A DNA stretch of 62,344 nucleotides, the filler included, from Aduncisulcus paluster (Eukaryota): NCBI GenBank assembly GCA_024181965.1. It is 7 parts of 7 records of this genome, joined end to end, with 100 filler letters (N's around TTAATTAATTAA, not from the genome) between each part and the next. Parts side by side here need not be neighbours in the genome. Positions count along the whole stretch, not along the records: positions 5,104 to 9,964 come from BQXS01011001.1; 6 more parts are not named here. One strand, given 5' to 3'. Of this stretch, positions 1-62,344 are shown one piece after another. The stretch's first letter is position 1. Every line of letters begins with the position of its first letter. Position numbers and translations under genes: made by a program. Below the pieces are notes generated by a model. The model saw nothing but the letters and a program-made list of their open reading frames with translations. It was not told the origin of the DNA and did not search any database.

Positions 1-1077
1 GATGATTCGTACATCCTTGGGGATGGCCTGGAAGCCCCAATCTTTTCCTCATCCAGCCCACACTGGACAATTGGCTGTGGTGGGACTTGATACTGTAACG
101 GAGGAATGATCGACTGGTGCTGATGGTGGGCATTATGGGATTGCTCAAGAGAAAAATGATCAACCAAAGCTGAACTATGGCGCTTTCCCACAGAAAAAGA
201 CGGAATTTCTGGCTGGAGATATGAGGGTTGAGGATAAGAAGGAGGAACACTCTTCATGGGATAGTACATTTGAAGAGGGATTGAGCTTCTCTCAAATTCA
301 AACATCTCAGGTCCAGAAGTATCAGAGTATTGGAGAAATTGGGCAGGTGGTGCGGAAATCTGGCTAACTTTATCAAAGGTATCTTTTGGAGGAAACATAA
401 GAATTGAAGGATCTGAAGGTATGGAAGAAACACTTACCTGTGAAAATTGAGGTATTCCTGAAGAAGGTGGTAAGGGGGTTTGTTGCTGCGTTGAAGAAGG
501 TAAAGATGGACTATCAATCTCTCGAGTCACAATGGTAGATGCTTTTTGTTCTTGCTGTTGTTCCTGTTGTTTGGCCCAATCAGCCTCCTCTTTATCAATA
601 ATCGCTCCAGGTGAATCGGGCCAGATATTTTGTCGTAATATATGAATATAAGGCTGAAGCAATTGTTCATACTTCATACGTAGAATCCAACCAGCATTGG
701 TAACTGTGCTCGGTAAATGAAGGGATTGACCAACTTCTTTGAATAGTTTATCCTGTTGGACAACTTGGAAACCTCCTCTACATTCGATTTGGAGAAACAA
801 TTCATAAACGTCTAAAGGACGACGCCCAACAATCGGAGGTCGCTTTAATGATTTTTTATCTTTTGTAAAACATTGATTAAGGATATTTTTGAATTTTGTA
901 ATATACTTTTCGCTCCTCAGGTGAGAGGGTATTTGGACTTTTCGGTGAATTGTGCGAACTATTCAATAAAAATGAAATCAATTAAGAATATTAGATTATA
1001 TTAATATATAAGAAAAATGATTTTTGATTAAAAAAAAAAAAAAAAAAACTAAAATCCGGATACGAACATTTTGGCAT
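1..1077 (-). CDS. ARID/BRIGHT DNA-binding domain protein, two exons (1068-1077 and <1-958), 3' end outside the window
   Basis: Not in the ORF track; translated by hand. Minus strand gives MPKFRTIHRK...KRPPIVGRRPLDVYELFLQIECRGGFQVVQQDKLFKEVGQSLHLPSTVTNAGWILRMKYEQLLQPY, a typical ARID signature (P-x-V/I-G-x-R-x-L-D-x-Y-x-L, RGG, LR-x-x-Y-x-x-x-L-x-x-Y). The frame stays open to position 1, with a Pro/Gln/Ser-rich tail. Confidence 0.85.
959..1067 (-). other. Spliceosomal intron (109 nt, phase 1) in the ARID gene
   Basis: GTTCGT...poly(T)...ATCTAAT...TTTATTGAATAG. Removing it joins ATG CCA AAA T to TT CGC ACA in frame with the ARID domain. The downstream exon has no in-frame ATG before the ARID domain. 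Confidence 0.75.
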
Positions 1078-1884
1078 ATACTATGACAATTTCTATAATT
1101 AATAGTACTATATACTAAGTTCAATTAAAATGAGTTAATCAAAATAAAATTACAAACAACTCAATGTGACGTCAATCGATTTAGATCATTTCTTTTTTGA
1201 TTATTTGCAATCCGATTATCTGCGACTCGAATCTTGCCCACGCTTCTACAGGTACTTACAATATATAAAAGGAATAATAATAAGCTTATATGAAAATAAC
1301 AAGCATTTTAAAACATGTTTTGATTAAAAATATTTAGATTTAATGCTCAAGTGACCCGTAAAATCTTGACATTACTTCTGGACTGAAAACATTCTTCTAA
1401 CAATGAAAATTCAAACTATTGGAAAATATTTATTTCATAACCGAGCTTAAAGAGGTACATAATGCGATTCCTCCAGGCCAAAAATAGTAATCTATTTTCC
1501 ATGATGAATAAAGGAATTATCAATACTTTATCCCAGAAAATCATTTTTCTATAGCTATGTAGCCCGTTAAATCCACAAATTCGTTTTAGAACCCATGAGT
1601 TTCGTGGGGAGTAATAATTTTCGTTTTTTTGGGGCGAAAAAGATATATTATATAATTATTTTTAATTGATATTATTTTATAATAGATATTTATTCTGATA
1701 TTCAAACAAATTTATGTATTGTATGTTCTTTCTCTTCGATTTTTTTTCAAAAATTTGTCTCTGTTGAATTCTAATTTATATTTTTGCAGCCGAAACAAGG
1801 AAAACAACATATCAATCCCGTAAAAAACCGAAACTAAGTTCGGTAACGAGAAAAAATATTCCAGCGAGTCGTTCAAAATCTTCC

Positions 1885-4134
1885 ATGGGTTATCGTTCCA
1901 AACAAAAGAAATCATCCGTACTTCCATCGTTATCGCGTAAAAAATACACAAAAAGATCAAAAACACCAACATATTATTCAAATACCGGCGAATCGCCTCT
2001 TGATATGATTTTCCGTCCTAACTTGGAATATTCAATGGCATTACGGCCACATTCCCTCTCAATGGAATCTAAAAAAGTTAAGAAAAAAGTGAAGATCCCA
2101 AGTCCAGATCGTAGACGGGTGATTCAAAGAGGACAGAAACACTGTCGTTTTATCCCTCTAGAAAGTAAGAATACCATTGATTTATATGATTCTCCACAAT
2201 ATAGAAGTCCATCGTACTCAACAAAAGGGAAAAAACGAGTAACAACACATCAAATTCACCATTCCCCAGCTATATATACCCCCCTCACCCCCCCTTCTCC
2301 CAACTCCCCCGCTACTTCTGCTGCAATTCATCAGGGATCCCATAAAACAGCCTCATTGTCCGATTCGTTGTTATCTCCAGCCTACACATTCCCTAGATCA
2401 CAATCTCCAGCCTCTGAGGGTTCTTCTATCCGTGTTCTTTCCCCTTCTCCTGGTAAAAAAGCATCAGCTGCCAAAATTATATCAAATGTCGATGTAAAAG
2501 GAAGGTTAAAACCAAATAAGATGCGAGTCATGTTTGAATTGGAACAGAAACGAGCCAAGGAAGCTGAGAGGAAGAAGTCTCGTTTACGAAAACCTGGTCC
2601 CAAATCAGGCAAATCATCTTCAAGAAAATCCACCAAAAGACGCGTGACTTCACAAATATCGTATCCCTCTGATGATTCTGGCAGATCTTCTGATTACTTT
2701 GGATCTTCCGTCCACCAGCTCCCAGCTTCAAAGAGGTACGTTCACGATGATTCCCGTCCCTTTTCACACACTATCGAATATGCAGAATCATTCTCTGCCA
2801 ATGCACTCCCATTTGAAGAGGCTCGTGGTAGGTCTCGTGGCTCTGTTGTTCCCGCAAGGAGTGATCGTAGGGCTAGATCCATATCACACGCATGTGACAG
2901 ATACACGTGGGAGCAAGAACAAGAGCAGACTCAGCCAACATCTATTTCCCCTTATGTATGCCACTCCACTCTCTCTTCTCTCTTCTATCAATATACAGGG
3001 GATTCTGAAGAACTTAAACCTGCCTCCTCTTCTTCTTCTTCTCGTTATTATAATGCCAGACAGCGGTACTATTCGTCGCACGGAGGTTCAAGCTTTAGTC
3101 CCATCACTCCTCCTGCCAACACTACATTCATGTCCTCAACACACGTCATTCCTTCTGCTATCATGGCCTCAAACCTGTTTGACGAGCCCGAAGATGACGT
3201 TGTTGCCCCTGAGGAACCTGCTGAAAAGAGTGCAGTTATCCCCTGCTCTGAAGAACACACACACAATGAAGATAATGATCAAGTCAGAGAGATTGCTGCC
3301 TTGATGGGTACTGAGGAAAACAAGGAGGATTCAGACCAATACCGAGAACATATTCCTCCTTCATCAGAAGTTATTTCTCATCAAGAACATGATCTTGATA
3401 CTCATGACACTCCAGACTCTCACTCTCATTCAGAACAGTCAAAACATCACCAATCATTGGGACTTGAAGAATCAGGATACGTTGAATCAAATCATCATGG
3501 TCATGAATCTGAAGAGCAAGATGAAGAGTCAGAGCATGTAGTTCAAGATAGGGAAGAAGCTGTATCCTTTTCACAACCTATTGTGGATGATGATGATCAT
3601 GCCAATGTATCCATCGATGATAATGAAGAAGAACATGCGCATAGTTCTACATCGCATAGTCATGGAGTAGAGCAATTAATTCATGATGGAGAAGGTACAA
3701 ACAGTCATGAAGTATTCACCCATGATATTGAATCTTCAGATGAAAAAGAATCTTCGGAAAAGGTTGTTGAAAGATTGGATGGTTCAGATGAGAAAACAGG
3801 AGACGGTAGTCACTATTCTGGAAGAGACAAAGAGACTGTTGCTGAAATGGATTTCTCTGGAACAAAGGAAGATGACCTTAGAGGAGATATCTCCTCAGTG
3901 CACTCTGAACACTCGGATCATTCAGAACACTCGGATCATTCAGAACATTCAGTATCAAACTCACAACATCAAAGTAAGGAGCAATCACACTCAGATAGCG
4001 ATCATTCAATGTCTTTAGATGAAGAATTCCACAAAGAAGCATCAGATAGTTTAGATATTTCGCAGTCAAACTCCCGTGAACCCCCTCAAGCGGTCACAGA
4101 GAGTGAAGAAGAAGGCTCTGATGCATTTTACTAA
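1885..4134 (+). CDS. Hypothetical low-complexity protein (basic Lys/Arg/Ser N-terminal half, acidic His/Glu/Asp C-terminal half)
   Basis: 749-aa ORF flanked by AT-rich intergenic DNA; no recognisable domain; contains a short SEHSDH tandem repeat (18-bp unit, ~3905-3950). Confidence 0.8.
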   Translation: MGYRSKQKKSSVLPSLSRKKYTKRSKTPTYYSNTGESPLDMIFRPNLEYSMALRPHSLSMESKKVKKKVKIPSPDRRRVIQRGQKHCRFIPLESKNTIDLYDSPQYRSPSYSTKGKKRVTTHQIHHSPAIYTPLTPPSPNSPATSAAIHQGSHKTASLSDSLLSPAYTFPRSQSPASEGSSIRVLSPSPGKKASAAKIISNVDVKGRLKPNKMRVMFELEQKRAKEAERKKSRLRKPGPKSGKSSSRKSTKRRVTSQISYPSDDSGRSSDYFGSSVHQLPASKRYVHDDSRPFSHTIEYAESFSANALPFEEARGRSRGSVVPARSDRRARSISHACDRYTWEQEQEQTQPTSISPYVCHSTLSSLFYQYTGDSEELKPASSSSSSRYYNARQRYYSSHGGSSFSPITPPANTTFMSSTHVIPSAIMASNLFDEPEDDVVAPEEPAEKSAVIPCSEEHTHNEDNDQVREIAALMGTEENKEDSDQYREHIPPSSEVISHQEHDLDTHDTPDSHSHSEQSKHHQSLGLEESGYVESNHHGHESEEQDEESEHVVQDREEAVSFSQPIVDDDDHANVSIDDNEEEHAHSSTSHSHGVEQLIHDGEGTNSHEVFTHDIESSDEKESSEKVVERLDGSDEKTGDGSHYSGRDKETVAEMDFSGTKEDDLRGDISSVHSEHSDHSEHSDHSEHSVSNSQHQSKEQSHSDSDHSMSLDEEFHKEASDSLDISQSNSREPPQAVTESEEEGSDAFY

Positions 4135-4320
4135 TTCACAACTTGCATGATTAATATTGAGTCGTATTTTATTTATTTTCCTTAATCAATATATTGGATA
4201 TTTGATCAATAAATGATGAGTATTGACAAGTGTTGATGCATAGCTTATTATGAAATCGAAAAAGGAAGAGAAACATCGAAAATAACGTTAAAAATTAGAT
4301 AATCGAACTGATTTTTTGTT

Positions 4321-4402
4321 GATCAGATGGCCGAGTGGTCTAAGGCGGTAGATTGCTAATCTATTGTGTTTACACGCGTGGGTTCGAATCCCTCTCTGGT
4401 CG
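4321..4402 (+). tRNA. tRNA-Ser(GCT)
   Basis: GATCAGA/TCTGGTC acceptor stem, D-arm GCCGAGTGGTCTAAGGC, anticodon arm GTAGA-TT-GCT-AA-TCTAT, long variable arm TGTGTTTACACG, T-loop TTCGAAT, G discriminator, then a TTTTTT Pol III terminator. Confidence 0.95.
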
Positions 4403-4608
4403 TTTTTTGCTTTGTGATATTTCTCATTTTGTCCTCCGTTCTGTGATCGTAAAATGTGGCAATAGAGCATTGCCGGAATAGCTATCAGGATTATATATAT
4501 GAGTAAATTGGCTTACGCTCAAGGATTAGTGTTGTTATCAACCACAGTATATATACTTGTGTTCGTTTTAACTACCTAATTTTTGCTTTTCTTAATTAAT
4601 TCTTAATC

Positions 4609-5003
4609 ATGTTATCGGTCGAAGTCCAAACACCTAAGCTCGGCAAACTGAGCAAGGATAATTGGATAAAATTCACTAATGAGTTCAAAACTTATAAAAA
4701 CAGAGGTGGAACTGAACAGTGGATGAGTTTGATAGATCCAAGAAGGTTGGGGTCATTAAAGGCAATGTACCTTGCAAAACTTGATGATTATGAAGAAAAA
4801 TTGAATAATTATTCAATTAAATTTAACAAGGCCGATGAGAATCTGGAAAAAGCGAAAGAGGAGTATGATTCGACGGATTCAAAGGAAAAAACAAAGAAAG
4901 ACCAACTAAAGAAGAAGTTGGAAAAGCTGGAAGGGGACGTCCGTAAATATTCCGATAAGATATTGTCCACACGTGACGAAATGTACGAAGAATTATGGGC
5001 AGC
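4609..5003 (+). mobile_element. Probable retrotransposon gag-like ORF, truncated by a contig break
   Basis: A-rich ORF (TPKLGKLSKDNWIKFTNEFKTYKNRGGTEQWMSLIDP followed by a coiled coil) that is open into the linker. The P-x-L...W-x-x-F-x-x-x-F-x-x-Y N-terminus resembles Ty3/gypsy capsid N-termini. The assignment is by pattern only. Confidence 0.5.
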
Positions 5004-5103
5004 NNNNNNNNNNNNNNNNNNNNNNNNNNNNNNNNNNNNNNNNNNNNTTAATTAATTAANNNNNNNNNNNNNNNNNNNNNNNNNNNNNNNNNNNNNNNNN
5101 NNN
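5004..5103. other. Artificial contig linker N44-TTAATTAATTAA-N44 (also at 9965-10064, 28276-28375, 35824-35923, 50724-50823, 56762-56861)
   Basis: Six identical 100-bp N blocks carry a central 12-mer that puts stops in all frames; ORFs on either side are cut off abruptly. Confidence 0.97.
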
Positions 5104-6170
5104 CTGTCACGAGATGTGCTTTCGACTTTCTTGAACTCATGCGGCATGGCAATATATAGAGCCATGTGATATAAAAAACCTGCATGTTGGTGGAATTGTC
5201 ACAGGGTTTTCTCAACTCATCGCAAAGTCGCCATTTGGAGCGCCCACTGCCATATCCCTTGTGATTGAATGGGATAAAAATACACTTTCTATCCGCTGCG
5301 AGATCATTTTATTCCTTGTACTGCACAGAGATTTGCAAGAAGGCTTCTTAATTGAATGAATGGATGTTTCGTGTCAAACGCCTTGAGCTTCTTTTCTAAA
5401 GACCATCCCTCGGAGCACAGGTCTATTTCTAATGTGAGATCTTCCCTTTTTTTATTATTTTTTTTTTGGTGTCGTGGAATTCACAGATACCGTTTCTAAT
5501 CATCTAATCGATTAATCGACCAACAAATGAAGCTTTGAAAGATGTCTTGTTGAGTTGGCCCACATCCAATTCATGATTAATATCAAAAGTGATTGGAGGA
5601 TGATTCCATTAATCCAGGAATCTCCAGCTCTCCATGACAAAGTAGTCTTGAACTTCAGTGACTACCGTTCGAATTGTATATTCGTTTCTATATAATTTGA
5701 CTTTGTTCAAACGGAGCTTCGTTTTGCAGTCCATATCAAAGCAGTAACAACTTATTACTATTCTTGAATTGTATTCCAGTTCATGCTGGTTTATGGGTTC
5801 TTTTGTTCTCTCCTTACCGTCCACCAATTGTTTCTATCCACAAATTGATGTCTGTTATATCTGTACTATCGACAAATCAAGTCCAATAATGGTGCAATTA
5901 GGTCGCTTCTTTTTATTCTCATCAGACAACTGTGAAACGTATTCTGTGAAGACAAGTTGTTCAAAAGAGTTTTCAAGCACAACCTTTGCTCACTCTTTAG
6001 AACAGTAATTGCACTGCAAATTGATGGTCAATGGTGGAATCGACGCAGAGACAAGATCAGTTCTTTCATGATACCGAATTAAAAAAGATTAAAAGTCTCA
6101 ATATCTGATCCTTTGAATCCTTTAATGGCTATTATTTTCCACTTTGTGCCCAAACCAAAGGAACTTCAAC
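5104..6170 (-). pseudogene. Decayed coding-like sequence of unknown origin (possibly a mobile-element relic)
   Basis: Minus-strand frames read like protein (e.g. KREDLTLEIDLCSEGWSLEKKLKAFDTKHPFIQLRSLLANLCAVQGIK*; the 5609-5827 ORF) but are interrupted by stops. GC content is higher than in neighbouring intergenic DNA. Confidence 0.35.
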
Positions 6171-6274
6171 CTTTGAACAAACGTGACGTTTGTTGAACAA
6201 TTTAAGGTTTATTTTCAAATAAAAATGAAAATACATGATGATTTTGTAATTATTTGTTTGATTTCTGAGATTAA

Positions 6275-6424
6275 CATTTTCCCCCCGAGGGCCCCTAGAT
6301 TCGGAGTCTCACACGACCGACAGAGAGCCTCTGTTTTCTCGTGTAAGCCAATTTCCTCCTAAGCGCTGGAACATTAATTGCACTGTGCCACTCTGAATAA
6401 AGTATTGATTTGGGGGAAATGACA
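6275..6424. other. GC-rich structured island with terminal inverted repeat (candidate ncRNA, solo LTR or MITE)
   Basis: CATTTTCCCCCC (6275) and GGGGGAAATG (6412-6421) are near-complementary. An internal hairpin at 6308-6347 pairs ACACGA/TCGTGT and ACAGAG/CTCTGT. AATAAA lies at 6396-6401. Confidence 0.4.
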
Positions 6425-6543
6425 CGGGAACTCATCTCCTTCTATCATGACTGTCCTATCCAATGTTCTTTAAGTACTACTTAGAACAATATACTATACT
6501 CTTAAACTACACTTTCCAAGTGATCAATATCCTACCATTAAAG

Positions 6544-8955
6544 TCAATTTGCATCAAAAGCTTCAAGAAGAGGAGTAGAATCTTCCCCTTTTTTACAGCA
6601 TGAGCAAAATTTTTCACGAAAAGAGATCGGACTAATGGAATATAGCACATATAGATAAATAATAACAATAACAATAACAACAATAACAACAAAAACGACA
6701 ACTAAAATGACTATGAATAGTGTAAGTTTGCACACACCTGAATTCATCGCATACGGAAATTCACATTTACAAGGCGCTGGGTCAGTGGGAGCATAAGGAT
6801 CATTATCAATACAATTACCATGATCACAATTATTGCACGATTTCGAACACCAGGTGCCAAGATATCCAGAATAACATTCACATTTAGCCGAATCCTCCGA
6901 TGAATCATACACACATGTTCCATGTTGTGCTGAACCATCGCCACACGTATAGAAAGAATAATTTGGGCTTGTGCTGATGTACATTGGGCATAAATATTGG
7001 CATGAATCCCCAACATATTGAGGAGCTTTTCCAGTAGGAATGTCGCACACGCACTCAACACTCATTTCGTCTCCATCCAATGGTTGACAGGTGCCATGAC
7101 CATTGCATTTGACGTTGTTATAAGTTGGACAGGAGGAACATGTGGGCCCAGCACTAACAGAATTACAGTCGCAATATACTTCGTCAGATTGTGAAGCATA
7201 TTCACACGTGCCTCGTCCTTGGCAAGTCTCACCATTCACGACAAGAGAAGAACAATCCTCATCGCAGTTGTCTCCACCACGACCTGACTCACAAGAACAC
7301 GTCACAAATGAGTTACCAGCTTCCATAACGGCAGAGGTATGCGGAAAATGCTCACAAAAACTACAACTAGAAGTATTATTGGTGGTTACACATTCTCCGG
7401 TATTGGTTTCAAGGTAATAGCGACTCCAGCAATCCACAACCCATTCAGACGGTGAGATTTCATGGCAACGCTGATGACGACCTGGGATATCTACACATGG
7501 ACATGATTGGGAGTCATAGGGTTCTATTATGGTGATATCGTGGAAATAATCAGTCAAATCACTTATGATGCTATCAATATCACAAAAATAATTGTTATTC
7601 AGATCAAGGGTAATTTTTGAGTTGGCTGAAAACATCTTTCCTGATATTAAAATGGATATATCAGCGATATAATTGTTGGAAATATCGAGATATGTAAGCT
7701 TAAATGGTTGAGTTTGAATATCAGAACTAGAAATAGGAGCAAAATCGAATATATCTTCAAGGCTTTTCAATCCGCAACCACTCACGGATAATGAAGTGAG
7801 TCCAAAATTATCAGTATTAACTAATAGTCTATCTGTGTAAACAACTTGTTTTGAAACTGCGTAAACAACTTGTTTTGAGAGTGTCCGAACAACGAATTGA
7901 TCATACTCACTGTTTTCAGTGGATCCACTCAGATCATATCCATCCAGTGTCAAACTACTCAGACGAGATGCATACTCAAGACCCTGAAGAGATGTGACCT
8001 GAGGAGGAATGACAAGGGAATCGGAAACAGTTGTTCGAATTGATGAGACGGCAATTATTCCATTTTCTTCAGCTATTCCAGGATATGTATCATTGATCAA
8101 AGCTCGAAGAGTGGAATCATGAATAGTGTAACATACCAATTGTTTGTTGACATAAGCAGACTTGGAAATGTCAGAACATCTAATCCTTGAAGAATTGGAA
8201 TCATAAACTTCATTTCGAATAACCGATGGACATAAGGCACTACCGTCACAATAATTATTATCCACATTAAGAGGGCAGTTGTTTGGCAAAATTCCCTTTT
8301 GTGAGGTATCGCGAGAAAAAAAAGGGAAAATGGACCCAACATATTCGAGATAAGAGTCGTCATCCTCAGATCGACAGACAGGGAGTTTAAATATAAAAAT
8401 AGATTTCAATCCCAAATTTCGATACAATACTGACACGTCGAAAATATTTGGATTGACTAGAGTCACTTGCAAAAGGCGAGTGAGAGATTGAAGGTCATTT
8501 AAATTATCGAAGTTACCATCTCCGGCTTCACTGTTGGTGCATGAAAGGGCCAAATCACAGAGCTGTGTCAGTTTAGAGAGTGATGAAATGTCACCAATCA
8601 TATTGCCAGTAATATCAATTGAACCAGAGCCAAAAAGATACTCAAGTCCGAACAAGTCCAAAGAAGTTCCAGTATGAACATAAAATTCTTTTGAAATGCT
8701 ATCGATATCATATTTTGTCAGATCACAATCCTCTTCAGATCCAATTAGTGAACACAATTCTTTCCTTATGGTATCCGAGGGGATATAGATTCTGTATGGA
8801 TCGGGATTGTTATTACAGATGACATATGGGATTGAAAACCAGATAATAAAACAAAGAATGACAAAAATCATTCTAGATGACTTGAAAAATGCAAGAAACT
8901 GTCGTATAATATGATTGATGGGATAAGCATTAATATTAGATCTTATAGATCGCAT
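6544..8955 (-). CDS. Type I membrane surface protein with leucine-rich repeats and Cys-rich EGF-like repeats
   Basis: N-terminal hydrophobic segment; LRR motifs (IGDISSLSKLTQL, VTSLQGLEYASRLSSLTL, LTYLDISNNYIADIS); EGF/tenascin-like units (CQGRGTC, CNGHGTC, CECYSGYLGTWC); a C-terminal Val/Ile-rich TM helix and a short Cys-containing cytoplasmic tail. Confidence 0.88.
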   Translation of the reverse strand: MRSIRSNINAYPINHIIRQFLAFFKSSRMIFVILCFIIWFSIPYVICNNNPDPYRIYIPSDTIRKELCSLIGSEEDCDLTKYDIDSISKEFYVHTGTSLDLFGLEYLFGSGSIDITGNMIGDISSLSKLTQLCDLALSCTNSEAGDGNFDNLNDLQSLTRLLQVTLVNPNIFDVSVLYRNLGLKSIFIFKLPVCRSEDDDSYLEYVGSIFPFFSRDTSQKGILPNNCPLNVDNNYCDGSALCPSVIRNEVYDSNSSRIRCSDISKSAYVNKQLVCYTIHDSTLRALINDTYPGIAEENGIIAVSSIRTTVSDSLVIPPQVTSLQGLEYASRLSSLTLDGYDLSGSTENSEYDQFVVRTLSKQVVYAVSKQVVYTDRLLVNTDNFGLTSLSVSGCGLKSLEDIFDFAPISSSDIQTQPFKLTYLDISNNYIADISILISGKMFSANSKITLDLNNNYFCDIDSIISDLTDYFHDITIIEPYDSQSCPCVDIPGRHQRCHEISPSEWVVDCWSRYYLETNTGECVTTNNTSSCSFCEHFPHTSAVMEAGNSFVTCSCESGRGGDNCDEDCSSLVVNGETCQGRGTCEYASQSDEVYCDCNSVSAGPTCSSCPTYNNVKCNGHGTCQPLDGDEMSVECVCDIPTGKAPQYVGDSCQYLCPMYISTSPNYSFYTCGDGSAQHGTCVYDSSEDSAKCECYSGYLGTWCSKSCNNCDHGNCIDNDPYAPTDPAPCKCEFPYAMNSGVCKLTLFIVILVVVFVVIVVIVIVIIYLYVLYSISPISFREKFCSCCKKGEDSTPLLEAFDAN

Positions 8956-9478
8956 TTGAAATAAATAAATAAATAAAATGAGGATATATAGTTGAAAAAC
9001 GGTTTAATTTCAACGAAATAGAGATTTTTCAGTCGTACCTCCAATAATACTACGAATAGAGCAAGTTGAATGTAAAATTCCATTCAAAGAACGTTAAAGT
9101 AATCGTATTTTTATTATTTTATCTACTTGGACCAACAAGGGCTTTTTTCTGTTTGAGAAGCTAGGTGTTGTTTAGAATGTAAGATTCCCATTATTCCATC
9201 GAATATAATTAAAATAGATTCTGATCACTTTAGTATTTAAAAGATACACCTGACATTATGCCTTTGGAAGAAGTTGATGTGCCTAAGGACCAAATGCGAT
9301 CATATTGATTTTGAAGAAATACGAGATGTTTATGATGATCCTTTTGCCGTTCAATTTGTAGTTTTCTTGCGAATAATTCTTGTGAAGATACCACGAAGAC
9401 GATTCCCCAGAGAACACCTATGGTTCAAGGAATTATGCAAGTTTTTTGGATCAAAATTAATTAATTATTTTATTGCAA

Positions 9479-9964
9479 TTATTTTCTTCTAAATTCCTTG
9501 GGTCTTTCTTCCCATTTACCCAGTATAAGAAATTTTCCCAAATGCGCTATGTTCATGGCAGCACTGACATCTCTATTGCTCACACGCCTGCATTTTTTGC
9601 ATCTTCTCTGCCTTAATAGTGGGATACCTTTCCGTTTTACAATTTCATGTTCCGAAAAGCAGCAGTATGACAGTTTGGATGTCCTATACTCGGGAACGAT
9701 AACAAAATTAAATCTAGATTTTAAAAAATCAATTCCCCATCTAAAGGGGGAGCCAATGTTCTTGTGGTCAGATGAGGGAAATGACCCATCCCCGATGCAT
9801 AGGATTGTTCGACGGCAATCATTTTTTTCCGCAAAATATCTAATTTTGTTTGCTAATTTTTGAACAATATGTAGCTTTTTTAGGTAGTTAGCTTTCCTTC
9901 TTTTCCTTTTGGTCATAGATTTGTCTATTTTCTCGAAATCTGTATATGTATCTAAATATAAACT
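9479..9964 (-). mobile_element. tnpB: Fanzor1-type (eukaryotic TnpB) RNA-guided endonuclease, C-terminal RuvC-II / Zn finger / RuvC-III part; N-terminus lost in the gap
   Basis: Motif order ILCIGDG...PEYRTSKLSYCC...RRCKKC...NRDVSAAMNI...RPKEFRR is the Fanzor1 C-terminal signature. The frame remains open upstream of the ATG at 9916 (SLYLDTYTDFEKIDKS) right up to the linker at 9965. Confidence 0.9.
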
Positions 9965-10065
9965 NNNNNNNNNNNNNNNNNNNNNNNNNNNNNNNNNNNN
10001 NNNNNNNNTTAATTAATTAANNNNNNNNNNNNNNNNNNNNNNNNNNNNNNNNNNNNNNNNNNNNC

Positions 10066-11730
10066 ATTGCTTTCCCATGGCTTTGTGATGGTGGAGTAAT
10101 TCTTGATAATAGGATGAAGGCGTTATTTAACGTCTCTGAAGAGGTTCGAAACCACATTACTCGTGCGAATGACTTTGCTCATTTGACAGGATTTGAAGAT
10201 ATCTTTGTTGTGCAGACAAATATTTTTTCCGGAGTGGCTGAGAAAGATGTTGTGTTGGCTGCTTTTTTGCTAATGGTTAATATCTATGAGAGATTGGGTC
10301 TGATCGTTGTACCCCACATTGTTCCTTTCAATCCGCAATGCATTGAGTGGGTATATCAAACTATTCTTCACTATTTGGAACCTTCAGTCGAAATGTGTGT
10401 ATGTGCAGTGTATTTCTGGAAATATATCTTCTCGCGAAACTATGAGAATGTTGTGAGGAAATATGCTGTGTTGCAACACTCTCATTGTGGTGTGGAACAT
10501 ATGGATTCAAGAACTGAAGAAGAAGAACACAGTGATTCCACATCTGAATTCGAGGAGATTCAGCAACCTGTTCAGCGCAGCATGTTTGATTATTCAGCTT
10601 TTTTGGGAGAAATTCAACAACAAACGGAACACTGTAAATCAGCTGAATATATGGAACCTTTGATTTCTGTGGATCCTAAAGATTTATTAAATGCTTATGG
10701 CAGTTGTTTTGTGTCCCTTCAGTGGATATCTTTCTTCCGAATGATTAGAAGATTCTATGATGATCCATTTCACCATTCTCCTGAGGCGGGACGAGTTGGA
10801 GAAGCGGGTATTGCTGCCTTGTTGATGAACTTGTTCAATTCTTTCAAAGCTAAAGGAACTCAATCCTCCGCTATGTTAATTGTAAGTGAATATGTTGCTT
10901 TCATGGTCAATGCTAAGCATCAAACGAATATTCTTGGAATGTTAATGAATTATCTATTTCACATGGATGGAGATTTGAATGTTTTGGTTATATCACAGCC
11001 TTCAATGATATTTAATTCGATTATTAACTGTCGAACTGATGACATGATGCTCTTGAAATCTTCCTCTTCCACCTTTTCTTCCGTTCGATCTTCTTTTTCG
11101 CTTTTGATGACAAAATTAAGATCTCTTGATTTCTCTCAATTTTCAAAGTATGCTGTTGCTGATTTGTGTGAAGTGATTACCGAATGTATTAAAAATGCAA
11201 AACAACATTGTCTCCAAACTTCCTTGGAGATCGAACAAACTATTAAGAAAAGAGATACGATTCCAAAACTTTTGGTTAAGTTTTTCGATCAGCAAGAATC
11301 CAAAGTTTTGCACCAACAGTTGTTGGACATCCGTTTTCTTGAAGAGTCGGTTATTCTTCCCTCTATTGGTTTCATAACTAAACTTGCCAGTGTGGTTGAT
11401 ATTTCTGACAATGCTCACCCTCTTGATTTGATGGTCAGTCATCATATTGGAGGAGATAATAATGAGTGTATAATTTGTTGTTGTGAGCCTAGAACTGTTG
11501 TTTTCCCTTGTGGTCACATGATTTGTTGTGAAGAATGTGCCAAATTATTGTCTCAAATGCAGCATCAATGTCCTTTATGTAAAAGGGCCTTCGAAAATCA
11601 TCAAATCATCAGGCCAAAATTCTTTAGGAGATCGAAATACGATTCTGTTGTGCACACAACGAAAACAATTGAGGATTTCCAACAAGCAATGGATACGCAA
11701 ACTGACATGATGGAAGAAGAAATCTTTTGA
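10066..11730 (+). CDS. C-terminal C3HC4 RING-finger protein (IAP/MGRN1-type RING, putative E3 ligase), probably 5'-truncated
   Basis: CIICCCEPRTVVFPCGHMICCEECAK...CPLC RING motif. The frame is open from 10066 (next to the linker) through the listed ATG at 10114. Confidence 0.82.
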   Translation: MAFPWLCDGGVILDNRMKALFNVSEEVRNHITRANDFAHLTGFEDIFVVQTNIFSGVAEKDVVLAAFLLMVNIYERLGLIVVPHIVPFNPQCIEWVYQTILHYLEPSVEMCVCAVYFWKYIFSRNYENVVRKYAVLQHSHCGVEHMDSRTEEEEHSDSTSEFEEIQQPVQRSMFDYSAFLGEIQQQTEHCKSAEYMEPLISVDPKDLLNAYGSCFVSLQWISFFRMIRRFYDDPFHHSPEAGRVGEAGIAALLMNLFNSFKAKGTQSSAMLIVSEYVAFMVNAKHQTNILGMLMNYLFHMDGDLNVLVISQPSMIFNSIINCRTDDMMLLKSSSSTFSSVRSSFSLLMTKLRSLDFSQFSKYAVADLCEVITECIKNAKQHCLQTSLEIEQTIKKRDTIPKLLVKFFDQQESKVLHQQLLDIRFLEESVILPSIGFITKLASVVDISDNAHPLDLMVSHHIGGDNNECIICCCEPRTVVFPCGHMICCEECAKLLSQMQHQCPLCKRAFENHQIIRPKFFRRSKYDSVVHTTKTIEDFQQAMDTQTDMMEEEIF

Positions 11731-12333
11731 TTTGTAAATTTACTCGGCAGTTTACCCTTTATATTAAAGTTTATCATAAGAAAGTCTTTTGTGATAAACC
11801 ATCATTGGCTTTTGAGATGATGTGTATTACTCATTGAGTAAATAAATATTTTTATCTAATTCAACTTGAATATTTCGATTTGGATCAATCGAGGAATCTT
11901 GACAATTCAATCTGGATATAGGTACATGTCATGGGTAAAAAGACTTCTGGATATCCATTATTAATTCATTTATACCTGTTTTATGGAATATTCAATTATT
12001 TTGAAATGGGTTATTCTATTTTTAGATTTTCTATTTTTAGAATTCAGACTTTTGAATTGGATTATTTTGCCTGCAAACAACATAAAAAAGCAGAATTACA
12101 AAGATTTTTTTTGGGTTTTGTTCTGTTTTCTCTTGTTCATATGTTGAGTCGGTTAATTCAAGTTTTTCATGATTTTTACGAGCCTTTTATGGTATAGAGG
12201 TCTCTATAATTGAGGTCAATACCAGATATGGTGACCCTTACACCACTATAATACCATCCTTTCGAAGAATTTATTCTTGCGTCTGATGAGAAAAAGTTTC
12301 AATAAATGATCATCACATCTTCACGTCAATTAA

Positions 12334-15300
12334 TTACGCTGTTTGTTTTCGAGAAAATAAGGTTGAAAATTCAAGTAATTGAGTTTTTAAAGGTTCCAAA
12401 AGACCGAATGGTTCTAACCAGGCTTTATCAATAACAAATCCAATAAATTGCATTCCTATATCCATATTTTTGAGTTGAATTGCATAAAATCGAACCAATA
12501 AGGTCTGGATACCGTGAATAATAAGAATAAAAGCACATGACATTCCAATAAACCAAGCTAAAAATTGGATGGTATTATTCACGGCAGAATTAGCAAATTC
12601 AAACTGTCGAATGGCATAATGAGTTGAAAAATGGGCTTCAATAGTTACTTGGTTCAACAAAGCAACAACATTCTCTCTGAACTCTGCCTCTTCAAAGTTT
12701 TCATTTTCAATTACGGCAATAAGTTCTCTACTAGTGTGAATGAATTGGGTGATGATCCTTGAACTGACAGTTTCATCAACCTCAGACACAGACAAAATAC
12801 TCGTTTCATGAAGCCAATTGTCACATTGAGTTGTATAAAACTCTGGACACGTAAAATCAACGCCATCTGTCGAATTATGAATGATAGCTGAATGTAATTC
12901 AATTTCGTCGAGACGATCTGAGAGGAAACCAATTGTATTTGGATCTGGATGGGGGGAAGCCAAATTGTTTAATCCGGAATACAAATTCTCCAAGAAAGTG
13001 AACAAATAGTTTGTAAAATCAGAAGAATCAATCGACCTCACAAATCCCTTCTTGATCCTTGTTGAACAAATCAAGAACACAAAGAAGAGAGAAGTGGTAA
13101 TTATCATGATGAGAATAAACATTTTAAGAGAGAATCTCTTCAATTTCATCAAAGATAAGGTAGGTGGGAGTGATATCTGATCCGCTCGATCTTGAATAAG
13201 CTTGTCAATCCGTTTTTTCTTCTCAAATTTTGACAATGACAGATCGTTAATATAAACGATATCTTCTTCAACTTCATCCTCATCGTTATCTTCAACGTAA
13301 GCCTCTGATTCATGAGGTTGCTCACTGGCCAATGGAGAACTAACGTGAGAAACACTCTCTTTTTTCCTTGATGTCTTCAACCACCCTGCTTTCTTGATAG
13401 AAGTCTCTGGTTCAGAGGAAGTATCGATGACAAACCTCTTCAGGTGAAGACATTGTTGCTGTATGAGTCTATTTTCTTCAGGGAAGTACACAGCCCTCAC
13501 CTTTTCATTGGATTTGCTTCGATTGGATGCCATTTTTATGTCCATAGCATCTGGAGACTTATCGATATGAATCATCAAAGTCTTGGGACTCACGACAGAT
13601 TGGACTTCACCATCCTCACGCATTGGAGAGATGCTCCCCGATTTCTTCGATGTTGGGTTGAGAGAGGCAGAATGCTGTAGCAAACGGGGAGCATGAGATA
13701 CCGATGATGTCAACCCTGCCACTTGCCACATCCGTTGAGATATTTTCTCTAACATCTCATGAGTCTTAAATCTGGTCTTTATAACGATATACACAAGCAT
13801 AGCAAGAGTAATCACTGTAAATATCAGGGCATATTGACATGTGGATAGGAATACATATGTGACACTATTGGGGAGGAATTGATTCGAGTAGGAGAAGAAA
13901 ATAACATGTTGCATAACTAAATTCTGAATATCCATCAAATTGTATAAATCGGATGAGATGGCAGAAGTGATTTCAGGTGAGAGGAAACTAAATGAATCAA
14001 AATCGTTAATGCCCAAATGAGCAATATTTTCAAATATGCCACACACAGGAACAGCATCCATCGAACCTTCACGTTCTTCAACGGTAATGCAGAATTTGTT
14101 AATGAATGAAATGAAGATCTGCGAATAGAAAGGAAGGTTTGGATAAAGAGAAAGGATCATATTGGTATCAGTAAGATCCCCATTATCTGAAAACATCACC
14201 GAACTTAAAAACTCATCAGAAACATTACTCCAACTCAAATCAAGACGCAGAGTATCAACCATATCTCGAGACAAGGAGGACATGAGTGTGGTGGGGAATG
14301 AAAAGGCCTCAAACACACTGAGAGTAATTCCATTGTAATCGCTTGAGATTTCTTGGGATTCATCATTGATGTACACCTCAAGATCAATAGCAGCAATCCA
14401 ACCTTCAATGATCTTCACCATACCATGTGAAAGGATGATGAGATCACGATAACGATCGACAGGTGTCAAGGAACGTTGTTCAGCGGCAGAATAATTCCGA
14501 GAACTAAGATAAAGGGAAATAATAACAGAGAAAAAGATAAAAACAAGTCCAAAGATCCAAGTCACAAGGAAAACGCCACATTTTGGCCAAACGAAATACT
14601 TGTCGGTCAAAGCATTATTGAGTGATAATACAAATGTGTGTATTTTAGTGTGGTTTTTGCTATCGTCGGAGAGATCTTGGGAATTTGGCCGTGATAACAA
14701 ATCAAATTGAACAGTTTTATCAATTCTCCTCAGGGAGTTCTTCTCCCCCGTGTACATTAAGAGAGCAATGGTAGAAAAAGAAAAAATGGCAAAAAGCGTA
14801 ACAAAGAATGAGAACCCACTCATGTTCGAGGAATCAGAATAGAGTTGTGAAGTGTCAGATGAATCCTCGCTTGAGGCTGAAGTGTCATCCATTGTAGACC
14901 AAGAACATCCCGGTAATGAGATCATATCTTGTGAAATAATCGTCTTGAGATCATCAGAGGTAGTGAATGTGGCAGGCGGGAAAAGGAGGATCCCGGACGA
15001 ATCAGAGGAATCAGTCCCAATCATTTCATTGAACTCAGAGGCTTCCATAATCAAAGATTTGGCCAGACTTATGAGAGATTCAGTGTTGCTTCGTATTTCA
15101 GATAAGAAATCGAGTGTGAGTTCATCATATTTCTCAAGTCTATTTATAGTCTCAACATTCTCCTCAAAAGTACTCAAGAACTGACTGAACACTGAGTGGG
15201 CTGTCGTTTTAGTATGTTCAAAATAATTGATTGAAGCATCCAGTCTGCTGACTTGCTCTCTAAAACTCTGGACAAACATATCTGGTTGGGCATAGAAATT

Positions 15301-18300
15301 TGTTCTAAAGAAGAAATACATTGAGAGATTTATGGGTAAGCCAAGATCCTGAGGCATATATCCATCGGCTGCAGAGAACACATTGTGATAGTTCTCCAAG
15401 AAAGAGAGGGATCCCACTTCATAACCGTCAGAGAGGACATCAATGAAGTCATAACCCTCCGAAATCGAAAGAGGAGTACTTAAAGAGTATATTGTAGCGT
15501 AATAGAGAAGAGATGACATCGAATTCAAGGTATTAGCAGCTGAATATACATCAAGAGAGCCCAATAATTGGGTTTGACGGTGTGAGTGGGCAACGGATAT
15601 GTAGAACCAAACCCAAGGAATTATAATAAATCCAATAAGCAAAGAAACGAGCAATATAAAGCTTGACATCTGTGCTCGATTCTTAAAACGTTGTATATTG
15701 TTTGCAGCAATCTTACGAACTTGGTTAATGACCTGTGGAGCAGTGGAATTGAGAAGAGAAGCGCTTTTCTTGGCAATAATCTTGATAGATTCACTCGAAT
15801 CCGTCCATTCGATTCCCTGAGCAGCATCAAATCTTCCGCTATTCAGTGATTCTCGAGTTTTGAAATAATTGAGTCTGGCAGTTACACCTCGTTTTAATGT
15901 CCTAGCACCTGAGGGTGAAGATTCGGCGACCGGTATATCTCCTTCATCAATTCCATCAATATTTATCTTTGGGAGATCATCAGAACCGGTATCAAAACCG
16001 TCAACAATATCGGTGGGAACCGAAGCTGTTCTCATCACACTCATATTGAGAATATGTTGTGGCAATTTGGGTGAAGAAAGATCAGGATCGGAAGAGTGGG
16101 AGAGTTCTTGCATGATTTCGCACTGGAAAGAGCCATCTCCAACTTTATCTCCATCATCCAACTGAGCTTTGTCAGTACTATCCTTAATCTCTTCCTCTTC
16201 ATCTTCCTCCTCTTCAGAATACTCAAGCACTAAATGTTGCATTTTGGGGGTTGGTTCAATGAAAGCGGAGTGCATCTGCGATGAATCTCCTTCTTGGCCC
16301 GCAGGAGAATGGGATGAAGAAGAAACAAAATGATCCTTCCGGAATTCGACCATGGCTGTCGATTCTGTAGATTCCTTCCCAGATTGACTTGAACGCTTTG
16401 TATGGTTTTCACGTGCTGAAGATCCTTCTTCAGACTCAGTGGGGAGAGAATATTCGTTGCCTTCAGAGTCATGCACAGTGGATAGAGAAGAGATCAGACT
16501 TCTGTTACTTTGAATGGCACCTGCATGAGCAGATCCAGCTGACACACGTCTCCCGCTGGTATAATCGGACGATATAGTGTCTTCAGAAGAAGGTGGGATA
16601 ATTGCGTGGGGATTTCCAAGTTCATTGCGGAAGATCTTGGCACCATCATCTAATTCAACGATACTGGCATTCCTGCCGGTTTGAACCGACCGAATACGTC
16701 CAGATTTAGCGTCTAGAATAAGCTGAATAGGTGATACATACCGGTTTGATGGGTTTGGAACCGATGAAGTGGAAGAGACTGATGATAGAGAGATTCCAAC
16801 ATGATCCGATTCTGAGTGATCAATTGAAGAACTTGAACTATCATTGTCAGATGAGGATTGATGCTGCAATGGTGGGATGGCAAGGTTCAAAACATCAGCA
16901 GACTGAACTTCTCCGGCAACTCTATCCTTTTGTCCATCAGAGTGGCCTTCATGTGAAGATTCCGAATGTTCTTTCTCACTTGTTTGATTGAAGCCAAAAT
17001 GATTATAATTTCCCAATATTTTGTTTAAATCTAATCCAGTTCTTCCGGAAGTATATTTAGCAGCAATATCAGGACCCATTTCATCCGTATCGATGGTACT
17101 CGTTGAGCTATCGTTTGTAGATGTTGTTGAATCTTTTCCTCCAAACTTGGCAGAACATATTTCATGCTCTATGGCATCAATGTCCTGAACACCGAGTAAC
17201 TTGAGATATTCTTCAAGTCGATGCACTCTGGCTTCTTCTTTTTCAACCTTTTCGCTGAGACGATCGACCCTCTTCAAAAGTTTCTCAATTTGAACTGTAG
17301 AAATAGCAGAGTTGAGATGATCGTTATAGTAAAACAAAGAGAATGTATCAGAATGGACGTCAATACTACTTGTAATTGGAACAACTTCCTTATAGGCCTT
17401 CTGTAGCTCTCCCGTCACTTCAGGAGGGATCAAGGACAATGTTCCCATTATCAATCTGGCCTTCTTCTCAACTTTACATAGGATTGAGTAGTGTCGCTTG
17501 CCAAAACAGATGATTTGCAGGATCATAATGAAGACATACAACACAGCGACTCCAAATACCATACCATCAGCGGCTCCACCAATGACAAATCCCTCGATCG
17601 GAATATTGACGGATGAGAGCATATCTTTCAACTTATCCACAACAACCTTCATGGAGGATCCCAGCTGAATAATCTCATTAACTTGGGTAGAAGACAACGA
17701 GAAAGTGTTATCCTCATCCAAATTGTCTCGAATAACAGAGAAAACATATCCGTAACGAAGAGAAGTGAGGAAGTATGGGTATGCAAGCTCGAACAGTGTA
17801 AATCCATCTGAGGTACCCCCCTCAAGAGAAGGATGAGGAGGAGAGGAGATATGGACTGGGTTATAACGGTTTGACAGAGAACTCACAGATCCCATATATA
17901 TCAAATTCTTTAAGAGATCATTAGAATAGTGAAGCATATTGAAGGAATTGTCGGTTAAGAATGATTCCATCTCATCTCCATTGGGGAATTTAGGAGAACA
18001 ATTTCTACCGAGGGTAGTTCCTTGGTAGTATGACTCTGAGAGAGTTGGGAGAAGAGTGGAATCGTCTGTATCATCATTGAGAGAAAACAATGATTTATAG
18101 CCTCTTTCTACCTTGGATTGTGGGCGTCTATAATCATAGAGGGTGGAAGAATCAGTTCCAATGGATGAACCATTGTCCACAAAGATGTTTAGACTCAGGG
18201 GAGACTCAGTGACAACAGGAACAGTCTCCAATCGACATGAAGCACTTGCATCAGCCCAATAACCAATGGAGAAGAACTTAGGTTGTAGTCTTTGAATAAT

Positions 18301-18612
18301 CTGAATGTCACTCCCCGAAAAACCAATGTTCTCTGAGAAGGGCCAGTATTTTAATGGAATGTCATCCATAGCTAAAGAAAATATAGCATTACCAAAGGAA
18401 TATTGGGAAGGAATTTCTCCCAAAGCAGAGAAATTATCGCTGAACAAATCAAGGAAATGGAACTGATAGAGGTATTCGTTCTCGGGCTGAGAATTTAACT
18501 GAGCCAGTGATAAAAACACATCATTCATAATGCCCAAAATAACACCCACAGAAGATGACAGCTGTTCTGAGAGAGAGTGTGCCAAGGTCCAACGGTTCAC
18601 CCTGTTGCTCAA
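12334..18612 (-). CDS. Giant multi-pass membrane protein, C-terminal segment (probably continuous with 18521-28275)
   Basis: 2092-aa open frame listed from a TTG codon, with several hydrophobic helices separated by long Ser-rich loops. It overlaps the upstream ORF by 92 nt in a +1 frame. Confidence 0.8.
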   Translation of the reverse strand: MSNRVNRWTLAHSLSEQLSSSVGVILGIMNDVFLSLAQLNSQPENEYLYQFHFLDLFSDNFSALGEIPSQYSFGNAIFSLAMDDIPLKYWPFSENIGFSGSDIQIIQRLQPKFFSIGYWADASASCRLETVPVVTESPLSLNIFVDNGSSIGTDSSTLYDYRRPQSKVERGYKSLFSLNDDTDDSTLLPTLSESYYQGTTLGRNCSPKFPNGDEMESFLTDNSFNMLHYSNDLLKNLIYMGSVSSLSNRYNPVHISSPPHPSLEGGTSDGFTLFELAYPYFLTSLRYGYVFSVIRDNLDEDNTFSLSSTQVNEIIQLGSSMKVVVDKLKDMLSSVNIPIEGFVIGGAADGMVFGVAVLYVFIMILQIICFGKRHYSILCKVEKKARLIMGTLSLIPPEVTGELQKAYKEVVPITSSIDVHSDTFSLFYYNDHLNSAISTVQIEKLLKRVDRLSEKVEKEEARVHRLEEYLKLLGVQDIDAIEHEICSAKFGGKDSTTSTNDSSTSTIDTDEMGPDIAAKYTSGRTGLDLNKILGNYNHFGFNQTSEKEHSESSHEGHSDGQKDRVAGEVQSADVLNLAIPPLQHQSSSDNDSSSSSIDHSESDHVGISLSSVSSTSSVPNPSNRYVSPIQLILDAKSGRIRSVQTGRNASIVELDDGAKIFRNELGNPHAIIPPSSEDTISSDYTSGRRVSAGSAHAGAIQSNRSLISSLSTVHDSEGNEYSLPTESEEGSSARENHTKRSSQSGKESTESTAMVEFRKDHFVSSSSHSPAGQEGDSSQMHSAFIEPTPKMQHLVLEYSEEEEDEEEEIKDSTDKAQLDDGDKVGDGSFQCEIMQELSHSSDPDLSSPKLPQHILNMSVMRTASVPTDIVDGFDTGSDDLPKINIDGIDEGDIPVAESSPSGARTLKRGVTARLNYFKTRESLNSGRFDAAQGIEWTDSSESIKIIAKKSASLLNSTAPQVINQVRKIAANNIQRFKNRAQMSSFILLVSLLIGFIIIPWVWFYISVAHSHRQTQLLGSLDVYSAANTLNSMSSLLYYATIYSLSTPLSISEGYDFIDVLSDGYEVGSLSFLENYHNVFSAADGYMPQDLGLPINLSMYFFFRTNFYAQPDMFVQSFREQVSRLDASINYFEHTKTTAHSVFSQFLSTFEENVETINRLEKYDELTLDFLSEIRSNTESLISLAKSLIMEASEFNEMIGTDSSDSSGILLFPPATFTTSDDLKTIISQDMISLPGCSWSTMDDTSASSEDSSDTSQLYSDSSNMSGFSFFVTLFAIFSFSTIALLMYTGEKNSLRRIDKTVQFDLLSRPNSQDLSDDSKNHTKIHTFVLSLNNALTDKYFVWPKCGVFLVTWIFGLVFIFFSVIISLYLSSRNYSAAEQRSLTPVDRYRDLIILSHGMVKIIEGWIAAIDLEVYINDESQEISSDYNGITLSVFEAFSFPTTLMSSLSRDMVDTLRLDLSWSNVSDEFLSSVMFSDNGDLTDTNMILSLYPNLPFYSQIFISFINKFCITVEEREGSMDAVPVCGIFENIAHLGINDFDSFSFLSPEITSAISSDLYNLMDIQNLVMQHVIFFSYSNQFLPNSVTYVFLSTCQYALIFTVITLAMLVYIVIKTRFKTHEMLEKISQRMWQVAGLTSSVSHAPRLLQHSASLNPTSKKSGSISPMREDGEVQSVVSPKTLMIHIDKSPDAMDIKMASNRSKSNEKVRAVYFPEENRLIQQQCLHLKRFVIDTSSEPETSIKKAGWLKTSRKKESVSHVSSPLASEQPHESEAYVEDNDEDEVEEDIVYINDLSLSKFEKKKRIDKLIQDRADQISLPPTLSLMKLKRFSLKMFILIMIITTSLFFVFLICSTRIKKGFVRSIDSSDFTNYLFTFLENLYSGLNNLASPHPDPNTIGFLSDRLDEIELHSAIIHNSTDGVDFTCPEFYTTQCDNWLHETSILSVSEVDETVSSRIITQFIHTSRELIAVIENENFEEAEFRENVVALLNQVTIEAHFSTHYAIRQFEFANSAVNNTIQFLAWFIGMSCAFILIIHGIQTLLVRFYAIQLKNMDIGMQFIGFVIDKAWLEPFGLLEPLKTQLLEFSTLFSRKQTA

Positions 18613-21600
18613 TGCTATAATTGTTTGCCACGATGAGGTTAGTTGAGTATAGAGTCTCTAACACAATAAGAGAAGATATGGTCTCGGCTTGACTAACACC
18701 AACGAATATCTCAACACTCTTCAGCACAAGGACACATATCATCAGACTACATACAAGGATAATAAGAGTCATGCAAACAGTGATACACAGGAATGTCGTG
18801 TGCTCTTTTTGGATGTGAATGGTAGCATTTGGGTGCAGAGAGGGGAATGTATTGGAAAGAATGTGAGGGAAAGCAGCAAGTTGCATGCGTGAAAGATGGG
18901 TTTCTTGCGATCCAGGGACAATCTCAAGCATATCATCAAAGGGGTTCGTCTGATTAGAAATTGTAGTGCCAGATTGACGGGTAGAGCTTGAGTAATTTAG
19001 AGAACTCTGACCGACTCCATTGTATTCGTTGAATTGCTTGACAGCATCAAAAGGAATGATATAGTTAATTGGAACATCCTGAAGGGCTGTTTCTCGAAGT
19101 ATTTTGAGGAGTTCTTCTCTATCCATGCCACTATCAGCACTTCGACGAATCAAAGACGCAGAACTCCTTGTCTTATTGAGGATGTCCTGCTCAGGAGTTT
19201 CTCTTTCCTCGCTAATTTCATCATCACGGGGCGATCTGAGTGTATTTGTCATGATATGATCCTTCGAAGGTGAACTATCACCTCTCTTGTTATCACTCTC
19301 AGAGACACCATCCACAATAAAGATATTGGGCGGATGTTTCCTATCTTTCACGAAAGATTTAGTTTCACTTGTGGAACTATCACTCTTGCTAAAATTCTTG
19401 AACTCAGGAGGGGACTGCCGCCCAAGTTTCAACTGTTGAGAGTACTGTTTCGTTGCCTGATGAATCAAACGAAGACCAACGCTATTAGATTCCTCAGAAC
19501 CGCTGAGATGACGCATTTGAGAGGATTCATCGGCACTATTGGCATCTAAGATAAGAGGCTCTTTATCTTTGGAAGAGGTTGGAGGGGAGCTTGCTTCCTC
19601 TCCGATCTTGAGACGTTGATTCATGACTGTCGAAAGTTGGGGGATATATCCGCGTTCCATCCGTTTTTTCAACTTTTCTTCCTCATCCATGAAAGGATCA
19701 AGAGAACATGAGAACAATGGTGGTTGCAGAGCTGCCAAAGATTCCTTATGGATACTCTCAATAATATCACGGGGCGTCATAGAGGATGAGGTGAACTTGC
19801 GTGAATTGTTCTTGGGAGACATGTCGGTCGAGGGAATAAGCTCGGATGGCTCAGGAGTATCTCGAACTCTAGTTACACTCAACGAAGGTGGGGGAACCCA
19901 ACACCGATCAAAGAAAAATCTAGCCATGTTCTGTGCATTCCGCTGAACAATTTCTTTGTAACACCCAGATAGAGTCTTCTCTGCACTGACTTCATCATCG
20001 CTGTCTGACGATTCGGTATCCTCTTCTTTCATAGCAGCCTCAAGACGATCAAGATCAGTTGAGTAATCTTTTCTCATGTGATCCATTCCACTCATACTTG
20101 AACTGAGATTTGGAATGTCAAGGTGAGTATCACTCCCAAAGAAATTAAAAGTGGAGCCGCCTTTGTCAGCATCTTCCGTATCAGAACGGGATTGTCCAGT
20201 CGACCCAGGATGGGATGTAGGTCCTTCAACATGAATGATACTAGGGTTTCTATTACGATATGTCATGGGATAGCTTGAAGAGGAAGAGTTGCTGGTTGAC
20301 CTTGAAGAGCTACGGGCACTTGAGTCTTTTGTCACACCAGGAACTTCTAACTGGGAGCGAGCAGATGCACTCTCACCAGTGATCTCAGTAGTGGGACCAA
20401 TCTTCTTCTTCTCTCCCACAACAATGGAATCTTTCCCACTGCCCACTCCAAAAGGTGCCGCAGGTTGCATAGAATCAATGAATGACGGCGGTGTATGATC
20501 ATATTGTCGACTCTGATGAGACGTTTGAGGAATCATGTCATGTCTGCTACTGGAAGCTGTGTGAAACATTCTGTATGATTGAAGGGTATTAATGGAATTC
20601 AAGGAAGGAGTTCCTGAAGCCATCGGAGGCAACTGGGAATGAATATGTGTTGAATGGGCCTTAGAAGATGAATTCAGGAATGGGATCGACGGTTGATGCC
20701 CATGATCTCCAGGAACAGGGACATCACCAATACCTTCGGTAGTTGCCGAGATCGATGGAATACCTTCGGTAGTTCCCGAGATCGATGGAATTTCCACATG
20801 TCCACTTTCGCTCAGTCTTCTTCCACTTTCTCTCCCTTCCATTTCATCAGACTCAAGGGCAGGAGTGAGTCGGCTGACAGATGTGAAGGGCTTATACATG
20901 GAAGATGTTGGCAAAGACATTCGTCTTAATTGTTTTTCGGCTCGGCGGAAGACGGAATTATAATCAGCCGAATCCTTTCTCTCAATATCACTCACAACAG
21001 ATTCGGGATCGAACTGTTCGGAAGATGATCTGTTGTTTTGACTGTTCATACTTGCACGTCTGACATCATGCTCATGCTCACCCTCTGTTGTACTGCCCCT
21101 TTCACTTGCGTGGGTTGTGGAAATGTCCAAAAGAGAAGAATTACTCCTCGGGGAAGAAGCAATATCAAATGTCATCTTTCCAACATTGGATAATATCAAT
21201 TCAGGGAGAACAATTTCCCTATCTTCTTGCTCTTTCCTTCGTTTTTCAATCATATACGAAACCATTTGCCTCAATTTCTCTCTTCTATGCTTCAAGCGAG
21301 TACATTCATCGGTCAAATCACGTTCTTCCTTTGCAGCAGGCTTCTTTTGACCCATCAATTCTGTGAAAGAGGTTTGTATTTGGGCTCCTCTGCTTTGAGT
21401 AATGAGCAAGGCACAATGGACAAAAAACCCCTGTGACAATGACGGATTTAGGCAGACATTTAGAGCAAATCCTCCAGCTAGCGATAAGACACCGAGTTTG
21501 AATGAGTATTTTGAATTCAAAGCAACCATCCTTTCGAGGGTATATCTCGTTTGAAGATATTTCTTGAAAGATAGGTCAAACACAGTGTCAATAATATTTG

Positions 21601-24378
21601 AGGAAGCCTGAGTGTAAGTCTGGAGACGAGAAAGGTTCGGTTTAATGTCTTCAACATTCAATGGCTCATTCTTATACTTACTTTTTGACAGGTTAGCGAC
21701 GCTATTCCTTCCCAATTTCGAGTATTCCCCTTCGATTTTCTGTGATGTCAATGTGAGTGAATGTAACAACTCGAAAAAGACTGATCGTTGGTGCAAACAG
21801 CGCATGTAACTTTTTCTGGCCTTTTGGAATTGCTTTTTAATGTTATTTTTCCATTGAACGTCAGATACATCGATAGATTCAAACTCAAGGTCAAAGACTG
21901 TCTTGGGAATTGTCGGTTTGAAAGAAGATTCTTTGTAAGAGACCCCGAGACTTGGTCTTCTCTTCCCTGGATCGGCAAGGTCTTGTGTTTGAGAATTGTG
22001 CAAGTTCGAACTTTGGCCTACCATCGAGGACTCCACCCTTGAATCATCCCCCGGATCAAACCCAAAGGCATCGATGGAGTATTTCCGCTCGTCATGTTTG
22101 GGTGGAACGTGTGAAGATGTCGAAGAGGAAGAAGAGGAGGAAGAACCATTAGTCGTTGAGGCATGTGAATATGAATTATTCACCTGAGAGGAGTTATAAC
22201 TGACCTGAGAGGAAGCTTGTGAGCTGTGAGTTGGGAAAGATTGGGTATTAATAACTGTTGCAGACCCACCTTCCTCAAGCAATCCTTTTACGCTCTCAAA
22301 GCTATGGGATACTGGTGTTGTACTCTTCTTCTCATCGGAAAGACTATAATCTTTCGATTTTGATGTCTTGTATTCGGTCGAATTATTCACAGAGGCTGCA
22401 AAGTTTGAGGATATAGAATTTCCATGTTTAGGTCTCTCGGTATCCTCTTCTACACTCTGAATTGTACTTAAACTCTCTGCATCATCCATGCTCGCATCTC
22501 TCTTCTTCATATCACTTGTTTGCTCTCCTGATGCCAGTTCGGTATCTTGTGAGATATTAGAAATGGCAGAAGTACTCAATTTGGCCTTGTCCTCTGGTTT
22601 AAGGATATGAGAATGGGCCACACTAAGCCTGCGGCTTGCACCACCTGATGAGGTTCCAAAGGGCTGCCCATCTTTTGCTGAATGCTGTCCATCTTTGGTG
22701 TTTTTCTCAATGGCTTTCAATGTATAAATGATGTTTCTATTCATAAACAACTCAGCGATATGACATATCTCATGGGCAATGTTATGACGGAACTGGAAGA
22801 GCGAGTATTTCCTCAATGTTGAGTAGTTTCGCTCAATACATCGAATGACAGTGCGTCTGGATGACTTTGAGAAGTTGATGAAGGGAGAATACTCGCTAAT
22901 CGAAGAATTGGCTCGATTACTGTGCATGGAATCGATATCGTCTTGTAAATACAAATCACCGACCTTTTTGAAGGAAAACGAGTTGTAATAAATTTGGGAG
23001 AGTTTAGCTCGAGATATGTCATACTCGTTGATTGGAATAAGCATCCCGTTATCCTTTTTGAACCTATCGAGTCGTTTGGTGAAAGAAAAGATTGAAGAAG
23101 ATTCTAATCCAGAATCGAACCGTTTCACAAATTCTAAGGAGGAACTCGCCAACACTGAAGGAAATATGATTCGATTTGTCGGTAGGATACGATATTGCTC
23201 GTCTTCCTCCGACATGGATAATTGAGTGCGATCTAGTCTATTCCCAAGGAAAGAGTCAATGCAATTAAGTGTCAAACAGCTCCAATGAAGTGTCATATCT
23301 GCCAAAACCTCAGATATCGAGTGAGAAAGAATGAACCGAATGAGGAATATTGTAAAATGAGGTGAAAAATGTAAACCCATTCTATCCATATTCAAAGGAA
23401 TGTCCATATCCATGAACCGTGGAAGATCCGTGAAGAATGAGTCTTCCTCAGAATCGAATTCCTTTGGAGAGTATCGAGAGGAGTGGGAGAACTCCTGTCT
23501 GTCCGAATATGAAGAATAAGAATATGGATACGAATAAGAATACTCAGAGCTATTCTGTCCAGACGATCGATATTGCTGAACACGGGGCTGGGATAGGAAA
23601 TCTCTCACTGATCTTTCCCGCGAGATAACAGCATCTCGTTCAGAGGAGAGCTGGCGTTCAACGATTCCCAGGAAAGGACGTGTGAATATCGAATTGCATT
23701 GATAAAATGACGTCGGGAATATCATATCGACGAATTCCTGAGGGATATTGAGGTTCTTGGCCATGTGATTGGTTCCAGAATTGGACATATTATACGAATA
23801 TGTGAGAGGAGTGGTGTCTGTGACTGCAAGACTCGTAGAAATGGAAGAATGGGGTATTCCATCAGTAGTTTCAGGGTTAGTTCCTTGAGCTCGAGCAGTA
23901 GACGCCTGGGTATTTGACGAATCATCGACAACAAATTCACTAGATCTTGTGCTACTGCTGGTGACAGGAAGAAAAGCCTTCGCGTATTCCTCTGTCATTT
24001 GGTCAGCACGAGGAGCTGATTGAGCCTCCTCCTTAGATCTACGAGACTCGCTTGAGGTCGACTTTCCCTTTACACCGGATGAAGATGTGGAAGAACTTGC
24101 AATTGACAACTGAAACTCATCCGAATGGACACGAGAGAGAGTGTATGCACTATCGGCTGGCGTGGATCCAGTATCTTCTCCCATATCGACATGGGAGACG
24201 GGAGTGGATGGAGTTGGATTCAGAAAGTTGGAGAGTTTGGCCTGTTGTGAATTCATATTCCGAGGCATTGACTCCAAAAGCTGAGCAATTGTTGTTTTGT
24301 TAGCAATGATGCTTTCTCTCCTCCCAGCTTCTTCAAGTCTTTGATCGTGGAACATAGGATTATTCAACCGAGGATCAG
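18521..24378 (-). CDS. Giant membrane protein, middle segment (Ser-rich, TM helix near its end)
   Basis: 1948-aa ORF whose first ~56 aa are identical to the end of the 24375-28199 ORF, because 179 bp are duplicated across the 20-N gap. Confidence 0.8.
20729..20791. repeat. 30-bp in-frame tandem duplication (IPSISGTTEG / IPSISATTEG)
   Basis: AATACCTTCGGTAGTT(G/C)CCGAGATCGATGG occurs twice with one mismatch. Confidence 0.85.
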
Positions 24379-24577
24379 NNNNNNNNNNNNNNNNNNNNGG
24401 GAGTGGATGGAGTTGGATTCAGAAAGTTGGAGAGTTTGGCCTGTTGTGAATTCATATTCCGAGGCATTGACTCCAAAAGCTGAGCAATTGTTGTTTTGTT
24501 AGCAATGATGCTTTCTCTCCTCCCAGCTTCTTCAAGTCTTTGATCGTGGAACATAGGATTATTCAACCGAGGATCAG
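24200..24577. repeat. Assembly artefact: identical 179-bp direct duplicate (24200-24378 = 24399-24577) around a 20-N gap
   Basis: Identical sequence lies on both sides of the Ns; collapsing it restores a single reading frame. Confidence 0.9.
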
Positions 24578-27500
24578 AGAGATCGTCCTCTTTCTCTTCA
24601 GGTATGTCAGAGGATATGGGAAGGACGATATCATCCCTCGTTTTCTCAGCCGTTGGCGTATCTCGATTTCGATCAGTCGGAGCTGAGGACTGGTCTTCAG
24701 TCTTATCGAGAGAGGTCATATTCTCCGTAGTGGTTCCCATTGACTTATTTTCTAGCTTTCGCTGTCTCTTCATCTCCTTCTTAAGCTCAACAAAGGCTAA
24801 ATCAACCTCAATAGCCACTTTATCTCTGCGAATCCTCTCCTTCGAAATATCAGAGAGTTCAATTTCATCTTCTAATTCTTCAATTTCACGCTTTTGCTGC
24901 TCAACAATCGTGTTTTGGTTCTTTTTCTTCCAGTTCTTGGACTTCTGAATCTGCTTTGAGATTGATTTGTTCACAAGGCGAGTGTTCCCCAGTAAATTCA
25001 CTGCACTTAGATATTTAGAAGACGAAGCAGTCTTTGGCGGCGGCGATGATGACATTTCCATTGCCATAGATGCCAATCGTCCAATGAAAGCATGTGAGGT
25101 TGGGGATGAGGGCGAGAGAGATGGAAATAAGAGAGTGATCACACTTGTAAGGTTCTGACAAGCAGGGATCTTAAAGAATCCATCTGGAGCTGAGAGAAGG
25201 ATAGGGAAGAGGGGCAATGAATATGGACCATTCGTGGATAAATACTTCACAGATTCATCATAAAAGGACTCAGATTTAACCGATGGAATGGAAACATAGG
25301 GAGGTTTCTCATCCGAATGCTCCATTATCGTGTCAATAGACTCTTGTTGTTGAAGTTTGTGCACAGATTTAGAGCTTGAATTCTCAACTGGAGCATCAGG
25401 TGCTTCTTTCGTACAGTATAGTGCAGTATCTTTGGTCTTCGTCGGGGCTTCGGCCGATATCCGTTTGGTCCGCTCATTCTTGATGTTCGATGAAGATGAA
25501 GAATGATCCGATTGCTGTTGCAACTGAGTAACATCAGGTTTTGAGGTGGGAATAGATTTGGCAGATACGGCATGCGCACTCTCTCTCTCATCCAGGGCAT
25601 ATGAATTCGATACCAACTCAGTAAATCTCCTCCTCTCCATGTCTCTATGCATGATCTCAACAAGCGAATAGTAACGCTGGATACCCTTGTTGAAAGTAAA
25701 CGAATGGATCCCTTTTCTCACCAGATATACAGGAAAAGAGATAATCTGAAGGAACAACACAACAGAACAAAATAAAAAATGCTTAACAGCCTCAAAAAAA
25801 TACGCCCAAAATCCAATTTCATTCTCATGAACAGATTTGTCAACTTTTAGAGGTCTATTTGGTCCAAAATAATCTTGGCAAGCTGAATTCTGGGCTGAGA
25901 AAGGAGGTATTTCGAGATGAATATCGATATATTTAGAAGATGGAATCGTATCCAAGACCCTTTCTTCAGAAATCCTATCTTCCTTCTCGGAATCAGACGC
26001 AGAATGAGACTCATGTGAGTGGGATTCAGAAGAGGATGTGACAGATCGAGATGAGCTTGAGGACTTGACCTGGACTTTGTTTTGAATGAGTGGGTGCGGT
26101 ACTGCTGCTGTATCCCTGTCCTTGTTGTTCAGTGCATCGATCCGCGAGTGAGAGTCATATTGGTCGTGCAGTACTTCATCGATATCATGAAGTTGGGCAG
26201 AAAGTCGTGGCTGGATAGGACTTGATCCCTCAAGCGATGAAATGGTCTGCTTTGAACTGGACGCATCTTCTCCACCGATCCAAGAGTCAGTGATTCCATG
26301 CTGTTGTTCGGCGGAAGAAAGTGGCTTTTGTTCAGGAATACGACGGATAGTCTCTGTGCGGCGAAGGCTTCGTTGGATTCTGTTGGATATTCTGGTGGTT
26401 TCTTGACGAATTCTCCTCTTCCGTTTCACCATTTGTCCCTTCAATAAATGCATACGGATGGAACGAGACAATTTTTCTCCCTGAAACACAGGATATACAC
26501 GATTATCATACTTGATTTTATCCAATAACAATCCCACTGCAATACAATCACTCACAGACCAGGATGCGGGGATATGATTGGGTGGTGAATGCGTGAGGAA
26601 AAGCATTAAGAATGAAGTTATAGAGAGCAATGAACTATGCGTGTAAGGAGAAATATGATTGAATGATTTTCCATAGAATTTGGGAAAGAACAACACGGAT
26701 GATGTCTGTGAAGATGATGAAATATGTGCTGAGGATTGTCCACTACTCCGAGATGTAGGGTGCTCTTTCACAGGTGGAAGCTGTGGTGAAGATGTCTGAA
26801 AAGGGGATGAAGAATGAGAATTCCCTGTCGATCTGGAGGGTTGGAGAGACGAATGGCCTGACATGGTCAGAGGATATGTTCCAGAAATACCAACGGGGGC
26901 AGAATGAGGCGTTTGAAGAGATGAAAAGATTGTATTTATGACTGTATTTCCTGCATTCTTGGGTTCTTTCTCAGTCTCAATCTTTTGTTCACTTATTATG
27001 CCAAGTGCTTTCGCTTCAGCCGTTGAATGTTGATGACTTTTATGGTGTCTATCAGTGTTCGACCCCGAAGTGATTGAAAACATATTCCAAACGAGATTTA
27101 ATATATTCTTGACCACCCCAGTAACCTTTTTGTACCGAGCCTTTGTAATTGTGTCAGAGATGAGGAGTAAAATGATGGATATAGATGCTTGGCAGGCCAT
27201 CCATATTATTCTATTTTCATAGAGAATTCCCATATATTTAGCAGAGACTTCGTCCAGATATGAGAATAACTCCACGACATAATTCAGGCTCTGATCATTG
27301 ATGGATGCAGAAAACGTATGGATACTTATAAACAAATGCATCGAGTGGATGAAGAGAAACACTCCAAGGGTAAGGCTAGCATAAACACATTGCAATAGGT
27401 ATTTCCCTGCGTCGAGATTCTTTTTGATCGTTGGGTATGGGAATGAATGCTTTAAAATCAAGTAAGCATATAAAACTTGGTACAGAGAAACCAAGAAGAT

Positions 27501-28275
27501 TGGCAAATCAAACACCACATTAAACAGATAAAACCACATGTGTCTCGTTGAGAAGCACAAAACAAACCGAATCAAACAATGGAATATCTTGAGTTGGGGG
27601 AGCATAGATTCAGCCTTACGTTCCTGTTCCAGAAGCTTGGGCGACAACAGGGATCCATTACCGTTGAGAAATGAGTTTTGGAGCAAGGTTTGAATGTTTG
27701 AGAATTTGTTCAATTCCCCAGGTAAAGCAGAATTCTTCTTTGAAATATGTAACAAAGACTTGGCTGTCGGTGCGTGTGATAGCCTAGAAAAGAATTGAGA
27801 TGAGGAGTGTCGGGAATGCGATTGTTTGGTGGAAGAAGGGAGGAATGAGCCAAGTTGCTTCTTTGAAGATGGAACAGAATTGAATGAAAATGCCCGACGA
27901 TGAGCACCTGACTGACTCTTAGTGCTAGAGGACCTTTGATGGATCGACGAGGACGATTGGGAGGGTTGGAGAGTCTCCTTACTAGTACTGCTATACCGAC
28001 CGCTACCTTGTGTAACCTTCTGAACTTGGGACCTGGAAGAAGAGGAGGGAGAGCGAGTTGTTCTGCTTGTACTGCCATGGGTGCCATGTTCATATCTATG
28101 CCCTTTGTGCCTGTGTTTCTTGCTTTTCCTGGTTTTTTCCAATGTTGCAGCAGCGAGAGATGCAATGGAAGCATTATGCGTCACTGGAGCTGCACCCACA
28201 CACTGTACAATGGTTGCAGCAGCTATCGTGGTTGCGGTCTGTTGTTGTTGGTCGAAGGAAAGCCCAGATTTGTCC
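24399..28275 (-). CDS. Giant membrane protein, N-terminal-side segment (TM cluster plus Ser/His-rich regions), open into the contig linker
   Basis: 1274-aa ORF listed from a GTG codon, but the frame is open up to the linker (DKSGLSFDQQQQTATTIAAATIVQCVGAAPV...). Several hydrophobic helices lie around aa 200-350. Confidence 0.8.
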
Positions 28276-28375
28276 NNNNNNNNNNNNNNNNNNNNNNNNN
28301 NNNNNNNNNNNNNNNNNNNTTAATTAATTAANNNNNNNNNNNNNNNNNNNNNNNNNNNNNNNNNNNNNNNNNNNN

Positions 28376-29791
28376 CGGCATGATCAGTCCTGCAGTAGAT
28401 CCAGAGGAAGATGTCGTTGGAAGGGGCAATGGAATGGTCGGAAGAGGAATGTGAGCGGATGATTGATCCATTCCACCCATACCGGCACCATCCATACCTG
28501 GGGAAGGGGAATGGGGAGATCTCCCCATATCATAATGAGGCATGATGAAAGGAATCTGTCCAGGACTAGATACTTTATAGTCAATGGCAGTAGAGGGTGA
28601 ACCATGGGGCCCAGGCCCAACTGAGTGACCACTGAAGGGCTGGAGAGAGTCGACAGATAATGAATGGCGCATGTCGAACATATCCTGGAGTTGCTGCTGA
28701 AGTTGAAGCTGGGATTGTTGCTCCTCAAAGGCGTCCACAAATGGGACAGTGAATGGTTCAAGCAAGGAAGGCACAGTCGAGGCTGGGGAAGGTGTCGAAC
28801 TGCTACTATCTGTCACCATAATGGTAGGGGGGCCATCAGCAGGAGTATATTTGATATCGTCACTCTTGGAGGGTTCCATGACAAAGGGATGCTTGAGAAT
28901 ACCACCAGGAGTGATACGCTTGGCTGGATTTTTCTCGAGCATTTGAGATAGCAAATCTTTAAGAAAAGGTGGGCAAGGTGCGGGGAAGACAAGCTTATTC
29001 ACAGTCATTGATTGTTTTAGCATCTCAACGACATCATCACCGACAGACCCATGATTAACCTCGAATGGATGGACGCCAAAGACAAGTAAGAAGATAGTAA
29101 TCCCCATAGACCATACTTCTGAGGAAATAGAGGTGATTCTCTCGCCTTTAATAACCTCTGGGGCTTGGAAAGCTGGAGAAGATAAGAAATTGAGAGGTTT
29201 TCCAATCAAAGAGACGAGAGAAAAATCAACCAATTTGATCTTATCGTCTTGTCCAATCATAATATTGCTTGGCTTGATATCTCCGTGAATTAATCCCATG
29301 GATTCGAGGTATTTCAAAACTTTTGCAAGACTTCTAATGATTTTTCGAACGTGTTGAAGAGGTTGAGGACGAGTGATAAGCCGAAGTGTATTGTTGTGAA
29401 TAAATTCCTTAATATTCGCTATTTTACCTTCACACAATTCTAACACAAGGAAAATACGATTTCTAGTAGGACTTTGAATAACTTTATACAGATTACAAAT
29501 GTGGGGATGATCAAGACGCTGTAATACAGCAATCTCACGAAAAACAGTATCAAGAAGGTCATGTTGTTGAGTAGAATACTTTTTGAGATATGATTTGTTC
29601 AGGATTTTGAGGGCAAATTCACGGCCATCTTCTTTACGAATAGCATAGCGAACAGTACCATACATTCCTTTTCCAAGTGAATGACCAACAAGAAATGAGT
29701 CGTCTCCACTTGTTACAGCTGTTGTTTTACCCTCTGCATTCTTAGTAGTAACATAGGAACTACTAGTATCTCTCTTTGACTTTTTGGGCAT
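28376..29791 (-). CDS. Ser/Thr protein kinase, CAMKK/LKB1-like, C-terminus running into the linker
   Basis: GKGMYGTV, FALK, REIAVLQRLDHPHI, HGDIKPSN, DFS, SSPAFQAPE, VWSMG and RIT motifs, followed by a Ser/Pro/Gln low-complexity tail with no stop before the gap. Confidence 0.9.
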
Positions 29792-30213
29792 AATCAGAAG
29801 AAAACAGATAAAAATTCAAATAAACAAGGAAGAAAAAAGTCAAAATTGATAAGATAAGTTCTTGAAAAGCTTGAGCCTAACGAAATCTGGAATCCAAGAT
29901 TAAATATTAAATATGCAAAGTAAATAATAATGAATGAATATTGGTATAAATTTTGTTACACCAATAATTAATACTTGAATTATAATAACCATTATTTTTT
30001 TTTTCAACTACCAAATTCTCCAGAAAACGGAAACGAAATTGTCTCTTTACGAAAGATTGGATTATGAAAACACAATTTCATTGGCATAAAATTAAGCAAA
30101 AGGCATAAAATAAAAAGAAATAAAGCTCAAAATTTTTCTTATGTTTATAATTCTCATTCTGACAATTGAAACTTCTGTACATTGAGTTTTGCAAAATCTA
30201 TCTTACACAAAAG

Positions 30214-33200
30214 ATGGATTTAAAGTTTTTAGAGCCTGGATCTTCTCCAAAACGAGCTAAACATTTGTGTACATTTATTGAAAAAGCAACTGAAAAAGAA
30301 TTGGAAACAGTTTTCTCAAAACACCATTCGGAATGCTTTGACATTATCAGTGAAACCATGTCTGAATTATATCGTGCTAAAAAAGAAACAGGACAAAAAC
30401 ATAGCACATCAGAAACCATTAATTTACTCCCTATATTATCAATCTTATTTCAGCAATGTCAACCTCTCATTTCCCGTAAATGGCAAGCCAGACGGATTAG
30501 AAATACGTTATGTGAACTTATTAGTCCAAATAGAAAGCTCAGATTGCGAACAAAAGCCTTCCAAGTTCTGTTAGACTATGTTGATACTGTTGGATGCAGT
30601 CAAGTCGCAAGAGAACTTTCAACCGGTAGCACTATATCTATTTTACTTCATTCTTTGGGATTGGATACAGATATTATTGGTCCTCTTGGGCCTGGGAGTC
30701 CAGCCAATAATTCATCATATTCATGTCTTAGTGTTGATCGTTCGCTTCCATTTACCTCCATATTTATGACATGGATGGCTACTTCAAAGGATATTAAAGT
30801 TGTTAAAGAGAAATTTTATGTTTTCTGTCGAACTTTAGGTTTTATTTTTTTCCCAGATGCTGTCAGTGCTTGTGGTGTTGCCGATGAGCTTGTAATTGAT
30901 TCAATTGAGCCTGGATGGAAGAGCACTGATGATGGAAGTGAGAGATGTGCAATTCCTGAGCTTTTATTCGAACAGATTGTTTCTACGATATGCTGGTGGG
31001 TGTGTTGTTATGTGAGTTCTAATGAACAATGGAGCGAAGTCGAAGAGGCTGCTGCAGAGGTAGATAAGGTGAAGAAAGTTGAGAGGGAACGGCGGGCACA
31101 GGAAGCTAAAAGGAATGCATCTGGAAAGACAACTAGTGGTAGCAATCCTCAATCTAAAAATAGAATGGCAAACAGTGCAGGAATGACAACTGTTATTGTT
31201 GATGGGAAGAATGGTCGTCGGGCCACTGTTACTACCTCCCAGGCCTTATCAATGCATGGTGTTGATAAATCGTCCATGTCTCCCGGTATGTCTGGTTCCC
31301 CGACAACCACGAGTTCATCAGTCGATCTCTCGTTAAGTGTGTGGAAGAATGGTCTTGATAAGATGTTTACTATTCATAACAAACCCGAGTGGATGACATT
31401 TCTGCTTGCTTACTCCAGACATTCCTCGAATCGCTCAGTTGTGACAGGTAGCTCCTTGAAGGACACTGAAAAGGACAATATTGCGCATCTTGGCCGTCAG
31501 TGGCGTCGTATGAGTATATCATGGATCCGTAAACTATGCGACATGCCCTTGATCAAGGATAAGAAAACTCCTGTGTTCGGGAATCATGCCTATACTCCAG
31601 GAGAGAGCACTGCTGGTGCCTTCTTCCTTACAGATCCCTGTGGTTGCTCTTTTCTCCTCTCACTCCTCTCCCAGTGTCTCAGAGATTTAAACCCTGCCTC
31701 CCCATGCTACTCAACATGTGTGAACACGCTGGATGCCATTGTTCTTATGATTAACTATGAAGTGTATCGTGAGGGTGTGAAGAAACGAAGAGCTTCTACG
31801 TTCAATGCTGCTGGAAGAAGCACTAGATTATCATCCAGACCTGGACAGTTTGGTGGGGCTGGAAAGAAGAAAAGAGGGCTGGGAGTTGGTTCATCCTCTT
31901 CTCCAATGCACCATCGTGGAAGCAAAATGGGGTCGAGTGGAGCGATTGAGATGAAACCAAGGATTGCCGTGACGTATGGTTCACCCTCTTGTGCAAATCC
32001 TCCACTTCCTTCTCCTCACTATGTTGGAAGTGAGTGTATGTACGTAGACGAAATGGGTAAGAAGACCAAAAAACGTGTCGTTGAACCTCTATTTGGACTC
32101 AACACTTCTTCTCTGGTTGTGATTCCTGCTTATGTGTGTTCGTGTAAATTGAGTCTCCTTCATTCTCTATTCTTCCTCTTGTCCCTTACTCCTGGTGCGA
32201 CTGCCAGAGAAGGGAGCAGGATCACGATTCAAGGTAGTGTCAAAGGTAAGGATCATTCAGGATCATCATCTGGCTCCGCTATTTCTGGATCTATGGTTAA
32301 CGCTGCATCAACAAGCAATCCCATTCTTCCTTTGACTCTCATTATATTATTTAGGTTTGACATGCTCGCCTCACTTCCTCTTCATGTCACCAGTGCCATT
32401 GTTCTTTCTGTATGTTGTACTCGTGTGTGTCATCTTGTTAGTGGGGATGGAGGATACGATTACGCACACTACCTCAAGAAAAAGGAAGAACTCGCTGCCC
32501 AAGAGGCCTTTGAAAAGAAGAGGGAGAAGAAGAAGAAGCTTGATCAACAAACTGAAATCAAAGAAAAAATCGACAAGGATAACACCACTGGCAAAGGTCG
32601 AAGAAGAGGAGGGAAAGACAATAGCATATCAGACTCTATTTCTAAAGGATCTATTCGTCCCCACTTGTCTCCTTCATCTTCAACTTCATCTTTGGCTTCC
32701 ATGGTAGTGCCACGTCCACAGCCTTCTCTTGGCCTTTCCAGTCCCAATCACACGCCAATATTCTCATTTCCTTCTGGTTTCCGGGAGCATACTATTCGTC
32801 TCACCCTCACTCTCCCTATTCGTCTCTCCCTCTGTCTTCCACAGCTGTGGGACACTTTGGTTAGGATGATTAAGGTGAGAGAGGACGATATTGCTGTTGT
32901 AAAAGCCTGGACATGGTCGATTGGAATGGTATGTAAAGGAATAGGTGGAAAAAGAGAAGGAAAGATTAAAGCGATCATGGCTGGCGATAGCAGTCAGCAG
33001 GGAGAAAATGAACACCATGAGAGTTATATTTGGACAAGCGATATCAAGGAGGATTGTTTAAGATATGGCAGTGGGGATGATTCTGATGCAAAGGGTACAG
33101 GACAATCTAAACGGAGATCAAGTCGGGACATGTCGTTTGGATCCGTTTTGCCTGTTCCAACGGCTGGCCGGTCCAATCGACAGAACTCCCCAAGATCCAG

Positions 33201-35823
33201 ACTTGCTCANNNNNNNNNNNNNNNNNNNNCCCTATTCGTCTCTCCCTCTGTCTTCCACAGCTGTGGGACACTTTGGTTAGGATGATTAAGGTGAGAGAGG
33301 ACGATATTGCTGTTGTAAAAGCCTGGACATGGTCGATTGGAATGGTATGTAAAGGAATAGGTGGAAAAAGAGAAGGAAAGATTAAAGCGATCATGGCTGG
33401 CGATAGCAGTCAGCAGGGAGAAAATGAACACCATGAGAGTTATATTTGGACAAGCGATATCAAGGAGGATTGTTTAAGATATGGCAGTGGGGATGATTCT
33501 GATGCAAAGGGTACAGGACAATCTAAACGGAGATCAAGTCGGGACATGTCGTTTGGATCCGTTTTGCCTGTTCCAACGGCTGGCCGGTCCAATCGACAGA
33601 ACTCCCCAAGATCCAGACTTGCTCAGAACTCTGCCCATGTCTCTTCTGGTGGAGATTCTGACGATGACAGTGGGAGTTATCTGGCCATCCATCGCGGTGT
33701 TCTCGAGATGTTCAAAGGTGTCGCTTCCTCACGGGAACACAGCCGGCTTCCGCTTGTTGTGGAACGGATTGAGGATGAAAGTACTGTCGGTAAGAAATGG
33801 TGGAATAGAGCGAAGAAGAAGAAGACTGCTCAATATGTTCCGTTATCCCACGTTATTAGTGGAGTATATAGCATGTGTGAGGCTGTTCCTTTCCATGATA
33901 GTCTTGGGCATTCGACAGGTGATGTCACTTCTGTTGCTCATGGTGCACCAAGCTCCCTCCAACATTCGTCTTCCTCTGAGTTCACAGGATATACAGATCG
34001 AGAATTACATGACATCCGAGGAGTTCTCTGTGGGTGTACATATGGGAAAAAGACAAGGACAAGCACAGAGAGTGGTGAATGTGTTCGGTTTATCTCAGCT
34101 GAGGATTATGAGAGAAGTGTGGGTCAGTGGAAGGGAGAAGAGACCATTGAGGAACTCGTTGAAGATGAAGCTTTACTCACTCGGATGGGAGTTCGTGTGA
34201 ATGATGATAGTGTCTTCACATTCACTGCCACCTGGCTCACCCGTTCGATGTCTCCTTCTCCATCTTCCAGTCTTGATGAGAGTGATTCCTCTTCGATTCC
34301 CTCTCCTCCCGCTCGCAATCCCCCTCCACCTCCTTCTGATAAGCTTAGTCTTTCCGATATTCCTTCCTCCTCCTCCCCTCAGTCGCATCTTAGTTTGACT
34401 CTCCCCCTATCATCCAATGCCCCTCTGTCCTCCTCCTCTTTGGCCTCCCCTCCGTCTCCAGCTAAAGCTATGATCTCTCAGGGTGACGAGGGAGGTACGG
34501 ATGGTGGTTCTACTTCAACAATGTTTACTTCCCCTTTCTCTTCTCTTTGCATCGGTCTCGGTGGATCTATTGAAATACAACGATTCCCTTCACTCTGCTT
34601 TTTATTGTTCACCCTTACATCTCTCGTCAAACCTATATATTCCTCCGTCACATCAACGTCTGTTTCTGAAGTCAAGCATCCCATTGCTAAGAGTTGTATC
34701 CTTTCATTTGTATCCTCTGTCCTCACTTCATGTGGGGTATCTCCTGCCTGCATATTCAGCTATCTGGGGAAAGAGATGCACCAGGTGGCCGTGTGGGGTG
34801 GGGAAGTTGCTTGCGAGAGTGGAGCTCCTTTTTCTGCTACCTCCGCCAACAAGAATGAAATGCTGTTTCTCTCCAGCGCTCTTGGAGCCAGTGCCATGAT
34901 GCGATGTGCCAGTGAATCTGTCCAATGCACAAAGAAGGTGGTTCCAAACAGTAATTGTGCGGATTCTGACTTATTGTCTCCAAAGGAAACATCAGCAAGC
35001 TCTGCAGAGGGAAGTGGGAATGGCTTATTAGTGAAGTATGGGGACAGTGATCTTACGCCTGAACATGTCGCTATGCTTGTGGATGCCATCAGAAATGTGT
35101 GGTTGGTTGTGGAGCGAGATGAGGAACACAAACGAGAGAAAGAGGAGAGAGAGGAAGAAGGACAGGGTGGAGCAAGAGTCGGTGGCATTCATACGGACCA
35201 CAGAGGTTCCATTCCTTCTGGTCTTGAGTCCACTTCATCATCGGCAACCAATTCACTGAGTAATCTGCACGTATCATCCTCTACTTTCTTCTCTCTCCCA
35301 TCACACGTGCGTGTTCTCTCGTTGTTTTCTCTCCTCTCCTCTGCTGTTCAACTCTTATCCTTGGACATGTCTTCGCTGCTCTCTCTTATATATCCACTTC
35401 ATTCGGCTGCCCTGTGTGTTCTGGAAGATGTCCAACTCATGCACCATATAAATGGAACCCGCAGAAAGAAAGCTATATCATTTTCTGCATCAAAGAAGAA
35501 AAACACTAAATCAAAGCCCGGTATTCCTGGAGTTGAAGGCGTGAGACGTGACAGTGATATCTCCCTTCCTGCTTTTTCATCTGTATCAGGTGTGTCTGGT
35601 CATCACATTTCATCCCATGACGCTCAGGAGATTGTGGATTCGTATAAAATACTATCCGATGTTGAATATTATTATCTTATTCTGTGTGCAGCTGGTGTTG
35701 AGACGATTGTCCTTGGTCGCTGCCTTTCTATGCCTTTGCTTCATTCTGTTGCCTTCTCACATCACGACTCATATGCTGACATATGTGTGAGCTCCATCAA
35801 AGTCGCGTGTCATATTATGGTGG
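30214..35823 (+). CDS. Ral GTPase-activating protein alpha-subunit-like large protein (3'-truncated; contains a 416-bp artefactual duplication plus gap)
   Basis: The N-terminus KFLEPGSSPKRAKHLCTFIE...FSKHHSECF...LISRKWQARRIRNTLCELISPNRKLRLRTKAFQVLLDYV resembles the RalGAP-alpha N-terminus (RLKHL, RWQ, N-x-L-K-I-R pattern). The two track ORFs join in frame once 32814-33209 = 33230-33625 is collapsed. First ATG at 30214. Confidence 0.7.
32814..33625. repeat. Assembly artefact: identical 396-bp direct duplicate around a 20-N gap
   Basis: 32814-33209 is identical to 33230-33625. Confidence 0.9.
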
Positions 35824-35923
35824 NNNNNNNNNNNNNNNNNNNNNNNNNNNNNNNNNNNNNNNNNNNNTTAATTAATTAANNNNNNNNNNNNNNNNNNNNN
35901 NNNNNNNNNNNNNNNNNNNNNNN

Positions 35924-37175
35924 GAGTGGAAATGGCAACAGACTCAGAGATACACTCGCTTCCTCGCACGGACGTGTCAGGGGAGGAAGAGTGGGCAGAG
36001 CCAGTGGTCTCGTGTCCAGCTGAGGATGTCAGACCCTGGGACGATGTCGTATCCCATTTGGGAAGCTGGTCTATCGCACTGCCGCTGTACTGCATTGGTT
36101 GATGGGAAGACGTATCGCTACCAAAAGACGCTTGTTGCTGAGTTCCTTGGGGTGAAATGGAAGGGTGGTGCATAGAAGATTGTGTGAATGAGGGATGCTG
36201 AAGACCTCCGTGGAAAGAAGAGGGACCGCCAGAAGTGCCAGAGGAGGAAGAGGGAGACTTGGAAGTAGGCTGGTCAACACGAACAGGTTGAGACCCTGGA
36301 TGTATACTTTGTTGTCTCTCCGTCCATCCTCGGGCAGATTGTGATTGGGCACCCATGGGGAATTGCTTGAATATCTCTTCGTAACTCCCTGGACCTCGAC
36401 TATCCCTGGAAGGTTGATACCTAGACCGGGCAGATGCACTGAAGTGCTGATGATGAGCAGGAGATGTGGATAATGGGGAGATAGAGTCGAGGGAAGGCAC
36501 AGAAAAAGAAGGATGGGACAAGGACATTCGAGGTCCACACGAGGGTAATCCCTGGGAGGGAATGTGAGCGTATCGAGAGCCTCGGAATGAGTCATGGGAG
36601 GCAGAGACAGATTCATGGAGGAGGGGGCCAAAAGACGATTGACGGGGCTGTGACTTCATGTTTGAAGCAGGAGTAGCAAGACTTCCAGGCGCGCTATATA
36701 AGAAATGAGGATAAGAAGGTTGTGACGGATATGAAGGCGGCAGTGAAGATGGAAAAGTTGAAGAATGTGTGATAACACCAGTTGAATGAAGATGTTGATG
36801 AAGACTTTTGTACAAACTCACTTGATCATCAACAGATAAGCGTAGAGCCATCGACAAAAGCGAAGCAGGGGTGTGTCCAGAAGGATGAACATCCGGAGAA
36901 CTTTTAGATGAGGATGGGTGCGAAGAAGAAGGATTTTTTTGAAGTTTGTAAAGAGGATGGCGAGCTTTTTCAGCACCAATCAATTTTCCATTTATCGACG
37001 TATTATTGAGCTTTTCAATCGCCAGTGATTCTTGTTTAGGAGATTCATATTCTACAAAACAATAGTTCAATCCAGATTTCTTAGCAATTCGAACGATTTT
37101 TCCGAATGGTGCACAGTGAACCATAATATCATGTTCAGAAGTGTTAGGCGATAATCCATGAATAAAAACCACCAT
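35924..37175 (-). CDS. RRM-containing RNA-binding protein with a Ser/Pro/Gln-rich tail, 3'-truncated
   Basis: RNP2 VFIHGL and RNP1 NYCFVEY, followed by AIEKLNNTSINGKLIGAEKAR; the frame runs into the linker. Confidence 0.88.
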
Positions 37176-37731
37176 TAATTACCTCTATGAATGTCTGAAA
37201 GAAAACAGCCAAGGAAAAGATGGATTTCACACACATAATCAAATAATCAAAAAAAATTCAAGAGCTGAGGGGAATTTTTATTTTCTTTTAACTTCTTCTC
37301 AAACATGAATGAATATTTGTGCATGAAAACGGAACTTTGTGGGGATTCGAAAATTCATTTTTGATCATCAAAGAGAATCCATTCCCCTATTTTTCAGATT
37401 GCCCTAATTTCTTTCATTAACATATATAGGGAAGAGCAATAACAATTTTTAAATTCGCATCTTCCTCACTGATAAGCACTGCCCAAAAGTTGGTCACCAA
37501 CGTATTTATCAACCAAAATATTTATTGAAAACGGCTGCCTCTTTGAAAAGTAGGTAAAATGAAATTGATAATGAACAGGTGGATCGTTTTTCCATCGAAT
37601 AATCAGGAACTGTAAGTTGCATCTCGTTGTACTTTTGCAACGAGTGAATAAGCAAGAAATTATAAAAATAGGGGGGAAATAAAAACAGTTTTCATTATAA
37701 TAAATGGTGCAATATAATATTATCATTGATA

Positions 37732-39486
37732 TTATACTTTGAATTGAGTTGGTTTCATTTCTTCAGATACCTTTGGTGCAGCATAGAAATCAGCAGCTTT
37801 CTCCTCATCGTTCCTCATATCTATCCCTTCATCGGATGAGACGGAGAGTTCGATGGTCTCAACACGTTCATGGTGATACCCGCAGCACCCATCATTAACA
37901 AAGGGCAAGCCTTTCATGGGTAGGCCCATCTCTTTTATGAGCTTTTTCATACGGTGATCTCTAACTTCGGACACCGGGAGAATCATCAAGAAACCAACAA
38001 TATCTGAAAAGGGAAAGACCATCCAGCAGAGATCAACAGTGACATCGTCATAGTATTTCGATAAGATGATGAGGAGACCATAGAGGATTATATATTTGGA
38101 TAACAACCCGTACATGGCAAGTCCAAGACGGTTATCGGCTTGGAAATCGCCGGCGCAAACGACCGTCATGGCGTAGAAAGTCATTCCTGCACAAAGCACA
38201 CGAAGCATGGGAACACCAATCTCAACGAACTCATCAACATCCATGTCAGGGTCATCTTTAGCCAGGAAAGACTTAACAAGAGGTCCGGCAAAGATCTCAA
38301 CAAGGCAATCGAGGACAAGTGTCACAACAACGCAAAATACCTGTGACATGCGTTTAATTATGTAACTCTTGTTGTATTCCTTGGCACCCAGCAAGAATCC
38401 TTGGAGAGGCAGGAATCCTTGGAGGAAACCACCAGTGACGAACAAAAGGATCATGTAGAGCTTCATGCAGACACCAAACAGGGCGATATACATGTTAATG
38501 ACCGTTGATTTCTCGGTTTCATCGGTAATACCCTCACCGGCAAGAGGACAGACAACCAGATTCACAACAAGGACGGAGATTGCATTGCTTCCCAAGACTC
38601 CAAAGGGTCCAAGGCCCAAAGCAGGGATCTTTAACAGATACTGAGGAGTTGGAATGATGTTTCTCCAATGTAAACGAATTGAAGATTTCTTGACAAAGTG
38701 GTAAATGAGATAAACACCAGGGATTGTTTGTGAGATAACAGTCGAGATGGCAGCACCCTTTAATCCTAAATCGAAGCCAAATATCAAAATGGGGTCAATA
38801 ATAACATTAAGGATGGCGGCAGCAACTGAAAGGTTCATTCCAAGGATCATACTCCCATCAGCTCTGACTAAATTTCCACCGGAAGCCGACAATGTGTAAG
38901 CAAATGATCCAATGGCGATAATAGAAAGGTAATCAGCTGCAAGATCTTCGAGCGTTTCATCGGCACCAAAGGCACGAACGATGCTGAGAGCATTTGGGAC
39001 AATAAGAATAGGAGTCAGGATGGCGAGAACGACCCAATAAAAGACAACCGTTCCAAGAACACGTTCAGCATTCTCAAAATCACGGGAACCTAATAGTTTT
39101 GCAATCAGAGCAGAAGCACCAAAATTAAAAACTGCACCCACACCCCAAATCAATAGTTGTTCAATAGGAAAGGCAATTCCAATTGCAGAAAGAGCAGTAG
39201 AACTATATCTACCCACATAAATTGAATCAATTGTTGAATAAATTCCTCCAACAATGACTCCCACGATACTTGGGAATGTAACCCTAAAAAGAAGAGGTAT
39301 CAAAGGATGACTAGCAACCTCTTCCTCCAAAAGAGATTTAGCCCTCCTTCTTGTGGTTCCTCTCTTTGGAACGTCGTAAGAAATACCTTCACTGAGTGAT
39401 TGGGATCTAGATCGGGAAGAACGAGTCATTTCAATATTTCTATTGCTTTTGGAGGATGTTATTTTTGTATTATTTGTTGAAACCAT
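37732..39486 (-). CDS. MATE family efflux transporter (bacterial MepA-like)
   Basis: IYSTIDSIYVGRYSSTALSAIGIAFP and LNVIIDPILIFGFDLGLKGAAISTVISQ motifs; about 12 TM helices. Confidence 0.92.
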   Translation of the reverse strand: MVSTNNTKITSSKSNRNIEMTRSSRSRSQSLSEGISYDVPKRGTTRRRAKSLLEEEVASHPLIPLLFRVTFPSIVGVIVGGIYSTIDSIYVGRYSSTALSAIGIAFPIEQLLIWGVGAVFNFGASALIAKLLGSRDFENAERVLGTVVFYWVVLAILTPILIVPNALSIVRAFGADETLEDLAADYLSIIAIGSFAYTLSASGGNLVRADGSMILGMNLSVAAAILNVIIDPILIFGFDLGLKGAAISTVISQTIPGVYLIYHFVKKSSIRLHWRNIIPTPQYLLKIPALGLGPFGVLGSNAISVLVVNLVVCPLAGEGITDETEKSTVINMYIALFGVCMKLYMILLFVTGGFLQGFLPLQGFLLGAKEYNKSYIIKRMSQVFCVVVTLVLDCLVEIFAGPLVKSFLAKDDPDMDVDEFVEIGVPMLRVLCAGMTFYAMTVVCAGDFQADNRLGLAMYGLLSKYIILYGLLIILSKYYDDVTVDLCWMVFPFSDIVGFLMILPVSEVRDHRMKKLIKEMGLPMKGLPFVNDGCCGYHHERVETIELSVSSDEGIDMRNDEEKAADFYAAPKVSEEMKPTQFKV

Positions 39487-39731
39487 GTAACAAAAACAAT
39501 AATATCTTCAGAAATCAGAAGATCAGTGGGTTCAAATTTGTTGGGCAAATTAATCGCAAATTATTGCAGAATTACGACAATGAACAAATGATATAACAAT
39601 CATAAGAGAGGTTAAAAGTGAAAAATAGTTTATTTATTTCATTAAATAAATGAAAAAATTAAAGAATATTGAGATAACAGCCGAAAAAAAAAAATAGATA
39701 AAAAGGAAAGCAAAAAATATATATTCACTAT

Positions 39732-41063
39732 TTATCGAACAAATCTTCTATCATAAGTCGGAATATGTGGTGAAGCATCGTAATCTTCTTTTGCATATGG
39801 GTTCTTTTGCATTGGGTCAATTCCATCATCCATCGTGGAACTATAACTTGGGGAATAACTATATGAATATGATGAATACTCGGAATATGGTCCATCGTCC
39901 CAATCACCTTCCTGTCGACGTCTAGTTCTCTCCTTTTTCCAATGTAGGAGTTCTTTCGTTCCAGATGAAGTCAAAAGGTCCAAAAATGCGTCATCTCCGG
40001 GACTGATTGGGAAACATTGAGGGACTTCGAGATGAGATTCCCACAATAACATATTAAGGATGAATAACCCAGGATAATGTTCGGCGACATAAATAAGACG
40101 GCGCCGAGAACGTCTTGATTCTCTCCAGAGTAAAAATAAGCTCAAAGAGCAGCATGTTCCACAGAAATTTTCCTTGGGAATAACTTCAATGAGTTGTGAC
40201 CGTGAGAAGTGTCGAGGAGACTTTAATCTGAATATACGTGCTAATTTAAGCATATCCTCCCAATCCATCAGTCTAGGCTGTGGTATTTTCTCAGGGAATG
40301 GTATTTTTGTGTGAAGATGTGATAAGATGAGACTCATAGGAGGATGGGCACTGCATGAATGACGATGAAGGGAAAGACAACATTGAGGGGCAACATAAAG
40401 AAATAATTTACGATCATTTAATAAAGATGAATTCAAATGGGCACAAAATAATGCGAGTTTAGATACGTATGCGAGAGGATCTTGCTTGGCAATAGAATAT
40501 TCGGGTTTAGTGAAAATATATAAGATTACAGAAAATATGATACAAATAATACTTCCAAAGGCAAAACAAAGGGAAAATATACGCAAAATTTTGAAAGAAA
40601 CCAAGACTAGAAAAAGAAACAAACAAACAAGGGATAATACGATAAATATCTGTACTTGAACACTGATACTACGAAGCCATGTATTGTTACTTCGTTCGAC
40701 TGTATCTGAAGCAAAGGTTGTTATTGAATTCATGATGAAGTAGAATTCCTTCCTTGATAATTTTAATTTTTTTGTATTATACTCTAAATCTCGCATTTCT
40801 AAGAATTCAAGAGGAAATTTAAAGGACAAAGGGACACTTCTTTGTATTAGGGGAATCATAATACTATTGGAAGGGATGGAAGGCTCATATTTCCCTGTAG
40901 AATATTGAAATAAATATTTTCGCGGATTAGAAGAGATGTCATATCCGATTCCAGTGCCAATCATTGGTTGGAATACATTTTTAGATTGCGGATAGGCATC
41001 TGGATTGAAATTCGGATTAATAATAGGTGGGAGTTGCATGGGGTGTCCAATAGGAGTGGACAT
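39732..41063 (-). CDS. Hypothetical two-TM protein, possibly Erf4/GOLGA7/CHIC-like
   Basis: FKFPLEFLE...LSRKEFYFIMNSI precedes a hydrophobic hairpin and LN-x-x-L-x-x-x-R-x-L follows it, resembling the Erf4 family layout. The ORF is clear but the family call is weak. Confidence 0.55.
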   Translation of the reverse strand: MSTPIGHPMQLPPIINPNFNPDAYPQSKNVFQPMIGTGIGYDISSNPRKYLFQYSTGKYEPSIPSNSIMIPLIQRSVPLSFKFPLEFLEMRDLEYNTKKLKLSRKEFYFIMNSITTFASDTVERSNNTWLRSISVQVQIFIVLSLVCLFLFLVLVSFKILRIFSLCFAFGSIICIIFSVILYIFTKPEYSIAKQDPLAYVSKLALFCAHLNSSLLNDRKLFLYVAPQCCLSLHRHSCSAHPPMSLILSHLHTKIPFPEKIPQPRLMDWEDMLKLARIFRLKSPRHFSRSQLIEVIPKENFCGTCCSLSLFLLWRESRRSRRRLIYVAEHYPGLFILNMLLWESHLEVPQCFPISPGDDAFLDLLTSSGTKELLHWKKERTRRRQEGDWDDGPYSEYSSYSYSYSPSYSSTMDDGIDPMQKNPYAKEDYDASPHIPTYDRRFVR

Positions 41064-41112
41064 AAATGTTAAATTGATTTTTATAACTAATCAAGAAAAA
41101 GTTGCTCTGTTG

Positions 41113-41540
41113 GGATTCTTTGATTCAATCAAACCGAGAAAAATCAATGTATTGCCAAAAAAAGGAAGTTGCACGGTGAATTTTACAATAATAGTACATT
41201 GGATCATCTTTCCATAGCATGTCCATTAGAAAAATCTCCATCATCCAATATTTCCAGTTTTACATCAGGAGTTATCGATCTGGATGTTTTCAAACAAAAG
41301 TGAAGTTCATTTTGCGNNNNNNNNNNNNNNNNNNNNGGATTCTTTGATTCAATCAAACCGAGAAAAATCAATGTATTGCCAAAAAAAGGAAGTTGCACGG
41401 TGAATTTTACAATAATAGTACATTGGATCATCTTTCCATAGCATGTCCATTAGAAAAATCTCCATCATCCAATATTTCCAGTTTTACATCAGGAGTTATC
41501 GATCTGGATGTTTTCAAACAAAAGTGAAGTTCATTTTGCG
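41113..41540. repeat. Assembly artefact: identical 204-bp direct duplicate around a 20-N gap
   Basis: 41113-41316 is identical to 41337-41540. Confidence 0.9.
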
Positions 41541-41700
41541 ATTCGTCGCAGTGCGACCGTCGTAAAGCTTAGAAAATATTTACTTTAGAAATTTCTTAAA
41601 TTACTAAAACTAAATAAAAATCGTTGGGGACCCGCTTTATTTGATTTTACTGGAATTCCGGTTTTGTCTCAATTAACCTTATATTTGGAGTCAGATAAAA

Positions 41701-42927
41701 ATGCAACCTTATAATTTTAAATGTTTTAAATGTTCTGTTTGTGGTTCAGAATTCGGTTTTGATGATTTGTTATACACTTGTCCAAAATGTGGCAACAATG
41801 TTAACATCGTATTTGACTATGAAAAGATTTCAGAAAAACTCAAATCATCGGGGTTAGGTGAGCTTTCTTCGATGTATAGGTATCTCCCCCTCCTCCCGAT
41901 TTCCCAAGATATTGAACTCCCACCTATCGATGTTGGTATGACTCCCTTGATAGCTCCTCCTTTTCTTAGAAAACATCTTGATATGCCATTCCTTTATTTA
42001 AAGGATGATGGAAGAAATCCTACCGGATCCCTCAAGGATCGTGCCTCTTCTTTTATTGTGAGTAAGGCTATTCATGAAAAACGTCCAGTGATTACCACCG
42101 CATCCACCGGTAACGCTGGTGCTGCTCTTGCAGGAATGGCTGCTGCTTCTGGTATGAAAACTGTCATTTTTGTTCCTGCTTCTGCTCCTGAGGCTAAAAT
42201 TGCCCAATTGAAGGTCTATGGGAGTGATGTGAGACTCGTTGATGGAACTTATGATGATGCTTTTGCTCTTTGTGAGCGCACTGTTGAAGAAACAAAGATG
42301 TACTGCAGAAACACTGGTACAAATCCATTTACTAGTGAAGGAAAGAAAACTGTGAGTTTTGAAATCGCCGAACAGATTGCCAAGTCTCTTATGGTCCCTG
42401 ACGACTTGTCCAAACACCCCATGCGTGCTCCAGATGTCATGTGTGTCTCTGTTGGTGATGGAAACATTATAACCGGAGTCTACAAAGGATTCCGTGATCT
42501 TCATTCTCTTGGACTTATTGACAAGATGCCCCGTCTCATTGGATGTCAGAGCAGTGGGTCCGACTATATCGCAAAGAGTTTTGCCAAGGGAATTGAAGAC
42601 GGTTCCATGGAAAAGATCTCATGTTCCACCATCTGTGATAGTATCTCCGCCTGTCTTCCATCTGACCGTGTCAATGCCGTCAAAGCCGTCAAGGAGACCG
42701 GCGGCCAATATGTAGTCGTTGAGGATGATGATGTCATCGATTGCATTGCCGAGATTGGAAAGTACAGTGGTGTATTCGCTGAACCTGCCGCTGCTTGTGC
42801 TTATTGTGGAATGAAGAAGGCTGTATCCGAAGGAATTATCAAGAAGGATGAGGTTATAGTTGTTCTCATCACTGGAACTGGGTTAAAGGATGTCAAAGCA
42901 GCTCAAAAGAGTGTTGCGAGTAAATAG
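41701..42927 (+). CDS. thrC: Threonine synthase (fold-type II PLP enzyme, prokaryotic type with N-terminal Zn ribbon)
   Basis: CSVC...CPKC N-terminus, NPTGSLKDR (PLP lysine), ASTGNAG, EGKKT, VGDGN, EPAAA and ITGTGLKD. Confidence 0.9.
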   Translation: MQPYNFKCFKCSVCGSEFGFDDLLYTCPKCGNNVNIVFDYEKISEKLKSSGLGELSSMYRYLPLLPISQDIELPPIDVGMTPLIAPPFLRKHLDMPFLYLKDDGRNPTGSLKDRASSFIVSKAIHEKRPVITTASTGNAGAALAGMAAASGMKTVIFVPASAPEAKIAQLKVYGSDVRLVDGTYDDAFALCERTVEETKMYCRNTGTNPFTSEGKKTVSFEIAEQIAKSLMVPDDLSKHPMRAPDVMCVSVGDGNIITGVYKGFRDLHSLGLIDKMPRLIGCQSSGSDYIAKSFAKGIEDGSMEKISCSTICDSISACLPSDRVNAVKAVKETGGQYVVVEDDDVIDCIAEIGKYSGVFAEPAAACAYCGMKKAVSEGIIKKDEVIVVLITGTGLKDVKAAQKSVASK

Positions 42928-43511
42928 ATTTTGTAAGCTTTTATTAGGTTTCCTCATATTCACTTTTTGATGGCTGTTCGAGGCTGCAATTGATCATATT
43001 CTGATCCATAAGTGATTTAGGAGTAATTCATGAGTAATTCAGCCTGTCGATTTGCATCTTGAAAGTCTATATATAGAATACATTGAGAAAGGAGATATAG
43101 TGTTCTAGATTGTTGTTGTCAAAGCAGAGATATTGCAATATAGTATATTGAATATACGGATAATTGTTGTAATTGTAATGTAATGAATTCTAACAAATAT
43201 TTTTATATTTTTGAATTAATAAAAATAATAATAGGGAGATGTTAGAGAATGGGAATAGTTGACCAGAGAATATAAACTTTTAAGTTTTAATTTAAGATGA
43301 TAAACAGTTAAAAATATTTCCATATTTAGAAAAGGATGAGAAAGTTGTGTGGATTAAGGTCAGAATTCAATTATTGCATAATTGACTTAATATTCGAATC
43401 TGAGAAAGACAACATGAACAACAATAGAAGTTTAGTACCAAGTTTATAATAAGGAGATGTTATTAATCATTCAACAGTAATATTACACATGAGAAATGAC
43501 ACAAAAGATAG

Positions 43512-43556
43512 TATACTGTACTATACTGTACTGTACTATACTGTACTATACTGTAT
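43512..43556. repeat. Pentanucleotide microsatellite (TRTAC) x ~9
   Basis: tatac tgtac tatac tgtac tgtac tatac tgtac tatac tgtat. Confidence 0.85.
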
Positions 43557-43792
43557 AAATCAATAACAATAGATAGAAAGATATTATCCTGTATAAATAG
43601 AAAACAATACAATGAAGGGAATGATTGTTTCTCATATATCTATTTTTAGAGTTATTAATAGTTATTATAATTCTAAATTGATCATAACCCACATAAAAAT
43701 AAAAAGGACTGCAAACTCTGGAGGAAATATTCGCAAGTAGAATTATAGGGCAACATAATACTATCTTATTTCCCCTCAATATCTCCCATTTC

Positions 43793-44659
43793 TTACTGTT
43801 CTTCATGTGGTATAGGCAAAAGATCAAGGAGAAAGTCAAATTTATCACTCTCTTCAAGAGCACTACACATGTTACTCACTGACACCATCTTCCGCTTTTC
43901 TACAACAGCACGCATCATAGATCTTCGTGATATTTCAAGAACAAAGCACTGTACAGCTATGGCCATCGCAAGTGGAGCATCAGAACTAACCATACCAACA
44001 CTTTCATTGGCTTTCATGAGATCTTTGATTCGTTTAAGAGGAAATAAATGCCGGATATGTAATTTAAATTGGGAACTGAATGATGCAACCTTTTTTGAGG
44101 TCTTTTTGCTCTTGATTTGTCGAGTTGTCATTGATGAGAGGATGTGAGAGGAAACTTGGTCAGAGAAGACCGATTCTGGGGCTTCTGCTGTCTCTGTTTG
44201 TTGGGATTGTCCTTCTTTGGAATAACTTGCGAAATCTTTGGCAATATCAGTCATTGGATGAGTGGATCGACGTTTTCCAGCACTGCTGGCATCAACAGCA
44301 TCGGATTTGAGTTGTTGGAGAATATAATCGGGAATCATGGTTGGTCGAATCACACCTTTGCTTGCAATAATAAGTCCGGCATACTCTCTTGCCATCACTT
44401 TTAAAAGATATCGTTGCATTTCAAGATCTTTTCGAGCACAAACAAATTCAAGAAATTTAGCACTCATACCTGAATATTGAACAGGTAAAGAAAACTTTTC
44501 ATATCGAGAAATGGGGAGAGAATCTGAACCAAGAGTTGGGGCGAGATGTGGTAAATCATCCTCTCTAGGTGGTTCTTGTTTACCATCAGCAGTATATTCA
44601 GGCATCTTAGGAAGAAACATAATTCGTTCCCTCGGGAAGAGAGGAGAGATGGGGTACAT
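43793..44659 (-). CDS. Histone-fold transcription factor, NF-YC/HAP5 (or NC2-alpha)-like
   Basis: C-terminal FPLKRIKDLMKANESVGMVSSDAP...FVLEI...KRKMV...DKFDFLLDLLP matches the H2A-like histone fold of NF-YC. First ATG at 44659. Confidence 0.85.
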   Translation of the reverse strand: MYPISPLFPRERIMFLPKMPEYTADGKQEPPREDDLPHLAPTLGSDSLPISRYEKFSLPVQYSGMSAKFLEFVCARKDLEMQRYLLKVMAREYAGLIIASKGVIRPTMIPDYILQQLKSDAVDASSAGKRRSTHPMTDIAKDFASYSKEGQSQQTETAEAPESVFSDQVSSHILSSMTTRQIKSKKTSKKVASFSSQFKLHIRHLFPLKRIKDLMKANESVGMVSSDAPLAMAIAVQCFVLEISRRSMMRAVVEKRKMVSVSNMCSALEESDKFDFLLDLLPIPHEEQ

Positions 44660-44838
44660 TGTGTGTGCAAAACAGGTTTTCAATTTCAAAGGTTTGATGG
44701 CGGATGAAATTGAAAACCATCACTTTACTAAAAAGATAGAAATTAATTTAAAAGTAATTATTAGACGATTTTTCAAGTCAAAGTATGTGTATAATCAAAT
44801 AAAACAGAATTACTCGCTCACTCGCTATTTGAGTCTTG

Positions 44839-47800
44839 ATGGAGAACAAACTCTGCAAACCGTTTCCATCTTCGATAGAACGTGAGTTTAAAAGTATGTT
44901 TTTTTGCACTTTTTTCTATCTTCTTCTTGTGATTTTTCCTTTTTTTACATTCACCTTTATTTAATGAAAATAGCCTCCGATACCGTTTCATATGCGGGGC
45001 ATCTCAATTATATTCCAGGGATATGGATTGCCAATGGGTCTGAATTAAAGATTTGGAATTATTTCGAGGGTGATACCAATCCCACTTCTATGGCAACATA
45101 TAAATGCCGTGATAGAATAACAGCCATTTCAGATTTTAAACCACGTCCTGGGGTATTTATTGCAGGGATTACTCATGCTATTGCGATCGCCACTCTTACA
45201 GAAATCCAACTTGTTGCAATCAAGTTTGATTCCATCAACAGTTCAACCATTGGTACGACTAAAAGTATTCTTGGGCCAATAATACAATTTCAAAGAACCC
45301 CTTATAGCTGTTCTACTGATGATTCGATTATCACCGCTTTGGCGAGCAGTGATTCTGGTAGACTCTTTGCCGGAAATCAGCATGGTGAGGTAAAAGAGAT
45401 TATATATCAATCAAGGGCATTTTTTAGGAAGTGTAAGATGTCTGATAAGTCCACTCCTATTTTATTGAAGCTCCTTCCCAAATTTGTGAAAAGTATCCTC
45501 TCCGCTTCCTCCAAAATTATTCAATTATCTATTGATTCTTATCGAAACATTCTTTATGCATTGACTCATGATACCATCCATTTGTTTGATTTGGGCACTG
45601 ATGGGACATCTTGTACTCGTATCTGCAAATACAACTCCTTGAGCAGTGAAGTCCACCGTGTTCTGATTCCCCTTGACACAGACGACGATATATCTCCCTC
45701 GTTGCACAAGAAGGACCTGCAGTTTGTGTCCATTCATATCCTCCCTCCGTCCTTCAAGATACAGGCCGGCTCGGCGCATTTGATGGCTGTTATCAGGGAT
45801 GGAACCAGACTATATTTTACAACGACCCCGAGCACCCGGTTTAGTACCGGTAAAACCGGTCCTGCTACTGCTTCTGCTCCTGAGGATATTCTTTCCGTTC
45901 ATAATCTATCGCCCTCTTCCACCAAAGCAGGAAGTTCCAGCATTCCAATATTACGCCCTTCTTCACTCTTTTTATTATCATCGGCGAGATCTCCTTCTTC
46001 AATTCATAACGTAACCAGTTCAGCTTCTAATCATAGTGGTGAGAATGTCTGTTCTATTTTTAGCACATTTAATGAAGGAGAAGAAGATAATATGTGTATA
46101 TACGGTATTATTGGCACTGTTAGCCATGAATTCTGTGAGGAAGATATTCTTGGGGAGGAAGAACGTACGGCTGCAAGCGAAAGACTTCATCGACTGGATG
46201 TGTCTGAAATAACGCCAACGTTTCAATTACAATCCCCTTCTCTCTCCTCTTCGATGCATCGTTCTCCTCTATTCCACTCTACATCTTCCGCCAAAGCTTC
46301 CTCAACGCCCTCTACATTCTCTTCCTCTTTCCGTGTTATCACTGTCAACCCTGTTCCAAAAGATGTTATTTTCGAGGGTCTGAGGCTTGGATATAAGGCT
46401 ATTCCTCTTGCACTGAGCCATGTCATAATGCAGGGCTCTCAGGCTCTTCTTGGCGATTCAGACTCTCTCTCTTCGTCTATACCTGGTATGGACAAAGGTA
46501 TCTCTGGGATGGAACTGCCACCTCTCTTCAGTGTTCTCACAACGCGTGGAGTCTCTGTTGTCGCCCCTTCTTCTCCTCTCGATGTGCTCCTTGCTATCTT
46601 ATTCAACTTGACGAAAGAAGACATATCCGATAACCTTAACACTCTCCTTGAGGAAGAACGGACGAAACGTGGCAAAGGGGGTGATCGAGAGAAAGGAAGA
46701 ATCTCCTCGACATCCTTTTATTACACTCACACTGATACATCTCATAGCATGACAAGCCGTGTGCATAAACCTGCTCTGAAACGCCTGACAAGCTTTATTC
46801 TTCGCTATGGGATGTCCGAGACTGTGTGTTTGTGCCTATCCATCGCTTGTGGGAGTGTTGAAGGCAGTACTGATGTTACGATCACTCATAAATCCTCCAT
46901 TGTAACATCTCCATCTGCTGTGACTTCCTCTTGTGCCTCCACCTCACACACACCAACAGAATCTGCAATCGCCACTGTGAAAGTTATCTTGTGGCAAGTT
47001 AAATCACTGAGACATCGAAGAGGTAGGAGAGGGGGGTTTGATGGACAATTGGCTCCTCAATTCATGACATTCGGACAGTCGGGAACCTCTAGCACAATGC
47101 CAATGTCCTCTTTTGTCTCCAGTTTCACTCAGGTGACTGCATCTTCCTTATTCACCCCACCTTCCTCTCTTCCTCTCTCTTCGTTCATCAAATCTCTATC
47201 TGCACATCCTCCTTCATGTGTGTATGTTGGCATCAAGCGTTGTGTAGAGCAGTGTGTGAGTGCAATCTGGGACGAAGTTGTGTGGAGTACTGAGTGGCGT
47301 GGCGGTCGTGTTGCCAAGATCGACAGGCATAGAGAAGAATCGTTCACTTCAACACCGTCAACGTATTTCTCAACCATGGCTGGAACTCCAGGTTATTCTG
47401 CCACACCTTCAACCTCTTTCTTTGGGAGCGAGGTGGTGAGTGGTATGAAGAGGAGGGGAGCTCCGAGGGAAACGCAATCGCAGCTCCATTATGACTCTAC
47501 GTCCTTCCTTGGGGCCAGAGATACACATTTATCTGCCGGGAGATCTTCTTCTGAGCGTCTTCACTGTCGCATTCCTCTCTCTGTTCTTGGATCTCTCTCT
47601 CATTCGTTACTCTCTCTCTTATCTCTGCTCGCTGATCCCGTCTATCAGAACATTTCATCGGGGTATGATCAAGAAATTAAGGAATGCATCGAGTTTAACA
47701 ATGCTAATTCTTCAAGTCTGCTTTCAAGTTTGACCACTGAGCAGGCAAGGATTATGAGTTTTGTCGATATTATTCAAGTTATACACGAAATTATTTTATT

Positions 47801-49628
47801 CTTATCGTCAGTGGAAGAAAAAGTGAGCGATTCTGTTATTTATGATGCTTGGGATCAAATTGGAGATGATGATAAAAAGTTCCTTCTCAAGTCTAAATTT
47901 GGAGACTATATCTCTGAGAAAGGAGTTGATCATTTGCGTTCCCTTGCCCGTATTCTTGTCCATTCTTTGATGAAGAATAAGCACGAAAAGGAGAAATGTG
48001 ATCTCTCTCAATTCTTGTCGAATTATTGTCCAACGATTTTCCCTATGAGCTCTCGGCAAAGATCTGAGGCTGTTGACATTCTTGAGAATGCCTGTTTATC
48101 GGCCCTTCCATCTTCAAAGAAGAAAGCTGCCTCGAGCGCCGTCAGTGTTCTTTCTTCTATCCCTCTATCTGCTCTCTTCCCGCTGCAGCCCCTTGTCCAA
48201 TTATTCAAACGGTGCGACTGTCCTCAAATGGCTGTGCAACTCCTTGTCGGATGTTTAATCAGAAGTATCGATGATTTTTCTGATGTGTCCTCTGCAATAA
48301 TGCACCATTCTACAACACTTCTCTCTTCTCCTTCAAGTTCTAGGAGACGTATTCCACCGGTACCGGCCACAACCGGTCAACTTACCGCCTGTGCAAAGAC
48401 TATTTTGGACATTATAACCCAATATCTCCATGATAAGAGTCATCTCCGTGAGGAAGTTCTTGATGCTTGTGTTAGTTTTACTGCTCGTTCTCTGAGATCA
48501 CAGTCGTATTCGTCTGGGTATTCCCTCTCCTCCTCTTCATTCGGTGAGAAGACATCTTCCAAGGGTGAGTTGCACTGGGTGTGGCTCCTTGTATTGTGGC
48601 TTATTGGCATTGATCAGAAAGATATTATCGTTCGCCCCCCATTTGCTACATGCAGCGCTGTCATGAATGTTCTCAAAGCTCTTGTCCCCACTGGCCCCAC
48701 TCCCTCTTCAACCATCACTTCCCTTTCCTCTTCTTACCCCCTCTCTTCTCTTCTCTCTCTTGTAAATGATGGCGTTAACTTTATGCTCGGTGGAGATCAG
48801 CATGACCTTGAGAAACGTTTTGAAGCAGAAGAACTGTACATGACCGTGTGTGAGAGAACTCCGGACTCTGACGAATGTGCATTGAGTGGGTTCGATGTGG
48901 TCGAATTTAGTGCAATGAGGAGCTTATCATCAAGGATATCTGTTCTCAAAACGATTCCTATCCGCTCTCTATCGAAGGAATTGAGTGAAATGGTTCAAGA
49001 GAGAATCAATTGCGCACTGATTCAAAGAAGAATAATTGATTCACTTATTCTTAGAATGAGAAACATTGAACGAGGAACGACTTATTATGACGATAGTATT
49101 GATGTATTCAAGATTGAAAATATTGGTAAACTTGTGAAATCTCTTCAATTTGAAATTTTATCACAAGAAGCTTTGACCAAGATTAGTGCTCAAAATTACC
49201 TTCATTCGTGTTATCTTCTCTTGTATGGCTGTGGAAATACAATTGGATACAGAGACATCGTTGTGAGAAGATTATGGGAGAATATCGTTCGAGAAGAAGT
49301 CAATTGGAAAGAGAATATGTATCTTGCTGGGCGTGAGTTAGAGGCTGAAATGGATCACAAAGGAATGAAAGGTGAATATCACAAACAACAAGAGTCATAT
49401 GTGTCATCTTCTGATGTTAAATCTGTCTGTGCTAACATCTTGGCAATTTATTCCTCCGTCGGTGATGCTTGCATGGAAATGAATTCGAGACAGGGTCCTG
49501 TTTTGGCTCCAAAAGGCGTGATTCAGTCGCTTGCAAAGGATATTTTGAGTCAATCAAGACTTTTTGGACATTTGAATATCAATAGGATTGTTGATGATTG
49601 TTGGGTTAATTTAGTGGAGAGATTTTGA
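44839..49628 (+). CDS. NUP155: Nucleoporin Nup155/Nup170-like, two exons (44839-44881 and 44974-49628)
   Basis: IWNY, KPRPGVF, HAIAIAT, SGRLFAG...GEVKEIIYQ...RKC, IDSYRNILYALT and LMAVIRDGTRLYF follow the Nup155 beta-propeller; C-terminal RRLWENIV. The spliced start is MENKLCKPFPSSIEPSDTVSYAG. Confidence 0.85.
44882..44973 (+). other. Spliceosomal intron (92 nt, phase 1) in Nup155
   Basis: GTGAGT...T-rich...AATGAAAATAG. Removing it fuses the exon starting at ATG 44839 (43 nt) in frame with the long ORF. Confidence 0.75.
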
Positions 49629-50151
49629 GTATATACAATGCCTGAGTTAATAAAACATCTTTTTATTTTCTGGAATATTGCATACTGGCTGATTCATTAA
49701 ATTGTAATACACTAGGATGTTCTTAACTGCTTATTGGGCATAGGTTATGACGAAACATGAATTTCTCATCATTCTTATGGAGTGAACTAGAAAGCAAAAA
49801 ACAATTAAAAAAAGTAACAAATATGTCTACAATAGGCTCTATTTCAAGTTTTTGGTCGTATTGTAAATTGCAAAATGTCTTTGCTGAGAAATAGTTCAAC
49901 ATATCTATGTCCCAGCCATAAATAAGAAAGAACAAGTTTAAATTTGATGAATAACTCCAAGAAATTTCCCAAAACAAATTTTCTTCTTCTATTTTTAGAA
50001 TTCTATTTTTAGAATTAGGGTATATTATTTCATCTAGATAATAATCTATTAAAGGTTAAAATATAAGTATGTAGTGTTTAAGGTGTATTGGAGAGAATTT
50101 TAAAATTTGTAATTATATTATGGATATTATTTGCTGAAAAAATATTTCAGC

Positions 50152-50224
50152 GGTCACATGGCTCAATTGGCAGAGCACCTGACTACGGATCAGGAGGTTG
50201 CAGGTTCAAGTCCTGCTGTGTCCG
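50152..50224 (+). tRNA. tRNA-Arg(ACG)
   Basis: GGTCACA/TGTGTCC acceptor stem, D-arm GCTC-AATTGGCA-GAGC, anticodon arm CCTGA-CT-ACG-GA-TCAGG, T-arm GCAGG-TTCAAGT-CCTGC. Confidence 0.95.
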
Positions 50225-50495
50225 AATTTATCCGTTATTACAAGGTTTTATCACTCTTTAAACGTATTTCTAAGCTTTCCCTAAGGTTTTAGTCAAAGCG
50301 TTTGCGAATAGCTTCAACCGTTCGGTAGATAAACATAAAACATCAGGTTTTTACAGCTCCCCAAGCTTTTACCAAAGTTTTATTACCCTATTACTATAAA
50401 TCATTGCTGCTTCTGCAGATAACTTTTCTACTTCTGAATATTCTCTTTTTTACATTTCTATCTCCTTTTTCTTACTTCCATCTAATTTTTTACTA

Positions 50496-50723
50496 ATGAA
50501 TTCATCTTTTTCCGCTCAAGTGTTAAGCGGTTTTGCTAAAAAGCGTTCTTTTGGACGTGGTCTTGCTGTCCTTTGTCACAAATTTGGTTTTGCCCTTCCT
50601 AAGGCAAACCCTGATGTTTACAATCGAGATTTTCGTAATCTTGTTGTAAAACTAGATAGGTTCGGCCTATTTAGAATGTTGTCAGAGGTTGTTGGGACCG
50701 ACGAAACGGAAGACTTGCTTATA
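50496..50723 (+). CDS. Orphan ORF running into a contig break, possibly the first ORF of a mobile element
   Basis: Starts at an ATG and stays open to the linker. The upstream 270 bp carries repeated AAG(G/C)TTT motifs unlike other intergenic DNA. Confidence 0.35.
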
Positions 50724-50823
50724 NNNNNNNNNNNNNNNNNNNNNNNNNNNNNNNNNNNNNNNNNNNNTTAATTAATTAANNNNNNNNNNNNNNNNNNNNN
50801 NNNNNNNNNNNNNNNNNNNNNNN

Positions 50824-51498
50824 AGATGTGTGGATTTGACTCTTGGATTCACTTGGAAGGGAAGAAGAGGGGTTGGGTAAGGTGGAATCATCGGACCACT
50901 GAATCTGTTTTGAAGGGTTAGAATTACCAGGATCAAAGTGTTTTGGCTTAGAAATAGAAGACTCTCGGGACGAAATGGGCTGTGAAAGCCGATATTCTGT
51001 ACTATGCTGAGGACTTGTCGGAGGGATGGAAGACTTGATGGAGAGAGGAGACGGAGCAACGGGGTTATTTTGAGAAAGATCAGAACGACCAGGAGCGACA
51101 AGAGAGGATGATATAGAGCCACTTGGAGATAGGGATTGGCTGTCAAAACCAGGCGAGTATTCGAATCCACCAATGGTCTGACCATATTCTGTGTAGGAAT
51201 CTAAAAATGAAATGACGGCAGATAAAGCTCCAACCGAAGAAAATTTAACTGCCACAGTATTATGACTAAAAATAAATGCAAGTCCACGCTGGTGAATCCG
51301 TTTATATACTAATTCAACACCAGGGGGGAGATTTTCAATAGATCCGGTTGAAAAATACAAAGATATTAATACAGGGTAACCATTATCATCAGTACTAATT
51401 ACCAATTTTTGTTTTGCTGAACTTTTCCCAACTTTTTTCCATGCTTGTTTCTTTCTATCTAGCCTAAAGAATTTTACAAGATATGAATGTTCATACAT
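50824..51498 (-). CDS. EVH1/WH1 (PH-like fold) domain protein with a Ser/Pro-rich tail, 3'-truncated
   Basis: LVKFFRLDRKKQAWKKVG...LVYKRIHQRGLAF...VAVKFSSVGALSAVISFL has the spacing of EVH1/RanBD-type PH folds. Confidence 0.6.
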
Positions 51499-51936
51499 TT
51501 AATAAAATGTGATATGGTATAATAAATTACGAAAGTTGGTCAAAAAATATTTTTAAGAAACGAGAAATCGAGAAAAATATGCTGTAGCGTGATTAACATC
51601 TAATATTCATAAATTAGAAGATCGAATGAATTATAACAATCATTTTAGTCGACTTTTCTACAATATTTATAACTTGTTATTTATATACTCCACGATAATT
51701 TTTTTCTCGCGATTCAATAACCATCAAAAAAAATTGGGTTATATTTTTAAATTACTACTGATAATGTAACTTAAACTCGTTCGAATATACAGTCTTGATC
51801 ATTCAGAAATGAGTGATGGGAAACTTTGAATTCGCACTGGCGATTTGATTCCTTATCATTCCATTTCTATTTTTTATTTTTCGTATTTCTGTTTGATTCA
51901 AAACAATCCATAAAAGGAAGAATATAAATATTAAGA

Positions 51937-52332
51937 ATGATGTCAATAATTAGTCAAGCCAAATCTCTTTTTAGAAGCTTTGCTATAGGAATCACAGATG
52001 CTGCTGCTATGAAAATCAAAGATTTAGTTCAAGATGATGCTGAAAAATTCCTTCGTATTGGAATTGAAACGGGGGGGTGTTCTGGATTCCGTCAGAAATT
52101 TTCTCTCGATTCGAAAAAAGAGAAGGATGACAAGGAATTCAGTCACTGTGGGGCTCGTGTCGTTCTAACGAAGAAAGATTTGGCCTATATTGATGGATCA
52201 ACTGTAAATTATGTCAATGATCCTTTCAGGAGTTTCTTTGAATTGCAACTTCCCTTTGGGAGCAGTCAATGTTCATGTGGAGATTCATTTGCTCTCCCTG
52301 GAATGTCTGGAAATCCAGTTTCATGCAAATAA
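51937..52332 (+). CDS. iscA: A-type Fe-S cluster carrier IscA/Isa (HesB family) with a short organellar presequence
   Basis: ITDAA, LRIGIETGGCSGF, IDGSTVNY and CSCGDSF motifs; N-terminal MMSIISQAKSLFRSFA extension. Confidence 0.93.
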   Translation: MMSIISQAKSLFRSFAIGITDAAAMKIKDLVQDDAEKFLRIGIETGGCSGFRQKFSLDSKKEKDDKEFSHCGARVVLTKKDLAYIDGSTVNYVNDPFRSFFELQLPFGSSQCSCGDSFALPGMSGNPVSCK

Positions 52333-52511
52333 TATCTGAGGGTGAAACCGAAGTCACGCCATGGTTTGGTTTGAATTTATATCATCAATAAATAGTGCAA
52401 AGTTGCTTTTCTTTACTTTTTTAGTATATATCGGCCTTAATATTCATTCTTATTCGGTAAATCACCTGATTCTGACAGCAACTTTTTTTTTTTGCATTTG
52501 GTGACGCTATA

Positions 52512-53957
52512 ATGGATTCAAACTACGAAAAAATGATATTATCGGACGATAGTGGTCCAAAAGAGATATTTCATTTTGCAATTGAGGATTTAATTGATGA
52601 ACAACCCGAGCTTTATGTTGTGTCCATTGCTTTCTCCCCTAAAGACCTTCCAGAGACCTCCCAAAATGTTAATATTATACTAAGAAGTACAGAGTCATCT
52701 GATAGAATATTTTCCTATCCAATAACTATGGTTCCAACTTCTTTTTGGCGGAGATTGTTCAAACTTCGCCCATCTCTCAAAGAAATCATGCTTAGATGCG
52801 ACTCTTCCCTTACAAAACGTTTTATTAAACCTTGTTGCTGTTGTGGTAAGCTGGCAAATATTCATTCTATTAAGGCATCTGCTGATATGGATATGGCATG
52901 CAAAAAATGGGAAATTGAAGAGTATCAACGCATTCACAAACATAAAATTGGAGTTTTATATCGGAAATATGGTCAAGAAACCGAAGAGGAAATGTTAGGA
53001 AACTCTGGATCCGATTGTTCTCCATTTTATACACGTTTTTTGTCTCTGATCGGCCAAGAAGTTGAGGTTAAAGGATTTTCAAAGTACAAAGGAGGTTTAG
53101 ATACCACTCATGGTAATACTGGATCAAAGAGTATCTTTGCAGAGCACAATGATCACTCTATCATGTACCACGTCTCCACTATGCTCCCACACTCCCTCAA
53201 GGATGACCAACAGATCGCAAAGAAACGTCATATCGGCAATGATACCGTTGTTGTTCTTTTTCAGGAACCACATTGCCCTCTCCCGAATATTCGACTTATC
53301 AGAAGTCAGATGGTCAAGGTTATCATTGTTATTGAGAGTGTAGTTGCACCTCCTATACCTCTCACAGGCTCTATGATGGAGGATAAAGGAGAAGAAGAGG
53401 AAGAAGAGGAAGAAGAGAAAGAGATTGGAATTGAGGGTCTTGGGGATGCAGATGGACGCCTCGACGAATCTCTTGATCAGGATGAGAAGACAGGAGCTGA
53501 TTCGTTTGACCCTGTGATGTCAAGAATGGATGGCCAAGATCGTATGACCACAGCCACTCCTCCACCTCTCCCTTCTTCCGCAGCACCCACATTGGAGCCG
53601 AGTCCCTTTGATAAAGACCCTCCTAATCCTTTCCACTCGGAGCAGCTTAGCGAGCATGGAACAGTGTCTTCTTCTGAATCTCCAGATGATGCCGCAATGG
53701 TCATGGGTCGTTTGATTGGATATAGGATTCATATCATCAAACGTTCCTCTATTCCGGCTTTAAGTCCACAAATACCCATGGATCCCATTGAACCTGATAA
53801 ACCCATTCTGTACAAACTTGATGCGGCATTTAAGAACACCTTTTGGGATCTCATAGTCGACGCTGATGTGAAAGCTTGGAAAAGCCCCGATTTGTGTGAT
53901 AAAATGGTTAGAATGAGGAGATATATGCTCAGATCCATGTTCTCAAAAGACTTATAA
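52512..53957 (+). CDS. Rap/Ran-GAP domain protein (Rap1GAP-like)
   Basis: HKIGVLY...GQETEEEMLGN, YKGGLD, IMYHVSTMLP and KKRHIGND (Asn thumb), with an acidic/Pro-rich insertion near the end of the domain. Confidence 0.92.
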   Translation: MDSNYEKMILSDDSGPKEIFHFAIEDLIDEQPELYVVSIAFSPKDLPETSQNVNIILRSTESSDRIFSYPITMVPTSFWRRLFKLRPSLKEIMLRCDSSLTKRFIKPCCCCGKLANIHSIKASADMDMACKKWEIEEYQRIHKHKIGVLYRKYGQETEEEMLGNSGSDCSPFYTRFLSLIGQEVEVKGFSKYKGGLDTTHGNTGSKSIFAEHNDHSIMYHVSTMLPHSLKDDQQIAKKRHIGNDTVVVLFQEPHCPLPNIRLIRSQMVKVIIVIESVVAPPIPLTGSMMEDKGEEEEEEEEEKEIGIEGLGDADGRLDESLDQDEKTGADSFDPVMSRMDGQDRMTTATPPPLPSSAAPTLEPSPFDKDPPNPFHSEQLSEHGTVSSSESPDDAAMVMGRLIGYRIHIIKRSSIPALSPQIPMDPIEPDKPILYKLDAAFKNTFWDLIVDADVKAWKSPDLCDKMVRMRRYMLRSMFSKDL

Positions 53958-54686
53958 ATAGAACACCTACGCACTCTCAAAAAATAGAACATCTTGGTTG
54001 ATGTGATTTTTATGTCTGAGATGTTCTATGATTATCATCTTATTCCAGCAATCCACATTGATATCATTCTCTTCTCACTCTCTCTCTCTCCCTCTCTCTA
54101 TTCTATCAGTTTCACGTTTTTTTCTTTTATTATTATTATTATTTATGTTTTCCAAAATAACCCTATTTTAAATAACCCTATTTATTGTTTATTGAACGTT
54201 TTATTCAATTTTATTCATGTTTCTTCTTAACTTCTCATTGTTATCAGTCTTTTTCTGTTACTTTCTCAGAGACTATTTTTGGCTCAGATAACTTTTTTAT
54301 TATTTAATGATGAAAAATCACGTACAACTTCCCTTTGTCTGGTTTTAATGATATCAAAACAAAGGCTTTGTGAAATCTATTTTAAATAGACTATTTATAT
54401 ACATTTTCTCAAAACAGTTATTATTTGCACAATACATTGTATTGAATACAACAACTTGTTGCAACAAGTAAAAACGTGTTATCGTGTTCCCCCTTTTACA
54501 ATCAAATAGGTCTGGCTTGTATTAATTAATATAAATATAAATATAGATACGAGATGGATCTGTGGGGTTGAGAATTTGAGCAATAATCTTCCAAAAACTA
54601 ACGTGGTGACAGCACCGTAAAAACAACAATAAAAATCATGTTTTAGATTGGTTATATAAAGACAGTAGATCTCAGATTCAGACGAT

Positions 54687-56234
54687 CTATTTCTTTGGTT
54701 TGATCTTCTGATGTTTCGCCCTCTTCTTCTCTTCCTTAGCAATCCTGTCTGCCTTCTCGTCTTCTTCTTCCTCCAGGGAAACAATGGCAGGTCCATTAAT
54801 AAGGGCAAAGACAACAGAAGGGATAGTAGCTGCAGCATCTTGTCCAGCACAGTGGAACATCCTTGAATGAGCCTTAAATGGTTTCGATGTCTTGTCACGG
54901 TGGTAAGTGAGGCCATATGAATGGAGGGTGAATATCATCTTCGTTTTAGCGGGAGAAACTGGATTATCAATCGAGGCCGAAGAATCAATGGAAATATGGG
55001 GAGAAGAGACCGTCGAAGTCGATGACACGGCAGATGAGGTTTCACTGGAAACATCACCACTCTTCTCGGCTTCAATCATATCATGTGTGGAGCATACACC
55101 CATCCAATCAATAGCAGTCTCAAAGATAGAGTGAACTCTGGCATCATGAGAGGCATATGAGGGTGATCCCCGTCTCTTGAAAGCCGGCAAACAGTCAACA
55201 GGGTCATGAATGTTGATGCAGAAGGCGAGAATACAATTTGAAGCCCACTCAATACAGTTTGTAGCAGGTTCATCAGAAGGAACAATGGCATTCTTCACAA
55301 GGATCTTATGATAACTGGATACATTCGCTTCAAAGTCTTTAACAATCGACTCTGCACATGTTAACAGGGCTTCTTTCTCCATTGTTGGACCTTTTGCCCA
55401 CAAACAATGCTGGAATACATGATTGGGATCACAAGGCTCATCAATAGCTCCAAAGATTTCACGGAGGATAAGAATGGAGTCTATCATCAAGGTACGAATG
55501 TCTACAGAAACTATATTGGCCATAGAAGGCCTGGGAAGGTAGGAATAGGCAGTTATAGGGATGGTTCCATAGGGATAATACCCAGAAGCTCTTCCAAGAT
55601 CGGCAAGGATCTCAAGGCCATTTAAAATGATCAAAGCAAATAAGAAATGTTGAGGAGAATTCTCAATGCTTATTTTAACATCTTTTCGATCACAATGTTT
55701 CCTAGTAATACCGTGTAGATCTTTTGTGAACTTCATATTCATTTTTAAGGTTTTGGGATCAAGGGTTTGATATTTTCCCGATCTAAAGGGGTTCATCAAA
55801 TGAGCTTGCATACTTACCCCACTATATTCCTTGGTGTGGTCAAGAGAAGAAGGTATAATCGATGAATCGTCTGGAATAAAAACAAAATCATGGATATTTT
55901 TTAAAGATCTGCTAGATTTTAAAATATCTTTAACGCTAGATACAGCATAGCCAATTTCACAGTACGCTGAAGAGAGAAAGTAACCTGCCTTGCTGCTCCG
56001 GGATTCTGTTCTTGGTGGTCTGGCTTTTAAAAAGTTTCTCTCATGAAGAAGAAGGTTTCCTTTAACTTTTCCACTTGCTAGGGCTTCAAAATCAATGCCA
56101 TGAACGATATAATCATCGAAAGATTCCCTATTCTTCAATCCAGCAGTCCACATTGAATCAACAAAACGAGAAATATCACTATTCGAATGTTGATATAATA
56201 TAAGTGGGTTTTTTGATGTTCTTATTTTTGTCAT
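54687..56234 (-). CDS. Hypothetical protein
   Basis: ~515-aa ORF (first ATG at 56234) with a charged C-terminus and no recognisable motif. Confidence 0.75.
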   Translation of the reverse strand: MTKIRTSKNPLILYQHSNSDISRFVDSMWTAGLKNRESFDDYIVHGIDFEALASGKVKGNLLLHERNFLKARPPRTESRSSKAGYFLSSAYCEIGYAVSSVKDILKSSRSLKNIHDFVFIPDDSSIIPSSLDHTKEYSGVSMQAHLMNPFRSGKYQTLDPKTLKMNMKFTKDLHGITRKHCDRKDVKISIENSPQHFLFALIILNGLEILADLGRASGYYPYGTIPITAYSYLPRPSMANIVSVDIRTLMIDSILILREIFGAIDEPCDPNHVFQHCLWAKGPTMEKEALLTCAESIVKDFEANVSSYHKILVKNAIVPSDEPATNCIEWASNCILAFCINIHDPVDCLPAFKRRGSPSYASHDARVHSIFETAIDWMGVCSTHDMIEAEKSGDVSSETSSAVSSTSTVSSPHISIDSSASIDNPVSPAKTKMIFTLHSYGLTYHRDKTSKPFKAHSRMFHCAGQDAAATIPSVVFALINGPAIVSLEEEEDEKADRIAKEEKKRAKHQKIKPKK

Positions 56235-56420
56235 TTTCACTATTCCACCAAAACCACAAATTCTTCAATCCACAATTCCCTGGTATGATCTATGACACTA
56301 CGAAGGGGATTGTGTGTTATTATATATTATGAACAAATGTATCCATTTATTGAACAATTCTTTTTGCGCCTACTAACAGATTCTCGCTCAATCAGATGGC
56401 TCCAGCTCAAATTGCATTTT

Positions 56421-56761
56421 GAAACAAGCATGGAAAAAAGTTGGGAAAAGTTCAGCAAAACAAAAATTGGTAATTAGTACTGATGATAATGGTTACCCTG
56501 TATTAATATCTTTGTATTTTTCAACCGGATCTATTGAAAATCTCCCCCCTGGTGTTGAATTAGTATATAAACGGATTCACCAGCGTGGACTTGCATTTAT
56601 TTTTAGTCATAATACTGTGGCAGTTAAATTTTCTTCGGTTGGAGCTTTATCTGCCGTCATTTCATTTTTAGATTCCTACACAGAATATGGTCAGACCATT
56701 GGTGGATTCGAATACTCGCCTGGTTTTGACAGCCAATCCCTATCTCCAAGTGGCTCTATAT
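56421..56761 (+). repeat. 341-bp exact inverted copy of 51111-51451 (partial EVH1-gene fragment) at the contig end
   Basis: The translated segment KQAWKKVGK...SLSPSGSI is identical to the 50824-51498 protein. It lacks the start codon and begins abruptly at 56421. Confidence 0.88.
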
Positions 56762-56861
56762 NNNNNNNNNNNNNNNNNNNNNNNNNNNNNNNNNNNNNNN
56801 NNNNNTTAATTAATTAANNNNNNNNNNNNNNNNNNNNNNNNNNNNNNNNNNNNNNNNNNNN

Positions 56862-57799
56862 TGCCAATGTGCATTCATAAACCTCTCTCCTATAACGTGA
56901 AGTCAGCGGGGTCAGCAAGCACGTCTGTTTCTGTTGATGTTGCCCAGTATTTGCATGTCTTTCCGAGAGCATCTGGTGTGAAAGAGAGAGTGCGCGTGAT
57001 GCTGAATATTCTCAATCGTAAGTGGGAAGGACATATTTTCCACGAAGATCCTTCAGTCACACAAAAGGATGAAGATGTGGCAGAATTTTATCAGGAAGCA
57101 ATGGAAAAAGAACAAGAAGAGGAGAAGGGCGGTGAGGAAAGGTTAGAAGGAGAAAAAGAGTTTTTAGTTGATAGGGCAGCAAGTGTATTGAACCCATTCG
57201 AGGCTGATTGGAAAGGCTCTTTGAGTGCGCAACAGTTACAAATTATACAGAAAGAACAATTCGATGAAGAGAAAGAAAAAGAGGAGCAGATGAAGAAAGA
57301 ATATTTAGAAACATTCTCATTCTCTCCTTTCCCTTGTCTGGTGTTTGTAAATACGAGAGAAAACTGTGATATTGTCAAGAAAGAAATACGAAGAATGTCA
57401 GATTTTAGGTGTGAGAGTTTCCACGGAATGAAGACACAGACTGATCGTGAACGATTGTTAAGAGATTTCCGTGCTCAGAGATTTGATATTCTTGTATCGA
57501 CTGATGTGTTAGGTCGAGGTATTGATATCTCTGGAATTGGTCTAGTTTTCAACTATGATCTCCCACAAAATATCGAGACTTATACCCATCGAATCGGAAG
57601 GACTGGGCGAGCAGGGAAGAAAGGAGAGTCACATACATTCATTTCAATGGATTTGAAGGGACAATCAAGGGGCAAAATGGGCAAAGATATCGTTGATTTC
57701 TCTTTATTGAGACAGATTGTGAGAAGAGTTGACAGGGGCGTGGGGTATGTTCCTGTTGAGCTCAAAAAGGCACTTCAGAAACAATACATTATCGAATAG
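56862..57799 (+). CDS. DEAD-box RNA helicase, C-terminal domain, Prp28/DDX23-like; 5'-truncated
   Basis: Motifs IV-VI: LVFVNT, FHGMKTQTDRE, ILVSTDVLGRGID and YTHRIGRTGRAGKKG; an acidic insertion lies before motif IV. Confidence 0.85.
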
Positions 57800-58187
57800 A
57801 ATCAATGATTTCTTTTATTCATGTTATTTGCTATTTTTAGACCATATTTCTCTCATGAAACTAATAATATGCACACAATGATGAAAATAGAGTGAGATAT
57901 TAAGAGAGATTATGATCGTTATTTTTTACGATAACTAATAACATCAACTATTTTTACAGTATTGATTCCAAACAATATCAAGGATTTAATCTCTTCCTTC
58001 CAGAAAAATATGTTATTACAATAATTCTGAGATGAAAAGAAAGAGAAGAAAAGGATGAAACAATATAAACTCTTAGAAAACAATATTATGTCAAATAAAA
58101 AAAAATTGTGAAAGACCTATTTAGATTGGATTTGAAATGACTTAGAAGTGTGAATCAATATCAGATTATTCATGAATTAAATCAAAA

Positions 58188-60305
58188 TTAAATCACTTCA
58201 AGAGCTCCCAAAGGAAGCAAAATGATCATGATACCAACTCCAATTCCAAGGCCTAAGAGAGAAGGAAGAACAACTCCAAACTTCTTTAGGGTGATCGCAA
58301 GGCCACAGACACAAATATTGACAATAAACACCTGCAAAAGAGAGTTTTGGAGGCTTGTCAAGTGACTTTCATAAGCATCAGAGATATCAAGCAACGAAAC
58401 GACATAGCTTAGACTGAAACACACGGAGGAATTCTCTCCAATGGCTCCCAATACATATGGGAAACCACCTCCAATGTCACAGGCTCCAACACAGCCACTC
58501 ACAAACAGCATTCCAGCACCCAGGCCAATGAAGATGGTACCAGGTCCAGCAAAGGCTGCAGATGGGGGGAAAGAAGGTATAATGGACCAGAGAATCCCCA
58601 CAATGATGAGTATGAGTCCAAGGTTTATCATTTCGAGGAGGACACGGCGTTTGGTTTGTGCTGATGCTGCAAATATCTCTTTTTGAGTCATACCACAGCT
58701 CATGATGGACTTCTTGGAGACAGCAGAGTTGGCAGATAGAGGAGGAGATAGAGGGGCCGATGAGTGAGCAATACCCACAGACACATTATCCATTTCTACC
58801 CCCATATCTGACTTCTCTGGAGGGTGGAATGTTGATTGTGAATGATCAGACAATAACTGACCTGCACGAACACGACTGTCAAGCTTCTTGATCTCATCAA
58901 CGTGTACACGGGAGTTAATAAAGGACACAAATAACCACATTCCAGCAGTGTTTCCGACAAGGAAGCAGCCAGAATACCCAATAATGGCAGAGATATAGCC
59001 TCCAGCATATGTGTCGATGGTGAAATCCTCAAAGAAATCGGCATATCTCGAAAGAAGGGAGGTTTGTACACTCATGACAAGTCCCAACAAGAGTTTGAGG
59101 GTGAAATGTGATCCTGTGAGCATGTCAATGATACATCCAACAATACAAGCGAGGGAGAATGTGGCAAGAGGGGTCCACATGAGACATGGGAGATCCAGTC
59201 CACCCACAGTGCGGTCATCTATTTCCTGAGCTGTGTCCGGGGTGTGGACAATAATGTCATTGTGAGACAGAATAGGGGTAACAACGACAGCAATGACAAA
59301 GAGAACAACGAATTTGGTCAGACTCATGGCACGTGAACGGACAGAATTCTTCCCAAAGAATGTGGTGTACATTGAGAAAGATGGATCATCTTCCCGCAAG
59401 AAGGTCTCAAGCTCAAGTTCACTATCTTGCTCAGACTCCTCTTCTTCCTCCTCTCCATCCGCGTTTAGCTGGTTCTCAATGCCGGTATCTTTGCCCTTTG
59501 GAGTCGCTGGATTAGGTTGTTTTGCTTGATCATGGACAGCACTCTGCATAACTCCAGATTGGGCCATGGGGTGTGGGGAAGGGAAGGTGTCCTCAGAATC
59601 ATTCGAGGAGGATTTTTCCTCTCCCATCTCAAAGTCGGTACTAACTCCCTCAGTGAAAGCTGTGGCCTCAGTGTGGGTGGCAGTGTGAGTATCTATTGAG
59701 GATGAGGCTTGGATTTCTTCAGAAGCATCGTCATCATTGTCTAGACCTCCCAAATGAGAGGGCAATGATGGAACAGCTCCAGAGACTCCCGATACAAAAC
59801 CAGGATTAGCGGCACGGCCGGTACCTGATGTCAAAGGATGTTGAGCCTCATTGGGGTCGCTTCTATTCATTTTGGCAGCAACAATACCTCTTTTACGAAT
59901 ATATCTATCCTTTTTAAACGATTTTTGATGGGAAATCTGTGCAGAAATACCAGCAATGAAGATCAAAATACACAAACCAAAGTCAAATAGAGTAGTCAAT
60001 CTAGAATAGTGAGATTCATCTGAACCAAGGTTCAATCCAGGTGAAAATATTAAGAATAATGAAGGGAAAAGCTCAAATAGTTCAGATGTTGGAAAAAACA
60101 GAGATACCATATAGCCAAGGACAATTATGCCTCTAGCGACATCCAATCCAATTAATCTTATTTTTGAAGGAATTTTTCTTGAAGTTTTAGGTGTTATATA
60201 GCTCCTACTCACGCTATTTTGCTCAGGAGCTGCCTCGCCAGGAAATGAAGGTTGAGAGATGGAAGGGGTTGGATATCTCTCCGACTTCATCATTATTGAT
60301 TTCAT
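58188..60305 (-). CDS. Multi-pass membrane protein, HGSNAT/DUF1624-like transmembrane acyltransferase superfamily
   Basis: RLIGLDVARG (R-x-x-x-L-D-x-x-R-G) and TTLFDF...IFIAGIS motifs; about 11 TM helices with two long disordered loops. Confidence 0.65.
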   Translation of the reverse strand: MKSIMMKSERYPTPSISQPSFPGEAAPEQNSVSRSYITPKTSRKIPSKIRLIGLDVARGIIVLGYMVSLFFPTSELFELFPSLFLIFSPGLNLGSDESHYSRLTTLFDFGLCILIFIAGISAQISHQKSFKKDRYIRKRGIVAAKMNRSDPNEAQHPLTSGTGRAANPGFVSGVSGAVPSLPSHLGGLDNDDDASEEIQASSSIDTHTATHTEATAFTEGVSTDFEMGEEKSSSNDSEDTFPSPHPMAQSGVMQSAVHDQAKQPNPATPKGKDTGIENQLNADGEEEEEESEQDSELELETFLREDDPSFSMYTTFFGKNSVRSRAMSLTKFVVLFVIAVVVTPILSHNDIIVHTPDTAQEIDDRTVGGLDLPCLMWTPLATFSLACIVGCIIDMLTGSHFTLKLLLGLVMSVQTSLLSRYADFFEDFTIDTYAGGYISAIIGYSGCFLVGNTAGMWLFVSFINSRVHVDEIKKLDSRVRAGQLLSDHSQSTFHPPEKSDMGVEMDNVSVGIAHSSAPLSPPLSANSAVSKKSIMSCGMTQKEIFAASAQTKRRVLLEMINLGLILIIVGILWSIIPSFPPSAAFAGPGTIFIGLGAGMLFVSGCVGACDIGGGFPYVLGAIGENSSVCFSLSYVVSLLDISDAYESHLTSLQNSLLQVFIVNICVCGLAITLKKFGVVLPSLLGLGIGVGIMIILLPLGALEVI

Positions 60306-60655
60306 ATTTTTAATAAACTAACCTTCAATAAATAGAAATTTGTTGTGAGGTCACCAAGGAGAGTGAAACTGGAAAGATTTTTCGGTTCTTTCAATTATAG
60401 AAGGGTCAACAAAAGATTATATTGATATTTGAAGTTTAAATTCAGTTACGAAGATGAGAATAGCATGCTAGTATCAAATCACTGTTTATTACCGATATTA
60501 CCGATATTTCAAATCTATCATCATAAATAGCAAAATATCACATAATTTTTTTTATTCATTTTAATAATTCCACTTAGAACAGTATGAATTATAAACAAAC
60601 AATTGTTTTAACCGGCTGAATACCATCCAAGTTTTTTTCGTCCAATACACAAATA

Positions 60656-62344
60656 ATGAGCCTTCGAAATCCCAAAAAAACACACGATTGGCAGCGTATT
60701 GGGGAGAGGGTTCCTCCAACCGCCCGTTATTCTCCGGCTTGCTGTGTTGATGAGGAAAACGAGTATATATTTGTATTCGGTGGGTTTTGTGGCGAATATA
60801 TGGATGATTTTCTGTTTTACGATGTTAAAAAGAATGTTTGGAGAGTTATTTCACCATATTCAGATACCCCTTGGCCTTCACCCAGAAGAGGTCATTCCCT
60901 TTTCTATATTAATGGGAGTGTCATCCTTTTTGGAGGAGAAGATGGAACAAAATGTTTAAACGATGTTTGGAAATTCAATATTGAATCAATGTCTTGGACT
61001 GAACTCACTTCAGAAGGTGAAATTCCTGAACCTCGTTATTCTCATGGATCTGTAACACTTGGAAATGTTGGAATTGTGTTCGGAGGAAGAGATAGATATG
61101 TTGAAAATATTGCCACTACTTCTAGCCTTGAACTTCCTTCTAAATTCCCGATATCTAAAAAAGAAGCTGGGCCAACAGATGATTCATCAGCTGAAGCAAA
61201 ATTAAAAGCCACAATTGAAGTTCCTAATGTTTCACCTGGTTCGAGTACCGAGACATCCGCATTTTATTCCAATACTTATCTTTTATCTATTGAACGGCGT
61301 GTTACAGGCGACGTTGATATGCAAGAAGCTTTGTTCTCTGATGATTCAAACGATTCAAATGAACCTATATCCTCTGATGAGAATCCTACCCTTTTCCCAA
61401 TGGATCATGTCTGGGTAGCCGTGTGGAAATGTCTGCCCTCTTCTTCCGCCAAGAACTCTTTTCCTTCTCCTAGATACGGTGCTTCCATGACTACTTGTGA
61501 TGGTGATGCCTATCTTTATGGTGGATACGATGGCTCTCAACGGTTCGCTGATTTGTGGAAACTTAACGTTCTCAATGGTCAATGGGAATCCGCCAAGGGC
61601 TGTGAGAGTCTAAGGAACAATTCATATCTCGATGCATTCTATTCTGGAGCCAAGAAGTCCGAACTCCCCGTTGATCTTGGATCCTTCCCCTGTGCTCGTA
61701 CAGAGTGTGCTATGTTCTCTATATCTTCTGTTATCTTTGTATTTGGAGGCAGTGGGGAACATGGACCTTGTGGAGACATTTGGATGTATGATTCCATCCA
61801 TGGTGAGTGGGATATCGCGAGTGATGGTATTGGTGGTGCTTTTGGAGGGTCTGGATGGGTCTCTGAAGGTGTCGATAAGAGTTTAATATCCCATTACCCT
61901 GTGCCAAGGCATGGGATGTGTGCAGTTGGAATGGTTGGAGGCAGTCTGATATCCAGGGTTGGAGCCTCTGAGTCCATGACACCAGAGATAGCTCCCACAA
62001 TGTGCTCAGACTCCCTCATTATCTTTGGAGGCAGTGACGGTGAGTTCTATCAGAATGACATGTGGAAATGGAGGGGTGGTCCAAAGATGATCATTGAACT
62101 TGAGAGGAGAAGGGCAGAGAGGACAAAAGTGTGGGATGAAATCAAGCGAGGAGAAGAGGAAGAAGAGGAAGATCTTGTATTATCGAAGAAATCATCCACC
62201 TCCAGTGTTTTTAAGGAAACTCCTGGAAAGTCAATCTTCTCAACTATGTCCACAGAAAGGACTAAAATTGCAAATGAACTTGTTGATGCCATTGAGAAAA
62301 CCATCAAGAATACATCAGCCTCTCCATCTACCGCCAGTTTCCAT
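60656..62344 (+). CDS. Kelch-repeat beta-propeller protein, runs off the window end
   Basis: Not in the ORF track; translated by hand. MSLRNPKKTHDWQRIGERVPPTARYSPACCVDEENEYIFVFGG...WPSPRRGHS...ILFGGEDGTKCLNDVWKF...IPEPRYSHGS shows repeated R-x-x-H / FGG / W Kelch blades. Confidence 0.88.
   Translation, partial: MSLRNPKKTHDWQRIGERVPPTARYSPACCVDEENEYIFVFGGFCGEYMDDFLFYDVKKNVWRVISPYSDTPWPSPRRGHSLFYINGSVILFGGEDGTKCLNDVWKFNIESMSWTELTSEGEIPEPRYSHGSVTLGNVGIVFGGRDRYVENIATTSSLELPSKFPISKKEAGPTDDSSAEAKLKATIEVPNVSPGSSTETSAFYSNTYLLSIERRVTGDVDMQEALFSDDSNDSNEPISSDENPTLFPMDHVWVAVWKCLPSSSAKNSFPSPRYGASMTTCDGDAYLYGGYDGSQRFADLWKLNVLNGQWESAKGCESLRNNSYLDAFYSGAKKSELPVDLGSFPCARTECAMFSISSVIFVFGGSGEHGPCGDIWMYDSIHGEWDIASDGIGGAFGGSGWVSEGVDKSLISHYPVPRHGMCAVGMVGGSLISRVGASESMTPEIAPTMCSDSLIIFGGSDGEFYQNDMWKWRGGPKMIIELERRRAERTKVWDEIKRGEEEEEEDLVLSKKSSTSSVFKETPGKSIFSTMSTERTKIANELVDAIEKTIKNTSASPSTASFH

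Follow-up and report, generated by a model that had tools for sequence, protein, structure and literature searches.

Proteins of the Fanzor1 (OMEGA) type cleave double-stranded DNA under the guidance of an RNA and next to a target-adjacent motif. They are carried by eukaryotic transposons that display inverted repeats and a target duplication and that often encode a transposase of the Mariner, hAT, Helitron, Sola or another type. Fanzor2 is a compact TnpB-like protein hosted by IS607-type elements together with a serine-recombinase TnpA. In Fanzor1, in Fanzor2 and in the pro-Fanzor TnpBs, the RuvC-I aspartate is found within a D-P-G motif.

The closest described systems are SpuFz1 from the Spu-1 elements of Spizellomyces punctatus (PDB 8GKH, 9CEU-9CEZ; PMC10432273, PMC3627910), PpFz1 of Parasitella parasitica (PDB 9CF0-3) and GtFz1 of Guillardia theta (PDB 9CER-T; for these two, PMC11423790). 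ApmFz2, a Fanzor2 (mimivirus L79; PDB 9B0L; PMC11832414), and the TnpB of ISDra2 (PDB 8EXA, 8H1J) are more distant. According to Bao and Jurka in 2013, the superfamily shares the C-terminal motif [TS]-[TS]-x-x-[C4 zinc finger]-x(5,50)-RD, and Fanzor1 displays in addition an 'extremely conserved' pair of G and E (PMC3627910). The hallmarks given for Fanzor1 in PMC10711439, i.e. kinked helices in REC2 and a 'TDG' motif in WED, are both N-terminal. Records of Fanzor1 already exist for protists, fungi, animals and plants as well as for giant viruses (PMC10432273, PMC3627910); the 2013 survey names seven eukaryotic host groups, and excavates are not among them (PMC3627910).

The stretch of DNA analysed here (62,344 nucleotides, hereafter the window) was a chain of short contigs joined by six linkers of 100 bases, each composed of N44, a 12-base six-frame stop linker and N44. 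As the window is made of joined contigs and is not one molecule, contigs on either side of a linker are not to be taken as neighbours. The gene fragment under study was located at the end of contig 5104..9964. The unique flank on this contig is formed by an LRR-EGF gene.

On the minus strand, a stop-free frame began at the first base beyond the linker and ran from 9964 to 9482, i.e. over 161 sense codons, before a TAA stop codon (Table 1). The motifs listed in an initial annotation of this DNA (IGDG, PEYRTSK, CC, CKKC, NRDVSAAMNI, RPKEFRRK followed by the stop codon, and a KRKRRK patch) were all retrieved, and the codon coordinates it gave for the glutamate and the aspartate were those of Table 1. 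Its residues had been counted from an ATG at 9916. This codon is present, but as a numbering start it is arbitrary: since the 16 residues preceding it still align with relatives, it encodes an internal methionine. Residues are therefore numbered here from the first visible one (sequence P0001), so that the former G42, E76 and D116 become G58, E92 and D132. Likewise, the KRKRRK patch exists, but it belongs to a basic helix that is conserved within the RuvC region of relatives, and not to a protein N-terminus.

Table 1. Features of the truncated gene and of its surroundings (positions along the window)
Feature	Position	Strand	Remarks
C-terminal 161 codons of a very probable Fanzor1-family gene	9482..9964	-	RuvC helical hairpin, RuvC-II region, Zn ribbon, RuvC-III, RP..F
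G58 codon	9791..9793	-	Gly ending strand 54-58
E92 codon	9689..9691	-	alternative RuvC-II glutamate within PEYRTSK
Zn-ribbon cysteines C101, C102 ... C122, C125	9590..9664	-	first knuckle S-Y-C-C vs C-x-x-C
D132 codon	9569..9571	-	RuvC-III Asp, NRD motif
R154-P155-x-x-F158 C-terminal motif	9491..9505	-	RPxxFxR kept in relatives; aligned with SpuFz1 and PpFz1 C-termini
Stop codon TAA	9479..9481	-	position matches natural C-termini of relatives
3' tail	9418..9478	-	putative right end and part of the guide-RNA scaffold
Candidate stem, 9-bp perfect inverted repeat	9426..9500	-	arms 9492-9500 and 9426-9434
Assembly linker	9965..10064	.	N44 (9965..10008), stop linker, N44; contig break truncating the gene

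The match to a TnpB/Fanzor profile that the initial annotation had called for was obtained. Pfam PF07282 (Cas12f1-like TNB domain) was recognised on residues 87-139 with 31.1 bits, above its gathering cut-off of 26.3 (E 2.8e-7). The NCBIfam model guided_TnpB was matched over the last 52 of its 389 positions (E 2.8e-7); its 30.2 bits lie below the full-length cut-off of 100, as a fragment would be expected to do. The superfamily motif was recognised as T95-S96-K-L, the Zn ribbon (C101/C102 ... C122-x-x-C125) and R131-D132 five residues past C125, with one variation, a serine in place of the first cysteine of the first knuckle and an adjacent cysteine pair two residues on.

A phmmer search of 1.84 billion cluster representatives, which stand for about 15 billion predicted proteins, retrieved 45 proteins at a whole-library E of 1e-3 or less. 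The best value was 2.2e-7 and none fell below 1e-10, so that no near relative of the fragment appears to be sampled among these 15 billion or so predicted proteins; a word-based search for longer relatives of the fragment did not find any either. The nearest relatives were 28-45% identical over 100-155 residues. Many of the proteins retrieved were 540-704 aa long and matched by their C-terminal end, and PF07282 was found there in nine of the ten longer ones that were scanned. Those bearing a name were eukaryotic, namely KAI3635164.1 from Amoeboaphelidium protococcarum, KAJ1950349.1 from Linderina macrospora and KAL0248933.1 from Eukaryota sp. GEM-RC1. The C-terminal consensus of the environmental and eukaryotic relatives as a whole (sequences P0002-P0046) was ..G.G.F.SS.RG..P...DEFRTSK.C..C...WNRD.NAA.NI...RP..F.R. 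Two of the retrieved proteins were set aside: P0003, a mucin-like protein of 5421 aa, is a cysteine-rich chance match, and P0009, matched in 7 short stretches, is probably another.

With the single fragment as query, phmmer found nothing in the PDB at E of 10 or less, and the structures were reached by profiles only. A first profile (A3) was built from 11 full-length relatives of 378-704 aa, the fragment itself being left out in order to avoid circularity. It matched SpuFz1 with an E of 3.2e-30, PpFz1 with 1.5e-20, GtFz1 with 1.3e-14, ApmFz2 with 5.1e-12 and ISDra2 TnpB with 2.8e-5. A second profile, restricted to the C-terminal part and made from the fragment and 19 short relatives, gave 9.1e-20 for PpFz1, 7.1e-19 for SpuFz1, 5.4e-14 for GtFz1, 1.3e-9 for ApmFz2 and about 6e-6 for TnpB. 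Matches of this second profile to Fanzor1 spanned nearly all of it, and those to TnpB and Cas12f were confined to the Zn-ribbon/RuvC-III part. The fragment was also modelled with confidence by AlphaFold2 (pLDDT 87.7, pTM 0.75), and the model was compared with the PDB by Foldseek: the top five positions were occupied by PpFz and SpuFz chains, Cas12f came next, and ISDra2 TnpB and ApmFz2 ranked 21st and 29th, respectively. Both profiles and fold thus bear out the assignment to Fanzor1, in preference to Fanzor2, TnpB or Cas12f, that had been made from the motifs. That the fragment represents the 3' quarter of a Fanzor1 gene can be held with high confidence.

The assignment rests on these profile and fold comparisons because the rearranged active site is not specific to Fanzor1. 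It is this very site, in which a glycine and an alternative glutamate are common to all three groups, that could make the fragment a Fanzor2 or a prokaryote-type TnpB with alternative glutamate ('TnpB2/pro-Fanzor'), the more so as the REC2 and WED TDG hallmarks of Fanzor1 fall in the missing part of the gene. Such an identity is nevertheless hardly credible in view of the scores, since the three Fanzor1 structures were placed 5 to 18 orders of magnitude ahead of ApmFz2 or TnpB by both profiles, of the Foldseek ranks of the latter two and of the extent of the Fanzor1 matches, which cover the whole fragment, beyond the Zn ribbon and RuvC-III. Moreover, the missing hallmark can be traced in the 11 full-length relatives: TDGV and G-x-DPG are part of the A3 consensus, and the T and G of TDG as well as the D and G of G-x-DPG are invariant or nearly so. 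With their 540-704 aa, the longer relatives also depart from the Fanzor2 type.

When aligned alone with profile A3 by hhalign, the fragment matched template columns 437-569 of 587 (probability 99.7, E 2.1e-26), which identifies the visible part as the last quarter of the protein. About 430-540 N-terminal residues, comprising WED, REC and the RuvC-I aspartate, lie beyond the contig break. Neither a second copy nor an N-terminal piece was found on the other contigs of the window by tblastn with 45 relatives, a six-frame profile search and a blastn self-comparison.

As for the active site, G58 was invariant in alignments A1 and A3 of the relatives and nearly so in A2, E92 was invariant in all three, and D132 was invariant in the relatives' alignments; C102, C122, C125, R131, A135 and N138 were further invariant positions of A1. 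The columns of E92 and D132 aligned with residues 935 and 1000 of chain 8gkh_P. Once the MBP-fusion offset of 394, as worked out from the alignments, is deducted, these are E541 and D606 of SpuFz1, which are metal-coordinating catalytic residues according to PMC10432273. The initial annotation had two catalytic residues visible and intact, and both are indeed kept. G58 aligned with the glycine of SpuFz1 MGDW, and it is at the position of G58 that the canonical RuvC-II glutamate of ordinary TnpB is located, as placed from the literature and not by superposition (PMC10530073, PMC3627910). The rearranged site described in the annotation is therefore present here, as G58 and E92, but it is not the peculiarity of Fanzor1 that it was taken for: a Gly/alternative-Glu site is common to Fanzor2 and to the 'TnpB2/pro-Fanzor' TnpBs (PMC10530073, PMC11832414, PMC10711439). 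Across these groups, the canonical glutamate may be replaced by Gly or Pro. The shifted first cysteine of the Zn ribbon was also found in two relatives (P0040 and P0016), most of the others having C-x-x-C.

Compared with SpuFz1, the fragment displays the same C-terminal architecture, with a TS-x-x-Zn ribbon, NRD and an RP..F end, and a similar distance between the glycine and the glutamate (34 residues vs 36 in SpuFz1). Both belong to multicopy families whose copies have diverged but are conserved, and the tail following the stop codon is of comparable size (61 nt vs about 80 nt in Spu-1). However, identity in the fold alignment was only about 16-20%, the Zn-ribbon insertions of SpuFz1 are absent here, the first Zn knuckle reads S-Y-C-C, and the host is probably a metamonad instead of a chytrid fungus. 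PpFz1 was the best match of the fragment's family by C-terminal profile and also the best by fold (E 6.6e-6, TM 0.53-0.57 normalised to the query, 22-24% identity). Unlike the fragment, PpFz1 and GtFz1, which were compared on their C-terminal part only, have long insertions between the Zn-ribbon cysteines. ApmFz2 and ISDra2 TnpB have the RuvC/Zn-ribbon core in common with the fragment, as well as the RD motif, and the shifted glutamate is shared with Fanzor2 (PMC11832414), but their alignments with the C-terminal profile end before the RP..F positions, that of ApmFz2 stopping at profile position 167 of 185.

The host had been described as an anaerobic protist, and the window agrees with this description. 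Uninterrupted eukaryotic genes were distributed across it, coding for RING, protein kinase, Rap-GAP, Kelch, RRM, histone fold, the C-terminus of a DEAD-box helicase and MatE, and the helicase fragment (56867-57796) was 100% identical, over the shared part, to an NCBI protein of Aduncisulcus paluster. On these sequence grounds the host is a eukaryote, probably the fornicate A. paluster. This organism is a free-living, microaerophilic member of Metamonada whose published draft genome is a short-read assembly of 25,863 contigs, with an N50 of 4.6 kb and library fragments of about 500 bp (PMC9933649).

The fragment itself was less typical of this genome. Compared with 156 host segments of equal length, it ranked at the 2nd percentile for synonymous codon use and at the 8th for GC content, and is thus poorly adapted to the host. 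Such values suit a mobile element, but also a sequence that entered the genome fairly recently, e.g. by way of a virus.

Estimation of copy numbers was based on Logan contigs and unitigs from two runs of one sample, built on words of 31 letters; that the second run (X2) is RNA is no more than a guess. In the DNA run, the LRR-EGF gene was recovered on a single contig of 2877 bases (6326-9202) with a word depth of 1282, and a 188-base unitig covering 9260-9447 had a depth of 1315. The Fanzor part was split into unitigs of about 125-190 bases, among which those at 9498-9623 and 9688-9812 had a depth of about 5000 each, and variant unitigs were present in addition. Summed over 9342-9964, the word depth amounted to 11,300-17,500, i.e. 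9-14 times that of the flank, a ratio that is not a true copy number and can be read only as several to about ten diverged copies. Short unitigs, variant unitigs and summed depth thus agree with the multicopy family that the contig break inside the gene had suggested.

The border of the repeat could be located as well. Since unitigs are built on words of 31 letters, the stop of the 188-base unitig at 9447 implies that the 30-mer 9418-9447 is common to several paths. In addition, a contig from X2 matched from 9418 on and was preceded there by 194 unrelated letters. Taken together, these two observations place the end of the repeat at 9417/9418, 61 nt past the stop codon. No Logan contig spans the junction between unique flank and repeat by the 31-letter rule. 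As a unitig can extend across the edge of a repeat by 30 letters at most, the linkage of the open reading frame to its flank rests on the assembly's own contig. Within the repeat, the assembled sequence may combine several copies in a mosaic.

This unbridged junction, together with the atypical codon use, leaves some room for a fragment that would be foreign to the protist chromosomes, originating from a giant virus, a virus-derived insert or a co-cultured organism, and which the assembler would have fused with the LRR-EGF gene. Giant viruses frequently carry Fanzor1 (PMC10432273, PMC3627910), and the culture of A. paluster includes food bacteria (PMC9933649). A foreign origin is nonetheless very improbable, because the last 30 bases of the element are already contained in the single-copy unitig 9260-9447 and the window's contig joins element and flank. 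Identical unitigs were found at about 4 times the depth of the host flank within one run, as expected of a nuclear repeat, and the fragment's GC content (0.36) and GC3 (0.35, 33rd percentile) were within the host range. Bacteria in particular are an unlikely source, since a convincing Fanzor1 of prokaryotic origin was not found in PMC10711439. We favor a repeated mobile element, bearing the 3' quarter of a Fanzor1 gene and residing in the nuclear genome of a fornicate metamonad, probably A. paluster, as the likely explanation of this locus.

The location of the break is in line with a repeated nuclear element. The contig extends 547 bp into the repeat, which is about one library fragment, and a stop at this distance would be expected of a short-read assembler anchored in unique sequence. 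The assembler would have walked about 550 bp, from 9418 to 9964, out of the unique flank and into a repeat of roughly ten diverged copies. As a part of this overall explanation, it is likely that the gene was cut by the assembly and not by biology.

Further information on the state of the family came from a variant contig covering 9491-9624. It differed from the fragment at 12 of 134 bases, 8 of them at third codon positions. Ten codons were changed, five synonymously and five by conservative replacements (K/R, R/K, S/C, M/L and I/M), and the variant was devoid of stops and retained C122, C125, R131, D132, A135 and N138. Although the sample is small, this is the pattern of paralogues that would be under purifying selection, and not of decaying relics.

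These data bear on another reading of the locus, namely that of a relic or a domesticated remnant derived from Fanzor1, without a working nuclease from this copy or from the whole family, and perhaps with a true 5' truncation. Visibility of the last quarter alone, a codon use that is poor in comparison with host genes and the non-canonical S-Y-C-C of the first Zn knuckle would all suit a relic. We consider it unlikely, however. The frame is open right up to the linker, all invariant residues of the visible part are retained, and most differences of the second copy fall on third positions of codons, its replacements being all conservative and none of its codons a stop. Furthermore, the contig breaks off after about one library fragment of repeat, as would be the case for an assembly artefact with fragments of about 500 bp (PMC9933649).

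Concerning the element itself, only one end was visible on contig 5104..9964, where neither a convincing inverted or direct repeat marking element ends nor a transposase was found. The visible end was also compared with the termini of Helitron, hAT and Mariner elements, none of which it matched, and such an origin was set aside as speculative.

If the locus does belong to a repeated nuclear element, its functioning can be sketched by analogy with known Fanzor1 proteins. The visible part encodes the second half of a split RuvC with the rearranged site (Gly, E92 and D132), a Zn ribbon and a C-terminus of the Fanzor1 type. Full-length copies would exist elsewhere in the genome, and each would bind a guide RNA produced from the 3' end of the element. 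This RNA would comprise the last codons and the 61-nt tail down to 9418 and continue for about 15-20 nt into the flank. The resulting complex would cut matching double-stranded DNA beside a short adjacent motif, and cutting would probably help the element to persist. That RNA-guided DNA cutting serves a transposon here is something we infer by homology. Whether at least one copy in this genome is an active RNA-guided nuclease appears evenly balanced on the same grounds, and the 'OMEGA system' label would apply to this family by analogy only.

Since structures and biochemistry have already been published for Fanzor1, no concept is altered by the present find. Its interest is of a taxonomic and practical order, and only a new host lineage is added to a known family. 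In the literature searched, no paper dealing with both Fanzor and metamonads was found, although supplementary host tables of the 2023 surveys may list such hosts. A live Fanzor1 family of about ten diverged copies under coding constraint can be proposed tentatively, at somewhat less than even confidence; Metamonada would then have their first reported RNA-guided nuclease system of the OMEGA type. The presence of a divergent multicopy family, apparently under constraint, in a relative of Giardia that is free-living would widen the known host range and would give a candidate native nuclease to a group for which genetic tools are scarce. If active at the organism's growth temperature and in AT-rich DNA, it could provide fornicates, whose genetic manipulation is difficult, with a genome-editing handle of their own.

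The 3' tail deserves separate consideration. The guide RNA of SpuFz1 is made in the tail following the stop codon and extends 14-15 nt into the flank (PMC10432273), and the right-end RNAs of other Fanzor1 elements include the inverted repeat and run about 15 nt past the target-site duplication (PMC10711439). By analogy, we propose that the guide-RNA scaffold would consist of the last codons and the tail 9478..9418, the guide starting from 9417. The right end being unusually compact, with 61 nt past the stop codon, such a scaffold would overlap the last codons of the gene. No Rfam match was obtained at E of 1 or less on 5104-9964. Among five windows tried for folding, those of 223, 123, 101 and 61 nt gave no significant fold (z +0.46, +0.35, -0.18 and -0.32, respectively). 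The fold of 83 nt had a z of -2.03 and 7 of 200 shuffles were as stable, which, given the number of windows tried, is a weak hint only. The candidate 9-bp stem (Table 1) surrounds the stop codon as well as most of the tail. With the G-to-A variant that is common at 9475, an inner C-G pair would become U-G.

In the Fanzor fragment (P0001, the C-terminal part of a Fanzor1-family gene), the first zinc knuckle displayed a shifted arrangement of residues, which is listed below with the other features of the window. This shifted form was also found, as T-Y-C-C, in two numbered relatives retrieved by protein search, P0040 (from Eukaryota sp. GEM-RC1) and P0016, and may be the mark of a subgroup.

Features located in the window, with coordinates and strand
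Feature	Position	Strand	Description
First zinc knuckle, Fanzor fragment	9659-9670	-	S-Y-C-C in place of C-x-x-C
Three open frames	12334-28199	-	2092, 1948 and 1274 codons; head to tail on one strand
Threonine synthase, bacterial type	41701-42927	+	protein matches

The opposite end of the Fanzor-bearing contig was made up of a repeat (5104-6081) that was far more abundant than the Fanzor part. In the DNA run, its word depths added up to between 35,000 and 195,000, a sum that does not equal true copy number, as compared with about 1,280 in the unique middle of the contig. Variant unitigs of this repeat were numerous, and two internal skips were observed (5353-5878 and 5797-5907). Its longest frame did not exceed 86 codons, an Rfam search of the repeat gave no match, and no second copy was found elsewhere in the window.

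Between the end of the Fanzor element and the LRR-EGF gene, a stretch of about 150 bases (9143-9295) was also present at another locus. Contigs from X2, the second sequencing run of the sample, aligned to this stretch alone and continued on both flanks into unrelated letters, of which those preceding 9143 would be translated into a Cys/His pattern like that of a RING finger. In the DNA run, the depth of the stretch was about twice that of its flank, and a variant unitig (9173-9289) showed four differences and one gap. The stretch may be a small piece of a RING-finger gene that has been duplicated.

The LRR-EGF protein (803 aa) carried leucine-rich and cysteine-rich EGF-like stretches as well as a membrane span at its C-terminus, and a Pfam search with it returned no family. 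A single X2 contig spanned exactly this gene and the 46 bases ahead of its ATG (6028-9001), while the DNA-run contig over the gene extended past 9001, to 9202. X2 is only guessed to be RNA; the end of its contig suggests, if weakly, that a transcript begins near 9001.

Further along the window, the final two of the three very long frames were parted by a 20-N gap only, and all three may be parts of one giant gene, more than 5000 codons long. As for the threonine synthase, its top matches were Anaerolineae proteins (about 53% identity), and another fornicate, Kipferlia bialata, also had a match, at 52% identity. The gene looks like an old lateral transfer common to fornicates.
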